A DNA stretch of 64,000 bases from Amphiscolops sp. MND2022 (lineage: Eukaryota), in contig OZ076409.1 of NCBI GenBank assembly GCA_964187785.1, forward strand, positions 13,084,001 through 13,148,000, written 5' to 3'. The notes under the pieces were generated by a model. That model saw only the letters and a list, made by a program, of their open reading frames with translations, did not search any database and was not told where the DNA came from. The translations under genes and the position numbers were made by a program. Positions 1-64,000 of this stretch are shown here, piece by piece. The number at the start of each line of letters is the position of its first letter. Positions within the stretch are counted from its first letter, which is position 1.

Positions 1-345
1 TTTCCAACTATTGAATGTTTGAATTCAAGTACGTTTGAAAATTCAATTTCAACTTTATTCAATTTTTGAAGAAAAATGACTAGAATTTTTCATTGTGTGT
101 GAGTTTTACAAGTGTAAGAGTTTGAATTTTTCGAAATTCAGTTCAAAACTGCGTTTGTACTCAGAGAAGATTTTGAATTTGGACAACCTATTCATTGCCG
201 CTTATTTGAATCGCTGAAAAAATTCTGCGCATGTCGCTAAATCTCTTATCAGCTGTGTCAAAACTCTGGTTTTCGTAGCGGCTTTTCTCTAGTTCCAATG
301 AAAGTTTTGCCCTTTTCCGTGGTGACCGTAGTAGTGCTGTTGTAG

Positions 346-541
346 GATCCGGTGGTGGTTGAGAAAATCTGGGAGAAGAAAGGCCTGGTGACGTTGGTGA
401 CTAGTCTGCAGAGGACCCTGCAGTACTTGCGAGACGCCAGGTCCTCCTCCTCCTCTCCTCAGCTCCAGTCTCTCAACAACCTCAGTGGCCACCTGCACAG
501 ATGTCTCTGGTCGCTCACCACCCACGCACACTTTGCTAAAA
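346..541 (+). CDS. ARM-TIR-SAM gene exon (first visible)
   Basis: tgtag|GATCCG...AAAA|gttggt; DPVVVEKIWEKKGLV...HRCLWSLTTHAHFAK; phase-1 end joins TG of next exon. Confidence 0.75.
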
Positions 542-3500
542 GTTGGTCTGTTAGATTCAATGCTGAAGTTGTTCGGAAAAGAAACTGAAGTATCAGGAAC
601 TTGTCCATTTGAGGCTTTTGAAGTGCGATGCGACCAGGGTTGGCCATTCTATGTTTTATACTAATTTTAAACAAAACAAACGTTTTAAAACATGTCTAAA
701 ATTCCCTCAAACAAAGATAGAAAAACAAGCTTGAAAGTATGAATTTATTCAATAACATTCAAATATCGGATCACAAAACTAAGTTTTCCAACTTTCTGAA
801 CTCCAAGCTAGTTGCAAAGACCAGAATGGATGGACTAGGCATACCATTTCGAGTGCCAATTTCAACCATTATTACTCATTTTGACGCTTACTTGTCTGTC
901 TACATCGATTACATGTACAGTTTAACTTCAGTATCACACACGTGCACTATAGTGTAACCTTCAGAATAACGCACATATTTTGTGCCCCCGTGTTTGGTTT
1001 TCATCATTTGGTCTTTTTCGCTTATAACACACACTTCAGAATAACATACTTGAGCGTTTTCTCCCAACGAGGTGTGTAATACTGAAGTTAAACTGTACAT
1101 GAAATAAAAAACCTTTGATCGGACTGTATTTTATTCAATATAAAACAGTGTTTTAAAACACCCATGTTTTATATTGGCCAACCCTGGGCGCGACTTGGAC
1201 ATTTCCGTTTTCATTAGTCCGCGCGTTCTGAAATGAAAGACGACTATTATATAGACTTTTTGTGTTTTTCCAATACTGTCAAAGTGACCATTGTGATGCC
1301 GAAAATTCTACAAATTAGTAAATTTGTTGTTGTCTCCCGAATCCTATTTTCACATGCTTGTTCAGATTAAAAGCTTTTTTCGAAATCTTATTATTTTCGG
1401 AACGGTGAGACTTTTTTTCAAAGGGTGACCTCGTTGATTATTTTTTGGTCCTGTGGCACGGATGAAAGTTTTCTCAGTAATTGCCAAAATGACCAACGTT
1501 GTTTCTCGGCACTGTCCAACTTTTTCTCACAAAATATTCATTTGGTCAAAAAGCGTTTTGCGAGCTTAGAGCTCCCTTTTGGGCGATTTATTCCCGAGAA
1601 AAAATGATCATAATTTCTGCGATGGCAGGAATAATATAGAAACTGGAAGAAGTTTTTCAGCCGCGTTCGTTGAGTACCTGCGAGCTTCTTCAACTGCTCG
1701 TGATAGCTGTACGAGTCTTTCAAACTTTTCAGGCAATTTTTTGCCGCCAGCGGATTAAAAGCTGACATCGGAATAGGTATCACTGAAGCGCGCTCCCCAA
1801 GGACCATAATAATTGAGAGGTTTTTCATGCCGGTAGAATGAATTAACCAAAAAAACTTCAGCTGATTTTTGAAATCCTCGAATTCAAAAAATCTACGATC
1901 TTGCTCTTGACTTTTCGGTTTCTGATATTGCGTTTTTGCGTTACCTTCGCCAAAGCAAGTTTTAGTATGCCAGTACCAGAGTTTTGAAGACCGCAAATTT
2001 TCGCCAATCGCTAAACTGCTAATATTAAATTCGCCATTTCGCCGAAACTTTTTCTTCAAACCATTGGATGTTTGAATTCAAATATGTTTCAAAATCTAAT
2101 AACTTAATTCAATTGTTGTAAGAAAAAACTAAAAAAATTTCATGCAGTGTGGGTTTTACAGTCGAAGAGTTGGAATTGGAATTTGGACAACCTATTGGTT
2201 GCCGCTAATTTGAATTGCTAATACAATCGCTGAAAAAATTATGCGCGCCCGCCAAATCGCTGATCATCGGTGTCAAAATTCTGGGCAGTGCTTACAATTA
2301 TTTGAAACGAAGATGCTTCCCAGGAAAATATGTGGTACTTATTGTTTTGCGAAGTTATGTAAAACGTGCCTTTGTTCTGGGAGATATTTTTCGAAATCTA
2401 TGAAGTTCAAGGTCATTTTTCGTTTGTTTAGAACCCTGAAAATTGGTGGCTTCACCTACTTGACTCTATTTGTAGAAACTTCAATGGTACTAGCTGAGTG
2501 GTAGTCATTGGTGGTGGTAATCATCGGGATCTGAGTTCTGACTTCTTGTTCGTTTCAGTGTCACTGCGTCACAATCTACCGGACATAATCATAGAATGCA
2601 TTGAATTGGAGAACAGGAAGAAAACGCCGTTCGTGGATTGCGACAAACCAGTGAGTAGAATTAAGTAACCGCAAAAAAAGCGTTTCTAAGTGCAAAAAAC
2701 TCAAATTGGCTGGGTTGACCATTTTTCGGCCACACTAGAACGGGTTTTTATTCATTACTTGACCTCACATTCATTTTGTCGAGACAGTGTTGGCTGAGTG
2801 AAAATGACCGTGTTTTAAAGTTTAAATGCTTTGTTTTACTTACGAACTGCAAGAATCTGACTATCAAATCATTGTTTAGTTCTTCATTGGTTAATTAAGG
2901 CGAGACTTTTTCGAATCTATATAATTTAAATGTGGGGTAAAATGAACGCACGTGTCGTTTTAAAGCATGTCAGATATGTGTTTCGAGTTCCATGCCTCTA
3001 ATCAGTGTCAAAAATCGCATAATCGACCTTGTGGCGAATGTATATTAGGATGAGTCATAGGATCTAGCGTTCTGATAAATCATTTTGCGGATACCGGCGC
3101 TCGAATGAATTTTGTGGAAGAGGTGAAGCTTGCGATTTCGGGAAATATCCAACCAAAAATTGAGAATTTTGTATTCAAGGGTCTGTTTTTGTGGAAGCAG
3201 TGTTAATCGGGACTTATGTAAGACAAAACCGTGACACTCTTGATAGGAAAAAGTTTTTGATCTTTCAACTTATCGAGTTGCTCACTTTTTAAACAGCATT
3301 TCTGTCCGAAGAATCCGTTTTCACATCAGAGGAGTTTTTATATATGTGAATTCTCATAATTATTACACGATTTAGTTTTTAAATGTGATTATTAATCATC
3401 ATAGTACTTTGACCGCTGTTTGCACCGCCGCTTCAGAACAATGCCGAGCTGACTAACCAACTGGCCATCATGTTCAACCTAGCCTCGCAGCCCGAGAACG

Positions 3501-6500
3501 TGGCCACCCTCAACGCCCTGGGTCTCATCGCCCGTCTGGTGCCCGCCATCCGGTCTCCCTCGTTCACGGCCCAGTCGATAGCCAGTCTGACTGTGCTGCA
3601 CCTGGTGAGGAACGAGGAGACCTGCAACAAGGTCGCAGAAGCCGGCGCTCTCGAGGTCGTTGTCAACGAACTCCAAAATGTTAGTTGCTTAGGTTGCACT
3701 CACTTGACGTACTTTTATTCAATTTGTGAGATGCATACCAACAGTGAATTGACTCGCGTACTGAAATATCATGTATCGTGTTTTTCGTGTCATTTCCCAT
3801 AGTCCATCGGTATCGTGTACAAAAAAATATCATGTACGGTAACGTGTATCGACTGTATAAATATCAAGTTTTTGAAGTATAAGTAATTTCATTCAGAAAG
3901 CGTAAATTCTTTGATAAAAGTATGTTTCGACTGCCAGCATATCTCAAATTACGAAGCAATGTCCTTTCCACTGATCCAGAGTTAGCCGGAATAGACAATG
4001 TCTCCAGAACTACATTTTCAATCCCTTTGCCAGTTCGCTTTCTCGTCAGAATGTTCCATATCTTTCCGAGTTATTTTCGTGTCCGAATATCTTCAATACT
4101 CATTTAGGAAAACATTGAAATTGCTTCGTTTTCCCGTGTCAATCGTGTATTTTGGGTAAATCGGTAGTTCGTGAAACGGTACCAGAAAAGTGTATTCCGG
4201 TACGGTACATATACCGACGTCAATTCACTGCATACAATGTTAGTTTCAACAACTAGCTGCTGCCTGGCAATCAGGAATAATGTCGGATCTTTTCTGTCAA
4301 TTCCTCTGCCGAAAATGAAAAATTACACCCATGAATGAGCGCAACCATTTCACTACAACCAAATTTCACTACAATAATTAATCAGTCTTTCCACTTTCTC
4401 AAAAGCTACAGTAGTTTTCAAACAAAATAAATGAAAGTAACGGAAAGTGAATAGTTTTTCTGTCTGTATTTTCTTCCGATTTTTTCACCTCAATTGGATG
4501 TGGTAATCTAGGAGATTTTATGGTGTGTTGATCTGAAATGAATGAGTACTTCTAGTGTGAAGCAGGTTTTAACATTTAGGGTATTGCATTTTAGCTTCTG
4601 TCAACTATCAAGTAGGTTTCCGATCATCTTTCATTTCTTCTCACCAGAGCTGTCAGAAATTCGCGAAAAATTGTATCGTTTTTACGCCGATCTTTGCCGT
4701 AAATTCATTTTATTTCTTCCGATAAAAACATACATCTGTATTTGATAAAAAATACTACAAGACCTATTGATTGTTTGCAATATTTCCACACTTTCAAACA
4801 TTATACTTCATCAATTTTTATTCACAATTCATTCAAGAAGTATTTGAACTGACAGAAAGTTGATGATTCAACCATCCTAGAGAAAAATTATAACGGTTTT
4901 CTCCCTTATAGTCTTTTTAAAGATAAATTATATATTTGAAAAACATTTTTCGCCAAATGGCCACTTGATTTTGAGAAATACAAAATGTACGCTTTTGTAT
5001 TTTGTAAAATGTAACGTGGATTTTTGACAATCCTGCTTTTCACCTCCATTTGTGTTTTGTTTTCCTTGATTGTCGTTGTGGGAATCAATTTTGGTGCATG
5101 GAAAATTGCTCTGAATGATATGTCTTCCGTGGCTTTCCATCAGTAGGAATATCGTGAAACCTTTAAAACCTTTTGTCACCCAAGTACGTTTTGTATGCAA
5201 TTCTGAAAATTACAGAATTCATAAGTTTCGGACCGAATCAAAAATTAAACTATTGATTACTTTTCATTTAATTAAGGTTGATTGAGTTTCTTGACGAGGA
5301 GTTGATGACCCTTTTTGAGCATCTAAAAACTTGATTATGTTGGGGTTTTCCATACGCGATGTTTTAGTTGTTCGACGGTGCCCAGACCAACGTAGAGTGG
5401 GATGTGTCGGAGCTGTTACAGGCTCTGTTCAAACTGTCTACTTCGGAGGCGAACAAGGATAAATTGGTCAATGCAGGTATACCACTTGATTGCTCTCAAA
5501 CACCCTCTTTTGTTCCGTCAATGGTAATGCCGTCATTTCATAGGTTAAGTTTGAATGTTGCATTTTAGCTGGGTAAGATTTAAGATTCATTTTCATTAGT
5601 CGGCACTTTCGTCAAAAATTGCAGACATAGTAGTGGATTTTTTAAAGACCACCGAACTGACAGAAATCGATGTTTGCTCCAGTACGACTTTAGTGCGACC
5701 CCTGTGGCTGTAAAGCAAGACTGCGGGGGTTCGAATCATTGGATGGACATTTTTGGATTTTTGCAACAGTGAACGACACAAAGGGTCCCTGTGTTTTTTT
5801 CGGCGCTTTGTGGCTTTTTTAAAGGAAATTTTTATAAAATGCGTTTTTCTGATAATTCCAATTCAGACAGTTGTTTTCACGTCTCAGGGCTACCCCTTCT
5901 TGTATTTTTCGACACTGTATGATAATTGAAAAGTTTCACAAAATGTCCTCTTCTTGAACCTTGAGCTGGGCGCGGACTTGGGCCGTTCCCGACTTTCTTA
6001 ACTTCTGATTGCTCAAGTGTCAAAACTGGGGAGCCGAGACTTGATGTGAATATTTCAGGTGCGCTTCCGGTGTTGGTGAAGTTTCTGTTGAATGGACACG
6101 AAAGAACCAAGATCTTCGTGCTTCGGTGTCTTTGGTCTCTCTCCTTCCACCCCAACAACAAGTTCCAGATGCAATGTGAACCAGACCTCATTGGCGAGTT
6201 GAATGCCAAAGTGGCATCTGTACACCCCCTAATCCGCAAACATTCCCAAGGTACAGAGACCACTGCAGTATATTTGTGTCATTCCTTTGAAACGCAGTTC
6301 TTTGAAAAATGAGGCTTTTTCTGCTTCTGAAATAGAAACTGATTTTTAACGACGGTAACTGATTGAAGTCTGAATAAGTCGGTACATGTTTAATTCTTTT
6401 TCGAATCAGAACTCTGTTGGATAATCGTAATAGTAATAGTATTCTTTTAGGTGTTCTAAGATTTCAAGGGCGTAATAGTTCACGGTGAGGTTACAGTCTC

Positions 6501-9500
6501 CTTTCAATTTATTGGCAAGGGTTATGAAAAATCCATATTTTCCATTTGGGAATGGAAACTACGTCATAAGCTACAATGTTCAGCAGACGTGAGAGTATGA
6601 ATCCAAACCACTACTGATCAGCAGTGATTTAGGTTTCACCAAAATACGCTCTTATCACTTGCTGCGCTTGTGACTGGCTCGCTAACGCTCAAGTCGCTCT
6701 TTTTGGAAGAAAACTTTGGCTCGGTTTTCAAAAGATCACTGCTGATCACTGTATAGTACAAGATCTTTTCAGCTATAGTTCTGACAACGCTAATTTTTTC
6801 AGCAATTCAAGTTAGCGGCAGCTAGATTGTCCAAATTCAAAATTTCCTCTGAGTATACACGGAGTTCTGAAATGAATTTCGAAAAGTTACAACTCTCGCC
6901 CTTGTAAAACCCACACAGTATGAAAATTCCAGTATTTCTTACAAAAACTGAATTGAGTTATTTTAAAACATACTTGATGTTAAACATAGTTTGCAGCAAC
7001 AGCTTTTCAGCGGAAAAGCGATTTTGGAATTAGCGGTTTAGCGATTAGCGAAAAATATTAGCGATCTAAAAACCTTGTTTTCAGGTATCCTGTGGGTTCT
7101 GCACTTCGGCCACTCCAGCAACACTGCCAGAGCTCCAGTCGGGGCGAATACGACTAATGCGTCTGTGAACGTATCCGGGAATGGCGAGCACATTGAGGAC
7201 GTTCCCAGCTCTCTCGGGTCGCACTTGGCTGTTCAGACTGCGGCTGCTGCAGTCCCCGAATTCCTGGGCGGGGAACCAGGAACGCACGTGTACATAAGTG
7301 TGGATGAGTTCGAGATTAATGCTATCAAACGAATAAAGGTGAGTTTTTAGGAGTCGGAAAAAAATTTTCGACTACGCAATCGGTACCTTATTTCTCCTCA
7401 CCTTTCAATGAAATTTTCAAAAACTCTACACGGTTCGAACGAAATTTTTTCCAGTCATTCTACACCATATTAGGGTCCTATGAGTGCAATGACATCAAAA
7501 TCGTATGACTGGGATTCCAGTGAGTCAGAAGAAACGGACCTAAATAGACTCCTTTACCGCACATGCGGCTCTGATTTTAATTTAATTGAATACAGTACTG
7601 TGATTAAGAAATCGTCCCCCTATGCGCTGAGCGTCGTTATCAACCAATTAGAATTTTTAATTTGCTCTCACTTTCATTTCTGATTGGCGCATCAAGTGAA
7701 ATCTCAGGCGCATAAAAAAAACTTCTATTTTCCCAGTTTTGGGCAGGTTTTTGGAAAATGTTTTTGAAAATTTTAAATTCATTGAATTCTGCCGGTTGTA
7801 TATATTTCTGATATATTTTTTGTTTCAAAAACATTCTAAATGAAAAAAATAATCGCAGTTTTTCGCAGCGAAACGTTCATTTCCTATCTTAATACATGCA
7901 AATCGACGAAATTTTACCTTTCGAGCAATTGAAAAATATCCATAGATTCAGTAGATTTGTGCAAGTTGTTTGAGCATAAAACTTGCCAAAAAACTTTGGA
8001 TAAAACGGTCAAAAATTGGAAAAACGGGAAAAAAGCCCCAAATTTGCTCAGAATCAGCTATATGTAACTTTTTCAATTTTTCTCCCAGAAAAATTTTAAA
8101 AACACTAATATAAACTAGATGAAATTCTAAGAAACTTTTATTTCTGATGTTTTTTCAAAATTCTCAACAGATTTCGAGAAAATCGAGCTTAAAATCGTCC
8201 CGGGGGACGTTTTCTTAATCACAGTACTGTATTACTTTATTATTAATTTGTTGCTTATGGCATACAAATTACGAAAGATATTTAGCTAGTACCAGACGTA
8301 CCAGTTTTGCAGATCATACCGCGCAAAACAAAGTTTTTTAAGTAGTTCAATATTCACGGAATTTTAAACTGGTGATAAACTTCAGCGTACCTCATGCATC
8401 TTGTCTATTAACTTTAATGCAGTGAATTGACGTTGGTACATTGTACTGTACCGGAAAACACCACTTTTCTTGTACAGTTACTAGCGAAACGATGACTGAA
8501 ATTTACGCTTATCTGATTCGACGGAAATTTTTGCTATTTATGGAGCTAAAAAGTGCCCATCTCTTACAGTGGCAAGTTTTTTCGTACTGGGCGTTTCACC
8601 TGACACAAGTACAATTGAAAGATTTGTCGCTTATGGTGGTAGTTTGATGACAAAAGGAAAAACCAACCGGAATTTCCAAAAGTTCGAAATGTTGTAAAGA
8701 AATTGCAGCTTTTGAAAACCTGAATTAGTTGAGCCAAAGTTTTCTTCCAAAAAGCGCCGCTTAAGCGTCAGCGGACCAGTCACAAGCGAACAAGCGATAA
8801 GTGCGTTTTTTGGTAACGTTACACGAGCTACCGATTTAGACGATTAACTCAAGATACATGATTTTCGCGAGAAAATGAAGCAATTTCAAAGGTTCCGAGA
8901 AGAGTATAGACGTTATTAGGCGTTCGCTCGAACGCGAAAATATCTCGGAAAGGAATGAAATTGACATTCTGGCGAGAAAACGAAGTGGAAAAAAAGGATC
9001 GAAAATCTTTTCTTTTTCAATTCCTGCCAGTTCTGGATCAGTGGAAAGGATGTTCTCTTTGTAATGAAATGTGCTGACAGACGAAACAGACTACCAATGA
9101 ATTTGGAAAAAGATTATTAAAATTGCGTTTTCCGAATTAACTCGAATAATTTTCAGAAATACAAGGTAACGTGCACGATAATTTTTGTGCACAATACCGA
9201 TACACTATAGGAAAATACACGAAAAACACGATACACTATTTTCAGTACACGAATCAAGTCACTACTTTAATGTTATTACTAGACGTCCTTATTTCATCAC
9301 TGTTTGGGCATGCACATTTTTATCTTAATGATTGGGAGATTTTCGATTTTTGTGAACTGATTGAGCGAGAACTTGTACACTAAAAGGCAATTATGTCTCC
9401 TACTTCTGCTGGCTTTAGGCTCGGTTGGTGGGGGCCGGAAGAAACGCAGTTACACTGGACGAGAGCTCCACCAACAGTTACATAGACTCCATTTCCAGTA

Positions 9501-11981
9501 TGATAGAGACCGCCTCCTGTGTCCTCATGTGCTGCTCACTGAGGTACAAAGAGAGTCCCGAGATCCGCACAGAGATAGAGTACGCAGTAGACATGGGCAA
9601 AATGCTCATCCCCATCGTCATAGAAGAGAACTTCATACCCGATGGATGGCTTGCTTCCTTCATCGGTTAGATTTGAAGAAATACCACTAAACAAGCCGGG
9701 AGCGGTATTAGTCGGCGCCCGCTTAAGGCTCAAAGAGAGCAAAAGTACTCCAAGGAACCTTTTTTTTAAAAATCTCACAACGCCGAAAAAACTAAAGGGA
9801 GACCCCTCGGGCCTAAAATTTCTAAAATCCTAATATCAATGTCAAAATATGAATGGATCGACCCTTTCTATCAATTTGAAATTTTATTAAACTTTTGAAT
9901 TTTTGTAAAATTTTTATGGTCACTTCGGCCAGATTGGAAAAGAAACAGGACGAAAAGTCATCATAAAAGTCACGTTTTGTTCCATAAATTGAATTAAGCA
10001 CATATAGGGTGTGTAAAGGCCACTCATCAATGAAAACAGCAATCCTTAACGCAGTAGAAGTTGCTAGCAATTGTCGCTTGCTTATATTACCAGGTAACAG
10101 ACCGTGGTTGGATATGCACCATGTGAACTTGATCGACGCTAACTTCCCGCGGTTGTTGAAAGAGGTGGAGTCTTACTCATGGGCGGCTTCTGGCATAAAC
10201 ACCCTCAGTCCGCCATCGACGTGAGTATTTTGAAAGTTTTTAGGAGTCGGAAAAAGTTTTCGACTACCTATGCACTCGTGTACCCTTTTTTCTCCCGACT
10301 TTTCAATGAAAATTTCTCCAAAACGGTCCGTACAATTTTTTATAAAATTTAGCACAGTCATTCTACACACAAAGGTGCTCCTGTGTGCGCAATGACATCA
10401 AAATCGTAAGACTGGGATGTGAGAAACAGTCAAAATTAGTCCAAAAATCCTGAGGGGAATCCTTTGACAAAGTACGTAGTTTGTTTTTCAATATTTTAAT
10501 CCGTTTCCGATTCCTTTACCTCTCATGTGGCTCTGGTTTATGATGTGAATTTTAATGGAGATAATTACATTTTGAATGCCATACAGTTCTTGAGCATTTC
10601 TTTTGTCATATACACTTCTGTCTGACTTTCGAGCTCTTGTAATGATAGATGATGCTTTTAACAGACAAGGAACGAGCACTAGCACCCCTCGAGCCAAAAC
10701 AAACTTGTACCAGCACGGGTCAAGCTCGCGACTGGGCATAGCTCTTCCGGAGAACATCAACTCTGAGCGCAGCACCGAAGCGGCCCCTTACACGGAGGCA
10801 GAGGCCGTGCCCACGATGGCCACCCGAAGAGACCACCCCTTGCTCCAGTGGACCGAGGAGGACGTGTCCAGTTGGGTCGACACTCTCAATCTTTCCAAGT
10901 TAGCATGGAAGTCTAGTTGCGCTATTTTTAGTCGGCGCCTTTCCAAGAAAAGAACCGGCTATACCTTTCTTTTTTAAAGACCAGCAAACTGACAGATTCC
11001 TATAAGCAATTCTATCACTATAAGCTATTACTTATCTGTAACTTAGTAACATCTTACTGTCACTTGGCCTAGAAGTTATCGCACATTATCTGAGGTCGGA
11101 GAAGCAGGAGTACGTGGGTTCGAGTCTCGCACGGAATGAATTTTTAATGCTTGCAAAAGTAGATAGGAGACCAGAGAGTCCCCCTTTGGTTTTTTTTCGG
11201 TGCGACTTACTTTCTATGCGACTTACCGGAGTATAGAAAATTTTGAAAGGTTTTTGAGGTTTTCTGTGAAGGAAAATTGTTTCCCGAGTCTTGAGGGTGG
11301 CCTCTTTGTTAACGTTTGATCCTGTGGAACTGATGAGTTTTCTTAATGATAGTGGAAAAGACTACGGTTTTTCGCCTCTGTGCGAGTTTTTTTCCGAAAA
11401 AAAACTTTCATTTGGTCAAAGAGTACCCCCCAAAAAAGCTTGATTTCGGCTTGAAAAAAGTAGTTTCACTAGTTGAAAGCTCCTTCTTCGGCATTGAGAG
11501 TTTCTCCGAAAAAATCTTTCTAGCAACAGGTTGCTGGTTTCACTTGGCAGAAAATGTTAATCGTTGATCGCCTTTCAATTTTAGCTATTCGCCTGACCTG
11601 AAGACGTTCCCTGGACGATACCTGCTCCAGCTGCAAAGGATGAATGCAAGTGTACGTGTTTCAAAAAATTTCATAATTTTTCATTTTTCGCTTCATTCGT
11701 AAAATCAAATGAACACTATTGGAAAAGGGTTTTCTGCGTCTACAACAAAGTTACTTGGATTTTAGGCTCCCGAGTTTTACTACCAAACATTAGAGAAGAA
11801 ATTGGGATTGACAGAGGTCAGCGACTTGCTGAATTTTGCATCTGCACTGGCCCAAGTAGTGGAACTTAGTCAAACGGTGACACCGTTCGACAACAATTCA
11901 ATTGCAGCTGACGATTATGACGACGAAGAACGCAAAAGCGATATGAGCGGAGCTCGCAGTGTTAACAGCAAAACCAATTGA
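346..11981 (+). CDS. Multi-exon ARM-repeat / TIR (TIR_2-type) / C-terminal SAM-like protein; 5' end lies upstream of the window
   Basis: Exons 346-541, 2559-2650, 3437-3679, 5368-5476, 6059-6250, 7085-7338, 9419-9665, 10094-10220, 10665-10898, 11585-11651, 11766-11981. All are GT-AG bounded with matching phases, sum 1977 nt = 658 aa + TGA. ARM-like repeats (VAEAGALEVVV, LVNAGALPVLV, LRCLWSLSFH), TIR (HVYIS...VLMCCSLRYKESPEIRTEIEYA...LIPIVIEENFIPDGWL), SAM-like (WTEEDVSSWV...APEFYYQTLEKKLGL). Confidence 0.9.
635..1186. mobile_element. hAT-type MITE in intron
   Basis: TIR CAGGGTTGGCCA / TGGCCAACCCTG; flanks gatgcgac / ggcgcgac (6/8 TSD match). Confidence 0.7.
918..1095. mobile_element. Tc1/mariner-type MITE nested in the 635-1186 MITE
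   Basis: TIR CAGTTTAACTTCAGTAT / ATACTGAAGTTAAACTG, TA on both sides. Confidence 0.75.
1977..2283. mobile_element. hAT-type MITE family A (related copies at about 1-268, 6770-7070, 31534-31920, 59245-59601)
   Basis: TIR CAGAGTTTTGA / TCAAAATTCTG; shared core AATTTGGACAA..TTGCCGCTAATTTGAA; flanks gccagtac / ggcagtgc. Confidence 0.7.
2559..2650 (+). CDS. ARM-TIR-SAM gene exon
   Basis: tttcag|TG...CCA|gtgagt; SLRHNLPDIIIECIELENRKKTPFVDCDKP. Confidence 0.75.
3437..3679 (+). CDS. ARM-TIR-SAM gene exon (ARM repeats)
   Basis: cttcag|AAC...AAT|gttagt; GC-rich codon-like, ARM motif KVAEAGALEVVV. Confidence 0.85.
3742..4230. mobile_element. hAT-type MITE family B
   Basis: TIR CAGTGAATTGAC / GTCAATTCACTG; flanks cataccaa / catacaat; inverted homolog at 8420-9264. 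Confidence 0.7.
5368..5476 (+). CDS. ARM-TIR-SAM gene exon (ARM)
   Basis: ttttag|TTG...GCAG|gtatac; LLQALFKLSTSEANKDKLVNA. Confidence 0.85.
6059..6250 (+). CDS. ARM-TIR-SAM gene exon (ARM)
   Basis: tttcag|GT...CAAG|gtacag; GALPVLVKFL...LRCLWSLSFHPNNK. Confidence 0.85.
7085..7338 (+). CDS. ARM-TIR-SAM gene exon (ARM end, linker, TIR start)
   Basis: tttcag|GT...AAG|gtgagt; GILWVL...THVYISVDEFEINAIKRIK. Confidence 0.85.
7593..8229. mobile_element. Tc1/mariner-type MITE
   Basis: TIR CAGTACTGTGATTAAGAAA..CGTCCCC at both ends, TA flanks. Confidence 0.8.
8420..9264. mobile_element. hAT-type MITE family B (longer, inverted copy)
   Basis: Starts CAGTGAATTGAC; perfect 8-bp TSD CTTTAATG at 8412-8419 and 9265-9272. 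Confidence 0.8.
9419..9665 (+). CDS. ARM-TIR-SAM gene exon (TIR core)
   Basis: ctttag|GCT...ATCG|gttaga; YKESPEIRTEIEYA and FIPDGWL TIR_2 motifs. Confidence 0.9.
10094..10220 (+). CDS. ARM-TIR-SAM gene exon (TIR end)
   Basis: taccag|GT...AC|gtgagt; GNRPWLDM...FPRLLKEV. Confidence 0.85.
10665..10898 (+). CDS. ARM-TIR-SAM gene exon (linker, SAM-like start)
   Basis: taacag|A...AA|gttagc; LLQWTEEDVSSWVDTLNL. Confidence 0.8.
10925..11520 (+). mobile_element. Helentron-associated non-autonomous element (HINE-like), 3'-truncated, with tRNA-like module
   Basis: 5' TTTTTAGTCGGCGC + nearby inverted CCGGCTA; A/B-box-like TGGCCTAG..GGTTCGAGTC at about 11065-11130; homologous to the 29976 copy. Confidence 0.55.
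11585..11651 (+). CDS. ARM-TIR-SAM gene exon (SAM-like)
   Basis: ttttag|C...AGT|gtacgt; YSPDLKTFPGRYLLQLQRMNAS. Confidence 0.8.
11766..11981 (+). CDS. ARM-TIR-SAM gene terminal exon
   Basis: ttttag|GCT; APEFYYQTLEKKLGLTEVSDLLNFASAL...SKTN then TGA 11979-11981. Confidence 0.85.
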   Translation, partial: APEFYYQTLEKKLGLTEVSDLLNFASALAQVVELSQTVTPFDNNSIAADDYDDEERKSDMSGARSVNSKTN

Positions 11982-12262
11982 TTCTAGAATTAACATTCCA
12001 TGTTTCTCAAAACAGTAGTTCCTGGACTTTAAATATCCAAAAATAATCTTTTGTAAATTTGTAGAAAAAGTGCTGCTTGTAAATAGATTCGATATCGGTA
12101 TAGTTTGTAACAATGTGAATGCTACTTGTTGTAAATTTTGAGGAATTTGTAAATAAATTGTACAAGCTGAGTTTAGATTTAATTCAAAATAATCAAATAT
12201 TAATTCAACCTCGTTTTTCACAAATTTAACTACTGAACCAAAATGTCCCATTACAATGAAGT

Positions 12263-13726
12263 TCACGTCGAGGCTGCAACTAAACCGGCCGGGCCCTGTC
12301 CTAGCGCTTGTCCACTGACGGTAGATTCCAGGGGTTTGAAGCCCAGCTCGTCTATCGGTATTCCGAAAGAACTCAGTTTAGCCTCGTAAGTTCGCATGAG
12401 GTCATTATGGGCTTTGCATACTCGGGCAAGCTCATATTGAAGGTCTTTTATTGCGCTGTTTTTGGCATCCAAAACATCTTCGAGTTTTCGGGTCACCACT
12501 GAAAGGGCAGTTGGGTCCAGATTTGAAGCCGACAGAACTTCATTCAGCTGGGCTTCCTTCTTTTCCAGCGTGTCTGCCAGAGCTCCCAGTTTCTTTTCCA
12601 GCAAGAGGTTTTTGAAGCTAGACTTCTGTTGCACTTCTTGAATAGCTTTCAGGAACTTCTTGTAAAGCTCGTCTCGTTCTGCTTGCGTCTTTTCGAACCG
12701 CTGCTCTAAAGTCTCATGCTCCCATTTCAAATTGCGATGGTCTTCGCCAAGGGTCTTCAGTCTTGCCTTAGCAGATGCCAGCGCTGTTTTGTCCTTTTCG
12801 TAATTGGCTAATTGCCTCCTCAATTCTGCTACCTCCTCCTTGGCCTTGTTTAGAGGTTCTGTCAATCGTTTGTTTTCAGCCTTAATTTCATTCATCATTT
12901 TCTCTTTCTTCTCGGCTTGATCTTTCATGGATTCAACCTGCTCCTTCAGGGAATTAATGAGAGCCAAGTTGTTCAATGTAATATCATTGTAATAATTCTT
13001 GATATCACTGAATGCTTTTTCGTGGTTTTTCATCAGTGTGTTGATTTGTGCATTTTTGCGCTCCTCGATTTCATGGATTTCAGTTTTTCGTCGAAGTTCG
13101 AGCTCATCTCGGAGATCTCGCATTTTCTTCTCGTATTTGGCTTCGATTTCCCTCACTTGTCTTTCGAAGTCGGCTCTCAACTTAGACATCAGCTCGTCGT
13201 TTTTGAGCTTCAAGTCTTTGATCACGTCCTCATGAGCCAATTCTTTCTCCTTGAGGTCAACTTTAAGTGACCTCGTGTTTTGACGCAGCTCGCCCTCGGC
13301 CTTTCGGTGGTCATCTTGGGCTAGCTTTATCGCAACTGCCCCGTCAGCTTTCAGCTCACTGATGTTGTTCTGATGCTCGTAAATGAGATGTTTCACCTTC
13401 TGTTTATAAACTTTGATCTCAACTTGATGTCTCTCCTCTGCATCTTCCATCTCCTTGTCTTTGTTGCGCATCTCAGCCCTACTCTCATCCAACTGTCGTT
13501 TCGTGATTTCCCAGAAAGTGTTGATCTTGTCCCGTTCCAGTTGGAAGTAATTTCTCTCCTCTCTTTCTCTGTCCAGTTCATCTCGTAACCTCACAATGTG
13601 TTCCTCCAGCTGTTCTTTGGTCATTTCTTCCGTGGAGATTCCATCGATGACTGTTGGCGTTTTTCCTCCCTTTGCCGACTTCTTTTTCCCACTTTTCTTC
13701 CCCTTTTTTCCTTTCTTGCCCGGCAT
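12263..13726 (-). CDS. GAS8: Growth arrest-specific 8 / dynein regulatory complex subunit 4 (intronless CDS)
   Basis: 487 aa coiled-coil ORF with recognisable GAS8 motifs: [71 protein letters not shown]. Confidence 0.97.
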
Positions 13727-13801
13727 TTTGCTTCAACGAGCAGCCGCCGAATAGGACTCAAAAATAGAACCGCGGATGAATATGAAGCGTAGACTTACCA
13801 C

Positions 13802-13814
13802 GTTTCAATGTAAC
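13802..13814. promoter_or_regulatory. Candidate RFX X-box upstream of GAS8
   Basis: GTTTCAATGTAAC, imperfect palindrome resembling GTTNCCATGGNAAC, about 75-90 bp upstream of the ATG of a motile-cilia gene. Confidence 0.4.
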
Positions 13815-15145
13815 AATGGTCTTGTTAAAGAGTGACGTTTATTTTGCTTTTTAGTTCTGGCTGATTTTGAGCACGTGCAATTTTAGATGTTTTTTACTGT
13901 CGCTAAATGGCATAACGTACAGAGCACGTTCATCAATGCTTAACGTGGTTCAAATTTTGAATCAAACGACGTCTCAGCGAAAATGAAAGGACGTTTCTAC
14001 TTAAAGTGTAGGAACTATATATGCAAGTTTTACAGTCCGGAATGAATCCCGCTATTTGTTTCGACTTGAAAATTTCGACTGTTGTAGAGAACGATATTAA
14101 CGCTTCATGGTCAACCTGAAAACAAAACAAAATGCTGCTAACTATTTTTTTTCTCTCCCTTCACCGGAAATTTTGAAATTTTTGAATGTGGGTTAAACGT
14201 AAACGGTTGAAACATTCTATTATGCTGACTTTCAAGAATCTTTTTACTGATAGAAGTCAATATATTTTCGTTTGAAGGAACACTACGAAAAAAGTCAACG
14301 ACTTTTTGAGTCATACAAAAGGTATTTCAATCTAATTTATAGTCGAAAAGTGTGATTTTTTTGATGAAAATCTTCATTTGATATTAACTTACGGAAGCAG
14401 AAAAAGATTTCATTTGGAACTTTGGCAGTTAGGAAATATTTGAGAACATTCTTGCTTAAAAAATTTCCAAGTTAGCGGGAAAACAAAAGAGGCCATGGAT
14501 ACAGCAAATTGAATGACGCAATGAGTGGTCTTGCGAGTACCTGAAAATAAAAAGCAATGAATACATTGCAACTACTGTGCTCTCTCTGCTCACTACCATG
14601 AATCACAGTAATACATATTTTTGTAATCACAAATTTGTACATATTCTTGACAATGATGAAAATGTTCATCGGTTCTTTCTAGTGGATATGGTAACTATTC
14701 ATTGAAGAAGTTAAAAGCCAGAACTTCTTCGTGTTACTCAAAAATATGTTTTCAACTTTTGCTATAAACCAAAGGAACAGCCTAAGTCGGCGCCCCGCTT
14801 TGGGCTCAAAAAGCAAAAGTACTTCGAAGCGTCAAAATCTGAAAATTTCTCATGGTGACGAAAAAAACTAAAGGGACTGAAGGGAAGCTTTTATCTTACC
14901 AGAAATACAAAAAAAAACTTTTCCTGTATTACCACCAGAAACATCAAAAAATCAAAGCGAGAACCCTTTAGTGAAAGGAAAAATTGGAGAACTGCTGATT
15001 TTTTTGAGAATCAAGTCGCACATTCCGGAAGTAACACTCAAATTCCTCCTCAATCCGAATACATATGTCAAAATATGAATGGATAGACCCTTTCAATTAA
15101 CTTGATATTCTGTGAAATCTTTATGGTCACTTCGGCCGGATTGAA

Positions 15146-15758
15146 AACAAGCCGTGAACGGCCCAAGTCGGCGCCATACTCAAGGCTCAAAATTGTAAAA
15201 AGGGGACCTTTCGGGCTTTGTAAAACTCCAGCCGGTTGCAAAATATGAAAAAAAATTGAAGGAGCCCTTTGGGGACTTGAAAAAATTTCCCAAAAAAAAT
15301 TAAAATGAGATTTTTGAACAGTGTCACATTGCCGAAAAATGTAAAAGGGGGGACCCTTTGGGATTTTTTGATATCCATTGTGTTGCAAAATGTCGAAACA
15401 AATGAAGGGGACCCTTTGGTGCAATCCAAAAAGTTTCAAAAGTCGCGTAGTGCCGAAAAAAGTGGGACTATGGGGGGATCCTTAGTGTGATTTCGAGGTT
15501 CTGGACGTCTGTTTTGTAAGTAAGTAAGTTAATTTATTTGGCTGAAGTCGTAGAAAGATACAAAATAATGATACATACAAATAAGTATCAATCTAAAACA
15601 TCCAAAAAGGACAAGGAATGAGCATACATGCTCTTCGAGTCCTTGCCCCGAGAACCAATTATGACGAAATGCGCCGACTACTAATGCGCCGACTAAAAAT
15701 AAAAACTACCCACTGTAGGAGACGGGCATATTTTCTACTGAAATGCGCCGACTAAAAA
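15146..15758 (-). mobile_element. HINE-like element (reverse orientation)
   Basis: AACAAGCCGTGAACGGCCCAAGTCGGCGCC at left end, GCGCCGACTAAAAA at right end. Confidence 0.65.
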
Positions 15759-16819
15759 GTCACAAAGCCGAAATAGCATACACAATTTTTTTTTTAGTCA
15801 AGTGCGAGACTCGAAGCTACTTCGATCTGCTTGGCAGACCTCAAAAAATCCTCAATTTGCCGGCCTAGTAGTTTCTGTAAAAAGTGGACATTTCAGTGTG
15901 AGCTTTGGTCTGGAGAAAAAATGGTCACTGTATGAGTCGGGCATTTTGCATCACAAAACAGCTCTTTTCAAAATCGGAGAATGAGTTTTCAAGTTTGTTA
16001 ACCAATCCACGCTCTGTACTGCCCAAATCGCAAATTGGCGATTCAAACATTCTTCTTTGACTCAAGATGCAAATCCAAAAACATCCCAAGTAATTTGCGT
16101 TTTAGTACAGAGGAAGCGGCGGTTCGAAAATATTGGGCTATATCCGAACTTTTGACGGAAGTAATAACGTTTTACCAAGGAGGAGGTAAATTTTCAATTA
16201 AGTGTCTATTGTTAGCCAATTGAAGGCGGAAAGTATCCCGGTGTATAGCGAGCGTCTTGTATTATTTATATTCATTGCAATCAATTCACCTCAAAGCAAT
16301 TTTGGGGCGTTTTGGTTCACCACATTTGATGGCTTCTCTTTCTTCTGATGGTTTGGTGGATCAGGTGACTTATAATGTTCAAAGGTGCATTTCCAACTTT
16401 TTCAAAACTTGTTTTTGGTGGCAAGTTTTTTTATAGGTTTGATGGAAAGCAAAGTACAAAGTTACACCAAGTCATGGGAAAAAACTTGCGTTTGGAAAAG
16501 AATCCAAACATCATACTCATCAACAAAACGTTGAACTCTTGAGTTAATCATCTAAAAATTCTCCCGTAATTCTCTCCTAAGTAATTCTCCCGTCTTTGAT
16601 GGTTGAAACCCGGATGAAATCAAGTTTCGCCATTTGAAAACCCACGAGAGACAAAAACCTCAATAATGAGAAATCTAGATGCGAAGTGTTAAATGTTGCA
16701 CAAAAGGTTAACTTAGAGTCTTTGTTCACCATTTTCCAAGAAAAACAATCGTGAGCACAAAACATCATCAAAACCAACACATTTTACATTATACACAGAA
16801 GAAACCCTGAGACACTTCA

Positions 16820-17300
16820 ACTGAGGATTCAACATTATACGTCTATGTTACTGGCAGACTCTCACGCCATGGCGGCATCCTCATTATCTCAGGGGCAACG
16901 TTCAACGAAGGACAATCAATTGAATACATTCGAACACATATATAACTTGTTCTATATGGCGTTCTTCTCTATGGGTTCGGCCCTAAGACGAAACTGTACA
17001 AAGTATTCATTCTCCAAAAATTACTTATAAGGATAGCCTCAACGGAAGCTACCAGAAGCAGCATTTCAGAAAAGTTCAAAGTTAAAAAACCGGAACAGTA
17101 TTTGTTAATCATGTCTACGAGAATCTCATGTTTTGCTTTAACCAAATACGAAATGGTTTCATTAATTATATCTGTGGCACTCGAAATAGACAAACAAAAA
17201 ATAGAACTCTTAACATTTAGAACCTCCCTAGAGAAAATGATAGGCTAGATTTTTGTTAAATGATACTAATCAATGTACACCGCTGCTCTGACAAAATGAT
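16820..17300 (+). pseudogene. Decayed non-LTR retrotransposon (CR1/L2-like) ORF2 C-terminal fragment
   Basis: Frameshifted translation GRLSRHGGIL...LYGVLLYGFGPKTKLYKVFILQKLLIRIA...HVYE resembles the post-RT region of L2/CR1-group LINEs; boundaries approximate. Confidence 0.6.
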
Positions 17301-17654
17301 AAAGAAATTGGCCGAGAAACAATTTCAAGATTTTAATGATCAAATTGCAGATATTTACATTTCAGCAATCGTGAATTATTTGATCTCGTTTACAAACATG
17401 ATAATGTTTTCTCTTTTTGCATTTACAGTTTTTGTTTAGATAAATAGAAGCGAAAACATAATTGTCAAATCGCTACAACGCTAAGAAAAAAACAAGAAAG
17501 CATTTCAAAAGCTTTTCGGAAATCCTCATTGCCTGTATGAAGCCTTTCCAGGGGCAAAAAAGTTTGTTATTTATATTTATTTGTTTATTGTTTTTTAAGT
17601 TTATTTGTTTAGTTATATATATAGAGTATCTTCTGTGAAATCTGAGCAACAATA

Positions 17655-19008
17655 CAGTGGTGAACGTATCATTACAAACATTAACAATTTTCATGTTATA
17701 GGAATGGTTTATTCACACATTTTGCTTTCACACGTCACATCTGTTTTTCAAAAACATTGAAAACCTTTTTGAAACATTTAGAATTCAACATACATTTACG
17801 TTCTAACATACATTTACAAATGGGGCGCAGAAAAGACTATTCTTTAGAGATTGAAGAGAGAGTAAAAATGCTTATGAATCTTGGTTTATTACACCGCCAA
17901 AGTGCCGAAGTATTCAACATTCCAGCCACTTTCTCTTTCAAAATATGTACAAAAAATGCATCATCGGGTCTAAAAAAACCAGAGCACCATCCCTAAAGAA
18001 ATCCAGGTATTCTGAACGGACGTTGCGCATTTTGCATCAGAAAATTAAACGTAATCCATTTGCACCTTCCAGTGACCTTAAAAAAGACCTTGAACTGTAT
18101 GGGATAATTTTTTCCGCTGGGCATATTCGACGAATCCTACTTGAAAAATTCAACCTAAATGGACACCGAGCAGCCACAAAACCACTTTTAACCAAATCTA
18201 TGCGTCGCAGGAGGCATGAATTTGGCAAACGGTACTCGGCGTGTTCCTTGGAAGATTCGGCAAAAGTTCTATTCTCCGATGAAACCATGATACCTCAGTT
18301 TTACCCACGGGTAATTGTTGATACCACGGGTAATTGTTGATACCTTGATACCACAGTTTTACCCACGGGAGACCGCCTTGTACAAGATACCTTCAGCGTT
18401 ATGGATTGAATACCGTCGAGCATCCAATTTCCTTTATGACATACGGCTGTATCAGCAGAAAAGATCGTAGTCAATTGAAAATGTACGAAACTGGGGTACT
18501 TGTAAATGGAGAAAAATATGAGCGTTTATTACGGGAGAGGCTTCAATGCGAAATGTTACGACATCAGGTTGATTTATTTTTGCATGGCAATGCTCCTTTT
18601 CATAGAGCGAGTGGAGATTTTTTCGGAGGAAAACATTCAGGTATTGGATTGATCAGGAAACAGTCCAGATATCAACCTCCTAGAAAATGCATGGTTTATT
18701 CTGAAGCAGAAAGTCGGGCAAATGTTCTCCAAGTACAAGTCTATCTCGTAAGAAAAATTTTATTAGCATGGGAGAGTGTTACAACGCCCGAATATTGCGA
18801 GAAATTAGTTATATCAATGCGAGACAGAATAGCCGAAGTGATCAAAAACCGAGGAGGTCCTTTTAAAATTTGAGATTCTTCAAATTTCTTTTGTATTTGT
18901 TTTGGTGTAAAAGATTCTAATAATATATGTTCATTTTGTTGTTGAAACTTTTTTGTGTGTTGAAACTTTTGTAAAAGGGTAGTGTTAGTAATGAAACCTT
19001 CACCACTG
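17655..19008 (+). mobile_element. Tc1-family DNA transposon, decayed (1354 bp)
   Basis: TIR CAGTGGTGAACGTATCATTACAAACA vs GTGTTAGTAATGAAACCTTCACCACTG; left TA; transposase fragments inside. Confidence 0.9.
17820..18873 (+). pseudogene. Tc1 transposase pseudogene
   Basis: MGRRKDYS..., KPLLTK, VLFSDET, FLHGNAPFH, NSPDINLLENAW-like, SMRDRIAEVIKNRGG spread over several frames. Confidence 0.88.
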
Positions 19009-19429
19009 TTTGTAAGGTATAACTTGATAACTAGACTATTATTTTTAAAACGCAAATTACTTCGAATAAAACGTCAAAATTTGGAAAAAAATATATTGGC
19101 GGGTTTGTGAGTATATTTTCAGAAAATCAGAGAACAATGAGAACTTTGAACAGTCTAGAAGTGCCGAAAAATGCAAAAGAGGGTACCTTTTGGAAGTTTT
19201 CAACATCCATTCTTTCGCAAAATTATGAAAAAAATTGAAGATTACCCTTTGGAGTCATTGACAAATCTAGGTTCGGAAAAATCTCACCAAGCCGAAAAAG
19301 GGGGAAATCTTAAAGTGTCGAGCATTCTTTAGAAACAATTTGTATTTCATGCAAGAGTCTTTGGATGCGTTCTAAGTATTTTTCGTAGACGTGCACATAG
19401 TGCACAAAAAGTGGACCAATTAGTGTGAC

Positions 19430-22400
19430 TGTTGGATGTCGTAGATAATAATGAGGAAAAGTAAGAAGGAATGTAATACCAAATTGTAACTGTTTCGTGT
19501 TCACATGTTTTAGTAAGATAACACAGTAAGCTTTAGTATGTTTGCAGGTACATTACATAATGATGGTCATAAATAATATAGATAATATGAGGTTATGGAA
19601 TCTTACATGACATTATGACCTTTACGGATACCATGCTATATTCCACATTCCTCCCGCTTCGGGCGAAGTGTACTATCTACTGTAATTAATCAGTTGTTAG
19701 TACAACTTGTAACCAAAATCACACGTACCAATTTACATGAAAGTGTTTTAACTATCGTCAGCGTTGTGGCTGTGACGATTAAACATAAATTTCCAGATGC
19801 ATAATTGTTTCTGGACGGTTGCTACTCCTTAGTGGGGCTGTCATCGGGTATGACTTCGCCCTGCTGTCTGTCCAGTCGGTCGTCGCTTAAACACTCTGTG
19901 ATCGGGTGATTTCCTCGTTGATCTTTTTAACGGTGTTTCCTGTAAACCATAATGTGTTAACGGATTTCCAAACCTTTATATTGGGTTATTTGATCTTAGT
20001 CCTGAAGACCTTCTAATTTGTTGGTTGTTGTTATCTTATTCATTAGTGTTTGGAATTTCATTTATTTCCGTTTTTATTTGATTTTCATTACTGGTATTGT
20101 CGACGATTGTTGTGGTTGTTGGGTTTTCGGTTATAGTCTCAATGGCTTGTTCCAGTTGTTGTTCGTTCATGTTGTCGACGTGTAGCTTTAGGTTGCTTGA
20201 TCCTGGTGATTTGGTGTCACGATTTCTAACAAATTTTGGCCTTCCTCGTCCGATCGGTGTTGGTGGGGTAAGGTTAAAGTTTTCTTCCATTTGTTCGGTT
20301 GAAGTCTCCGTTATCGGTGTGCTTTCTCTCTCTTCTTCTTCTGATTGTGTTTCTTCTTCATCGATGTCTTCCGTCTCGAGTGAAGGCAGAGACTTCTGGA
20401 TAAGTTGCTCATCTATTCCGCTCCTGTTTTTCCCCCGGCGGGAGAGTGGGTTCTGAAATGAATTTGGTAGAGGTTTGCTTACTAGTTTTCGGTGTAATTT
20501 TTTGTTGGTGTTTGTAGTTATCGCATGTTTTGTTCCAGCTACTGCTGTTTTTGGTTTTGTTTGGTATTCGCTTTCGAATTTGTTTTTGTTATGTCTCTTT
20601 TCCAAAAATTTATATTGAAAATTGTTACTAACGTCACTTTTGAGCTTTCTTGGTGTCTTCATTATTAATTGATCGTACCCTCCTCTTCCGTTGTTAAAGG
20701 AGTACACTTGTAGCGTCTCCAGTTGAGCTGAAATAATATCATTATCATCGGTTGGTAGGTTCAAGTAGTTGGTTAATTCCGTTCTTGGTTTTCTACCGTA
20801 GTGTCGTTTGAATGGTGATTCTTTTATTTTTGAATGGACGGTCGTTCGCATCGCCATTAGTGAACGCCATAGTGCCTCATTTAAATTTCAATTGTCTTTT
20901 AGGTTTAAACTTCAATTGTTCGCATTAGGTCTTTTAGAGTTTTTATTCCTCTTTCGACCAGCCCCGTGGCTGCATGAATACATGGCGTACCACATATTAG
21001 GTTTATGTTTAGGCTTTTACACATTTGTCTGAATTGCCTTCCAGTAAAGGCTGTCCCTTTATCTGTTCTAATTGTTTGTGGAATTCCGTTTAGTAGGATA
21101 TATTGTTCTAAGAAAATGTTTGCTGTTTTGTGGTTGGAGCTTCACAAATACATGCGGCCGGCCACCTACTGTACCGGTCGATTGATATTAGTTTAAAATC
21201 TTCGGTGTTCGAATCTTATTGATCCGATGAAATCCAATCGGATTTCTTGGTTCGGTTTTTCTGCCGGTGGTAGGTAATTGATTTCGGTCATTGGTAACTG
21301 TGGCTTGATGCTCTTACCTGACATCTTCCATGGGATGCATTCATTGCATTTGGTTTGGACGTCCTTTGTCAGGTTCGGTCACCAGAATGGACGAGCGGCG
21401 TGGTTCATTTTGTTAATTGCGGGGTGGGCCTTATGTAATAACATGATGACGGTCTGTCTGAGTGGTTTGGGAATGAGGAATTTGTCATCGTAGAAGATAA
21501 TTCCAAATATTGTAAAAAGGTTAATTTTGTATTGTCTGTATTCTTCGGAAACTTGTTCGAAATTCCTTCGCTCTAGACAGACCAGTGTCTTTAATAATTT
21601 TTCGTCATTGGTGGTTTCGTCGGCAATCGTTCGCAGGTCGGTAGAAAATTTTTGTTCTTTTTGTCGTACAGTCTCTTCCAGATCCCATTTGTCTTCGTAC
21701 TGTACTTTGCTTGCTGTCCCGCTTTGTATATATCTTACGCTTGTGGCACCTAGATATCTCTTGAAGTTGATTGCCGGTACAGCTGTTGTCTGGTCTGAAT
21801 CGGAGGACATTGTTTCGGTCTCGTATTCTGGTGTGTAGCTATCTCTTCGTTTTCGATTGGCGGTTGGTATGTGCTGCTGCTGCTTGGGCCTGCTTCATCT
21901 CTTTTGGGCAAGTTTCTAATCCTTTCGATTACTCTATGAAATTCTTTCTTTCGGGCTAGTTCTTTTGGTGTTTCTTTGGTGTACTTCTCCTTTTTCTGCC
22001 AGAATAATTTGTTTCGTCTTTGCCATAAATCTACTTCGATTCTTTTTAATTCTGCTCTCAGTGTTCTGAGGTGTGCGTTTTTTTGCCACTGTTCTTGCGT
22101 GAATCGGTAGTCTCCAGGTCTGGTAATTTCTCTGCATCTGCTTGTAAGTCGAAGTGTGTCCTCTAACTATTCATCTTTTTCGATACTTTCGAATTGTTTT
22201 AATGTCCATGTTGATTGAACGGTAATGAGGTTTGGTGTGTGAATCTTTTGTTTCGCTCGCTTGCAAAAATTGGAATGGCTTGTGTTCGTTCAGTTGGTTT
22301 ATAGTGAGTGGTTGTTTGTTCACGCTTCTCGTTTCTGATTGGCTGCTGGTTTGCTGCGCGGTAGTTCTGTCCGTTTGTATTGCCGCTTTCTTTTCGTCGG

Positions 22401-25400
22401 AGATGCTACTGTGAGTCTTAATGAACTCCAGTAAGGGTATTATGCAATTGATTACGTATTCTTCGTCGTAATTTTCAATTGGCACTGGCTTTGCTATCGG
22501 GTTTCTACTTAGGCAGTCCGTCAGAGTCAAGTGTTTTCCAGCAAAGTGCTTTATGTTGATGTCAAAGTGCGCTAACCTATCCAACCTTCTTGGTAATCTT
22601 GCGCTTTATGTTTCATTCGATTTGTGTTTTTTAATTATTGGCTCTTTAAATAACTTTATATATAGACGAAAATGCTCCAGTCCCCATACTACAGCTAATA
22701 ACTCCAGTTCGTTGATCGCGTACTTTTTCTCAGTATCTGATAAAACTCTACTTGCAAATCTAATTGGTTTTAACTTTCCTTTATTGTGTTTTTGCCACAG
22801 CGTCGCTCCCAGTCTTTCAGTGCTAGCATCCGTTGTTAGGATATTTTCGTTGTCGGCATTGTAATGTTCTAGACATGGCAATTGTGTTATTACTTTTTTC
22901 AGGTTATTGAACGCTTCCGTGTGTTCTTGTGTCCACTTCCACTCGTTTTGTTTTAATAACAGTTTTCTGAGAATTTTTGTTTGTGCTCATAAGTTTTCTG
23001 TATATTTGGATAGATATTGAATTGCTCCCAGAAAAGATTTTAGTTCTTTTTCGTTTTTTGGTATATCTATCTTTGTAATTGCTTCCAGTTTGTCTTGTAA
23101 GGGTCTGATTCCAGTTTGATCTTTTCGGTGTCCAACCCATTCGGCCTCTTGTTTGAAGAATTCGCATTTCTTCGGGTGTAGTCTATATCCAGCGTTTTCT
23201 AATTTTCTCAATGGTTCTTTTACTTCCGCTTCGTGTTTTGCTATTGTTCCTTTGGTTACGATTATGATATCGTCCAACCAAGCGAGGTTTTTAAACTGTA
23301 GTGTTTTGTCGATCCGTTCCTGGAATATGGTTGGTATGTCCGCCAGTCCATAGAATCCTTTTACGAAACGGTGGTATCCCGTGAATTCTTTTCCCGTGAT
23401 CGTAAATATGCATAGGTTTTGTGTTTCGTCATCCAGTTTGATTTGACCGTATGCATAATCGAAGTGCATTTTTGTTAGCTATATCTCGCCCTCTTTTTCT
23501 TCGGATGTTTTGCGTGATATTTTTGATATCAATTCTTCCATATTTGGCATTTGGGCCTTTCTCTGTATCGTTGCTTCGTTTATTTTTTTTGAGTCCAGTG
23601 CAATTTTTACCAATTTGTTCTTTTTCACTGTGATAACTGCTGGGCTCACGAAGCAAATTTCGTTTATTTCTGTTGCTCTTTCCAAGTAGCCGTTTTTTAT
23701 TAGTCGTTTGATTTCGTCTGCTACCTGGTCTTGTAAGTGTAGCGGATTTGGTCTGCCTTTCTGTTGTATTATTTTTGCGTCTTCTTTTAGGTTTATCTTT
23801 ACCGATAAGTTTTTCAATTCGGTGATGTTGTGGAAGATGGTCCTTGAACTCGTTTTTTAGTTTCAGGATTTTCTTTTCGGTCTTGTCCAGTTTGATATTG
23901 TGTATTTTAATATCCTCCGATGTTGTGTTGAGTGCTATACCAAGTCGGTTCATTCCGTCTAGTCCCATTGACGGTGTTATATTCGCTTTGGTAATTAGCA
24001 ATGGTAATTGTATTGTCATTTTGTTTGTTTTCACTGTTGCTGTTGTTTGTCCCCGGAATTCAAATTTGTTGTCGTTTACATCTTTGTAACTGGTGTTCAA
24101 TTTCGTCACCTCTGAAGCGTCATTGAATAGTCTTTGGTGTATTGGTGTGACTGGTGATCCGCTGTCTATTATGAATTTTATTGGTACATCGTTGACCAAT
24201 AGTGTTGCGTGAAAGAAATCTTCTCTTTTTCTCTTGGTATTACTGATACTCTGTATTTTGTTGTAATCCCAGTTGTCTTCCTCGGCTGAGAATGAAGCTT
24301 TATCCACGTGTTGTATTTCTTCGGGAGTCTGCACATTTGTTCGTAGTGTCCTTTCTTTCTACAGTTACAACATTCTACCGTTCTAGCTGGTCATATATGT
24401 TGTCTCGACCAATTTGGTGCTCCACATTGTCCGCACCGGTTGTCTTTGTATCTTTTTTCGGTACTCCGGTCGGTTTTTATTTTTTTCGTAACTGGACCTC
24501 TCTGACCATTTTTTCTTTTGGGGCCTTTCCTGCACGTGTTTTACATTTCTTCCGTCGTTGGAGTTATTTAACCGGTCATACATGTATTCATGTATTAAAT
24601 CAGTGACGATTTCGATTGTCATGTTACTCCTCCGTCCCTATTCTATTAGTTCGTAGTCTCCCGCGTCTCCCGTTGATCTTCCAATTAGTGATATGAATTT
24701 CGATGCAATGAGTTCAGCCGGTGTAACGTTGTCGAATTCGCATTTTTCTGTGTCTGGAGATTTCTGGTCTTCGGATGCTTCATTGGGTTCTCGTATTATT
24801 CCAAAGAAATCTGCTCGGCTATGGAACTTATTCCTTTTTGGAATAAAATGGAGTCGAAACATTGAAAATAGCTGGTTTATATTCATTTTGTTTGGGTCGT
24901 TGTCCCTCACTGTTTTTGTCATTTCGGTTACCGCATCTTCTCCCAGAGCCCATATAAAGTATCTTTTATTTTTATCTCCAGTTCTTCTCTGTACTCTTCT
25001 ATAATCTCTTTGTCTGTTGTCATCCTGTTTAAATCTTTTTTTTTGTGTCATTTTGACATACTGGAAGAATCGTTGCCACCTTAGTTTGGCTTCTTGAATT
25101 GTTTTCTTCCCGAATATGGGTAACGTTATTTTCTGATGTGTTGTTGTTCTTATCTTCTTCTTTCCGGATTCCTCACTTGAGGAATTTCTGCTTGTCATTT
25201 CTGCTGGGTTAATTTCGTTCTTTTGACTCATTCTGACTCTGCTTTGTTGGATGTCGTAGATAAGAATTAGGAAAAGTAAGAAGGAATGTAATACTGAATT
25301 GAAAGTGTTTCGTGTTCAAGTGTTTTAGTAAGATAATACAGTTAGCTTCAGTATGTTAGCAGGTACATTACATAATGATGGTCACAGATAATATAGATAA

Positions 25401-25462
25401 TATGAGGTTATGTAATCTTACATGATATTATGACCTTTACGGATACCATGCTATATTCCACT
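19430..25462 (-). mobile_element. Decayed Ty3/Gypsy LTR retrotransposon (same clade as 47064-53003)
   Basis: 218-bp LTRs 19430-19647 and 25245-25462; TSD GTGAC on both sides; purine tract next to 3'LTR; frameshifted gag, PR (FIIDSGS), RT (AWLDDII), RH (TDAS, ELELLAVVW), IN fragments. Confidence 0.93.
20036..25231 (-). pseudogene. gag-pol pseudogene of the 19430-25462 element
   Basis: Chain of ORF fragments colinear with the intact 1856-aa polyprotein at 47209-52779. Confidence 0.9.
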
Positions 25463-28400
25463 GTGACCTTGACAAAAAGACTAGTCACTGTTATAGTCGG
25501 GTTTTTTTGTCTAAGTAAAAGGCTTTGACTAAAAACCAGTGACTATACTAGTCAGGTTTTTTTCTAAAAGCGCTGACGAAAAATTTGCCTCTGTTGTTCC
25601 ATCGAAGCTTTCAAAGCTATTCATCCGAAAATGAAAGTAACCGTTTCAGTCGGAGCTTTTATGTAATAAAAGAGCCCGACTATTACAGTCAATGGTTTTT
25701 TCTTTTTTGGTGTTTTTCAAGACAGACTCGAATGCGACGAAATTTTTGTTCAATATGCTCAACTAAACGAATACCTCGGAAACGCATCCAAGCTAGTGCA
25801 AAAGGTCCCCTTTTATTCTTTCCTTTTTAAACGTTACATACAAAACTGGACGAAACTGAAGTGTCCTCTGTCGATTAATTCGAGTACTGTGAGCCTTTTT
25901 GAAAATTTTTTAATGTCTCCAAAGGGTCCCTCTTTCAATTGTTTGATGTTTTCATTGCTTCATTGGGCTCCCGTATTATTCCAAAGAAATCTGCTCGGCT
26001 ATGGAACTTATTCCATTCTGGAAAAAAGTGGAGTCGAAATATTGAATATAGCTGTTTTATATTCATTTTGTTTGGATCGTTGTCTCTCACTGATTTTGTC
26101 ACTTCGGTTACCGCATCTTCTCCCAGAGCCCATATAAAGTATCTTTTATTTTTATCTCCAGTTCTTCTCTGTACTCTTCTATAATCTCTTTGTCTATTGT
26201 CATCCTGTTTAAATCTTTTGTCTGTGTCATTTTGACATACTGGAAGAATCGTCGCCACCTTAGTTTGGCTTCTTGAATTGTTTTCTTCTCGAATATGGGT
26301 AACCTTATTTTCTGAAGTGATGTTGTTCTTCCCTTCTTCTCTCCGGATTCCTCACTTGAGGAATTTCTGCTTGTCATTTCTGCTGGGTTAATTTCGTTCT
26401 TTTGACTCATTCTGACTCTGCCTTGTTGGATGTCGTCAAAAAAAATGAGGAAAAGTAAGAAGGAATGTAATACTGAATTGAAAGTGTTTCGTGTTCAAGT
26501 GTTTTAGTAAGATAATACAGTTAGCTTCAGTATGTTAGCAGGTATATTACATAATGATGGTCACAGATAATATAGATAATATGAGGTTATGTAATCTTAC
26601 ATGATATTATGACCTTTACGGATACCATGCTATATTCCACTGTGACCTTGACAAAAAGACTAGTCACTGTTATAGTCGGGCTTTTTTTGTCTAAGGAAAA
26701 GGCTTTGACTAAAAACCAGTGACTATAGTAGTCAGGCTTTTTTCTAAAAGCGCTGACGAAAATTGTGCCTCTGTTGTTCCATCGAAGTTTTCAAAGCTAT
26801 TCATCCGAAGTGAAAGTAACCGTTTCAGTCGGGGCTTTTATGTAATAAAAGAGCCCGACTATTACAGTCAATGGTTTTTCTTTTTGGTGTTTTTCAAGAC
26901 AGACTCGAATGCGACGAAATTTTTGTTCAATATGCTCAACTAAACGAATACCTCGGAAACGCATCCAAGTTAGTGCAAAAGGTCCCCTTTTATTCTTTCC
27001 TTTTTAAACGTTACATACAAAACTGGACGAAACTGAAGTGTCCTCTGTCGATTAATTCGAGTACTGTGAGTCTTTTTGAAAATTTTTTAATGTCTCCAAA
27101 GTGTCCCTCTTTCAATTGTTTGATGTTTTCATTGCTTCATTGGGTTCCCGTATTATTCCAAAGAAATCTGCTCGGCTATGGAACTTATTCCATTCTGGAA
27201 TAAAGTGGAGTCGAAATATTGAATATAGCTGGTTTATATTCATTTTGTTTGGGTCGTTGTCTCTCACTGATTTTGTCACTTCGGTTAACGCATCTTCTCT
27301 CAGAGCCCATATGAAGTATTTTTTATTTTTATCTCCAGTTCTTCTCTGTACTCTTCTATAATCTCTTTGTCTATTGTCATCCTGTTTAAATCTATTGTCT
27401 GTGTCATTTTGACATACTGGAAGAATCGTCGCCACTTTAGTTTGGCTTCTTGAATTGTTTTCTTCTCGAATATGGGTAACGTTATTTTCTGATGTGTTGT
27501 TGTTCTTCCCTTCTTCTCTCCGGATTCCTCACTTGAGGAATTTCTGCTTGTTATTTCTGCTGGGTTAATTTCGTTCTTTTGACTCATTCTGACTCTGCCT
27601 TGTTGGATGTCGTCAAAAAAATGAGGAAAAGTAAGAAGGAATGTAATACTGAATTGAAAGTGTTTCGTGTTCAAGTGTTTTAGTAAGATAATACAGTTAG
27701 CTTCAGTATGTTAGCAGGTATATTACATAATGATGGTCACAGATAATATAGATAATATGAGGTTATGTAATCTTACATGATATTATGACCTTTACGGATA
27801 CCATGCTATATTCCACTGTGACCTTGACAAAAAGACTAGTCACTGTTATAGTCGGGCTTTTTTGTCTAAGGAAAAGGCTTTGACTAAAAACCAGTGACTA
27901 TAGTAGTCAGGCTTTTTTCTAAAAGCGCTGACGAAAATTGTGCCTCTGTTGTTCCATCGAAGTTTTCAAAGCTATTCATCCGAAGTGAAAGTAACCGTTT
28001 CAGTCGGGGCTTTTATGTAATAAAAGAGCCCGACTATTACAGTCAATGGTTTTTCTTTTTGGTGTTTTTCAAGACAGACTCGAATGCGACGAAATTTTTG
28101 TTCAATATGCTCAACTAAACGAATACCTCGGAAACGCATCCAAGTTAGTGCAAAAGGTCCCCTTTTATTCTTTCCTTTTTAAACGTTACATACAAAACTG
28201 GACGAAACTGAAGTGTCCTCTGTCGATTAATTCGAGTACTGTGAGTCTTTTTGAAAATTTTTTAATGTCTCCAAAGTGTCCCTCTTTCAATTGTTTGATG
28301 TTTTCATTGCTTCATTGGGTTCCCGTATTATTCCAAAGAAATCTGCTCGGCTATGGAACTTATTCCATTCTGGAATAAAGTGGAGTCGAAATATTGAATA

Positions 28401-29477
28401 TAGCTGGTTTATATTCATTTTGTTTGGGTCGTTGTCTCTCACTGATTTTGTCACTTCGGTTACCGCATCTTCTCTCAGAGCCCATATGAAGTATCTTTTA
28501 TTTTTATCTCCAGTTCTTCTCTGTACTCTTCTATAATCTCTTTGTCTATTGTCATCCTGTTTAAATCTATTGTCTGTGTCATTTTGACATACTGGAAGAA
28601 TCGTCGCCACCTTAGTTTGGCTTCTTGAATTGTTTTCTTCTCGAATATGGGTAACGTTATTTTCTGATGTGTTGTTGTTCTTCCCTTCTTCTCTCCGGAT
28701 TCCTCACTTGAGGAATTTCTGCTTGTCATTTCTGCTGGGTTAATTTCGTTCTTTTGACTCATTCTGACTCTGCCTTGTTGGATGTCGTAGATAAGAATGA
28801 GGAAAAGTAAGAAGGAATGTAATACTGAATTGAAAGTGTTTCGTGTTCAAGTGTTTTAGTAAGATAATACAGTTAGCTTCAGTATGTTAGCAGGTACATT
28901 ACATAATGATGGTCACAGATAAAATAGATAATATGAGGTTATGTAATCTTACATGATATTATGACCTTTACGGATACCATGCTATATTCCACTGTGACCT
29001 TGACAAAAAGACTAGTCACTGTTATAGTCGGGCTTTTTTGTCTAAGTGAAAGGCTTTGACTAAAAACCAGTGACTATAGTTTTTTTTTCTAAAAGCGTTG
29101 ACGAAAAATGTGCCTCTGTTGTTCCATCGAAGCTTTCAAAGCTATTCATCCGAAAGTGAAAGTAACCGTTTCAGTCGGAGCTTTTATGTAATAAAAGAGC
29201 CCGACTATTACAGTCAATGGTTTTTCCTTTTTTGGTGTTTTTCAAGACAGACTCGAATGCGACAAACTTTTTGTTCAATATGCTCAACTAAACGAATACC
29301 TCGGAAACGCATCCAAGTTAGTGCAAAAGGTCCCCTTTTATTCTTTCCTTTTTAAACGTTACATACAAAACTGGACGAAACTGAAGTGTCCTCTGTCGAT
29401 TTTTTCGAGTACTGTGAGTCGTTTTGAAAATTTTTTAATGTCTCCAAAGGGCCCCTCTTTCAATTGTTTGATGTTTT
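24776..29477. repeat. Tandem array, 4 units of about 1.18 kb (gag 5' part + 5'LTR + flanking HINE DNA)
   Basis: Unit starts 24776, 25956, 27133, 28308; LTR copies at 25245, 26424, 27601, 28776, each followed by GTGAC. Confidence 0.95.
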
Positions 29478-29975
29478 GCAACAATTGGGTTATAAATTTA
29501 CTTCTATGCAAATTGAGACATTTCAAAATGCTCATTTTTCGTCTGAAATTAGGTTTTGTCAAAATATGTCTGTCCACTATCAAATTTTTTCAATTCGAAT
29601 TTTGGACGATGTATTTGAACTACATTGTGTTTTATCAAAGAGGAGAAAGAGGAGGCAGTGGTTCGAAAAGAAGCGGTCCCATTCGTTCCAGCACGAAACT
29701 TTTAGGTGTTTCGACACTTTTATGTGATATTTTTGTTTTAAAAAAGTCCTGAGCATATTTTGGAAACTGCACTTTTGAGCCTTAAGTCGGACGCCGAATT
29801 GGGACGTCCCCGTCTTGTTAATGTACTCTAGTTCTTTGCAATTGCATGTCGTCTCGAAAGTTGACTACGTTCAGATTGGTTTTAGTCGAGCCCATCTTGA
29901 TTTACTGTTGAGAAAATCTTGATCAAAAGTAGCGAAAAGACAATTCTAGAAATCCATCTCCGAAATTCTCCGTTA

Positions 29976-31047
29976 TTTTTGGTCGGCGCTTCTCGAAGAG
30001 AAGACCCGACTATAGCGGTGCCTTTTTCAAGACCAGCGAAATGACAGATTTCTATAAGCATCTTCTACACGTTTCTATAGTCCCTTTTGGCCTAGCGGTT
30101 AACTCGGATTTGAAGAGGGCGATGTCTGAGAACCAGTAGAAGTACGTGGTTTCGGGTCTCGCACTGAAACATTTTTTAATGCTTGCAAACTTAGAGGGGA
30201 TACCTTTGGGGAGTTTTGGCACTGCGCGACTATTTCCTGAAGTTTTTTAACCTTGACTTTTAGCAGAAACAAAGCGTTTTGCGAGCATAGAAGGCCTTTT
30301 TAGGTGTTTTGGTTCTATGCGACTTACCGACGATTTTTAAAAAAAAATTTAAAAATTAGTATTTCGAAAATTACGGAATTTTTAATTTTTTGAGGTTTCA
30401 AAGCTTCTTTCGGCACTATGAGACTTTTTTCGGATAAAAAATGGTTTTTGAAATAACTATTTGAAAGAATAACCAAAACACTGGCCCGAAATATAATGGA
30501 ATTTGACTCTAAAAATCTACTGGCTAAAAGGGCTTCGTTCACTTCGTTTCTTTTCGCCTTCTCTAAACGGAATTATCATCAAAGTTGAAACAATCCACAC
30601 CAAGGATTCCTCCTTCTAACGTTTTGCTATTGGAATCCAACTCAAAAGACGGCGCATTTTAGTAGAAAATGTGTCCAACTCTCACAGTGGGTAGTTGTTT
30701 AGACGCGTAAGGTCCAATTTTTTGTTCATTTGTTCAACAACATCAACTTGAACAACGGACGTCCAAAACATACTCGAAACGCCAGAACCTCATCCAAAAC
30801 AAAAACATCGACGTCTAGAACCTCGAAAACAGAAAACATACTAAAGATCCCTTTTTGGTGTTTTTCACTCGGATTTTCTTCGGCACTGTCCGACTTTTTT
30901 TGAATTTTCTTGGATTGACCCAAAGGGTCTCCCCTTCGTTTGTTTCGATATTTTGCAACACAATGGATGTCAAAAATTCCCAAATGGTCCCCCTTTTACA
31001 ATTTTGAGCCTTGGATATAGCGCCGACTTTGGCCGTTCCCGGCTTAT
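29976..31047 (+). mobile_element. HINE-like element(s), probably composite
   Basis: 5' TTTTTGGTCGGCGC..CCCGACTA; 3' GCGCCGACTTTGGCCGTTCCCGGCTTATT. Confidence 0.55.
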
Positions 31048-32358
31048 TTTTACATTTTTCTTGATAAATGTTTTCCTGATGAGAACGTTCGAAACAGTCG
31101 AAATACGCAAAAAATGTACGCGAAACGAATGGAAAAGATGCGATTGTAGTTCTGGTTGACACTTTCCTATCGGAAGCCTTATAAGAAAGGAACAATAGAC
31201 GATCCGATTTTTCTGAAGTAAAGTCAGCGTAATTGACTTCTTGGTATTATATTGTGATAAGACTTGAACTGTACTTTTCATTATTGAAAATTTACTTCAT
31301 TGAACAGTCCTCATGTTCACGTCACTGCTGCGAAGGTTCTCTGTATTTTTGTCCTCCAATCGATTGATTCATGGTACATGTTCCTGAATGTCAGGAATCC
31401 TCGAATTTTCTCTTTTTACTATTGCATTTAGGTTAAGATAGGACAACCGTTAAAAAAGAGAAGCTGTTTATGTGATAAATTGGAAGTGTGTTTGGCTAGA
31501 GGGTTGTTTTTTTTTACTTTTCAATCTGAAAAGCAGAGTTTTGACACCGCTAATCATCGATTTAGCGAATTAGCGGCCGCGCAAAATTTTTTCAGCGATT
31601 TCATTAGCTATTCAAATTAGCGGCAGCTAATAGATTGTCCAAATTCAAAATTTCTTCTGAGTATACACTGAGTATTCAGAAGAAATTTCGAATTTGGACA
31701 ATCTATTAGTTGCCGCTAATTTGAATCGCTAGTGAAAATCGCTGAAAAAATTCTGCGCTAAACCGCTAATTTCAAAATCGCTATTTCGCTGAAAAGCGTT
31801 TCTGCAAACTGTTGGATGTTTAGCTTCAAGTAAAATGACCTAATTCAGCTTTTGCGAGTAAAAAGTCTATAATTTCATACTGTGCGGGTTTTACAAGGGT
31901 AGGAGTTGGAATTTTTCGACATCTTCGTAGTTTACGCTATAATGCAACCAAATTTGCAGCTATTAATGAAATTTTCAAAATAAACGCTAACAATCCGGGA
32001 ACGCCATAAGTCGCCCCCATATCTAAGGCTCAAAAATATCGAAAGGACATGAAATTGTCAAAAAACTCAAAGTATCAAACTCACGAAAAACCCAAACGAC
32101 GGAACTGGCGCGCCACATTAAAAGAGCGATCCACATTTTTCAACATCCATTGTTGTAAAACATCAAAAAATTGAAGGGTGAAAATATTTAGTGACAAAAA
32201 ATTTCCGAAAAGTCTCACAGTGCCGAAAAAAACTGAAAGGGGGACCCTTTGGGATTTATTAACATCCTTTTGATGAAATTTTTTTTCGAAAGAAAAGTCT
32301 CATTATGCCAATAAAAAATGGAAAGGGGGGACTCTTTAGTCTCTCCCGGTATGGTATG

Positions 32359-34003
32359 TGTCGCGGGCTACCGCCTGCGACGGGATTCTCTATTAAATCC
32401 CCGCCGGAAATAATGCACCAAATCCACCCCCAGGAGTATTACCAATCTGACCAAAAAGGACTCACCGATCAAAAGACATCAGCGACTCAACACATAACGA
32501 GAATGCAGTTAATAGTACCATATGAGACCGAAGGTCGGTCTGTCCACAATAAACTTTTTAAGCCTAAACTCATTCTTATGCGGCTATTAACTGTCAATTA
32601 GAATATTATTTTCATATGTTCAGTGTTTGTGTTACTTGAAGTTCATAGTTGATCAATGTACAATAACAATGGAAAGTTAAGTAAATTAGAGCTGTAAATT
32701 GACGCGTTTGAACAAGCAATTATACGTGGCAAAGTAAAAGAGTTCAAATACTTGTTTCCTTTGCCAAATTGTACACGCAGTCCAAAACTGATATAGCCAA
32801 TCACATCGCAGTGCTATATTAGCTGTAGCCGTTTGGACCTTGAGTCCACCATGGTGTTATTTATTTATAATACTTCTGACGTCACTGTGCTGTAGCTATG
32901 CGGACTCTAAGTCCACTGTGGTGTTATTTACACATTTAGCCGAATATTATGAATATCATGTAGCTGTGACAATTTTCCAATGCACATGTAAATAGTATTT
33001 GACGCTTGCTAGCCAGATTAGTAGTTTAACACTAAATACCCCCTAGCTTTGTTAAGGTTGCTGCTATTTATGGTGAACATGAAATGATGCAATAATGATG
33101 TAATTCTCTCAGGGCTATTTTTAGTCGCCCCTGAGTCTAAATTTAGACCGATGACCTGAAAAATTATGCTAGTCCTGCAGTGTGAAGTACAAATAGTAGG
33201 GACTACGGGTCACATGGGATCATTCGACTGATTATCAAATACCTGCCATTACGCTCACAATCACAAACTTTGACGAGATTCATTTGTACTTTTGATTAGT
33301 TAAAACCAGTCAGAATACCTGCCATTCAGTCAATACATTGTTGAACTAATTGAATCTTCAATGCCTTCAACTAGAAAGCAAAAGGATAATGAACAGCGGT
33401 CTAGACAATTAAACATGATGTCAGACGTGGAAAATGTTGACATAATGCTAGGAAGTTATTCTAGAGATGATGAAGAAAACGTAGCTAGTGAAAATGAAGT
33501 AAATTTGGACTCAGGGTCCAGTCGGCTACAACGGAGTTCAAATGTGATAGGAGAGGATTTTAGATCTTTACTAAAAATAAATAGTAGGGAAAACAGTGAA
33601 ATTACGATTGAGACCACTAGGATGATTAATGAAGAAACTTCTAATCAAATGTCGAGAAAACTGAGTGAAATCAAAAACAGTTTGAATTTTCAAATACAAG
33701 ATGCAATTAGCAATGCAATCACTGAAAAGATACTTCCCTCTATCCAAAATACGCTAGAGACACGGGGGAGAGAAAATCACACCTTGGCGGACCAAGCGGC
33801 CAATGGGCTACAAGATAGCTCAAGGGCAACTAATTTCACCGCAGGGGACCGAGGGTCCGGTGGGCTACAACGGAACTCCAAAGTAGAAAATGTCCAGAAA
33901 ATTTAGAGAAATTGTCACAGAAAATGTTTTGTGCAAGAAAACAGTAGACATATGTCCCGACAGAGTTCAATGGACTCTACTAGTAGCGAACAAAATCACG
34001 ACA
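32359..34003 (+). repeat. 5' LTR (1645 bp) of giant element
   Basis: Direct repeat of 53118-54756 with scattered substitutions. Confidence 0.95.
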
Positions 34004-35111
34004 TGGTGACAGAAGCCATCCCTACCTCACATCTGGTTCCTGAGTTTCTCATTGGACGTCCCATGCAATCCCGAGACCACCTGCAAAGACAAAATTCTAA
34101 CAATGATGAGTCTCAGGATTCAGTCCCCCAGGTCCCTGAGACCAAGTACTCCTTCTGATCCTATTAACCGTTTTGCAGAAGTACTAGTCGGCATGAATAA
34201 CCGTCCATCAGCACAAACACTGATGGTACGCCCAGTCAGCACGACTACACTGACGTTTGACGGCAAATCGCAGAAATTCGAACTTTTCGAAGATCTCTTC
34301 CACACAAGGATAAAAATGCAACCTGATAAGACTGAAACAATGAAAATAAACCATTTTCATTCATTACTACGCAAGAATGCGTTACAAACTTTCCGTAACA
34401 ATAATACGGCAAACAGGCAAACCTTGGAAGACATCTTGGCCGTATTTCGTCGGTAATACGTCAAACCCGAGTCCCAGGCGACCGCCAAACGCAAATGGCA
34501 TAGAATGCTATTTGACCCAAATACCATGAAATTGCCAGACTTCCTTGAGAAACTCAATCAAGGAGCATTAAAAGCGTTTGGTGAGAACGCCCAGGCAATG
34601 ATCGACAGTCTCCTATATGCCAAATTGCCGCCGAAATTGAAACGCTCAACCAATATGGCAAGACTTGAAAACGCTACTTACGAGGAAATAGTCACCCATT
34701 TAGAACGAGAGCTCGAACTCAATGGACTTGAGGAGGGGGACGACATTCCAGTTCCAACAAGGTGTACTGCCCCTACAGCAAAACGACCGGGAACTGGCCT
34801 TCTTTCCTCTGGCATTGATCCCAACATTACTGCAACTATTGCAAAAAACCTGGACATGTCAAGAATGACTGCCGAAAACTTAAGCGAAAGGAGGAACAAC
34901 GCCGCAACGACGGGCAGAATACCAAAAAAGAACATCCAGAATGTCCAACTTGCGACAAAACGAATCACCCGGCGGATCGATGTTGGAAAGGCGTTGGAGC
35001 CCACCTCAAGCCCAAAAACCTTAACTGGAGGACGCCACCACTACAGATACGTCCACCAGTCAAGAACACGTAAAAAAAACAACGTCAATTTTAAAAAACG
35101 CAAAAAACTAG
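33361..35111 (+). pseudogene. gag of giant element (starts inside the 5'LTR)
   Basis: MPSTRKQK... through LTFDGKSQKFELFEDLF, Zn knuckles CNYCKKPGHVKNDC and CPTCDKTNHPADRC; stops and frameshifts. Confidence 0.8.
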
Positions 35112-38100
35112 GTTCGCCACGACTCCAAATAAAAGAAAAACTCCGTGTCAGACAGTATATAAGATCTGACCCTCCTAATATATATTACACTGAGTATTAT
35201 ACAACTCTCAAAGAAACGTCATCAGCTGACTGGCAGCAGCAGATGAAGACTCCACCTACCTTTTCCACCACGTAGGACCCTATGTCCAACCGACTATAAA
35301 ACGATACCTCGACTACACAACTTATACCTCTTATTGATGACTATAACCAATATTACCTTGACCCTGACTATGGTTTCGACCCCTACTGGGAGGCTAATTG
35401 CTACAATCATCATCATCTACACTTTTACAACAATTATAACAAACCAAATCAGAACGTAGAGCCAGATTCCTCTGACATAGACCAAGCTCTGAATCCTGTC
35501 CTTGAAAACGCTCGAGTTGACCCATGGCAACACGGCACACAACTCACTCATCAAACGACCCACTCCGATGCTGGCGACGAATTTCACCAAGTCTCCCTGG
35601 CCACAGCCGTTGCGGCACGCTTCGTGAACACCCTAGCCACCAGAACAGGTGAACCAGACTATGTACCGCTGACAACCAACCTTGGTCTCAAATATAAACG
35701 ACGAATGCTCTATTTTCCAATGGATTTTGGCGAACTAACTTAAGGTGACCTTGTAGACATGGGAGCTCTTTCTAGCGCAATCTCTGAAGCTGATCCACGT
35801 AAAATCCGCTTATTAGCTCCTCAATCTATCGTCAAAGAGGGCCCAGCACCCAACTTCCAAATCATTGTTGCTAACGGACAGCTGGAGACACCAAAGAGCA
35901 CGGTCGATTTTAAATTTGAAATTGGCGACATAGAATTTCTTGAGACATTCATAGTCATGGAAAAACTCACTATTCCATTGTTTGGCTTTTCGTTCCTCCA
36001 ACGAAACAATACCATTCTGGACATGAGACAAGGAGTCCTTAATTTCCATTTCTTTTCCATGCAATTTAAGACTGCTGACCACAAATATACCAACGTCATG
36101 GAACCCATTTGCATTAGGGATGATGTAACTATCCCACCTAATGACCGACACATGGTCCAACTGACTTCGCAACTGTAGGAAGATACTACAGTTACTGGGA
36201 TCCTCCAACCGAGCAACACTCTCACAGATGATGGTGTCATTGCCTTCTGTGCTGCTCTAGTCACTTTGACCAATGGTCAGGTATCAGTTCACCTGAACAA
36301 CTTTACTGACAGTCCGCATACCCTCAAAAGAGGTACGCAAGTAGCCACTTTCACGGTCCTCACACCAGAACAGATGAAATATGTCAAACCTATAGATCCG
36401 TTGACCACATGGCACCTCTTGCAAGATAACCCTGAAAATGCTGCCTACTATGCAAGCAGCTTTATCAAATCTACCAAACCTGAGGACATCAAGGAACACT
36501 ACTGGTTTCCCACACTAGAGGACTCTGGGGACCCTCAGCATCATACGCCAATCCAGAAAAGAATTTTGTCTGAACAAATCAATCTTCAAGAACTAGAGAA
36601 ACTCAATCCTCAAAACAATCCTGAGTCGAGACGTGAATTTTTGTCCAAATTCGACGTGACAGTCTCTATGCTACAACCAACGGAAATCGCTCGCATAGAG
36701 GACCTTCACCAGGCATCGTTTCGACATAGGCATGAACGAGGACTTCAAGGTTAAATTGACACCAAAAGATGACTCCCCGGCCTACAGCCAAAGCCTACCA
36801 ACACCAATCAATCTCAAGGACGATATCCTTGTAGAATTAGCACTACTACACCGCTATGGGGTATTTACAACTCTCCCATTCTCCAAATATGCAAGCCCAA
36901 CTTCTGCCCATAAGAAATCCAATGGTAAAATCGGACTTTTAGTCGATTTACGAAAAATCAAAAACCTCATTTCGGATGACTATATAAACAACAATCACCC
37001 GTTGAGTACACTCACAGATGCAGCCCAACATATGGCCGGGAAAAAGCTATATTGAAAATTGGACTGCTCGCAAGCATACCATTGCCCACAGTTGGCCGAC
37101 CAGCGTTCCATCGAAATGCTTGCTTTCAATTTTGCCAGCAGAACCTTCGCATAAAGAAGATTGGCACAAGAATTTAGCAGAGTCCTATCGGCCTTTTCTA
37201 GTTTTATGCGCGTATACCTGGACAAAGTCATCAAAGCAGACCAATGTGCCCAATATGTTGATGATATTGGCATCGCAGCTAACGAAGCCGAACAACTAAT
37301 CAACAACATAAGGGCCACCTTCCAATGCATCCAGAACGCTGGTCTGAAACTTACCATGCATAAATGCCGCTGTGGTGCAACGGAAAATGATTTTCTTGGA
37401 CGTACCATCACTCCCGCTCAGAGAGTGAAGCCGCAAAGACATAGGGTCCAAAATTTTCTAGAAAATACGAAATTCTCGAAATCGAAGAAAGCACTGCAAC
37501 GTTACTTGGGATTCTTAAACTATAACAGAAACTACATCCCAAGGCTATCGGAAAAACTAACACCGTTTTTCAAATTGCTTACGAAACATGAAAAAGTCCT
37601 GGTAACTCCTACCTTTTGGAAATATATACAGAGATAAGTAAGGCTCTTGACCGATGTTGTGAACTACCGCTCAAACAACCCTTACCGAATAAGCAAATAG
37701 CCCTTGTGACTGATGCTAGCTTTTTGGCCGCAGGGTACGCAGTTCTCATCGAAGATGATCCCCTCGAAAAATATACATCAACGAGGAAAACTTTCGCGCC
37801 AGTAGCTTACGGATCAAAGACTTTTAATCCTACCCAACTGAAGATGTCCATTTACGCGAATGAATTTTTGGCAACTTTTTTTGCCTTCAAGGAATTCGGA
37901 CATATCTTTTGGGGAACCCCGAAACCAGTGAATATACTCACAGATAACAAATCTGTTACACGCTTTTTCCAAACTAAAATCATTCCACCGACCTTATGGA
38001 ACGCATGTGACTATGTAATCCAATTCAATTTCACAATTGCCCATGTTCCAGGCAAAAACAACACCACTGCCGACTACTAGTCCCGACTCGAAATATCTCC

Positions 38101-40600
38101 AAAGGAAAAACTAATTCTCAGAGAAGATATTCCAACGACACCGATTGAACTACACGTCCAATCAGCAGGAGTGTCCGAAGAGGAACACATTTTTTATACG
38201 GAGGATGATGATGAGTCGGAAGAGCAAATTTTACAACGTAAAAAACAAGCTAGAGACCACCCAACCAATCAACTACCGGATATCTCATTCGAAAAAATTG
38301 CTACACACAAAAGCAACTATTGCAATCTCGCAACGCTTCAAAAACTATCATACCCGAACTCTATAGCAGTAAAGCAAAACAATGACGTCATCTTACAACA
38401 ATTGCGACTCAAGATATTGAAAGAAGACTATTCAGAAACCACACTGTTACAAGACACTCGCTACCAACATTACTGTCGCCAGATGGAACGACTGTCTGTC
38501 ATGGATGGAATTATCACTAGGCAGTATTAAGATGAAACAGGATCCATCAAGTACAACCAAGTACTTTTACCGAAACACCTAGTCCCAGAATTACTTGAGT
38601 CCTTACTCGGAAAAGCCAATAGGAACCCAGGATTTCCCAAGATGCTCATCGAAAATCGACAAAAATATTATTATCCTGGCATCGCAAAAAGTGTCAAAAA
38701 ATGGGTTCAAAGATGCGAATTTTGTATAAACGACAAAAGAATCCCGAACTCATCCATCACACCTGAATTGCTCAACTTACCCGAATGGGACTTAGGCCCA
38801 GAGGACGCAATGCAAATTGATTTGTTGCCTAACCTACCCGCAAGTGGAAGATACGAAAACATAATAACCGCAGTGGATGTGTTTTCACGATACTTTTTTG
38901 CTTACCCAGTCACAGACGCTTCGGCCACAAACACGGCAAAGGTTATCCTTGACATAATGACCAAACACACCTACTTGCCCACTATTTTGATTACGGACGA
39001 AGGTACGGCCTTTACGTCCAAATTGGTAGCTGAAATTGCTCAAATTTTGGGAATTCAAGTGAAATGCGCAACTACAAAACACCCACAAACTACATTAGAG
39101 TGCACAGGCAGGCCTTATTTGCTCAAAGCGCAACTTTGTGCTTTCAATATCTCGGATTCCACGACCATACCTTTAACCGTGCAAAATTGGCAAATTATGT
39201 CATAAGTCCCGGATTCCACGGATTTCGTCGTGGAATCCAGTAACAAAAGCTTAGCGGTACGCACTGTCGACATGCAGCTGTGTCCCGGATTCCACAAAAA
39301 CGTAAGTTAAAACGTGTTTAAAATTGAATTAATTTAAATTTTTCTACCTTTCCAAAAATGATAACTCAAAATCAGCGGACCAATCAGAGAGCAGCGGCAA
39401 AAGTGTCATTATAGCAGCAGTTTTGGCGTGGAATCCAGGACAAGCCTTGTGGTGGAATCCAAGACACGCTTAACATCAAAGAGAAATTTTGCCCTGGATT
39501 CCACGACTTTTCTCAAATTTCCTGTCCGGGATTCCACGAAAAGCAGCAAAATAGCTTGCCTATGCACTGTAATGTATTGGTTAACTCGAACGCACACACG
39601 CTAGCCTCAAAACGAACCTAAAATGGCCTCAGGGGACTACCGGCGACAATGGCATAAATATTTGCCTTTAGCCGTAATAAACTATAATACGACCTACCAC
39701 GCCACCCTGGGCTGTGAACTATCCAGAATCTTTCATGGACGAATCCCATATAAGATATTAGATCACAAATTGGGCCTTAATCTAAACCCGAAGGTCCTTC
39801 CGACCACAGATTTTGCTAAGGAATTTCGAAGACGCACGCAAATACTACTCGATTCCACAAAGAAAAACATCATGCAATCCTATTTGAAATACAGAGAATA
39901 CTACGACCGAAAGGCCAAAGCCGCTCCTTTAAAACAGAACGACTTTTGTTTAATATTACAACCTATCGCAGATCACCAAGGATCCAAAATTCCGTATTGC
40001 AAATACAGTTGGAAAGGACCCAACATTGTAGAAAAAGTCTTACCAAACGAAAATTACATAGTCAGAAAACTAAACTCTGATAAAACACACAAATTTTGTG
40101 TCCAAACACACAGTCCGAACACAAATCTTACATCGTATCAGACTGCGCAAATACAAACCGAACACCGTCTTACCGGACATCCGACCGGAATGCAATTTGC
40201 AACCGGACGATGAAATTTTTATTCCACAGGACGACCTGTACGTCATTACGTGGGAAACCAATTTTGGAGAATTTCCCAATTCAACCAATGAAGTCGCATT
40301 TCTCGCGGGTCTATGTGCCACAGACACTTCCAATGGTTTGGAGGCCGATACTAGCCCACCAGACGCAATTTTCACCGACGTGGACTTTCGGTCCACTGGG
40401 CTACACAAAAATGATGATTTTGCTTCGCTTTAAAAAACCCGTTCACACAGTACAAATGATGAGAACGACGATCAACAATCGTCAGGGGGGAGCGGTACTA
40501 TCGTGTCCGAAGTATTAGATGATGAAAAAGATGATATGATCGTAGACAATGAAAGTCCTAGAGGGGGAAATATAACTTCACTGATGAATACAGATACTAA
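35112..40600 (+). pseudogene. pol of giant element (PR, dUTPase-like, RT, RNase H, IN)
   Basis: VDMGALSS (PR), QYVDDIGI (RT), VTDAS / LTDNKS (RH), IDLLP / ITDEGTAF / LERTH (IN), many disablements. Confidence 0.9.
39093..39574. mobile_element. Tc1/mariner-type MITE inserted in integrase
   Basis: TIR CATTAGAGTGCACAGGCA / TGCCTATGCACTGTAATG, TA TSD; removal restores KHPQTIG.LERTH. Confidence 0.9.
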
Positions 40601-40755
40601 TCAAACTTGTAAATTACGGCCCCGACTCTAAGTAATGTATTTTATACAGGACACGCTTGACTTTTGACTTTACGCAAAACAACAACAATAAACAAACAAC
40701 AGAACTAAAGTATTTACAAAATGGAGTATAGACTACAATTATACATATAGTACAA

Positions 40756-43700
40756 TTATTTCTTACTACTCCCAGCGATCAGTCGAGTGGCAGATTCAGC
40801 CAATTCATCATCAGTTAATAAGTGACTGCGATGTTTGTTTGTCTTGGGCACTGCAAAAGGCTTCAAGGGAGAATTACCTTCGGGCACATAGGAATCTTGA
40901 ACAGCATTTTTGGGTGCCTCACTTGGATGGAGGGCTTCTCTAATTTTCACTCTGCCAAAGTGATCCACACTGTCCCAAGGACTATACACATCAGTGAGCC
41001 CTGAATTCCCAAATGACTGCTCCAGAGAAAGGAAGCGAGTTACAGATGCGTCCGAAGTGAGAACATCGAGTCCTCGAGCAGAGTATCCAAGATATGACTG
41101 GATCGGCGCAATGACATCAAACATGGGGCTAAGGGGATCGTCCGTACGGTGTGACCCAAATTTAACTGGAGAGAAAGACAATCGAGGCTCGTCTAGACGA
41201 AAACAGCTTAGCCGGAATAGCCGGTGCAAATGAGGCCTGGTCCTGAGGGCCTCTTGTCCAGAAATGAACTCAATAGCATCGGCAATTAGCAGCTTGGGTT
41301 GTTGTGTGCCTGGGTGCGATTGGCGGAGGACGTCAAGGAATGACACGTACTCCTCAGTATAAACCAATTCGTCCTCCCTCTGCTGCACTACACCCCTCAA
41401 TCGGAAGCTGGAGAATAATTGCTTAAAGCAATATGAAGCGTTTTCAGGAGGATCGACCAGCATGATGTCTAAGTCAAATGAACCGAGCCCTTTGACGATA
41501 TCTGATGTCAAGCGGCTCAGTCCTTGTATACCTTTAAACAGAAAAATGACATAGCTACGAGCAGTTCTAGCAAATTCCTACTTGTTCCTTTTGGTGATGT
41601 CATCCAGAGTGAGGCCTTCATTTTTCTTGTCTCCTTCTCTGCTCCAGCTTTAACTTTACAAGGGGGATCCAATCTTCAATCGAGTTTTGATCGCGACAGG
41701 AAATCACTAATGGCAAGAGCGTTTACGTCTGGGATGGAGAGATTCAATATGGCCTGATGATCAGTCTCATTAGGTAAATTGGAAGGCCGGATGCATCTCC
41801 CCCCCCCCCCCACTTTAAATAGAAACTGGCTTAATTCGCGAAACACGTGGAAACCTCGGTCGCGTCGTTGCTTCAAATTGACCACGAAACTGGTGGTATA
41901 ATCCCGGACCAATCGGTAAGAGATTTCCAGTCGTGTCGGGAGGAATTCGATCACAGACCATGAACCAGTCCGGACTTTGTGGCTATAAAACAATACAACC
42001 AATGAAATACTGAAGGTACGAATGGCTAGAAATGGTTGGTCAGAAAGGTATATCACAAAATAATTTTGGAAAGTAAATCATTCCACGAAGGACTGGTAGG
42101 CCAGGTATCCTGACCAAGGAACTCTTGGGATGATTTTAGGATACAAATGAATGTAGTATACCATACCTGCCTACGTACTCCTTGCATCTCTTGGGAAGCT
42201 GAATGTTGCGTCAGGTAGTCGGTGACTTTAGTCCAATTCTTTAGCAGCTCCTGACACAGAGTGGGCAAACCATTCAACTCAAGCTGGCAAGTCCTGATGG
42301 CCTGAATTATAGAAACATCAAAGAAAATCCTTTGAAACTACTTATGGCTAAGCAAAACGAAGATTACCTTGGACAAATCAGGTGACAGCATCATCCACTC
42401 TAACTCAAGACTGGACCCAAGAGAGACAATTAGGTAATGCAAAACTGCAAAGAAGTCGATTCGCCCAAATACACGAGAGGCTTTCTTGTGCATAAGGGTT
42501 CTCAGCTGCAATTCCTCGAGTCTTGGGGGGCTTTGCACGGCATATGGTCTATAGGGGCTCAGATCTAATAGTTCGACGGTCTAAGAAGTGCAACCGGTTA
42601 CACTAATTATTTCGGGACCGGTGAAGATAGCACCCATCACATGTGATATCAGTGTAATCTCGGCCTGGCTCTGGCCCTGTGCCCTTCCAGTTATTTTCAG
42701 GAAGACTCTGCACAATTGGTCTCCTTGCCAAAAGCAAAGGAAACTGAGCAAAAAGATCCCATCATTGGCAAATTCCAAGGCATATTCTTTGTTGGAGACA
42801 TTGTGGTGCCCGATGTCACTTACAATCTCGAGGAACATTAGGTGGAACAGCACCTGAAACGCAAACCAATCATTATATGGGAAGTATGAGGACTGAACTA
42901 CCCAGAGACCTAGAAACAGGGGATGCTCATAACAAAACTAAACAACCACTAATTTAGTTGTCATAGTTGAGATAGGAAAATTTTGGATGATGGAAATACT
43001 CACTGTGAGGCGCTCTTTAGTCCAGTTGAAATCAGTGAATAGTGCTTGATGATTCACTACGACCCAATGTCCCGCCAGAAGTTGCGCTTAATGTCAATGT
43101 CACCATAAGCAGGAAGAAATCGCTCAAGCACAGAGATCTGGATCCTAGCCCGACTTTCTGACGAGTATGACACATGGTCTGCTCCGGCCATGTATTCATC
43201 GTAAAATGAGAGTTTCTCCCCAAGGTCAACTAACTTGTGGGATGCGAGCCTTGGTGTAAGGGTCAATCTTGTACAAGTATTCATATCTCCAGTGTTGGTC
43301 CCTTCTAAGGTGTTTCTCACTGGCATGATGTCTAAGGATTTCACGGACGCCCTTCCAATGAATGGAGATATTAGCCTTACAAATCTGGCAAAAGAATTTG
43401 TGTTTATTCCAGTTGGGATCAATGGGACCAGAAACGAAGATTCGGGTCCACTCCATGCCCTTAAAATAGGCCTCCTTCATCACCTTGCTTGTCCTTGAAA
43501 TTTTCCGCCGCTTGCTGGAGCCTTTGCCCTGTGCTGGGACAAAACGTTCTTTTGGGTCCCTGGAACGCTGCTGTCGATCCTGAATGGCTTCGTCCCTGAG
43601 AGCAGCTAAAGTTTGTGCTACGGGGCAGTCCGCATTTAGTGAGCCCACAGGGGACTCAAGGTCGATGCGACTACACCCAGGCTTAGACGAGACAAGAGGG

Positions 43701-44632
43701 GGCTCAGCGATTACTTCTGGGTCAGAATGCTCATACGAACAACCAATGCTGGCAAATCCGTCGTCGCTCCGAAGAGCACCACTGGTGTCACTGCAACCGC
43801 CAGAGGAAGAGTCTAGGTCCCGTCCCCAGCTTGTGACGACAGAAGAACCTCTTCTAGCGGAACCTTTCCTGTTGGTGGCTTTGCCAACTGGTTCAGTCGT
43901 CAGAGACAATTGGATAGCCCTGTAAATGAGGGTTTCCAGCATGTCGTACGACGCCCTGGCAGTCTCATCAGCCACTACTCGTAATACATTGTTAATCTGC
44001 CCTCCAGTAAATACTACGGCTGGATTCCCTGGAGGCAATCTAAAGGACCCGTTTTGGGCAAAACATTCCTTAATGAGGGCACTACTTCTACCTCCCAAAG
44101 AGAGAGGTCTAGGACCTACTGGGGGTTGGATTGCAGTGTCATCACTATCTTGTTCACTCGTGTCGGGTGGCGTTCTCCGGGCCCCAGGATGCAATGCATC
44201 CGTTAAAGTTGAACCTACCCCTTGTTCAGACTCACCGCCTGAAATGTGACCATATTCTGAGTCACTGTGGTTTGTTGTGGGCTGCTGAATAGTGACGTGC
44301 TTATCAACTATCGCCGGTCTCTTTTGACTTCCTTCAGTGACTCCGACCGGCATGTTGCCCCTAAGGGCTGCCTCAGCGGTAGAGCTTCCTGAGGGAGAGG
44401 CGGATCGTGCACGCTTTTCAGCTGGTTCTGAGTTCTCAGGTTCCGGGTTGTCAATAATCTGTCTTGGAGAGTCAAGGAACACTACGACTGGGGAACTTGG
44501 TTCAGGTAATTCAATGCTTTCAGGAAGTTGAGCGCTAGGGGTAATGACCAAAAGTTCACTGACGCTTTCACGGTCCGCTGTCTCAGTCACCTCTGTGAAT
44601 TCTCTGGCAGCTGCTTCTTCTAATTGGCTCAT
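40756..44632 (-). pseudogene. Antisense spliced gene inside the giant element: disordered N-terminus, BED-type Zn finger, hAT-transposase-like body
   Basis: ORF chain 44632 to 40756; FFCQICKANISI...ILRHHASEKH; candidate introns 42854-43003, 42302-42367, 41532-41581. Confidence 0.75.
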
Positions 44633-44872
44633 CTTTCATGTGATGTAAGTGCCACAGCTCTCATTTGATCCATTACTATCAGTGGCGAAAAGACGAGATA
44701 TAAGGGATAAGCTGGGAGAGTCTTGTTGCTGCGAAGACCCTTGGTCCATTGGTTCCGAACGAGTGTGGGCTTCGTCAATTATAGTCTGATGTTGACGCTG
44801 AGTTACCTCTGGCTGACTAGTTACGGTTGCCGTTTCATTTTCAACAGGCGTTTGCTGTGGTTGGTCTTCATT

Positions 44873-45227
44873 TTTAGTCGGCGTTTTCGAAGAAAATCCC
44901 GACTCTTACACAGGCTAGTTTTTTTCGTCAGTTCAACGCGTAACGTCCACATTTTGTGCATTAATGCAATTAATGCACATTTACCAACTTTTACCATATG
45001 TACTTAGTACTTCATTTTCAACGCATCCAAAGCGTCCTCCTTTTACATTTTTCGGCACTTTGCGACTTACCGGAAACTTCAAAAAAAAATTCAAAAAAAA
45101 TCGGAAATTTTTTTCTTCAATTTTTAGTTTTTTGAGAGCTTTTGTTGTCTCCAGTTGTTGAAAAAGTGGTTTTCGAGTCTTTTTGAACCTTAGAAATGGC
45201 GCCGACTTGGGCCGTTCCCGGCTTGTT
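44873..45227 (+). mobile_element. Complete short HINE-like element inserted in giant element
   Basis: TTTTTAGTCGGCG..CCCGACT start; GGCGCCGACTTGGGCCGTTCCCGGCTTGTTTTT end; inserted in a T-run, no TSD. Confidence 0.75.
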
Positions 45228-47063
45228 TTTGCCTAAACGGAAAGAAATAAATTTACGCAGTTCACTTCCTGAGTATGAATCCATTTTGCCGCACACTTTC
45301 AAAACTTCCGGAAGTAAGTTACTATTCTTGTTTCAAGGCGAAAACATTTCACGATGGAGGAAGTAAATTACGTCGAAACCAAACCCTGATCAACTTTGGT
45401 TAAGCCAAAACTCAAAAAAGAACCAACGTGATGATGTTTCCATATTGAGCAAGCAGAACTTGTGACAACGCCGCGTTTGATCTTGGAATGCTGCAAATTT
45501 GTATTTTTTTGGACGACAGTTGTTAGGGAAGCACTAAGGGCAAGTCTGTGGGAATTCGGACAGAGGGTCGGACATGGATGTATAGCAAGAATTGTGTTCC
45601 TGATTAATCCCAATTAAAATGTAACAATCGGAAATCGAAGTAAGCAGGTGAGGAAGCTATAAAGACTGATTTGTCGCAGAAACGACAGGAGGACGCTGTA
45701 TCACAAACACAATGAGAGAATACTCTCAAAAGGCTAAATATTTAAACTTGACTAAAATCTTTTCGACTGCAGACTGTTGAGTGATTTCAAAATGTTTACA
45801 TGAACATTACTAACCCAGGACGTCGTGGCTAAAATCACCTTAACTTAATATTAACCGATATAATTACAAACATGCATAGCCTTTTCATGGTTGTGGTCTG
45901 CCAGCAACATTCATGAAAACGGGCTTTTTTCGGCCTTCAAAACTTCCATTCACCTATTAGAGCATCGTTCATTTAATCTCACGATCTTTATTCACTTTGC
46001 TTGGAGGATTTACTCATTCATCTATCGCTACCGCCTCATTGGCTAACGCGCTGAGTGTAGACGCGCGGACCGGTGGTTCTTGATGGTGTTTTTATTTACC
46101 AGCGATTATTACCAGTCAACACTTTCATTGTTAATTATCTACTCTCTAGCTGTTGAACAAATAAACTGAGAACCTCTCAAGTGACCATTATTGAGTGTTT
46201 CAACCCATTCTTGAAGTTAACCTCATATTATAGGCCTACTTACAAGGAAAGTTAGGAAAAGTCCGGGGAAACTAGCGACTCTGATTCCCCGCGTAACCGT
46301 TTCCCGCGACACCGGGGAAGGCCCAAGGTTTACTCGGCGAGAACGGATCATTCTACCCATTTCGAAGTTAAAATCAAGTTGACATTACAACCATTGCAAA
46401 GAAAACCTTTTTGTCACGATTTTGCCGTGAGATGTCTCTACAATCTGACGTTGAGGAGTTCATCAGACCTTTGGTGAGTGCGCTTTATGAGTCCTCAGAA
46501 GAAAACATGGAAGTTGATTCCGCTCCAATGTCCGTGATCGAGCAGGAGCAAGACGCGGACAGCGATATTGAAGTGATTGCCTGCTACAGAAAAGCTCCAG
46601 TTTACCCACCACAGTTGGCCGGAGGGCAAGCAATGACTTTTGATCTGGACACTTGCGGCGAATAAAGGGCACAATACCCATACGGTCAGGCAGGATCAAT
46701 CGGTTCAACATTTGACCCATCTGACAGCCTGGTCGACTGGTTCGTTGGAAGCCCCCCCCTACACGTACTTATACCGCAGGTGATCTTGACCATCACATAG
46801 CAAATTGCAGTCAACTAGAGCCAATATCTTATTCCCCAATGTCACACCCGTTAATTGATCAGTGGTCATCAGGAAATACAGGTAATGACCAGTGGTCAGA
46901 AGATCTGCAACGGATCGATTCTTGGGCGTCCAATCCGCATATAACAGGACTTGCAATAGGCGCTAGTGGCCTTTGTGGTGAGCCAAATTATATCCAGCGT
47001 GGTGATTGCGCGGTGTGCGGCAATTCGTTCGCAACTATACAAGAAGAAATCACCCTTGGGTAT

Positions 47064-50000
47064 TATTGTATTCTGTGAGAATATCTCAATTCAAAACGTA
47101 TGTAAAATAACAATGTTTTCTCTGGATCGAAACGTACTATAATGAGGTCAAACTTTATCGAACTAAATGTTTGTAGGTAAATACAAACTCAAAATGGCAA
47201 GTTGTTTATCAACAGTTCTCAATTTCTCTATTCTTCATTTCCCCCTCTGTAATTGGATGGGAATTATCCGTTTGATTTCCGTTGCCGTCCAGATTGGTGT
47301 TGTGGTCGGTATGCCGTCCACGTCTTGGTTTAGGATCCGGATGTCCGTGATTGGCATGGTTGCTTTCCGTTGACTGGAACATTTGTGGTTGTGAACGGTC
47401 TACTGGTTGTCCTCGTCTTCCCGCTCGAGCATTTCTTCTGTTGTCTCCAGTAGTGGTGACAGGTTTAGTCGTTTTGCGGTGTTTCCTGTAATCAGATTGA
47501 TTAACTGGATTATTTAATCTAATGATTGGATTTGTTTTCGTCAGACGTTTTGACCGGCGTAGGTTAGTTTCTTGTGTGTTTTCTAGTTCTTTATCTATTT
47601 CAGTGCTAGAGCTAAGATTACTTGCTAATTCTAGATCTGAATCTATAGTATTAAATACCTTACCGTTTATGTCTTTCATGTGTAGGTCTTGTCCTGACTG
47701 CTGAGTGTCATTGATGACATGATCTATGTCGGATTCCGACATTTGTTCTGCGTTAATTGTGAGTGGTCCCATTGGTTTGTTGTTGTTTCTTCCCTGTTGT
47801 TTTTCGGGTGAGGTTGACGTTTCCCGGTTTCTGATGAACCTTGGTTTTCCTCTACCGAATGTTCCACTTTTTCGGATGTTCGGTGTTTCCGGGCTAGTGT
47901 CCAATTGCTCTTCTTGTGATTGGGATAGCTCTGGAGTTGTTGGTGGCTTGTCTTCTTTGCGGGAAAATCTTCCGTCCGGTCCTCTTGGTCCGGTTCCTCT
48001 GTTGGAGTTTTCCTGTTCAAATGGTGTAATTGGTTTACTAATCAGTTTTCGATGAATAATTTTATTTTCAGCTGTAGTTATGGTATGGTTAGTTCCCTTA
48101 ACCGCTGTTTGTAATTGATCGGAATAGGGACTTTCAAATTTTGATTTTGTGTTTTTCCATTCAAAGAATTGAAACGGGTATTTACTAACCGTTTTGGTTG
48201 ACTTTCTCTTTTGTTTCATGGGTAGATGGTCGGAACTACCGCCTTCTCCACTGAACGTGTAAACCTGTAGGGTTTCTGGTTTTGCTGAAATGGAATGGTT
48301 ATTGGTTAACTTTTCAATTTCTTTCAATTTTAGCATATTACTCAACTCCGTGTTTGGTTCTCTACCGAAGTGTAATTCAAATGCTGATTTTCTAAGTCTA
48401 GTGTGTGGGGTTGTCCGCATTACTCCTAAAGACAGATCGAGTGCTTTTCCGAACGGTTCACCCGCTTTTATGTTGGTTAGTAAGTTTTCTTTTAGTGTTC
48501 TCACCCCCCGTTCCGCTAGGCCAGTGGGAGTATGTATATACGGTGTCCCGTATATCAGTGAGATGAAATTCTTTTTACAGAATTCTCTGAAACAGTGACC
48601 TGTGAACGCTGACGCTTTATCGGTTCTAATCGTTTTAGGTATTCCGTTTAATTGGATGTATTGTTGAAGAAAAGTTACCGCCGTTTTTCCGTCTGTTGAT
48701 TTGCAAAGACTGGCTGCCGGCCATTTGCTAAACCGGTCCATGGAGAGTAAGATATAAAATTTTCGGTTCTCTTCCGTGATTGGTCCAATGAAATCCAATT
48801 GGATTTCTTCGTTTGGTGCGCTTAATGGTGGTAAACAGTTTTGTTCCGTTTTAGGTATATTTGGTTTAAGATTCTTACCGGAAAGTTTGCACGGTATACA
48901 GCTGTCGCACTTTCTTTGTATTGCTTCGGATATTTTCGGCCACCAGAAGTGTTTTGCCGCCATTGTCATCTTGTTGATGGCGGGATGGCCTTTGTGAAGC
49001 AGTGTGACGACCGTTGTTCGCAAATTTGTGGGGACAATTTTTCTTTCTTCAAAGAATACCAATCCGTATCTCGTGGATAGTTTTCGTTTGTATTGGTTGT
49101 ATTCCTCTGGAATGTTATCGTACTGTTTTCTTTCCAGGCACACGAGGGTTTTCAACAATTTCGGGTCGTTTGTTGTCTCCGTCATTAATAATTGGAGATC
49201 CGTAGCAAATTCTTTTTCGGTCTCCCTGACGGTGTTTTCATGGTCCCAGTTATTTGGTTCCAGAGCTTGTATCCTCGGGGCTTGTCCCATTTTAATATAT
49301 TGGACGCTTTTTACTCCGAGGTAGTTCGCCCAATTGATTGTGGGTACTTCCAGTACCGACGGTGCCATTTCCGAGTCACTGGAAATCTCTCCCTCCTCCA
49401 TCGGTGTCTCGTCCGGTGTTTGGCTTGTTGTCGGATGTTCTTGTGATGTGCTCTGGTAATCCTGTGGGATAAATCCGCCTTGTAAATTTCTGGTTTCTTT
49501 GAATTGCCAGTCCGGGAAGTAGTTCGTCTGATTTTGCGGGTTTGTAACTTCTATGGCAGGGCTTTCCAGTCGATTTATAATTTCGGTAAGCCTTTCTTCA
49601 ATTATTTTTCTCTCTCCGCGGAGGAATTTTGGCTCATGGTATTTCTTCCATTTGCCGTTTGATAGTCGGTAGATTCCCGGCTTTACGATGTTTCGCCATC
49701 GTTCAATTAAATTGATGGTTTCTTGGGACGAATCGATTCTTTCAAGATTGTCAATAGTTTTGGCGTCCATTATCGGTGAATTGACGTTACTGTTTGGAGT
49801 GTTAATGAGGCTGTGAATGGCGGTTTGTTCACGCGTGTTGTTCGATGACCGGTGTTTGTTTGCTTTTGTCGAGTTTGCTATGCTATTCGCCGATTGTGAT
49901 TGGTTGAAATGGTTGTTAAGGCAACCGAGTTTAGAAACGAATCCGTAGTGCGGTGCTATGCTGTTAATGACGTATTCTTCTTCGTATACGTCATCGCTTT

Positions 50001-53000
50001 GCGCCGGTGCGATTGGATTTCTACTCAAGTAATCGGTAAGCGCTAGATGTTTTCCGGCGATATGGTTTACATTTATCGTAAAGTGTGCTAATCGGTCCAA
50101 CCAGCGTGTTAGCCGCGCGCTATATGTTTTGTTAGAGCGGTTGCGTTTTATTAACGGTTCAAGGGCTTGGTGGTCCGTCAGGAGTTTGACGGGTTTTCCG
50201 TAGATGTAAAGGCGGAAGTGTTCTAAACCCCAAACAACCGCTAATAATTCCAGCTCGTTTATTGCGTATTTTTTTTCCGTGTCCGATAGAAATCTGCTTG
50301 CGAACGCTATCGGTTTTAAATCTCCATTTTCTTGTTCTTGCCAAAGAGTTGCACCTAGGCCTTTTGTACTGGCGTCTGTTGTTATGGTGTTCGATCGAAT
50401 GGAGCTATAGTGGGCAAGACACGGTATTTCCGTGATTTTGCGTTTTAACTGGTTAAATGCTTCGGAATGTTCCGTTGTCCAGTTCCAATTGTTTTTCTTT
50501 TTCAGTAGCTGTCTCAGTAGGTCCGTTTGTGCTGACAAATTTTCAATGTATTTTGACAAATACTGAATCGCGCCTAAAAAGGATTTTAATTCCTTTTCGT
50601 TTTTTGGTTCTCTCAGTTCTTGTATTGCTTTTAGTTTGTCTTGTAACGGTCTAATACCGTTTTGATCAATTTTATGACCCACCCATTCTATTTCAGATTT
50701 GAAAAATTCTGATTTGTTTTCACTGAGTCTGTAACCTGCGTTTTCTAGTTTAGTTAATACTTCGGTTAACTCACGTTTGTGTTGTTCTTTTGTCCCTTTT
50801 GTGACAATTAATATGTCATCTAGCCACGCCGGGTGTTTGTTCTCCAGTGTTTGGTCGATCTTTTCTTGAAAAATGGTCGGGATGTCCGCCAATCCGTAGA
50901 AACCCTTTAGGAATCTGTAATATCCGGTGAAGTTGCCTCCGGTTATTGCGAATATACACAGATCCTTTGCTAATTTTGATAGCTGCAATTGGCCATAGGC
51001 GTAATCCAGGTCCAGTTTTGATATCCAGATTATATCAGTTTCTCCGTCTGCTATTTTTCTTGATATTCGAGATATCAGCTCCTCCATATTCGGCATTTGT
51101 GCCTTTCTTTTCACGGTTATTTCGTTTAATTTCCGTGAGTCTAGAGCGATTTTGACCGTTTTATCTTTCTTAACGGTTATTACTGCTGGGCTTACAAAGC
51201 AGTTTTCGTCTATGTCGGTTGCTCTTTCTATGTGCCCGTTTTTCTTCAATTTTTCTATTTCTTTACCGACCGCTGGTTGTAAGTGTATCGGTATTGGTCG
51301 GCCTTTCTGTTGTATCAGTTTTGCATCCGGTTTTAGTTGAATATCTACCTCTATTCCCTTTATTGTTTTATTTTCGTGGAACAGGTTATTGAATTTTTTC
51401 TTCAACTCAGTTACGTCCGGATTTTCTTGGATATTTTGTATTTTCAGGTTAGACTTTTCTGTATTCAATTTGATTCCCAATTGATTCATCCAGTCCAGTC
51501 CAAGAAGTGGGTTTGTTCTTTTTGTTGTTATTAGTAATTCCAGGTTTTTTGTTTCTCCGTTGATCTCTACTTTTGCCGTTGTTTTTCCTTCGAACTTTAT
51601 TTTATTGTTGTTGACGTCTCTATACTCCGTGTGTAGAGAATATATAGGTGTTATATGGTTGAATAATTGTTTTGGTACCAGTGTGACCGGTGATCCGCTA
51701 TCAATTATGAATTTGATTGGTCGGTTATTAACCAATGCCGTCATGGTGAAGAATGGTTGTCCGTCTTTGGTGTTTTGTTTTGTTGAATGGACCATTCTTG
51801 TGATGAGGTGTATTCTGTTTGGTGACCATTCATCTTCTTCTGCGCTGGATGCTTCCGATTCCGGTTGGATGTGTTTTATTCTTCGGTCTGTCTTTTGTTT
51901 AGTTCTACACAGTTTCGCGTAGTGACCGATTTTTCCACAGTTTAGGCATTTCTTTGTTTTTGCCGGGCAGTCGTGGGATTTGCTCCAGTTTGGTGCGCCG
52001 CATCTAATACAGTCAACTTTTCTGAATTTGTTCGGTTTCTCTTTTTCCAATTTTTGGTAGTTTCTTTTTCTCTCTACGTGTTTAATTTTTGTTTCTTCTT
52101 CTGAGTCTCGTGATTCGTTCATTTTTTCGTACATGTATTCGTGGATTGTGTCGGTAATGGTTTCCACCGACATATCTCCTTTTTTGATTTTCTTTTTTAG
52201 ATCGTTGTCTCCAGTTGTTTTTCCAATGACTGAGAGGAATTTTGAGGCCAATAATTCTGCTGCTGTTATTTCTTCGAATTCGCAGTTTTTTTCTATTTCC
52301 AGGATTCGTTTCCAGGTTTCGGCTGCCGATTCTCCCGGTTCTCTTTTTAGATTGAAGAAGTCGGCCCTGCTATGGTGTTTGTTCCGTTCGGGTATAAAAT
52401 GTAATCTGAACAGTGCATATAGACGGTACAATGGTAAAGAGGTTGGTTCTCTTTCTCTTACCGTCTTTGTCATTTCTGTTAGTGCTGACTGTCCGATTGC
52501 CCAGATGAAGACATCTTTTATTTCCTCTTCTAATTGGTCCCTATATTGTGGCAATACTTCTTTGGAGTTTGTCATCTTTGATAGGTCCAATTCGCGAGTC
52601 ATTTTTATATATTGGATAAATTTCCTCCACCAGAGCTTTGCACTGGTGTGGTCATTTTTTTCCAAGATCGGTATGGGTAACTTCTGGGTAGTCGTCCGTT
52701 CAACCGATCGTGCAGTGGTATTGTTTGGTAGCGAGCGGCTGCTCGTTTCTCCCATGGAATTATTTGGTTCGTCTTCCATTGTATTGTAGTTTTCTTCTGA
52801 TATTTCAGAATGCTGTCTGCGCCATATTGTATTCTATGAGAATATCTCAATTCAAAACGTATGTAAAATAACAATGTTTTCTCTGGATCGAAACGTACTA
52901 TAATGAGGTCAAACTTTAGTTATCAACTAAATGTTTGTAGGTAAATACAAACTCAAAATGGCAACAGTTGTTTATCAACAGTTCTCAATTTCTCTATTCT

Positions 53001-53003
53001 TCA
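47064..53003 (-). mobile_element. Intact-looking Ty3/Gypsy (Mag-like) LTR retrotransposon nested in giant element
   Basis: LTRs 47064-47237 and 52825-53003; perfect TSD GGTAT; PBS TGGCGCAGACAGCA (tRNA-Ser-like 3' complement); PPT AGAGGGGGAAA. Confidence 0.96.
47209..52779 (-). CDS. Single-ORF Gag-Pol polyprotein (1856 aa)
   Basis: Two Zn knuckles (CIRC..H.C, CLNCGKIGHYAKLC), PR FIIDSGS, RT KLDLDYAY / WLDDIL, RH TDAS..ELE..TDH, IN HHCC + D-D-E (LDFIG, RTDKA, AERG); no internal stop. Confidence 0.95.
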   Translation of the reverse strand: MEDEPNNSMGETSSRSLPNNTTARSVERTTTQKLPIPILEKNDHTSAKLWWRKFIQYIKMTRELDLSKMTNSKEVLPQYRDQLEEEIKDVFIWAIGQSALTEMTKTVREREPTSLPLYRLYALFRLHFIPERNKHHSRADFFNLKREPGESAAETWKRILEIEKNCEFEEITAAELLASKFLSVIGKTTGDNDLKKKIKKGDMSVETITDTIHEYMYEKMNESRDSEEETKIKHVERKRNYQKLEKEKPNKFRKVDCIRCGAPNWSKSHDCPAKTKKCLNCGKIGHYAKLCRTKQKTDRRIKHIQPESEASSAEEDEWSPNRIHLITRMVHSTKQNTKDGQPFFTMTALVNNRPIKFIIDSGSPVTLVPKQLFNHITPIYSLHTEYRDVNNNKIKFEGKTTAKVEINGETKNLELLITTKRTNPLLGLDWMNQLGIKLNTEKSNLKIQNIQENPDVTELKKKFNNLFHENKTIKGIEVDIQLKPDAKLIQQKGRPIPIHLQPAVGKEIEKLKKNGHIERATDIDENCFVSPAVITVKKDKTVKIALDSRKLNEITVKRKAQMPNMEELISRISRKIADGETDIIWISKLDLDYAYGQLQLSKLAKDLCIFAITGGNFTGYYRFLKGFYGLADIPTIFQEKIDQTLENKHPAWLDDILIVTKGTKEQHKRELTEVLTKLENAGYRLSENKSEFFKSEIEWVGHKIDQNGIRPLQDKLKAIQELREPKNEKELKSFLGAIQYLSKYIENLSAQTDLLRQLLKKKNNWNWTTEHSEAFNQLKRKITEIPCLAHYSSIRSNTITTDASTKGLGATLWQEQENGDLKPIAFASRFLSDTEKKYAINELELLAVVWGLEHFRLYIYGKPVKLLTDHQALEPLIKRNRSNKTYSARLTRWLDRLAHFTINVNHIAGKHLALTDYLSRNPIAPAQSDDVYEEEYVINSIAPHYGFVSKLGCLNNHFNQSQSANSIANSTKANKHRSSNNTREQTAIHSLINTPNSNVNSPIMDAKTIDNLERIDSSQETINLIERWRNIVKPGIYRLSNGKWKKYHEPKFLRGERKIIEERLTEIINRLESPAIEVTNPQNQTNYFPDWQFKETRNLQGGFIPQDYQSTSQEHPTTSQTPDETPMEEGEISSDSEMAPSVLEVPTINWANYLGVKSVQYIKMGQAPRIQALEPNNWDHENTVRETEKEFATDLQLLMTETTNDPKLLKTLVCLERKQYDNIPEEYNQYKRKLSTRYGLVFFEERKIVPTNLRTTVVTLLHKGHPAINKMTMAAKHFWWPKISEAIQRKCDSCIPCKLSGKNLKPNIPKTEQNCLPPLSAPNEEIQLDFIGPITEENRKFYILLSMDRFSKWPAASLCKSTDGKTAVTFLQQYIQLNGIPKTIRTDKASAFTGHCFREFCKKNFISLIYGTPYIHTPTGLAERGVRTLKENLLTNIKAGEPFGKALDLSLGVMRTTPHTRLRKSAFELHFGREPNTELSNMLKLKEIEKLTNNHSISAKPETLQVYTFSGEGGSSDHLPMKQKRKSTKTVSKYPFQFFEWKNTKSKFESPYSDQLQTAVKGTNHTITTAENKIIHRKLISKPITPFEQENSNRGTGPRGPDGRFSRKEDKPPTTPELSQSQEEQLDTSPETPNIRKSGTFGRGKPRFIRNRETSTSPEKQQGRNNNKPMGPLTINAEQMSESDIDHVINDTQQSGQDLHMKDINGKVFNTIDSDLELASNLSSSTEIDKELENTQETNLRRSKRLTKTNPIIRLNNPVNQSDYRKHRKTTKPVTTTGDNRRNARAGRRGQPVDRSQPQMFQSTESNHANHGHPDPKPRRGRHTDHNTNLDGNGNQTDNSHPITEGEMKNREIENC

Positions 53004-53117
53004 GGTATCTAGAACAAACTCATATCCCGGAAGAAAACTATGCGCAGCGAGTTCGGAGGAGGAATGCTTTCTTAGCAGGTATGAGAGCCGGAAGCGTGGT
53101 TTTAGTCCCAGGGGGAG

Positions 53118-54756
53118 TGTCGCAGGCTACCGCCTGCGACGGGATTCTCTAGCAAATCCCCGCCGGAAATAATGCACCAAATCCGCCCCCAGAAGTACTA
53201 CCAATCAGACCAAAAAAGACTCAGTGACCAAAAGACATCAGCGACTCAACACATAACGAGAATGTAGTTAATATTACCATATGAGACCGAAGGTCGATCT
53301 GTCCACAATAAACTTATTAAGCCTAAACTCATTCTTATGCGGCTATTAACTGTCAATTAGAATATTATTTTCATATGTTCAGTGTTTGTGTTACTTGAAA
53401 TTAATAGTTGATAAATGTACCATAACAATGGAAAATTAAGTAAATTAGAGCTGTAAAAGTGATGCGTTTGAACAAGCAATTATAAGTAGCAAAGGAAACG
53501 AGTTCAAATACTTGTTCGTTTGCCAAATTGTACACGCAGTCCAATACTCATATAGCCAATCACATCGCAGCGCTATATTAGCTGTAGCCGTTTGGACCTT
53601 GAGTCCACCATGGTGTTATTTATTCATATTACTTCTGACGTCACTGTGCTGTAGCTATGCGGACTCTAAGTCCACTGTGGTGTTATTTACACATTTAGCC
53701 GAATATTATGAATATCTTGTAGCTGTGACAATTTTCCAATGCACATGTAAATAGTATTTGACGCTTGCTAGCCAGCCTAGTAGTTTAACACTAAATACCC
53801 CTTGCTTTGTTAAGGTTGCTGCTATTTATGGTGAACATGAAATGATGCAATAAAGATGTCATTCTCTCAGGGCTATTTTTAGTCGCCCCTGAGTCTAAAT
53901 TTAGACCGATGACCTGAAAAATTATGCTAGTCAAGTAGTGTAAAGTACAAATAGTAGGGACTACGGGTCCCGAGGGATCATTCGACTGATTATCAAATAC
54001 CTGCCATTACGCTCACAATCACAAACTTTGACGAGATTCATTTGTACTTTTGATTAGTTAAAACCAGTTAGAATACCTGCCATTCAGTCAATACCTTGTT
54101 GAACTAATTGAATCTTCAATGCCTTAGAAAGCAAAAGGCTAAAGAACGGCGGTCTAGACAATTGGACATGATGTCAGACGTGGAAAATGTTGACATAATG
54201 CTAGGAAGTTATTCTAGAGATGATGAAGAAAACGTAGCTAGTGAAAATGAAGTGAATTTGGACTCAGGGTCCAGTCGGCCACAACGGAGTTCAAATGTGA
54301 AGGAAGAGGATTTTAGATCTTCACTAAAAATAAATAGTAGGGAAAACAGTGAAATCACGATTGAGACCACTAGGATGATTAGTGAAGAAATTTCTAATCA
54401 AATGTCGAGAAAACTGAGTGAAATCAAAAACAGTTTGAATTTTCAAATACAGGATGCAATTAGCAATGCAATCACTGAAAAGATACTTCCCTCTATCCAA
54501 AATACGCTAGAGACACGGGGGAAAGGAAATCACACCTTGGCGGACCAAGCGGCCAATGGGCTACAAGATAGCTCAAGGGCAACTAATTTCACCACAGGGG
54601 ACCGAGGGTCCGGTGGGCTACAACGGAACTACGAAGTAGAAAATGCACAGAAAACTTGGAGAAATTGTCCCAGAAAATGTTTTATGCAAGAAAACAGTAG
54701 ACATATGTCCCGACAGAGTTCAATGGACTCTACTAGTAGCGAACAAAATCACGACA
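53118..54756 (+). repeat. 3' LTR (1639 bp) of giant element
   Basis: Direct repeat of 32359-34003. Confidence 0.95.
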
Positions 54757-55638
54757 GTTTGGTACGCGCAAAAAGAGGAAAAACATTTTTTGGTTCTGTT
54801 CGCTAGGCCGAATGATTGAATTTGGGACCATAGTTGCGTTTCACTTCATGAAGCGCCGACTAAAAACAAAACGAAAACTATTCGGACCTGTTGAAAAACG
54901 CCGAAACTTTCAATAACAAACAGAACAGATGGTAAAGGATAGGAGCGCATGTCCCTTGTTGGCTGATTCAGAAACGCACTGTACAGTTAATCTGAGCTGC
55001 TCTTCGTTTTTCGAACTGAAAGGTAAAATTGACATAAGTTGGCATTTTAGGGTTGGGTATATACTGTTTGTTTGACGCTATCGCATTCTCAGTCCAGATT
55101 CCTTGGACTTTTTACATGCTGCATGGGAACATGCAGGCTAATTTTGTTTACAAAACATGGAAAACTCCGGAGCCTTCATGGAAACATTTTGTAGGATTAC
55201 AATGCAACCTCCCTCGACTATTTGAATTAAAATGGAAAACATTTACACTTCTTAAACCGCTACGATCACTTTGTTTTCACGCGTAAGTTTTTCAAGTAAG
55301 TTCCTTATGTAATCACCGTTAGTCAGATAGCACGCTGAATATGGGAATAGCACGCGTAAAAACTTCAAGCAGTTCAAACCAATGATCACTACATACACAC
55401 AAGTACTTACATACACCATCAATGTCACAACATGGCCGAGCAAAAATTGTACTATCTATAGTAATGTTTTTAAAAATGCGGTTGAAAATGTTTTTTGGTT
55501 AAAAAAAATTACGGCTTCTCGCAGCGAGAAGACAGTCCGTGTTATTGTAAGTCATTGCTGTAGTCATTCATATATCTATTTTTAGATGTTTTTACTTTTA
55601 CTGGATCAAAATCTAAGAGTCCATGTCATTTAGGATGG

Positions 55639-56947
55639 TTTTTAGTCGGCGCTTCATGAAGTGAAACGCGATTATACTAGTTACTCTTATTTTTCAATCC
55701 ATACGAACCGACCAAAGTAGTTCTACATAGTTCTACGAACTTTAAGGTGTCAAATTGGATCATTTGGCACAAGAGAACTAAAGGGGCGAGACTAAAAGGT
55801 CCCCTTCCAGTTTTGTTCCTACATTGTGAGACTTTTTTCGATTTTTTTTTCTCCAAAGGGTCCTCCTTCAACTTTTTTACACTTTCGATAAGCAAGTGTT
55901 ATGGGAAAGTGCGGGTGCTTTCTTTTCCGCGCAACAACTCTCTCGTTTCAGCTCTCAAGTCGCATAGTTCAGGCGTTCGTGGTCTAGTGGTAAGATGCTT
56001 GCTTTTCAACCCAGTAGTTTCATGTTCGAACCCGTGCGTATGCGCTAATTTTTTTTCAAGTATTCCGAAGTAGAAGGTTCTCACGTTTTCGGCACTATGA
56101 GACTCTCCGCCTTTTTCGGCTCTGTGCGACTATTTTTCCGAAAATTTTTCAATGTCCCCAAATGGCCCTTCCAATTTTTTTTGATATTTCGCAACAGAAT
56201 GAATGTTAAAAAATCCCAAAGGGCCCTTTTACAGTTTCCGCCATTGTGAGATTTTTCAAAAGGAATAATTTTTGTCTTAAAATTATGTTTTCTTAGGCAC
56301 AGCACGCTTTATCCGATTTTTGTTTTCTTTTCAAAGACCGGTGTTTTTTCTATGAGACTTTTTGAAAAAATGTTCATTGAAGCCCCCCCCTCAATTTTCA
56401 CTAGAAACGAAACGTTTTGCGAGCATGAAGGACTGCTCAAGGTTTTCGGCACTATGCGACTTACCGGAGACCGTCATCAAAAAAATCTTTTGAAAAGTTT
56501 CAAACCAAAAAAAAATTCTCAACTTTTTGTTTCTTTGAAAGTTTTCGGTTGAGAAAGATGAGATCCGATGGTTTTTTTGCTGTTTCCAGTTGGGGAAGAA
56601 TGGTTTTCGAGATTCATGCGTATCCCTTCGAGTGTTTTTGGCGCTGTAAAATTGATGAAATTTTATCAATTTAGTCCTTTTACCCTTGGTTCTCCATATG
56701 ATACTGCTTATTTGGTTTTCTCTTCGAACGTTCGCAAGTGTTTGCGAAGCAGAGTTCCGCCTCTGTGTTGATATTTGCGACAGAATGGATGTCAAAAAAT
56801 CCGAAACTGTGCCCCTTTTAGCGCGCCAATTCGGGCCAATTTTTTGGTTTTTCGGGTACTGTAAAAGAGAATACTTGACACTTTGAAGTCTTTGTGCTTA
56901 TTTTGAGCCTTAGAGATGGTGCCGACTTGGGCCGTTCTCGGCTTGTT
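55639..56947 (+). mobile_element. HINE-like element with tRNA-like module
   Basis: TTTTTAGTCGGCGC start; GTGCCGACTTGGGCCGTTCTCGGCTTGTT end. Confidence 0.65.
55973..56044 (+). pseudogene. tRNA-derived sequence (Glu/Gly-like), degenerate
   Basis: 72 nt; acceptor GCGTTCG / CGTATGC, A box TGGTCTAGTGG, B box GTTCGAACCC, downstream T-run; anticodon stem poorly paired. Confidence 0.6.
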
Positions 56948-57787
56948 ACTTCTTAATGCCGATATGGTCTCAACAGAACACCATTTTGATACAGACAATC
57001 GCTGTTTTTGACAGCATGAAATCAAGTCATCAAATCAACAGCGAATAGGCGAGTTCAAATTAGCTGCAAAATATGAGTCAAGAAGCTTTACTATCAGCAT
57101 TCTTTACCAATAATTTGTGTAATTAAACAAATTCAAGCGACAGAATGGCATCAATTGTTTTCTGTCCTTTTTGAAAAGCATTTTTTCATGACAAGCTTAT
57201 TAACTAATCACTTTGCAGACGCTTTTCAGTTTTGATTGTTCGATTGATTCTGTTTGCTAAACTGAGTTAACCATCTTGAATAACACAATAAAGTAGTTTG
57301 AATTGATCCAACCGAAAGCCGATCATAAATTAAAACATTTTTTGCGCCTTGAAAATAAGTCAAGACTAGATCTTCACCTAATTTATCAATCTGCAAACAC
57401 GCACGCAGTGTTTACAATATCACTTAGTTCAAAAAGTTTTTACACCTGAATATGTTACCTCTTCTCGAATAGTTAGTTTGTTTATTACCTTGTGTTTTTT
57501 TTCCAGAACACTAATTCATTTTGTTTTGTGATCAGCTAATGAAGTCATCTCATTTCATTCATTCCCTGCGTTCTTTGAATTTCTAATTGAAAAGTATTAA
57601 AAGTCGTGGTTTGTTTTCAAAAATTGCTATTTCCAAATTCATACACAAATGTTAGAGTTTTGTCAACAGAAGTCAATTACCATAAACTTATGTATTTGTA
57701 CAAAACGATACGGTTTTACTGGAGATTTTTGGGACTTGTTTAGTTATGACCCAAAAAGAGTCAAAAATTTATAAACTTTAAAAATTT

Positions 57788-57832
57788 AGAACCGAAACCA
57801 CCAGAACCGAAACCACCAGAACCGAAACCACC
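57788..57832. repeat. 15-bp tandem repeat x3
   Basis: AGAACCGAAACCACC x3, perfect. Confidence 0.9.
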
Positions 57833-58738
57833 AGCTATCAGACCGCTTTTGAAAAGAGAAATCTAAAGTATCCGACAAACACCAAAAATTTACTCGGGAA
57901 AAAGTACCATTTTTCGGCAAACGTTGTACGATGATTTCGGTTCAGTGATTTAAAAAGTCGAAGATTCCAAAGACAAAACACTTATCTTTTCGGCATACAT
58001 TCCATAAACATGTTGACGAAAATGTCAAGTCTGCAAGAATAATCGAAAGGGTTTTTTTTCTGATAAGTAGGTCTTGAAATATTGCGTAATAAAGTTCGAA
58101 AAAACCCAAAAGCCCTCAAAATATAACGTGATATAACCTTCAAAATATTTTGATTAGACATCGAAACAAAAAATACCGTTTCGATTCTGAGACTTTTGCT
58201 GCTGAGATTTTTCTTGTAAAATGAATATTATAAAAAATACGGCGCTTTGAAAAGTCTAATCGACATACTCAATTTTTTGATACCCTAGGCTAACAAATAA
58301 GTCCCGTGATGAAAAAAAGGAATCTTCATTTGATGCGAAGGTTTTGAGCTCTATGTTTTGTAAAAATCTCTAATTTTCTTTAATTTTATTGAAACAATTT
58401 TGATAAAAAAACTCCATTTTTTATTTGGTTTACAATCGTGTTTACTTGAAATGTCTTTTTCCATGTTATGTTTTGCAGATACCGCACCCTCTCGCATCGA
58501 TGAAATGTTTCAAATTTTTGAGCATCAATTTTGAATAAGACACTCAATGAGCATCGACATTTTTTTCCGTCAAATTGATTTCAGCGACAACAATGTTTTG
58601 CTAGATAACAGACGCGACACTGCGAAAATTTTGACACTTTTTTGGAAAAGAAGAGAGGAAAGAAGTTGATTTTCTCAATTGCGCTGGGTGGATACCGAAT
58701 AAGTTCTGTTTTTCTAAGTCGACGCCATTTTTTGATCT

Positions 58739-59018
58739 CCTTATAGGAAGCTATGGTGTCATGTTTCCAGCCAAGTGGTCAAGCTGTGGTTTCATAGTAA
58801 CCTGCTCAAGGTCACAAAGGTCTAACTGTTAACCCTTGCTTACTTTGTCTTTTCCTTTGCTCCACCAAATGCGTTATTTTTTGTCATTGACCATACCACT
58901 AAGCTAGTGATGAAGGACTTGCTGAAAGCCCGAAATTGGTGAGTTGATAGAGATTTTAATTTGATACCAACCTATTACAGGCCGAATGCTCTAAACACTA
59001 CACTATGCTTCCCATAGG
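58739..59018. mobile_element. Possible MITE
   Basis: Imperfect terminal inverted repeat CCTTATAGGAAGCTATGGTG / CACTATGCTTCCCATAGG. Confidence 0.4.
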
Positions 59019-59244
59019 TCTCTGAGTTCATATCAGGGTCATTTGAAAAAGTATGATAAGTAGCTAATTGTTCTGTTTTCGAAGTCTATGGATATACATA
59101 TCCACGAAAACTTTCGAAAATGTTGTATTAAACTTGCTTGAAAGGGTCAAAAGTCTGAAACTCTTTGCGTTTTTGGGGCATTTCGTAGCTTTTTGGGGCA
59201 CTTTCATTTCAGTCACTTCTTTCAAAAATACATAAAATACGGGC

Positions 59245-59601
59245 CAGGTTTTGGCATCGCTAAATTTTTTTTTCGCTAATCGCTAAACCGTTAACTTCAA
59301 AATCGCTATTTCGCTGAAAAACTTTTCTGCAAACTTTTGAATGTTTAACTTCAAGTAATATTTAAAATGACTCAATTCAGTTTTTGCGAGAAAAAGACTA
59401 AAATTTTTCATACTGTGTGAGTTTTACGCAGGTAAGAGTTTGAATTTTTCAAAATCCATTTGAAACAGTGTATACTCAGAAGAAATTTCGAATTTGGACA
59501 ATCTATCAGTTGCCGCTAATTTGAATCGCTAATAGAATCGCTGAAAAAGTTCTGCGCAGCGCTAATTCGATAAATCACTAATTAGCGGTGTCAAAACTCT
59601 G
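59245..59601. mobile_element. hAT-type MITE family A
   Basis: Ends CAGGTTTTGGCA / TGTCAAAACTCTG; TSD atacgggc / ctacgggc (7/8). Confidence 0.8.
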
Positions 59602-62127
59602 CTACGGGCCCGATTTTTTGTAGTTCAAATATGTGGCAGAGCGAGCCTCTGTCTTGGAATATGACAAAAACAATTTTGAAAAAAGACAGCTGAAAGATGA
59701 TTTTTTCACATAGAAAATAGGAATTTTATTACGTAGAGTATCCGTTTTTTGGACTTGAGCAAGTCACTTTAAAACCACAGCTTCAAGTCCACCATTGAGT
59801 GACCATTTGGCTGCAAGATATTGTACCACAGCATGCTATGGGGAGAAAGTATTCGAAAATTTCGCCGACTTAGAAACACAAAACTGCTTATTCGGCGTCC
59901 ACCCCGCGGGAACTGGGAAATTAACTTCTTTTTCTTCTTCTTCGTCTTTTTCCATCACTTGATTCTACTGCACAATTCACTGTATTGTCGTTCCATATCA
60001 AATTATTCTAAGTCTTGTCGGCGTGGGATTGAATTTTTTCTTTTATCTCTGCTGATGACTTGATCGATGCCACTTAAATGTGATCATCTTGTTTTGATTC
60101 TTCAATTTCGAAGGTGTGATAATACACACATTATAAGTTGTCAAAATATTTATCAAACATCTGTCAGCCAATTGTCGTTGCTTTGTTAATTTCAATGAAG
60201 TGTTAAAAAGTCTGTAAAAAGTTTGAAAAAACGTGTAAGTTTCAATTACTACAACTGGCGGTGATAAATCTACACACAATGACATCAAAAATCCAATTCT
60301 TGTTTGCATGACCAGAATAAAGTTCATTGAATCTATGAATGGACACTTTTAGAGTGTAACTTTAGAGAAAAAAATGTTTTAAATCAAAAAAGCAAGTGAT
60401 TGTGAAGAGAAATCAAAACAAGTTTTTCATAGGTGTCGTTTTTGTTGCGATGATGATAAATTACAAGTTTTATTGTAGCTCTTCTCATAATTGCAGAGGC
60501 AAAAATCTTTTTCATTGCCCAATCTCTGAATAAAGGAGAAATTGCTGTCCGTAATTCAATTTCGCTGTTTGAAACGAATTTCCAACATTTCAGATTGCAT
60601 GCAATAAAGTCAAAATTATAGAATAAGACGTCAAAGTTTGTTTGAAACATTAGAGATTTGCTTGGGATGTCTCCAATTGCTTTCATTTCAAAAAATGTGC
60701 TGTTAATTTATTCCCATTTCCGTACCACTTGATTAGAAGATCGGTTTCTGTATCGCCCTCTGTGCATTTCGTTGAAACGTTGTTATAAACCACTTGAAAT
60801 GTCAAAAACATGTTTATTAAAAGTAGACTCTCATAGCGAAATAAATTGATTGTATTTCAAATCTTGTTCCAAACTCCGTATCAACACGTGACTTAATCTC
60901 CTCCTTGCCTTTGTTAGAAAACAAGGAGTTTTGGCATTGAAGGTTGATCTGCGTTCAGACCTGGGGGGGGGGGGTTTGGTTGGGGTGAACAAAATCTCTT
61001 GTGACGGGGCAGACCCTTAGGACACTTTTTCCCTATTCTGTTTGTTGTGAAATGCGTGTAACGAATAAACAGAACTGTAGAAATGCGTCTTCAAATATTC
61101 TAGCAGGACAAGAAACCGTCTAACTGATTCTCATTTTGTCCATTCACGTCAAAGCTGTTCAAGTCGCATACATTATAGTAGAACCTAACATTATGACGTA
61201 ATTCCAGTGTTATACCTGAGCGCTTTCAGAAATTCTGTCCCTAATTCGGTTCTAGCGAAGACTTGACAGGAGATTGTTGGAAGTAAAACTAAGTTTCGTT
61301 TCACCAGCCGGCATATTCACCGAGATCGTAAAATGTCACTTTCTAACATGATTTTATATTCTTAATATTCCAAATCGTATTTCACTTCAAGACAATTGCG
61401 CCAATTTCTCTCATGGATATTTAACAGCTCTGTTTGCGTACTTCCACTCAAACGAGCAATTTGTGTGCTTTTAGCAGCGTGCCTGGACGTTTTTATCCAG
61501 ATTGAATCATACTTCTTTTCTTGATCTACTTTTCCGGATTTTTCATCAGGTACGTTTACGAACCATGAACATATGCTATTACGACCCCCTTCATTCATAG
61601 TATAGTTGTTATTGTGCCTTTAACTTCCGTTGATTGGCAACTATAATCCGAGCCACCAATTAATTTCATTATAAATTTCCAAAATGAAAAAAAAATGATT
61701 CGACGAGCACAGTTTTGCAAATTTCTGTTTCTTTTGGGAAGTTGCGGAAAATTTGGCTTGGAGATTCAGTTAGGTTGTTCTATCATCTGCCAGGAGACAT
61801 AATTGTCTTGAGTAAAAAACTACATACATTTGACTAATAAATTGTTTTGAAAAACAAAAAATTGAGTAAAAAATTGAGTAAAAAATTGAGTACAAATATA
61901 AAGAATTTCAAGCATATCAGGCATCAGAATTTGTTCACACATGACAACCAGTACCCATTTCAAAGGTCCAACTGTGGAACGATCGCGTTGAGGACTAAGA
62001 ATACGTTTTAATAAGAATAAAGACGCTCAATCTCGACACTGACTATTGCCGCGTACTTCAATTTCAAAATATCTTCGGGGCTTGCATGAAAATGAGCGAC
62101 TTGGTCACCTCTCAGCACGGCTGCTAC

Positions 62128-62671
62128 TTTTTAGTCGGGGCTTTTCTAGTGAAAAGAGCCCGACTATTACAGTGGCTACTTTTTTAGTCGGCGCTTTTCT
62201 AGTGAAAAGTGCCCGACTATTACAGTGATTAGTTTTTTTTTTCTTTTTTTTTGCGTCAGACTACAATCTCACTCTGATTGTTCCACTTTTCTTACAATCG
62301 AAACTACTAAAACTACTACCATAAGGCCAAGTCCGGTCAGCAGAAATTACTGCAAAGAGGTCCCCACTTTCATTTTTTACTATTTTAACGTAACCTACAA
62401 AACTGGACGAGACTAAAGGGTCCCTTTTGATTTTTTTTTCGGCATTGTGTGACTTTTTTTACGAAAATTTTTTAACGTCTAAAAAGAGTCCCCCTTTCGA
62501 GTTTTTTGATATTCTGCAACAGAATATATGTTAATAAAGCCCAAAGGGTCCCCCTTTTACATTTTTTGGCACTATGCGACATTTTCTGTTTTTCAAGTTT
62601 TTTTTAAAAAAAGTCTTTTGCGCTTTTTGAGCCTTAGATATAGCGCCGACTTTAGACGTTCCCGTCTTGTT
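62128..62671 (+). mobile_element. HINE-like element with duplicated 5' module
   Basis: Two tandem TTTTTAGTCGG..CCCGACTATTACAGTG modules; end GCGCCGACTTTAGACGTTCCCGTCTTGTT. Confidence 0.65.
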
Positions 62672-63197
62672 TTCTTCTTTTTTCGTCAGACCACAGACCT
62701 CATCGTTTAAGTACCACTTTTTACAGAAACTGATAAGACTACTCAGGCCAAGTCCGGCCAATGCAAACTTAGTGCAAAGGGGCCCCTTTCATTTTTTACC
62801 TTTTTCACGTAACCTACAGAAGCGGAAAAGACCAGAGGGTCCCCCCTTTCAATTTATTTTGGCACTGTGCGAAATTATTTTCGAAAAATTTTTATTGTCT
62901 TGAAAGAGTCCCCCGTCGAGATTTTTTGATATTATGCAACAGAATGTATGTTAATGAATCCCAAAAAGTCCCCTCTTTTTTTCGGCACTATGTGGCATTT
63001 TTCGAAAGAAAAAAGTAGGAAGTCTTTTTTCCAATTTTTTTTGTTCCCAGTCGGGAAAAAGTGATTTTCCAGTCATGTCGAGCATGAAAGGCACACTTTG
63101 GGTTTCTCGAAATTGTTTTCAAAGCTTTTCATGAATACGTCCCTGGCATATTTGAAAAACTTTGATTTCTGTTTAGGCTTTTACGTCTAATAGTCTG

Positions 63198-63520
63198 TTT
63201 TTAGTCGGCGCTTTTATTAACATAATGGCCCGACTATTACAGTCACTCGTTTTTTCTTTTTTAAAACACAGACTCGAAGCGACGACGGTAACGTTCAGCT
63301 AAAGGAAATTAAATACCACGGAAACCCATCTAGGTTTTTCCCAAAGGGTCCCTTTGGTTTTTCAATTTTAAAGCCTACAAAACCGGATGAGTGTAAAGGG
63401 TCCCTTTCGGTTTTTTTTCGGCACTGTGCGACTTTTCTCTAATTTTTTTGTCTCCAAAAGGTCCCCCTCCGATTTTATTTGAGCCATAGATATAGCGCCG
63501 ACTTTAGACGTTCCCGTCTT
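63198..63520 (+). mobile_element. HINE-like element
   Basis: TTTTTAGTCGGCGC..CCCGACTA start; GCGCCGACTTTAGACGTTCCCGTCTT end. Confidence 0.65.
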
Positions 63521-64000
63521 CTTTTAGAAATAGTCCACGTCAGTGTTCTTTGAAGTACCAGATCCAGCCTTTTCTTGTACTTCGCCATCGCCAAACTGTC
63601 TAACGGTTTTTCGAAATGTTCAATTAGCTTCTCGCTTCCAATAGATGGCAGCCTCCCCTCCAGCATGGGCAATGTTTTAGACAGGTGTTTGAATGTACTA
63701 GTTAAAATGCCAGTTGTTGCTGGAGCTCGTCTTTTGAAGTTATTTTTTTTCATTACATCAACTGATTGTTGATCTTCTTCCAATTGATCGATATATGCGC
63801 AGCTTTTCGTAAAATTTTCTTAGTAAAAAAAACGCATTGCAGCCATGTACACCCTTGCGTATTCACAACTTCAAGAGACAAATGCGAACCAGTGATGTTC
63901 TCAAAATCTGGCTTCCGGCGTCCAGACTTTTAGAAGAATTTTTTCATTGATAAATGTAATTTATCCACAATTTCATGTTTAATTCGAATAAAGTCTGCAA

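Follow-up and report, generated by a model that had tools for sequence, protein, structure and literature searches.

A Ty3/Gypsy-type LTR retrotransposon family of an animal genome very probably carries its own spliced, four-exon antisense gene

Layout of the retrotransposon in the window

The window, by which we mean the whole 64,000-nucleotide stretch of Amphiscolops sp. MND2022 DNA that was analysed, contains a 22.4 kb LTR retrotransposon with a decayed gag-pol on the plus strand. A blastn self-comparison delimited its LTRs at 32358-34003 (5' LTR, plus strand, 1.65 kb) and 53117-54756 (3' LTR, plus strand), which match in direct orientation with 95.1% identity over 1647 nt. The pentanucleotide TGGTA stands directly before the 5' LTR, but lies 3 nt off the end of the 3' LTR. 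The gag reading frame begins within the 5' LTR (an ORF at 33304-33906 overlaps it), as it also does in another copy; a DUF1759 match to gag is sub-threshold. The gag-pol region (34010-40600, plus strand) ends at a pol stop placed at 40598-40600 by alignment. Pfam searches with the ORF pieces of the window returned gag-asp_proteas, RVT_1, RT_RNaseH, Integrase_H2C2 and rve, with many stops between them, and together with a better-preserved copy they give the order protease, RT, RNase H, integrase; this stretch of pol is intact in another copy of the family. The outer element is thus ordered as a Ty3/Gypsy-type LTR retrotransposon, a high-copy resident of an animal genome. Its pol also bears a private insertion of about 486 bp at 39091-39576 (no strand assigned), corresponding to positions 2912-3398 of the query window:36179-40518, which all other scored pol matches skip and leave unaligned.

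Further downstream lies a sense-strand frame, ORF3 (46432-47063, plus strand), which is split by a nested small Ty3/Gypsy-type element on the minus strand (47064-53003) and resumes beyond it at 52994-53136. ORF3 encodes about 255 aa in an intact copy, and in tblastn the window and the ORF3 of the copy C6:276 share 55-68% identity in four pieces; Pfam has no match for it. The nested element is separate from the antisense gene described below and seemingly intact, with 180-nt LTRs, one 1,874-codon stop-to-stop frame and a clean 5-bp duplication, GGTAT. The outer element, by comparison, is an old, dead, roughly 5%-diverged copy of its family. The family layout runs 5' LTR, sense gag-pol, antisense four-exon gene, a spacer of about 1.1 kb, sense ORF3 and 3' LTR.

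An antisense gene of four exons between pol and the 3' LTR

The minus-strand coding region that a first-pass annotation of this DNA had described between pol and the 3' LTR is present in the window. It runs from an ATG at 45284 to a stop at 40756, and its four exons are separated by three introns, all of phase 0. Exon 1 (43004-45284, minus strand) spans about 668 codons in an intact copy, begins with MD(S/T)YSG and contains a long low-complexity part and a C2H2-type finger. In the window this exon is damaged by an insertion at 44871-45229, a TGA at 44638-44636, a 74-nt deletion near 43233 and a 1-nt deletion near 43064. The insertion is a short interspersed repeat of about 355 bp (no strand assigned) that interrupts exon 1 in the window copy only; it is absent from the C6, C5, C2 and C7 copies, and copies 88-94% identical to it lie at 12 or more other places in the genome. 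We considered the roughly 72-74 nt missing at 43233 as a lost intron and rejected this reading, as all 11 other copies have coding sequence there. The in-frame TGA is what had made the gene appear to start near 44632.

Two of the three introns originally proposed are real: intron 1 (42854-43003, minus strand; 150 nt, GTGAGT...TTTCAG) and intron 2 (42302-42367, minus strand; 66 nt, GTAATC...ATTCAG). The third, a gap placed at 41581-41532, is not an intron, since the corresponding sequence is uninterrupted coding in all 11 other copies (...NKEEFARTARSYVIFLFKG...), and in the window it is coding sequence bearing an in-frame TAG at 41580-41578. The true intron 3 had been missed and lies at 41983-42166 (minus strand; 184 nt, GTATGG...TTATAG). 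With these boundaries exon 2 (42368-42853, minus strand) has 162 codons, predicted to form the first half of an RNase H-like fold, and carries a single in-frame TAG in the window (42583-42581). Exon 3 (42167-42301, minus strand; 45 codons) is open in the window. Exon 4 (40756-41982, minus strand) comprises 405 codons in intact copies, followed by a TAA at 40758-40756; its damage in the window consists of insertions (1 nt at 41949 and a poly-G run at 41811-41806), a 1-nt deletion near 41635 and stops at 41678-41676 and 41580-41578. Each of exons 2, 3 and 4 (486, 135 and 1,218 nt) has a length divisible by three. The product comes to about 1,280 aa rather than the 1100-1200 aa first estimated. 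Immediately 5' of the ATG lies a constrained stretch of 150 nt (45285-45435, minus strand), a candidate promoter or 5' UTR of the antisense gene.

The introns keep their GT-AG ends while their interiors diverge

Evidence for an intron from a single copy is weak because GT...AG pairs are common in any one copy; what makes the introns here significant is that GT-AG is conserved between copies that differ by a K of about 1.0 in the interiors of their introns. We found GT-AG ends in 12 of 12 aligned copies for intron 1, 12 of 12 for intron 2 and 11 of 12 for intron 3. Lengths across these copies vary from 137 to 154, 62 to 71 and 172 to 187 nt, respectively, and the differences are not divisible by three. 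Intron K ranges from 0.1 to 1.2, tracking or falling below dS, and reaches about 1 in the interiors of divergent pairs. A cruder scan that took in more loci gave GT-AG in 16 of 18, 10 of 11 (plus one intron-less class) and 15 of 19 distinct copies. One of its exceptions is a real AT at the 5' site, and several others look, from their listed ends, like boundary errors of one or two bases in decayed copies. The introns therefore show what is expected of spliceosomal introns, a fixed GT-AG with a free interior and, upon removal, one continuous frame.

Related sequences that lack an intron provide a further view. Five of the 150 scored copies, a young subfamily whose members are 98-100% alike, lack intron 2 exactly, to the base; the other copies listed in the intron 2 scan match exon 2 only. 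In the distant homologue P0118, exons 1 and 2 are joined without intron 1 in a gap-free alignment, and intron 1 occupies its usual position in a homologue of 29-33% identity from a metagenome contig. The precise absence of intron 2 or intron 1 in these relatives indirectly supports splicing of the antisense gene.

The gene is present throughout the family and under purifying selection

Complete elements with the same order of parts occur at C6:8904763-8921432, C2:46010462-46025950 and C6:27613437-27628895. In such elements the gene is convergent to pol, and their LTRs are 74-87% like those of the window, as expected if the gene is carried by the family rather than being a chance nested insert. 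A match to the gene lies on the opposite strand 3-7 kb downstream of pol for at least 25 of 39 scored pol matches, and at the 25 pol-linked places whose surroundings were checked every gene copy adjoins pol. Scoring covered 150 of 7,993 and 150 of 9,160 first-look candidates, and there are 60 further matches besides those listed. All 150 scored exon-1 matches have E <= 1e-113. The gene has at least 150 copies and probably thousands. It was found in all subfamilies sampled.

Between divergent pairs of copies, dN/dS is 0.06-0.25 in all four exons, with dS saturated between subfamilies; for near-identical copies it is about 0.8. This rise is expected because selection acts on active lineages and is followed by neutral decay. 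The antisense gene is under purifying selection in all of its exons. Removal of the introns also leaves the frame open in the one copy examined for this, L057, in which 2,004 + 621 + 1,218 nt give 1,280 codons without a stop; introns 1 and 3 are present in it. A fully intact gene was not found among the 12 aligned copies, and by our count about 72 of the 150 exon-1 matches fall within open frames that reach at least 660 aa.

The 150 nt upstream of the ATG have a K of 0.29-0.31 between subfamilies, versus 0.98-1.17 for the introns of the same pairs. From this constrained stretch we infer that the antisense gene is transcribed separately.

Homologues and predicted domains of the protein

The finger region is matched by 426 clusters at 50% identity, and exon 4 by 99 proteins. 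The open frames of these homologues end at intron boundaries, and two of them, at 36-39% identity, share the start MDSYSGSLPRK. Hundreds of 'hypothetical proteins' without a name in public collections are such exons. Exon 4 and the 469-aa ORF of the window, used as queries in protein searches, returned no annotated full-length relative, which is weak evidence, and a scan of viral contigs gave no relative.

Searches for known domains gave little. Exon 1 matches the Pfam family zf-C2H2_ZN292 below threshold, and no Pfam family, hAT, BED and DUF4371 included, was matched at E <= 0.1-1 by any exon or by 59 exon-4 homologues; Transposase_28 and the plant mobile domain were likewise without a Pfam match on the exons and these homologues. 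A sequence search of the PDB was empty at E <= 1, and relaxing the cut-off to E <= 10 brought in only three rows of chance level. We also modelled the protein exon by exon, and the P0118 model shows a beta-hairpin plus helix finger followed by beta1-beta2-beta3-alpha-beta4-alpha. Foldseek found no match in the PDB at E <= 0.001 for either model; its weak top rows were Ty3 and MLV reverse-transcriptase chains, EndoV, RNase H1 and Mos1 transposase, and we read the matched part of the reverse-transcriptase chains as their RNase H domain. A language-model search pointed to hAT-derived clusters (DUF4371, ZBED RNase-like, DUF659) with scores of 0.87-0.93, and the ESM atlas gave an uninformative best score of 0.76 for exon 4.

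From its N-terminus, which is conserved, the protein is predicted to run through a long disordered region and a C2H2/BED-like zinc finger into an RNase H-like fold, and to end in a helical C-terminal domain. In a DDE enzyme, acidic residues would be expected after beta1 and beta4. By eye, the residues following these predicted strands differ among the window family, P0118 and L058; as they are not conserved, the protein is unlikely to be an active transposase. The link to hAT may itself be wrong. It is a tentative suggestion, with somewhat less than an even chance of being right, that the protein is a catalytically inactive, hAT-like transposase-derived accessory factor that binds nucleic acid and is needed for the propagation or regulation of the element.

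Discussion

Taken together, we think it very probable that the LTR family itself carries a spliced antisense gene whose four exons encode a zinc-finger protein of about 1,280 residues, a judgement that excludes the function of the protein. By established retroelement biology the gene, as part of the element, would be copied with every retrotransposition. Its introns would survive this copying because an antisense GT-AG reads as CT..AC in the full-length genomic RNA and so stays unspliced. Antisense transcription would start at an internal promoter just 5' of the ATG and end about 155 nt from the pol stop, and splicing at the three phase-0 introns would then yield the protein.

The weak hAT-like leads for the protein could instead point to an independent hAT-like DNA transposon that is nested in the retrotransposon, passively carried and encoding its own transposase, and an ancient nested insertion is indeed plausible as the origin of the gene. 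We looked at the boundaries of the segment for the TIRs and 8-bp target duplication of a hAT element and found no credible inverted repeat, the best pair being 15 nt long, A/T-rich and located in coding sequence. Subfamilies whose LTRs are only 74% alike moreover have the segment in the same place and orientation, equally far from the pol stop, and across at least 150 copies all 25 of the surroundings checked lie next to pol. With no hAT Pfam domains and with the candidate catalytic acidic residues not conserved by eye, we consider a nested transposon very improbable. Purifying selection on every exon, at a dN/dS of 0.06-0.25 between subfamilies with saturated dS, argues in turn against a host-gene fragment that one lineage took up by transduction and that does nothing for the element. 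Plant LTR elements are known to capture genes (PMC7264820), and the presence of introns counts in favour of such a passenger, because it implies genomic DNA, and no mRNA, as the source. Captured passengers are, however, typically described in one or a few copies (PMC7264820), while this gene occurs in all sampled subfamilies with its start codon and upstream region conserved, and belongs to a large family elsewhere (the 426 clusters). A passenger fragment has, in our estimate, as slight a chance as a nested transposon.

Gene callers give each exon as an ORF of its own, as they would if the gaps were never spliced and the locus held several separate antisense ORFs, or decayed coding sequence, with GT-AG ends by coincidence. 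Coincidence is hard to reconcile with the phase-0 continuity that produces one frame of 1,280 codons, or with GT-AG ends kept around near-neutral interiors whose indels are not multiples of three. The base-exact deletion of intron 2 in a young subfamily, the absence of intron 1 from P0118 and the conserved position of intron 1 at about 30% protein identity also speak against it, and we give unspliced gaps the same very low probability. Returning to a spliced gene carried by the family, a bolder version would hold that an entire, highly successful animal LTR clade has made a catalytically dead, transposase-derived (hAT-like) zinc-finger protein its obligatory accessory, with introns shielded by their antisense orientation and with intron 2 lost when a spliced antisense mRNA was reverse-transcribed and recombined back. 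The retrotransposon would then bear a 'host-like' gene with a promoter and introns of its own and a long history, whose homologues share its intron positions down to about 30% identity. We regard this version as speculative and rather doubtful, at perhaps one chance in three.

The accessory genes of LTR retrotransposons are poorly understood, and reports of antisense ones so far concern chiefly plant elements, besides a few retroviruses; the plant genes are given as single ORFs of a function that is not understood. The animal family offers a large, strongly constrained and intron-bearing antisense example. Through it one could test the need for such genes in retrotransposition or in the evasion of host silencing, antisense orientation as what lets introns persist in a retroelement, and the recruitment of a DNA-transposon protein by a retrotransposon. 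The precise intron loss would document, in nature, both splicing and the removal of an intron by reverse transcriptase in a mobile element. Annotation has a practical interest too, since public collections list these exons as nameless 'hypothetical proteins'.

In the literature that we searched, no paper reported an antisense gene with introns in an LTR retrotransposon of an animal. Among known systems, hAT transposases and their domesticated derivatives (ZBED, DUF4371/FAM200; Hermes structure 8edg) may share with the protein the order of an N-terminal zinc finger, an RNase H-like core and a large helical region, as weak fold and language-model matches suggest. Unlike them, it has no hAT, BED or DUF4371 Pfam match, lacks TIRs and conserved catalytic acidic residues (by eye), and lies inside a retrotransposon.

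The aORF-3R of plant Tat/Retand-lineage Ty3/Gypsy elements (Retand, Grande1, RIRE2) is described as conserved, antisense and located in the interval between pol and the 3' LTR of most copies, and its own promoter and a possibly DNA-binding, transposase-related domain have been proposed (PMC11963269, PMC7264820, PMC4408406). Each of these plant genes has been described as one ORF, bearing Transposase_28 or a plant mobile domain, and neither PMC11963269 nor PMC7264820 uses the word 'intron' in its main text. The gene here has the same antisense placement, seen for at least 25 of 39 pol copies, but differs in its animal host, four exons, about 1,280 codons and lack of a Pfam domain. The genome encodes many rhodopsin-type GPCRs (75 matches at E <= 1e-10; 1,133 first-look candidates), from which we take the host to be a metazoan. 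Also of the plant Tat lineage, Ogre has a sense-strand spliceosomal intron between gag-PR and pol that is spliced from the element RNA (PMC4408406). It is likewise an LTR retrotransposon with a spliceosomal intron, whereas the introns here are antisense and in a separate gene.

In animals, the C. elegans LTR retrotransposon Cer1 encodes an accessory protein, CERV, beside gag-pol (PMC10309623). The present gene would likewise supply an animal LTR retrotransposon with an accessory protein. The message for CERV comes from the sense strand, through splicing of the Cer1 RNA, whereas the gene described here lies on the antisense strand, with introns that belong to it. Retroviruses, too, have antisense genes (PMC11963269). 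With HBZ of HTLV-1 and its relatives in other deltaretroviruses, whose role is regulatory, the gene shares its place on the minus strand of a retroelement. HBZ is a small bZIP protein with a start in the 3' LTR, and it has a spliced form. Here, in contrast, the gene starts internally, some 1.9 kb away from the 3' LTR, and encodes a large, unrelated protein, and three introns within the coding region are conserved family-wide.

An antisense gene with three introns

The four-exon antisense gene lies on the minus strand between pol and the 3' LTR of the outer LTR retrotransposon of the window. The stretch 40756-44635 has many copies, at 67-90% identity, in the 1.07 Gb genome; we retrieved 18 genomic copies and aligned 11 of these to the window copy (n = 12 in total). 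GT-AG borders are kept in 12 of 12 aligned copies at both intron 1 (43003-42854) and intron 2 (42367-42302), and in 11 of 12 at intron 3 (42166-41983; all minus strand). Introns 1 and 2 have variable interiors, with length differences that are not multiples of three, and the exon sequence flanking them is highly conserved. Since exons 2, 3 and 4 measure 486, 135 and 1,218 nt, all introns are phase 0.

The first-pass annotation had also proposed three introns. It placed introns 1 and 2 exactly, missed the real one at 42166-41983 and took as its third the gap 41581-41532, which the 11 other copies all read through as normal coding sequence and in which the window copy has an in-frame TAG. Its start and size for the gene are likewise revised here: the frame is continuous upstream of the start proposed there, to a conserved ATG at 45284 (context GGCAAAATGG), and the full length is 1,280 codons in L057, one further genomic copy of the gene. 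Pol and the antisense gene run towards each other, and their stops (40598-40600 and 40758-40756, respectively) lie about 155 nt apart.

The window copy is a pseudogene. Its exon 1 is split by an interspersed repeat of ~355 bp (44871-45229) that is missing from other copies, and in-frame stops lie at 44638-44636, 42583-42581, 41678-41676 and 41580-41578 (minus strand). Insertions or deletions of one base (at about 43064, 41949 and 41635) and a poly-G expansion at 41811-41806 add to these. The frame break at about 43233 in exon 1, considered as a lost intron given 72-74 extra bases elsewhere, proved to be a 74-nt coding deletion in the window. This lesion load fits the 5% LTR divergence of the element. 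The repeat itself is SINE- or MITE-like, with relatives 88-94% alike at no fewer than 12 other genomic places.

Exact intron absences point to splicing

In L057, exon 1 (2,004 nt) is followed by intron 1 (GT..AG, 140 nt), a fused exon 2-3 of 621 nt that lacks intron 2, intron 3 (GT..AG, 179 nt) and exon 4 (1,218 nt). Its joined exons have zero internal stops, in line with the expectation that removing the introns would leave an intact antisense ORF. The loss of intron 2 is base-exact: TTGTCTAAG, which ends exon 2, directly meets GCCATTAGG, which starts exon 3, and these are the words that border intron 2 in other copies. When the fused exon served as protein query, the exon 2-3 fusion turned up in only 5 of 150 scored places, which are 98-100% alike, and the other places listed match exon 2 alone; the absence of intron 2 is thus a recent loss. 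P0118, a distant protein homologue from a public collection, is 36% identical over exon 2 and has exons 1 and 2 joined gap-free, without intron 1. From these exact absences in L057 and P0118 we infer that the antisense gene is spliced: a spliced mRNA would have been reverse-transcribed and then recombined into the element, removing a GT-AG segment with base precision. At G000:C5:16523686-16524954, another place in the same genome, exons 1 and 2 are only 93 nt apart within a 631-aa open frame, and this copy may carry a shortened, in-frame intron 1.

The gene belongs to the element family and bears a signature of selection

The outer element spans 22.4 kb with its LTR pair (32358-34003 and 53117-54756, 95.1% identity over 1,647 nt), a long direct repeat pair in the window self-comparison. 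Its plus-strand gag-pol is much decayed; Pfam searches of successive plus-strand ORF pieces gave protease, RT, RNase H, integrase zinc-binding and integrase core domains. A 486-bp stretch in pol (39091-39576) has no counterpart in the alignments of the other scored pol copies and is probably a private insertion. A gag-containing open frame reaches back into the 5' LTR (33304-33906 in the window; L050:7043-8830, minus strand, at another locus), so that in the copy at C6:27613437-27628895 a stretch of the peptide is encoded in the 3' LTR as well; such coding overlap is unusual among LTR elements.

The order LTR, gag-pol, convergent gene, spacer, LTR recurs in three further complete elements, at C6:8904763-8921432 (LTRs 87% like those of the window), C2:46010462-46025950 (74%) and C6:27613437-27628895 (its own LTRs 98.2% alike). 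A gene match lies 3-7 kb downstream of pol on the opposite strand for at least 25 of 39 scored pol matches, counted among the gene matches listed; these came from scoring 150 of 7,993 and 150 of 9,160 first-look candidates, and a further 60 matches lie outside this count. The C2H2-type finger region of exon 1 has 150 scored matches, all with E <= 1e-113 and at least 70% identity; by our own count, about 72 of them fall within frames open for 660-916 aa. The proposal of a retrotransposon family with its own antisense gene is therefore upheld, and the gene is part of that family. The alternative of an element with terminal inverted repeats of its own fares poorly, as no inverted repeats were found bounding the gene.

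The outer family also conserves ORF3 (46432-47063 and 52994-53136, plus strand; ~255 aa in an intact copy), which lies on the 3' LTR side of the antisense gene and is divergent from that gene over a ~1.1 kb spacer. It starts MSLQ.DVEEFIRPLVSA, ends just inside the 3' LTR and has no Pfam match. In the window it is interrupted by a later insertion into the outer element, a seemingly intact small Ty3/Gypsy-type element (47064-53003, minus strand) with 180-nt LTRs 95.6% alike, a GGTAT target duplication and a single frame, 1,874 codons from stop to stop, that contains zinc knuckle, PR, RT, RH and INT; subtracting this element leaves ~16.5 kb for the outer one. A relative, 69-73% similar, lies at about 21000-23800. 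The window also holds, at 24776-29522, roughly four 1.18-kb units in tandem that are 95-98% alike; part of a related unit lies at 19430-19746. At L054 (G000:C11:42203000-42208576), one element copy borders on a long array of ~178-bp tandem repeats that extends over 5.6 kb, its units being about 94-95% alike.

Nei-Gojobori estimates on the copy alignment agree with the purifying selection anticipated between copies: all four exons give divergent pairs a dN/dS of 0.06-0.25, dS often being saturated between the two main subfamilies, and the ratio climbs to about 0.8 for copies 2-3% different. Intron K (0.1-1.2) tracks dS or stays under it. This is the pattern that would be expected for selection in active lineages followed by decay after insertion.

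The 150 nt 5' of the ATG have K of only 0.29-0.31 between the two main subfamilies; in the same comparison between subfamilies, intron K is about 1.0 and sequence farther upstream 0.43-0.74. This low K directly 5' of the ATG makes an internal promoter plausible. Conserved blocks there include ACTTCCGGAAG and ACTTCCTCC, which may resemble ETS-type sites.

A putative transposase-derived protein

Searches with exon 4 returned 99 proteins at identities as low as 34%, all unnamed and lacking Pfam domains, whose frames start slightly upstream of the exon-4 start. The finger region returned 426 clusters at 50% identity; among the longer frames listed, most stop only a few residues from where exon 1 ends, and two homologues of 36-39% identity share the start MDSYSGSLPRK. 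A metagenome contig (L058) encodes a homologue 29-33% identical, with intron 1 at the same position. Pfam gave nothing beyond a sub-threshold C2H2 finger for the antisense protein and exon-4 homologues, and a sequence search of solved structures with the antisense protein gave no match. A language-model search returned clusters of hAT-derived families (DUF4371, ZBED RNase-like, DUF659) at scores of 0.87-0.93. Three weak leads, this search among them, agree on the architecture of hAT transposases: a finger, an RNase H-like core and a helical domain. Judged by eye, conservation between the window family, P0118 and L058 does not extend to the acidic residues that an active DDE enzyme would be expected to have. 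We therefore tentatively describe the protein as a transposase-derived, nucleic-acid-binding accessory protein without catalytic activity, an identification to which we would give slightly less than an even chance.

Comparison with known elements

In the literature searched, whose coverage is incomplete and excludes Repbase-type annotations, no animal LTR retrotransposon was described as having an antisense gene with introns. The CERV protein of Cer1 is reportedly made from the sense strand via splicing. CERV is an accessory protein of this C. elegans element (PMC10309623), and deltaretroviruses also have antisense genes (PMC11963269). Plant elements of the Tat/Retand lineage characteristically have additional antisense ORFs in the interval from pol to the 3' LTR, which code for Transposase_28 or plant-mobile-domain proteins whose function is unknown (PMC11963269, PMC7264820, PMC4408406); the word 'intron' is absent from the main texts of the first two sources. 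For the present genome, at least 75 matches to rhodopsin-type GPCRs point to an animal host. Tat/Retand elements are plant elements, whereas the present antisense gene sits in an animal element and offers a clean, family-wide and testable case.

Follow-up and report, generated by a model that had tools for sequence, protein, structure and literature searches.

The antisense gene described here very probably derives from a hAT transposase, and it sits within a Gypsy LTR retrotransposon of Amphiscolops sp. MND2022, between pol and the 3' LTR and on the strand opposite to its host. A spaced palindrome, GAC-N5-GTC, is over-represented in the same element but not in neighbouring sequence. We tentatively link the two in a chain in which an antisense, spliced, hAT-derived and non-cutting protein would activate its own element, or relieve its silencing, through these palindromes; taken as a whole, this chain falls somewhat short of an even chance in our judgement.

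All coordinates refer to the window, that is, the whole stretch of 64,000 nt that was analysed (GCA_964187785.1, contig OZ076409.1, 13,084,001–13,148,000, forward strand). The elements that form the setting of the gene are as follows.

32359 to 34003, plus strand: 5' LTR of the host element, TG...CA, ~1.64 kb
33304 to 40433, plus strand: gag-pol of the host element, with protease, RT, RNase H and integrase
45284 to 40756, minus strand: the whole antisense gene, decayed, inside the Gypsy LTR element
46432 to 47063, plus strand: second accessory ORF, decayed, resuming at 53004–53150 beyond the nested element
47064 to 53003, minus strand: nested, unrelated Gypsy element with a 1874-aa frame, ~175-bp LTRs and a GGTAT duplication
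53118 to 54756, plus strand: 3' LTR of the host element, with a polypurine tract just before it

The LTRs of the host element have diverged by 4.3% (70 of 1637 aligned bases). The element also shows a 5-bp duplication in which one position is mismatched (GTATG/GTTTG) and a PBS-like TGG at 34004 adjoining the 5' LTR; with the polypurine tract and the order protease-RT-RNase H-integrase, these features place it in Ty3/Gypsy. Its gag-pol reading frames are interrupted by stops and frameshifts, its length is ~16.5 kb once the nested insertion is subtracted, and 6.6 kb separate pol from that insertion. The nested Gypsy element carries neither an antisense hAT-like gene nor any GAC-N5-GTC site and serves as an internal control for both. 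Nested insertions are frequent in the window.

The peptides singled out by an earlier, sequence-only reading of this DNA were all located in a single minus-strand frame, 43480–42053. The gene around them, read on the minus strand, is laid out as follows.

45264 to 45364, no strand assigned: four GGAAGT sites, two of them forming a 12-bp palindrome at 45304, flanking the antisense start codon
43004 to 45284, minus strand: exon 1 (likely), with start motif, extension, conserved island, CCHH finger and helical region
43300 to 43480, minus strand: CCHH finger, C-x2-C-x16-H-x5-H, with upstream W/F
42854 to 43003, minus strand: intron 1 (likely), GTGAGT...TTTCAG, 150 nt
42368 to 42853, minus strand: exon 2 (likely), RNase H-like core
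42302 to 42367, minus strand: intron 2 (likely), GTAATC...ATTCAG, 66 nt
42167 to 42301, minus strand: exon 3 (likely), conserved in homologues and helical-looking, followed at 42166 by a donor-like GTATGG
40756 to 42166, minus strand: 3' part of the gene (likely), placed by position and orientation

A phmmer search with 42053–43519, stops being written as X, returned 423 proteins at E<=1e-3 and 29 at E<=1e-30, 150 of the 423 being among the matches listed; this is far more than chance would yield. Since most of these homologues are ORFs predicted without regard to splicing, they expose the splice sites. The join between ERLT and VLFH corresponds to a 150-nt GT-AG interval (43003–42854); at the 43003 site 55 of 69 homologue ORFs continue with 'VS', and P0002, P0049, P0157, P0159 and P0161 are uninterrupted across it. 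Likewise, Val continues at the 42367 site in 50/57 homologue ORFs and P0008 and P0147 are uninterrupted there. From these patterns of read-through versus continuation it is likely that the gene is spliced. The start at 45284 is marked by a motif common to the homologues, many of which match there in tblastn. Upstream of the finger the window copy does have a 384-aa open frame, which the sequence-only reading described as an acidic Ser/Pro-rich extension of ~380 aa. That length does not represent the family: in the 45 proteins that possess the start motif, the extension spans 387–552 aa, with a median of 479, and is rich in Ser, Pro and Thr (31% S/P/T) but only mildly acidic (14% D+E versus 9% K+R). 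A conserved island lies within it at ~44090–43910. The window copy itself is a pseudogene: stop codons interrupt it at 44638 and 42583, the frame shifts near 43232 and again near 43063, and an insertion of repeat-like DNA occupies ~45230–44870.

The 3' part closes in a 273-aa open frame at 41577–40756. It was assigned by position and orientation because 42166–40756 gave no homologue among 335 proteins and no Pfam or hAT match. For the C-terminal ORF (40759–41577), known from one decayed copy, there was no Pfam match, no homologue, no sign of PF05699 and no match to an exon-2/3 profile; its ESM-Atlas result, from that one decayed copy, consists of photolyase-like clusters rather than hAT (0.92, on as few as 147 shared features).

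A profile search identified at least 100 family members, 90 of those listed being new, and no annotated hAT transposase occurs among the 100 members that it listed. The 20 clusters that were looked up are unnamed ENA predictions, no related loci were found in metagenome or viral contigs, and neither the finger nor the C-terminal ORF gave a match when longer proteins were searched through a word index. Many near-identical copies retain open frames of 600–850 aa, and eleven full-length members of 844 aa differ from P0156 by 2–7 residues. Several of the gene-carrying subfamilies are highly multiplied, forming clusters of 24–69 members. Subfamilies that are 31–64% identical keep the finger and the core throughout, which strongly suggests that the protein has been maintained by selection. 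Residence inside a Gypsy element was observed for the window copy.

The descent of the core was addressed with a predicted structure of residues 255–606 of homologue P0002, which lacks intron 1 (60 sequences; mean pLDDT 67, core 79–92). In this model the core runs strand-strand-strand-helix-strand-helix and is preceded by a long helix. In the comparison with Hermes that the sequence-only reading had called for, Hermes 8edg headed the Foldseek list and was the sole match at E<=1e-3 (E 5.1e-4), with further Hermes entries at rank 3 (4d1q), rank 4 (8sjd) and rank 9 (2bw3). The Hermes chains also gave the longest structural alignments (109–116 residues at Z 6.5–7.1, versus 73–89 residues for other rows), and they alone aligned the helix before the first strand; for 2bw3 the values are Z 7.1, rmsd 3.2 and 112 aligned residues, model 182–300 against chain 142–267. 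The core match is middling (Z <8, TM 0.23–0.29), and in VIA-align kinase and actin-like folds stand level with or slightly above Hermes, the best being 9b78 (Z 7.6, rmsd 2.9, 79 aligned). In ESM-Atlas, where 10 rows were shown, all nine rows with a Pfam family belong to hAT families (DUF4371, FAM200-ZBED5 RNase-like, DUF659, ZBED1 RNase-like and zf-BED; scores 0.87–0.91). Neither Pfam scans nor PDB sequence searches gave a sequence-level match to hAT entries. Given that two independent methods, Foldseek and ESM-Atlas, point the same way, descent from a hAT transposase, as first proposed from the sequence, appears very probable. The predicted protein shares with hAT transposases (Hermes 8edg/4d1q/2bw3; DUF4371/FAM200-ZBED5-type, DUF659) the order of finger, helical region and RNase H-like core, the core following a long helix in homologue P0002 at middling scores. 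It differs from them in its ~480-aa extension, its lack of TIRs, its antisense position in an LTR retrotransposon and its active site.

Hermes requires D180, D248, R318, W319 and E572 (PMC6027215), and also H268 of its CxxH motif (PMC4763223, PMC7780238). We placed the equivalent positions by fold topology and alignment end points and counted residues in 82 exon-2 rows from 245 proteins, the rows being related and many of them decayed. The register of the first Asp is ambiguous by two residues: several integrase alignments put the first catalytic Asp on a conserved Glu, and others start one residue later. At the conserved-Glu position (codon 42775) Glu is found in 46/50 rows and Asp in 1/50 (92% Glu); at the alternative two residues on, the counts are Glu 31/50, Ala 10/50 and Asp 0/50, the window copy having Ala (codon 42769). 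Asp is present at either candidate in 1 of 44 rows and a carboxylate is retained at one of the two in 43. Under either register Asp is replaced, though mostly by Glu. The first catalytic position most likely holds a conserved Glu, so that of the earlier claim that both Asp residues appear replaced, the part concerning the first stands as a substitution and not as a loss. The hAT pattern cited in that reading points to the later of the two columns.

The second replacement is borne out. The second Asp would be expected within seven columns that close strand 4, where Asp is found in 0/44 rows and Glu in 2/44; these columns include Gly in 64/75 and Cys in 45/73 (Gly 42595 and Cys 42592 in the window copy), and no second carboxylate emerges under either register. 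The C/DxxH motif is absent as well (0/64 rows; equivalent region 42526–42515): the end points of three Hermes alignments (297/264, 300/267 and 302/269) all keep the same offset, which places H268 on a column that has His in 0 of 67 rows. The eleven full-length, near-identical copies share these active-site states, and the loss is therefore ancestral rather than the result of decay; a family-wide loss, not one confined to the window copy, is supported by the aligned sequences. As the sequence-only reading had noted, no TIRs flank the gene: among 93 short inverted pairs none brackets it in the window copy together with an 8-bp duplication (<=2 mismatches). As neither the second Asp nor the His of C/DxxH remains, the first Asp is likely Glu and TIRs are lacking, the protein very likely has no transposase activity. 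Hermes D248C retains hairpin formation in Mn2+ (PMC2533014), and given the acid at the first position and a possible Cys at the second, some chemistry may therefore remain.

The four ligands of the finger (Cys codons 43390 and 43381, His codons 43330 and 43312) are all kept in 133 of 166 homologue rows, as are the upstream aromatics (W 161/165, F 157/166), and the H-x5-H is followed by a long helix. hAT transposases carry a BED domain N-terminal to the core (PMC10368747), and it is safe to describe the finger as a CCHH finger that occupies the place of BED. This much of the BED finger proposed in the sequence-only reading stands, ligands and position alike; its fold is a different matter. For a model of the window's own 83 residues (121 sequences, pLDDT 86), the best match was the U1C/matrin-type finger of TUT4, of an RNA-binding kind (Z 5.3, rmsd 3.4, 68 aligned), whereas BED entries were weaker, ranging over Z 2.2–3.1 (Hermes BED 8eb5, Z 3.1, rmsd 3.5, 49 aligned; ZBED2, Z 2.9). 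The fingers of TUT4, TUT1, SF3A2-type, U1C and JAZ rank above or level with BED, all at low scores, and the list also includes the BED entries 8eb5, 2djr, 8edg and 2ct5. The zf-BED Pfam profile matched 1 of 117 proteins (E 0.095) and, in a further scan, 1 of 10 (E 4.1).

The palindrome that we regard as the candidate binding site is distributed within the host element as follows.

32526 to 46897, no strand assigned: dispersed GAC-N5-GTC, often GGAC/GTCC, sometimes then N4-RRCTACA
32526, 32836, 32903, 33201, 33508, 33847: the six GAC-N5-GTC sites in the 5' LTR
35276, 36027, 36147, 36268, 36934, 37438, 38072, 38490, 40383: internal GAC-N5-GTC sites, part one
43061, 43169, 43653, 44736, 45559, 46887: internal GAC-N5-GTC sites, part two

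The motif was discovered in the LTR, where six sites compare with 0.2 expected, and its count in the internal region is therefore an independent test. In these 13 kb there are 15 sites against 2.2 expected, a number that none of 200 shuffles reaches, and nine of them fall between 34003 and 40500. The left 32 kb hold 3 against 4.1 expected, and the right flank none. All counts concern one element in one 64-kb window. The palindrome is the core of a 24-bp repeat that the LTR contains in both orientations; a degenerate pattern of this repeat has nine matches, all in the element, and none in shuffles. A matrix built from five LTR sites scores >=15 bits at four internal sites against 0.015 expected, and at no site across the 47 kb made up by the nested element and the flanks. 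The GGAC half is present in 11 of the 15 internal sites (P 0.008), which are spread over different frames, both genes, the spacer and non-coding DNA. Among other spacings, GAC-Nx-GTC shows no clear enrichment in the element for spacers of 2–4 and 6–8, and a spacer of 9 gives 6 against 2.3 expected (8/200 shuffles). Outside the element, enrichment is seen for spacer 6 (7 on the right flank) and spacer 7 (12 on the left), and repetitive DNA in these flanks is its likely source. In the extensions of the homologues, peptide traces of the motif are enriched in one frame, at one inherited position, and are at chance level in the other frames; six of 56 divergent representatives show the trace of the 43653 site at the same position, a pattern that reflects a single inherited site and adds no independent evidence. 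The GAC-N5-GTC enrichment is new in this analysis and gives a specific candidate site.

How these observations fit together depends on what the core and the finger do. If the core were not hAT-derived, belonging to another RNase H-like or actin-like group, or were an altered nuclease working through the conserved Glu, the level Z scores of kinase and actin-like folds and the frequent Glu and Cys would be accounted for; Atlas and Foldseek nevertheless both indicate hAT, Hermes alone aligns the preceding helix, and no second carboxylate appears in either register, which makes this improbable. Still less can be said for the gene being a passenger, by which we mean a hAT insertion, decayed or non-autonomous, with no role in the retrotransposon. 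The window copy is indeed a pseudogene among frequent nested insertions, but the active-site loss is common to divergent subfamilies with conserved finger and core, many near-identical copies retain long open frames, the start motif is conserved 400–550 aa upstream, and TIRs are missing, and we consider a mere passenger very improbable.

Other readings keep the hAT origin and change the task. The U1C/matrin-like finger might bind the element's RNA, for export, packaging or the shielding of double-stranded RNA from small-RNA pathways, with a host factor reading the DNA motif; the palindromes could indeed be read by a host factor, and the ranking of the finger matches, with H-x5-H leading into a long helix, is in keeping with RNA binding. 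The finger nevertheless occupies the place of BED in hAT transposases (PMC10368747), the core is a DNA-handling fold, and the finger scores are low throughout with BED entries among them; we regard RNA binding as unlikely. Alternatively, the protein might bind the same palindromes but repress the element, as a form of copy-number control, or organise its cDNA for integration. The motif data are the same under this reading, and sites in both LTRs and pol suit the coating of cDNA; however, the multiplied subfamilies suit a promoting role and the long extension suits recruitment, and we would call such a function rather unlikely. A tether that binds host DNA or chromatin together with integrase would draw on the ability of hAT cores to bind target DNA and on accessory domains of transposable elements that can steer integration (PMC13547354). 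It leaves the element-specific motif unexplained, the motif not being enriched in the flanks, and we judge a tether hardly probable.

We therefore return to the activator or anti-silencer, whose history might have been the following. An ancestral Gypsy element likely received a hAT transposon in reverse orientation, and the newcomer would then have lost its ends and its active site; the introns of the inserted gene would have escaped splicing, as the genomic RNA contains them in antisense. Transcription would likely start from an internal promoter near the GGAAGT sites, a cluster whose density (4 per 120 nt, against no more than 2 in any other part of the window) makes it a candidate for this role; we take GGAAGT to resemble an ETS core. 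A dimer of the protein could read both half-sites with two fingers, like the Hermes BED pair, a step that we see as evenly poised. The S/P/T-rich extension might then recruit host factors that open chromatin or raise LTR transcription, which, all steps considered, is possible but would be doubted by us slightly sooner than believed. There are precedents for parts of this scheme: a pair of Hermes BED domains recognises a quasi-palindrome 2:1 (PMC10368747), the motif bound by VANC21 is enriched in no element but the one that encodes it (PMC5735166), and transposases can activate their own copies, TnpA being derived from a transposase (bioRxiv 10.64898/2026.08.24.746577). As a counterpoint to an activator, VANC21 sites mostly fall in non-coding DNA and share one orientation; the palindromes here lie largely in coding DNA.

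Extra antisense ORFs in Gypsy elements and regulators derived from transposases are both known already. Plant Gypsy elements have such ORFs in Retand (TRP28/PF04195), maize Grande and rice RIRE2 (PMC11963269), and like the gene described here they lie between pol and the 3' LTR; theirs are kept across the lineage and are predicted to be DNA-binding regulators (PMC11963269). According to the same source, TRP28 has no similarity to other transposable elements and its domain occurs only in flowering plants (PMC11963269). No Pfam match to PF04195 was found in the antisense gene or its homologues and, unlike TRP28, the gene has a donor traceable to hAT and is likely spliced. We class it as a hAT-derived accessory protein, distinct from active hAT transposases as well as from TRP28. 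As in the VANC system of VANDAL elements, an accessory gene goes together with a short motif whose enrichment is confined to the element that carries both, here within one 64-kb window; VANC genes, however, are carried by DNA transposons and derive from MAIN-like proteins (PMC13547354), and their motif binding has been demonstrated (PMC5735166), whereas we deal with an LTR retrotransposon and with candidate sites recognised from sequence. Spm TnpA and MUG/FAR1 also became regulators through loss of catalytic residues (bioRxiv 10.64898/2026.08.24.746577). Those regulators belong either to the same DNA-transposon family or to the host, whereas here the owner is a retrotransposon; the text of that source contains neither the word 'retrotransposon' nor 'LTR'. 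The literature covered, most subscription journals and Repbase lying outside that coverage, showed no report of an LTR element with a gene derived from hAT.

Domestication of transposases is known for hosts and for DNA-transposon families, and capture by a retrotransposon, if true, would be a new route. According to PMC11963269, the extra antisense genes of Gypsy elements had previously lacked a traceable origin or target; a likely hAT donor and a concrete candidate site make their role testable. It is possible, if open to rather more doubt than belief, that an animal LTR lineage has tamed a hAT transposase into its own activator or anti-silencer with matching palindromes, protein and motif perhaps co-diverging between subfamilies. 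This would amount to a protein-plus-address-code system in which one class of transposon domesticates another and, should the protein relieve silencing, to an animal counterpart of the plant VANC systems. The host element also carries the second accessory ORF on its sense strand (46432–47063), which has no Pfam match at the cut-off and diverges from the antisense gene.

Among the homologues of the antisense gene, the probably hAT-descended gene on the minus strand of the host Gypsy element, intron 1 is absent from P0002, P0049, P0157, P0159 and P0161, and intron 2 is absent from P0008 and P0147. That some homologues lack one intron and others lack the other suggests that this retrotransposon-borne gene underwent intron loss or gain. 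In P0236, the ORF passes without a break from the antisense gene into a Gag-like peptide, and residues 610-657 show 50% identity to the Gag of the host element at the PBS. P0236 is likely to be a rearranged copy, and its Gag-like tail hints that homologues of the antisense gene are located near related elements.

The N-terminal extension of the antisense protein contains a conserved island:

about 44090-43910, minus strand, conserved island

The rest of the extension is variable, whereas the island is kept in 85-90 of 100 rows. It is likely helical and is a candidate recruitment domain.

Within the host element we find two further coding features and two insertions:

33304-34003 and 54108-54756, 200-codon frame within the LTR
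46432-47063 and 53004-53150, plus (sense) strand, second accessory ORF
47064-53003, minus strand, nested Gypsy, nearly intact
39093-39574, 482-bp insertion within the integrase

The LTR frame seems to form the beginning of gag, with reading continuing across the LTR end and the PBS. The second accessory ORF has an acidic N-terminal start and a Cys-rich stretch, and a Pfam comparison returned nothing at cut-off; it is split by the nested Gypsy, and its far end enters the 3' LTR. The nested Gypsy holds one open frame of 1874 aa. Its LTRs are short, and at the end next to the PBS they lack the usual CA. The integrase insertion is MITE-like; its terminal inverted repeats are imperfect, and it is flanked by TA on either side.

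Four features lie to the left of the host element:

24776-29522, tandem repeat, four units of about 1177 bp
about 19400-25400, minus strand, decayed Gypsy related to the nested Gypsy
17855-18873, plus strand, Tc1-like transposase remnant
12263-13732, minus strand, intronless 489-aa ORF

The tandem units are alike at 85-98%. The decayed-Gypsy region contains one GAC-N5-GTC site, the spaced palindrome enriched in the host element. The 489-aa ORF encodes a GAS domain (PF13851, E 3e-78) and is likely a host ciliary gene.
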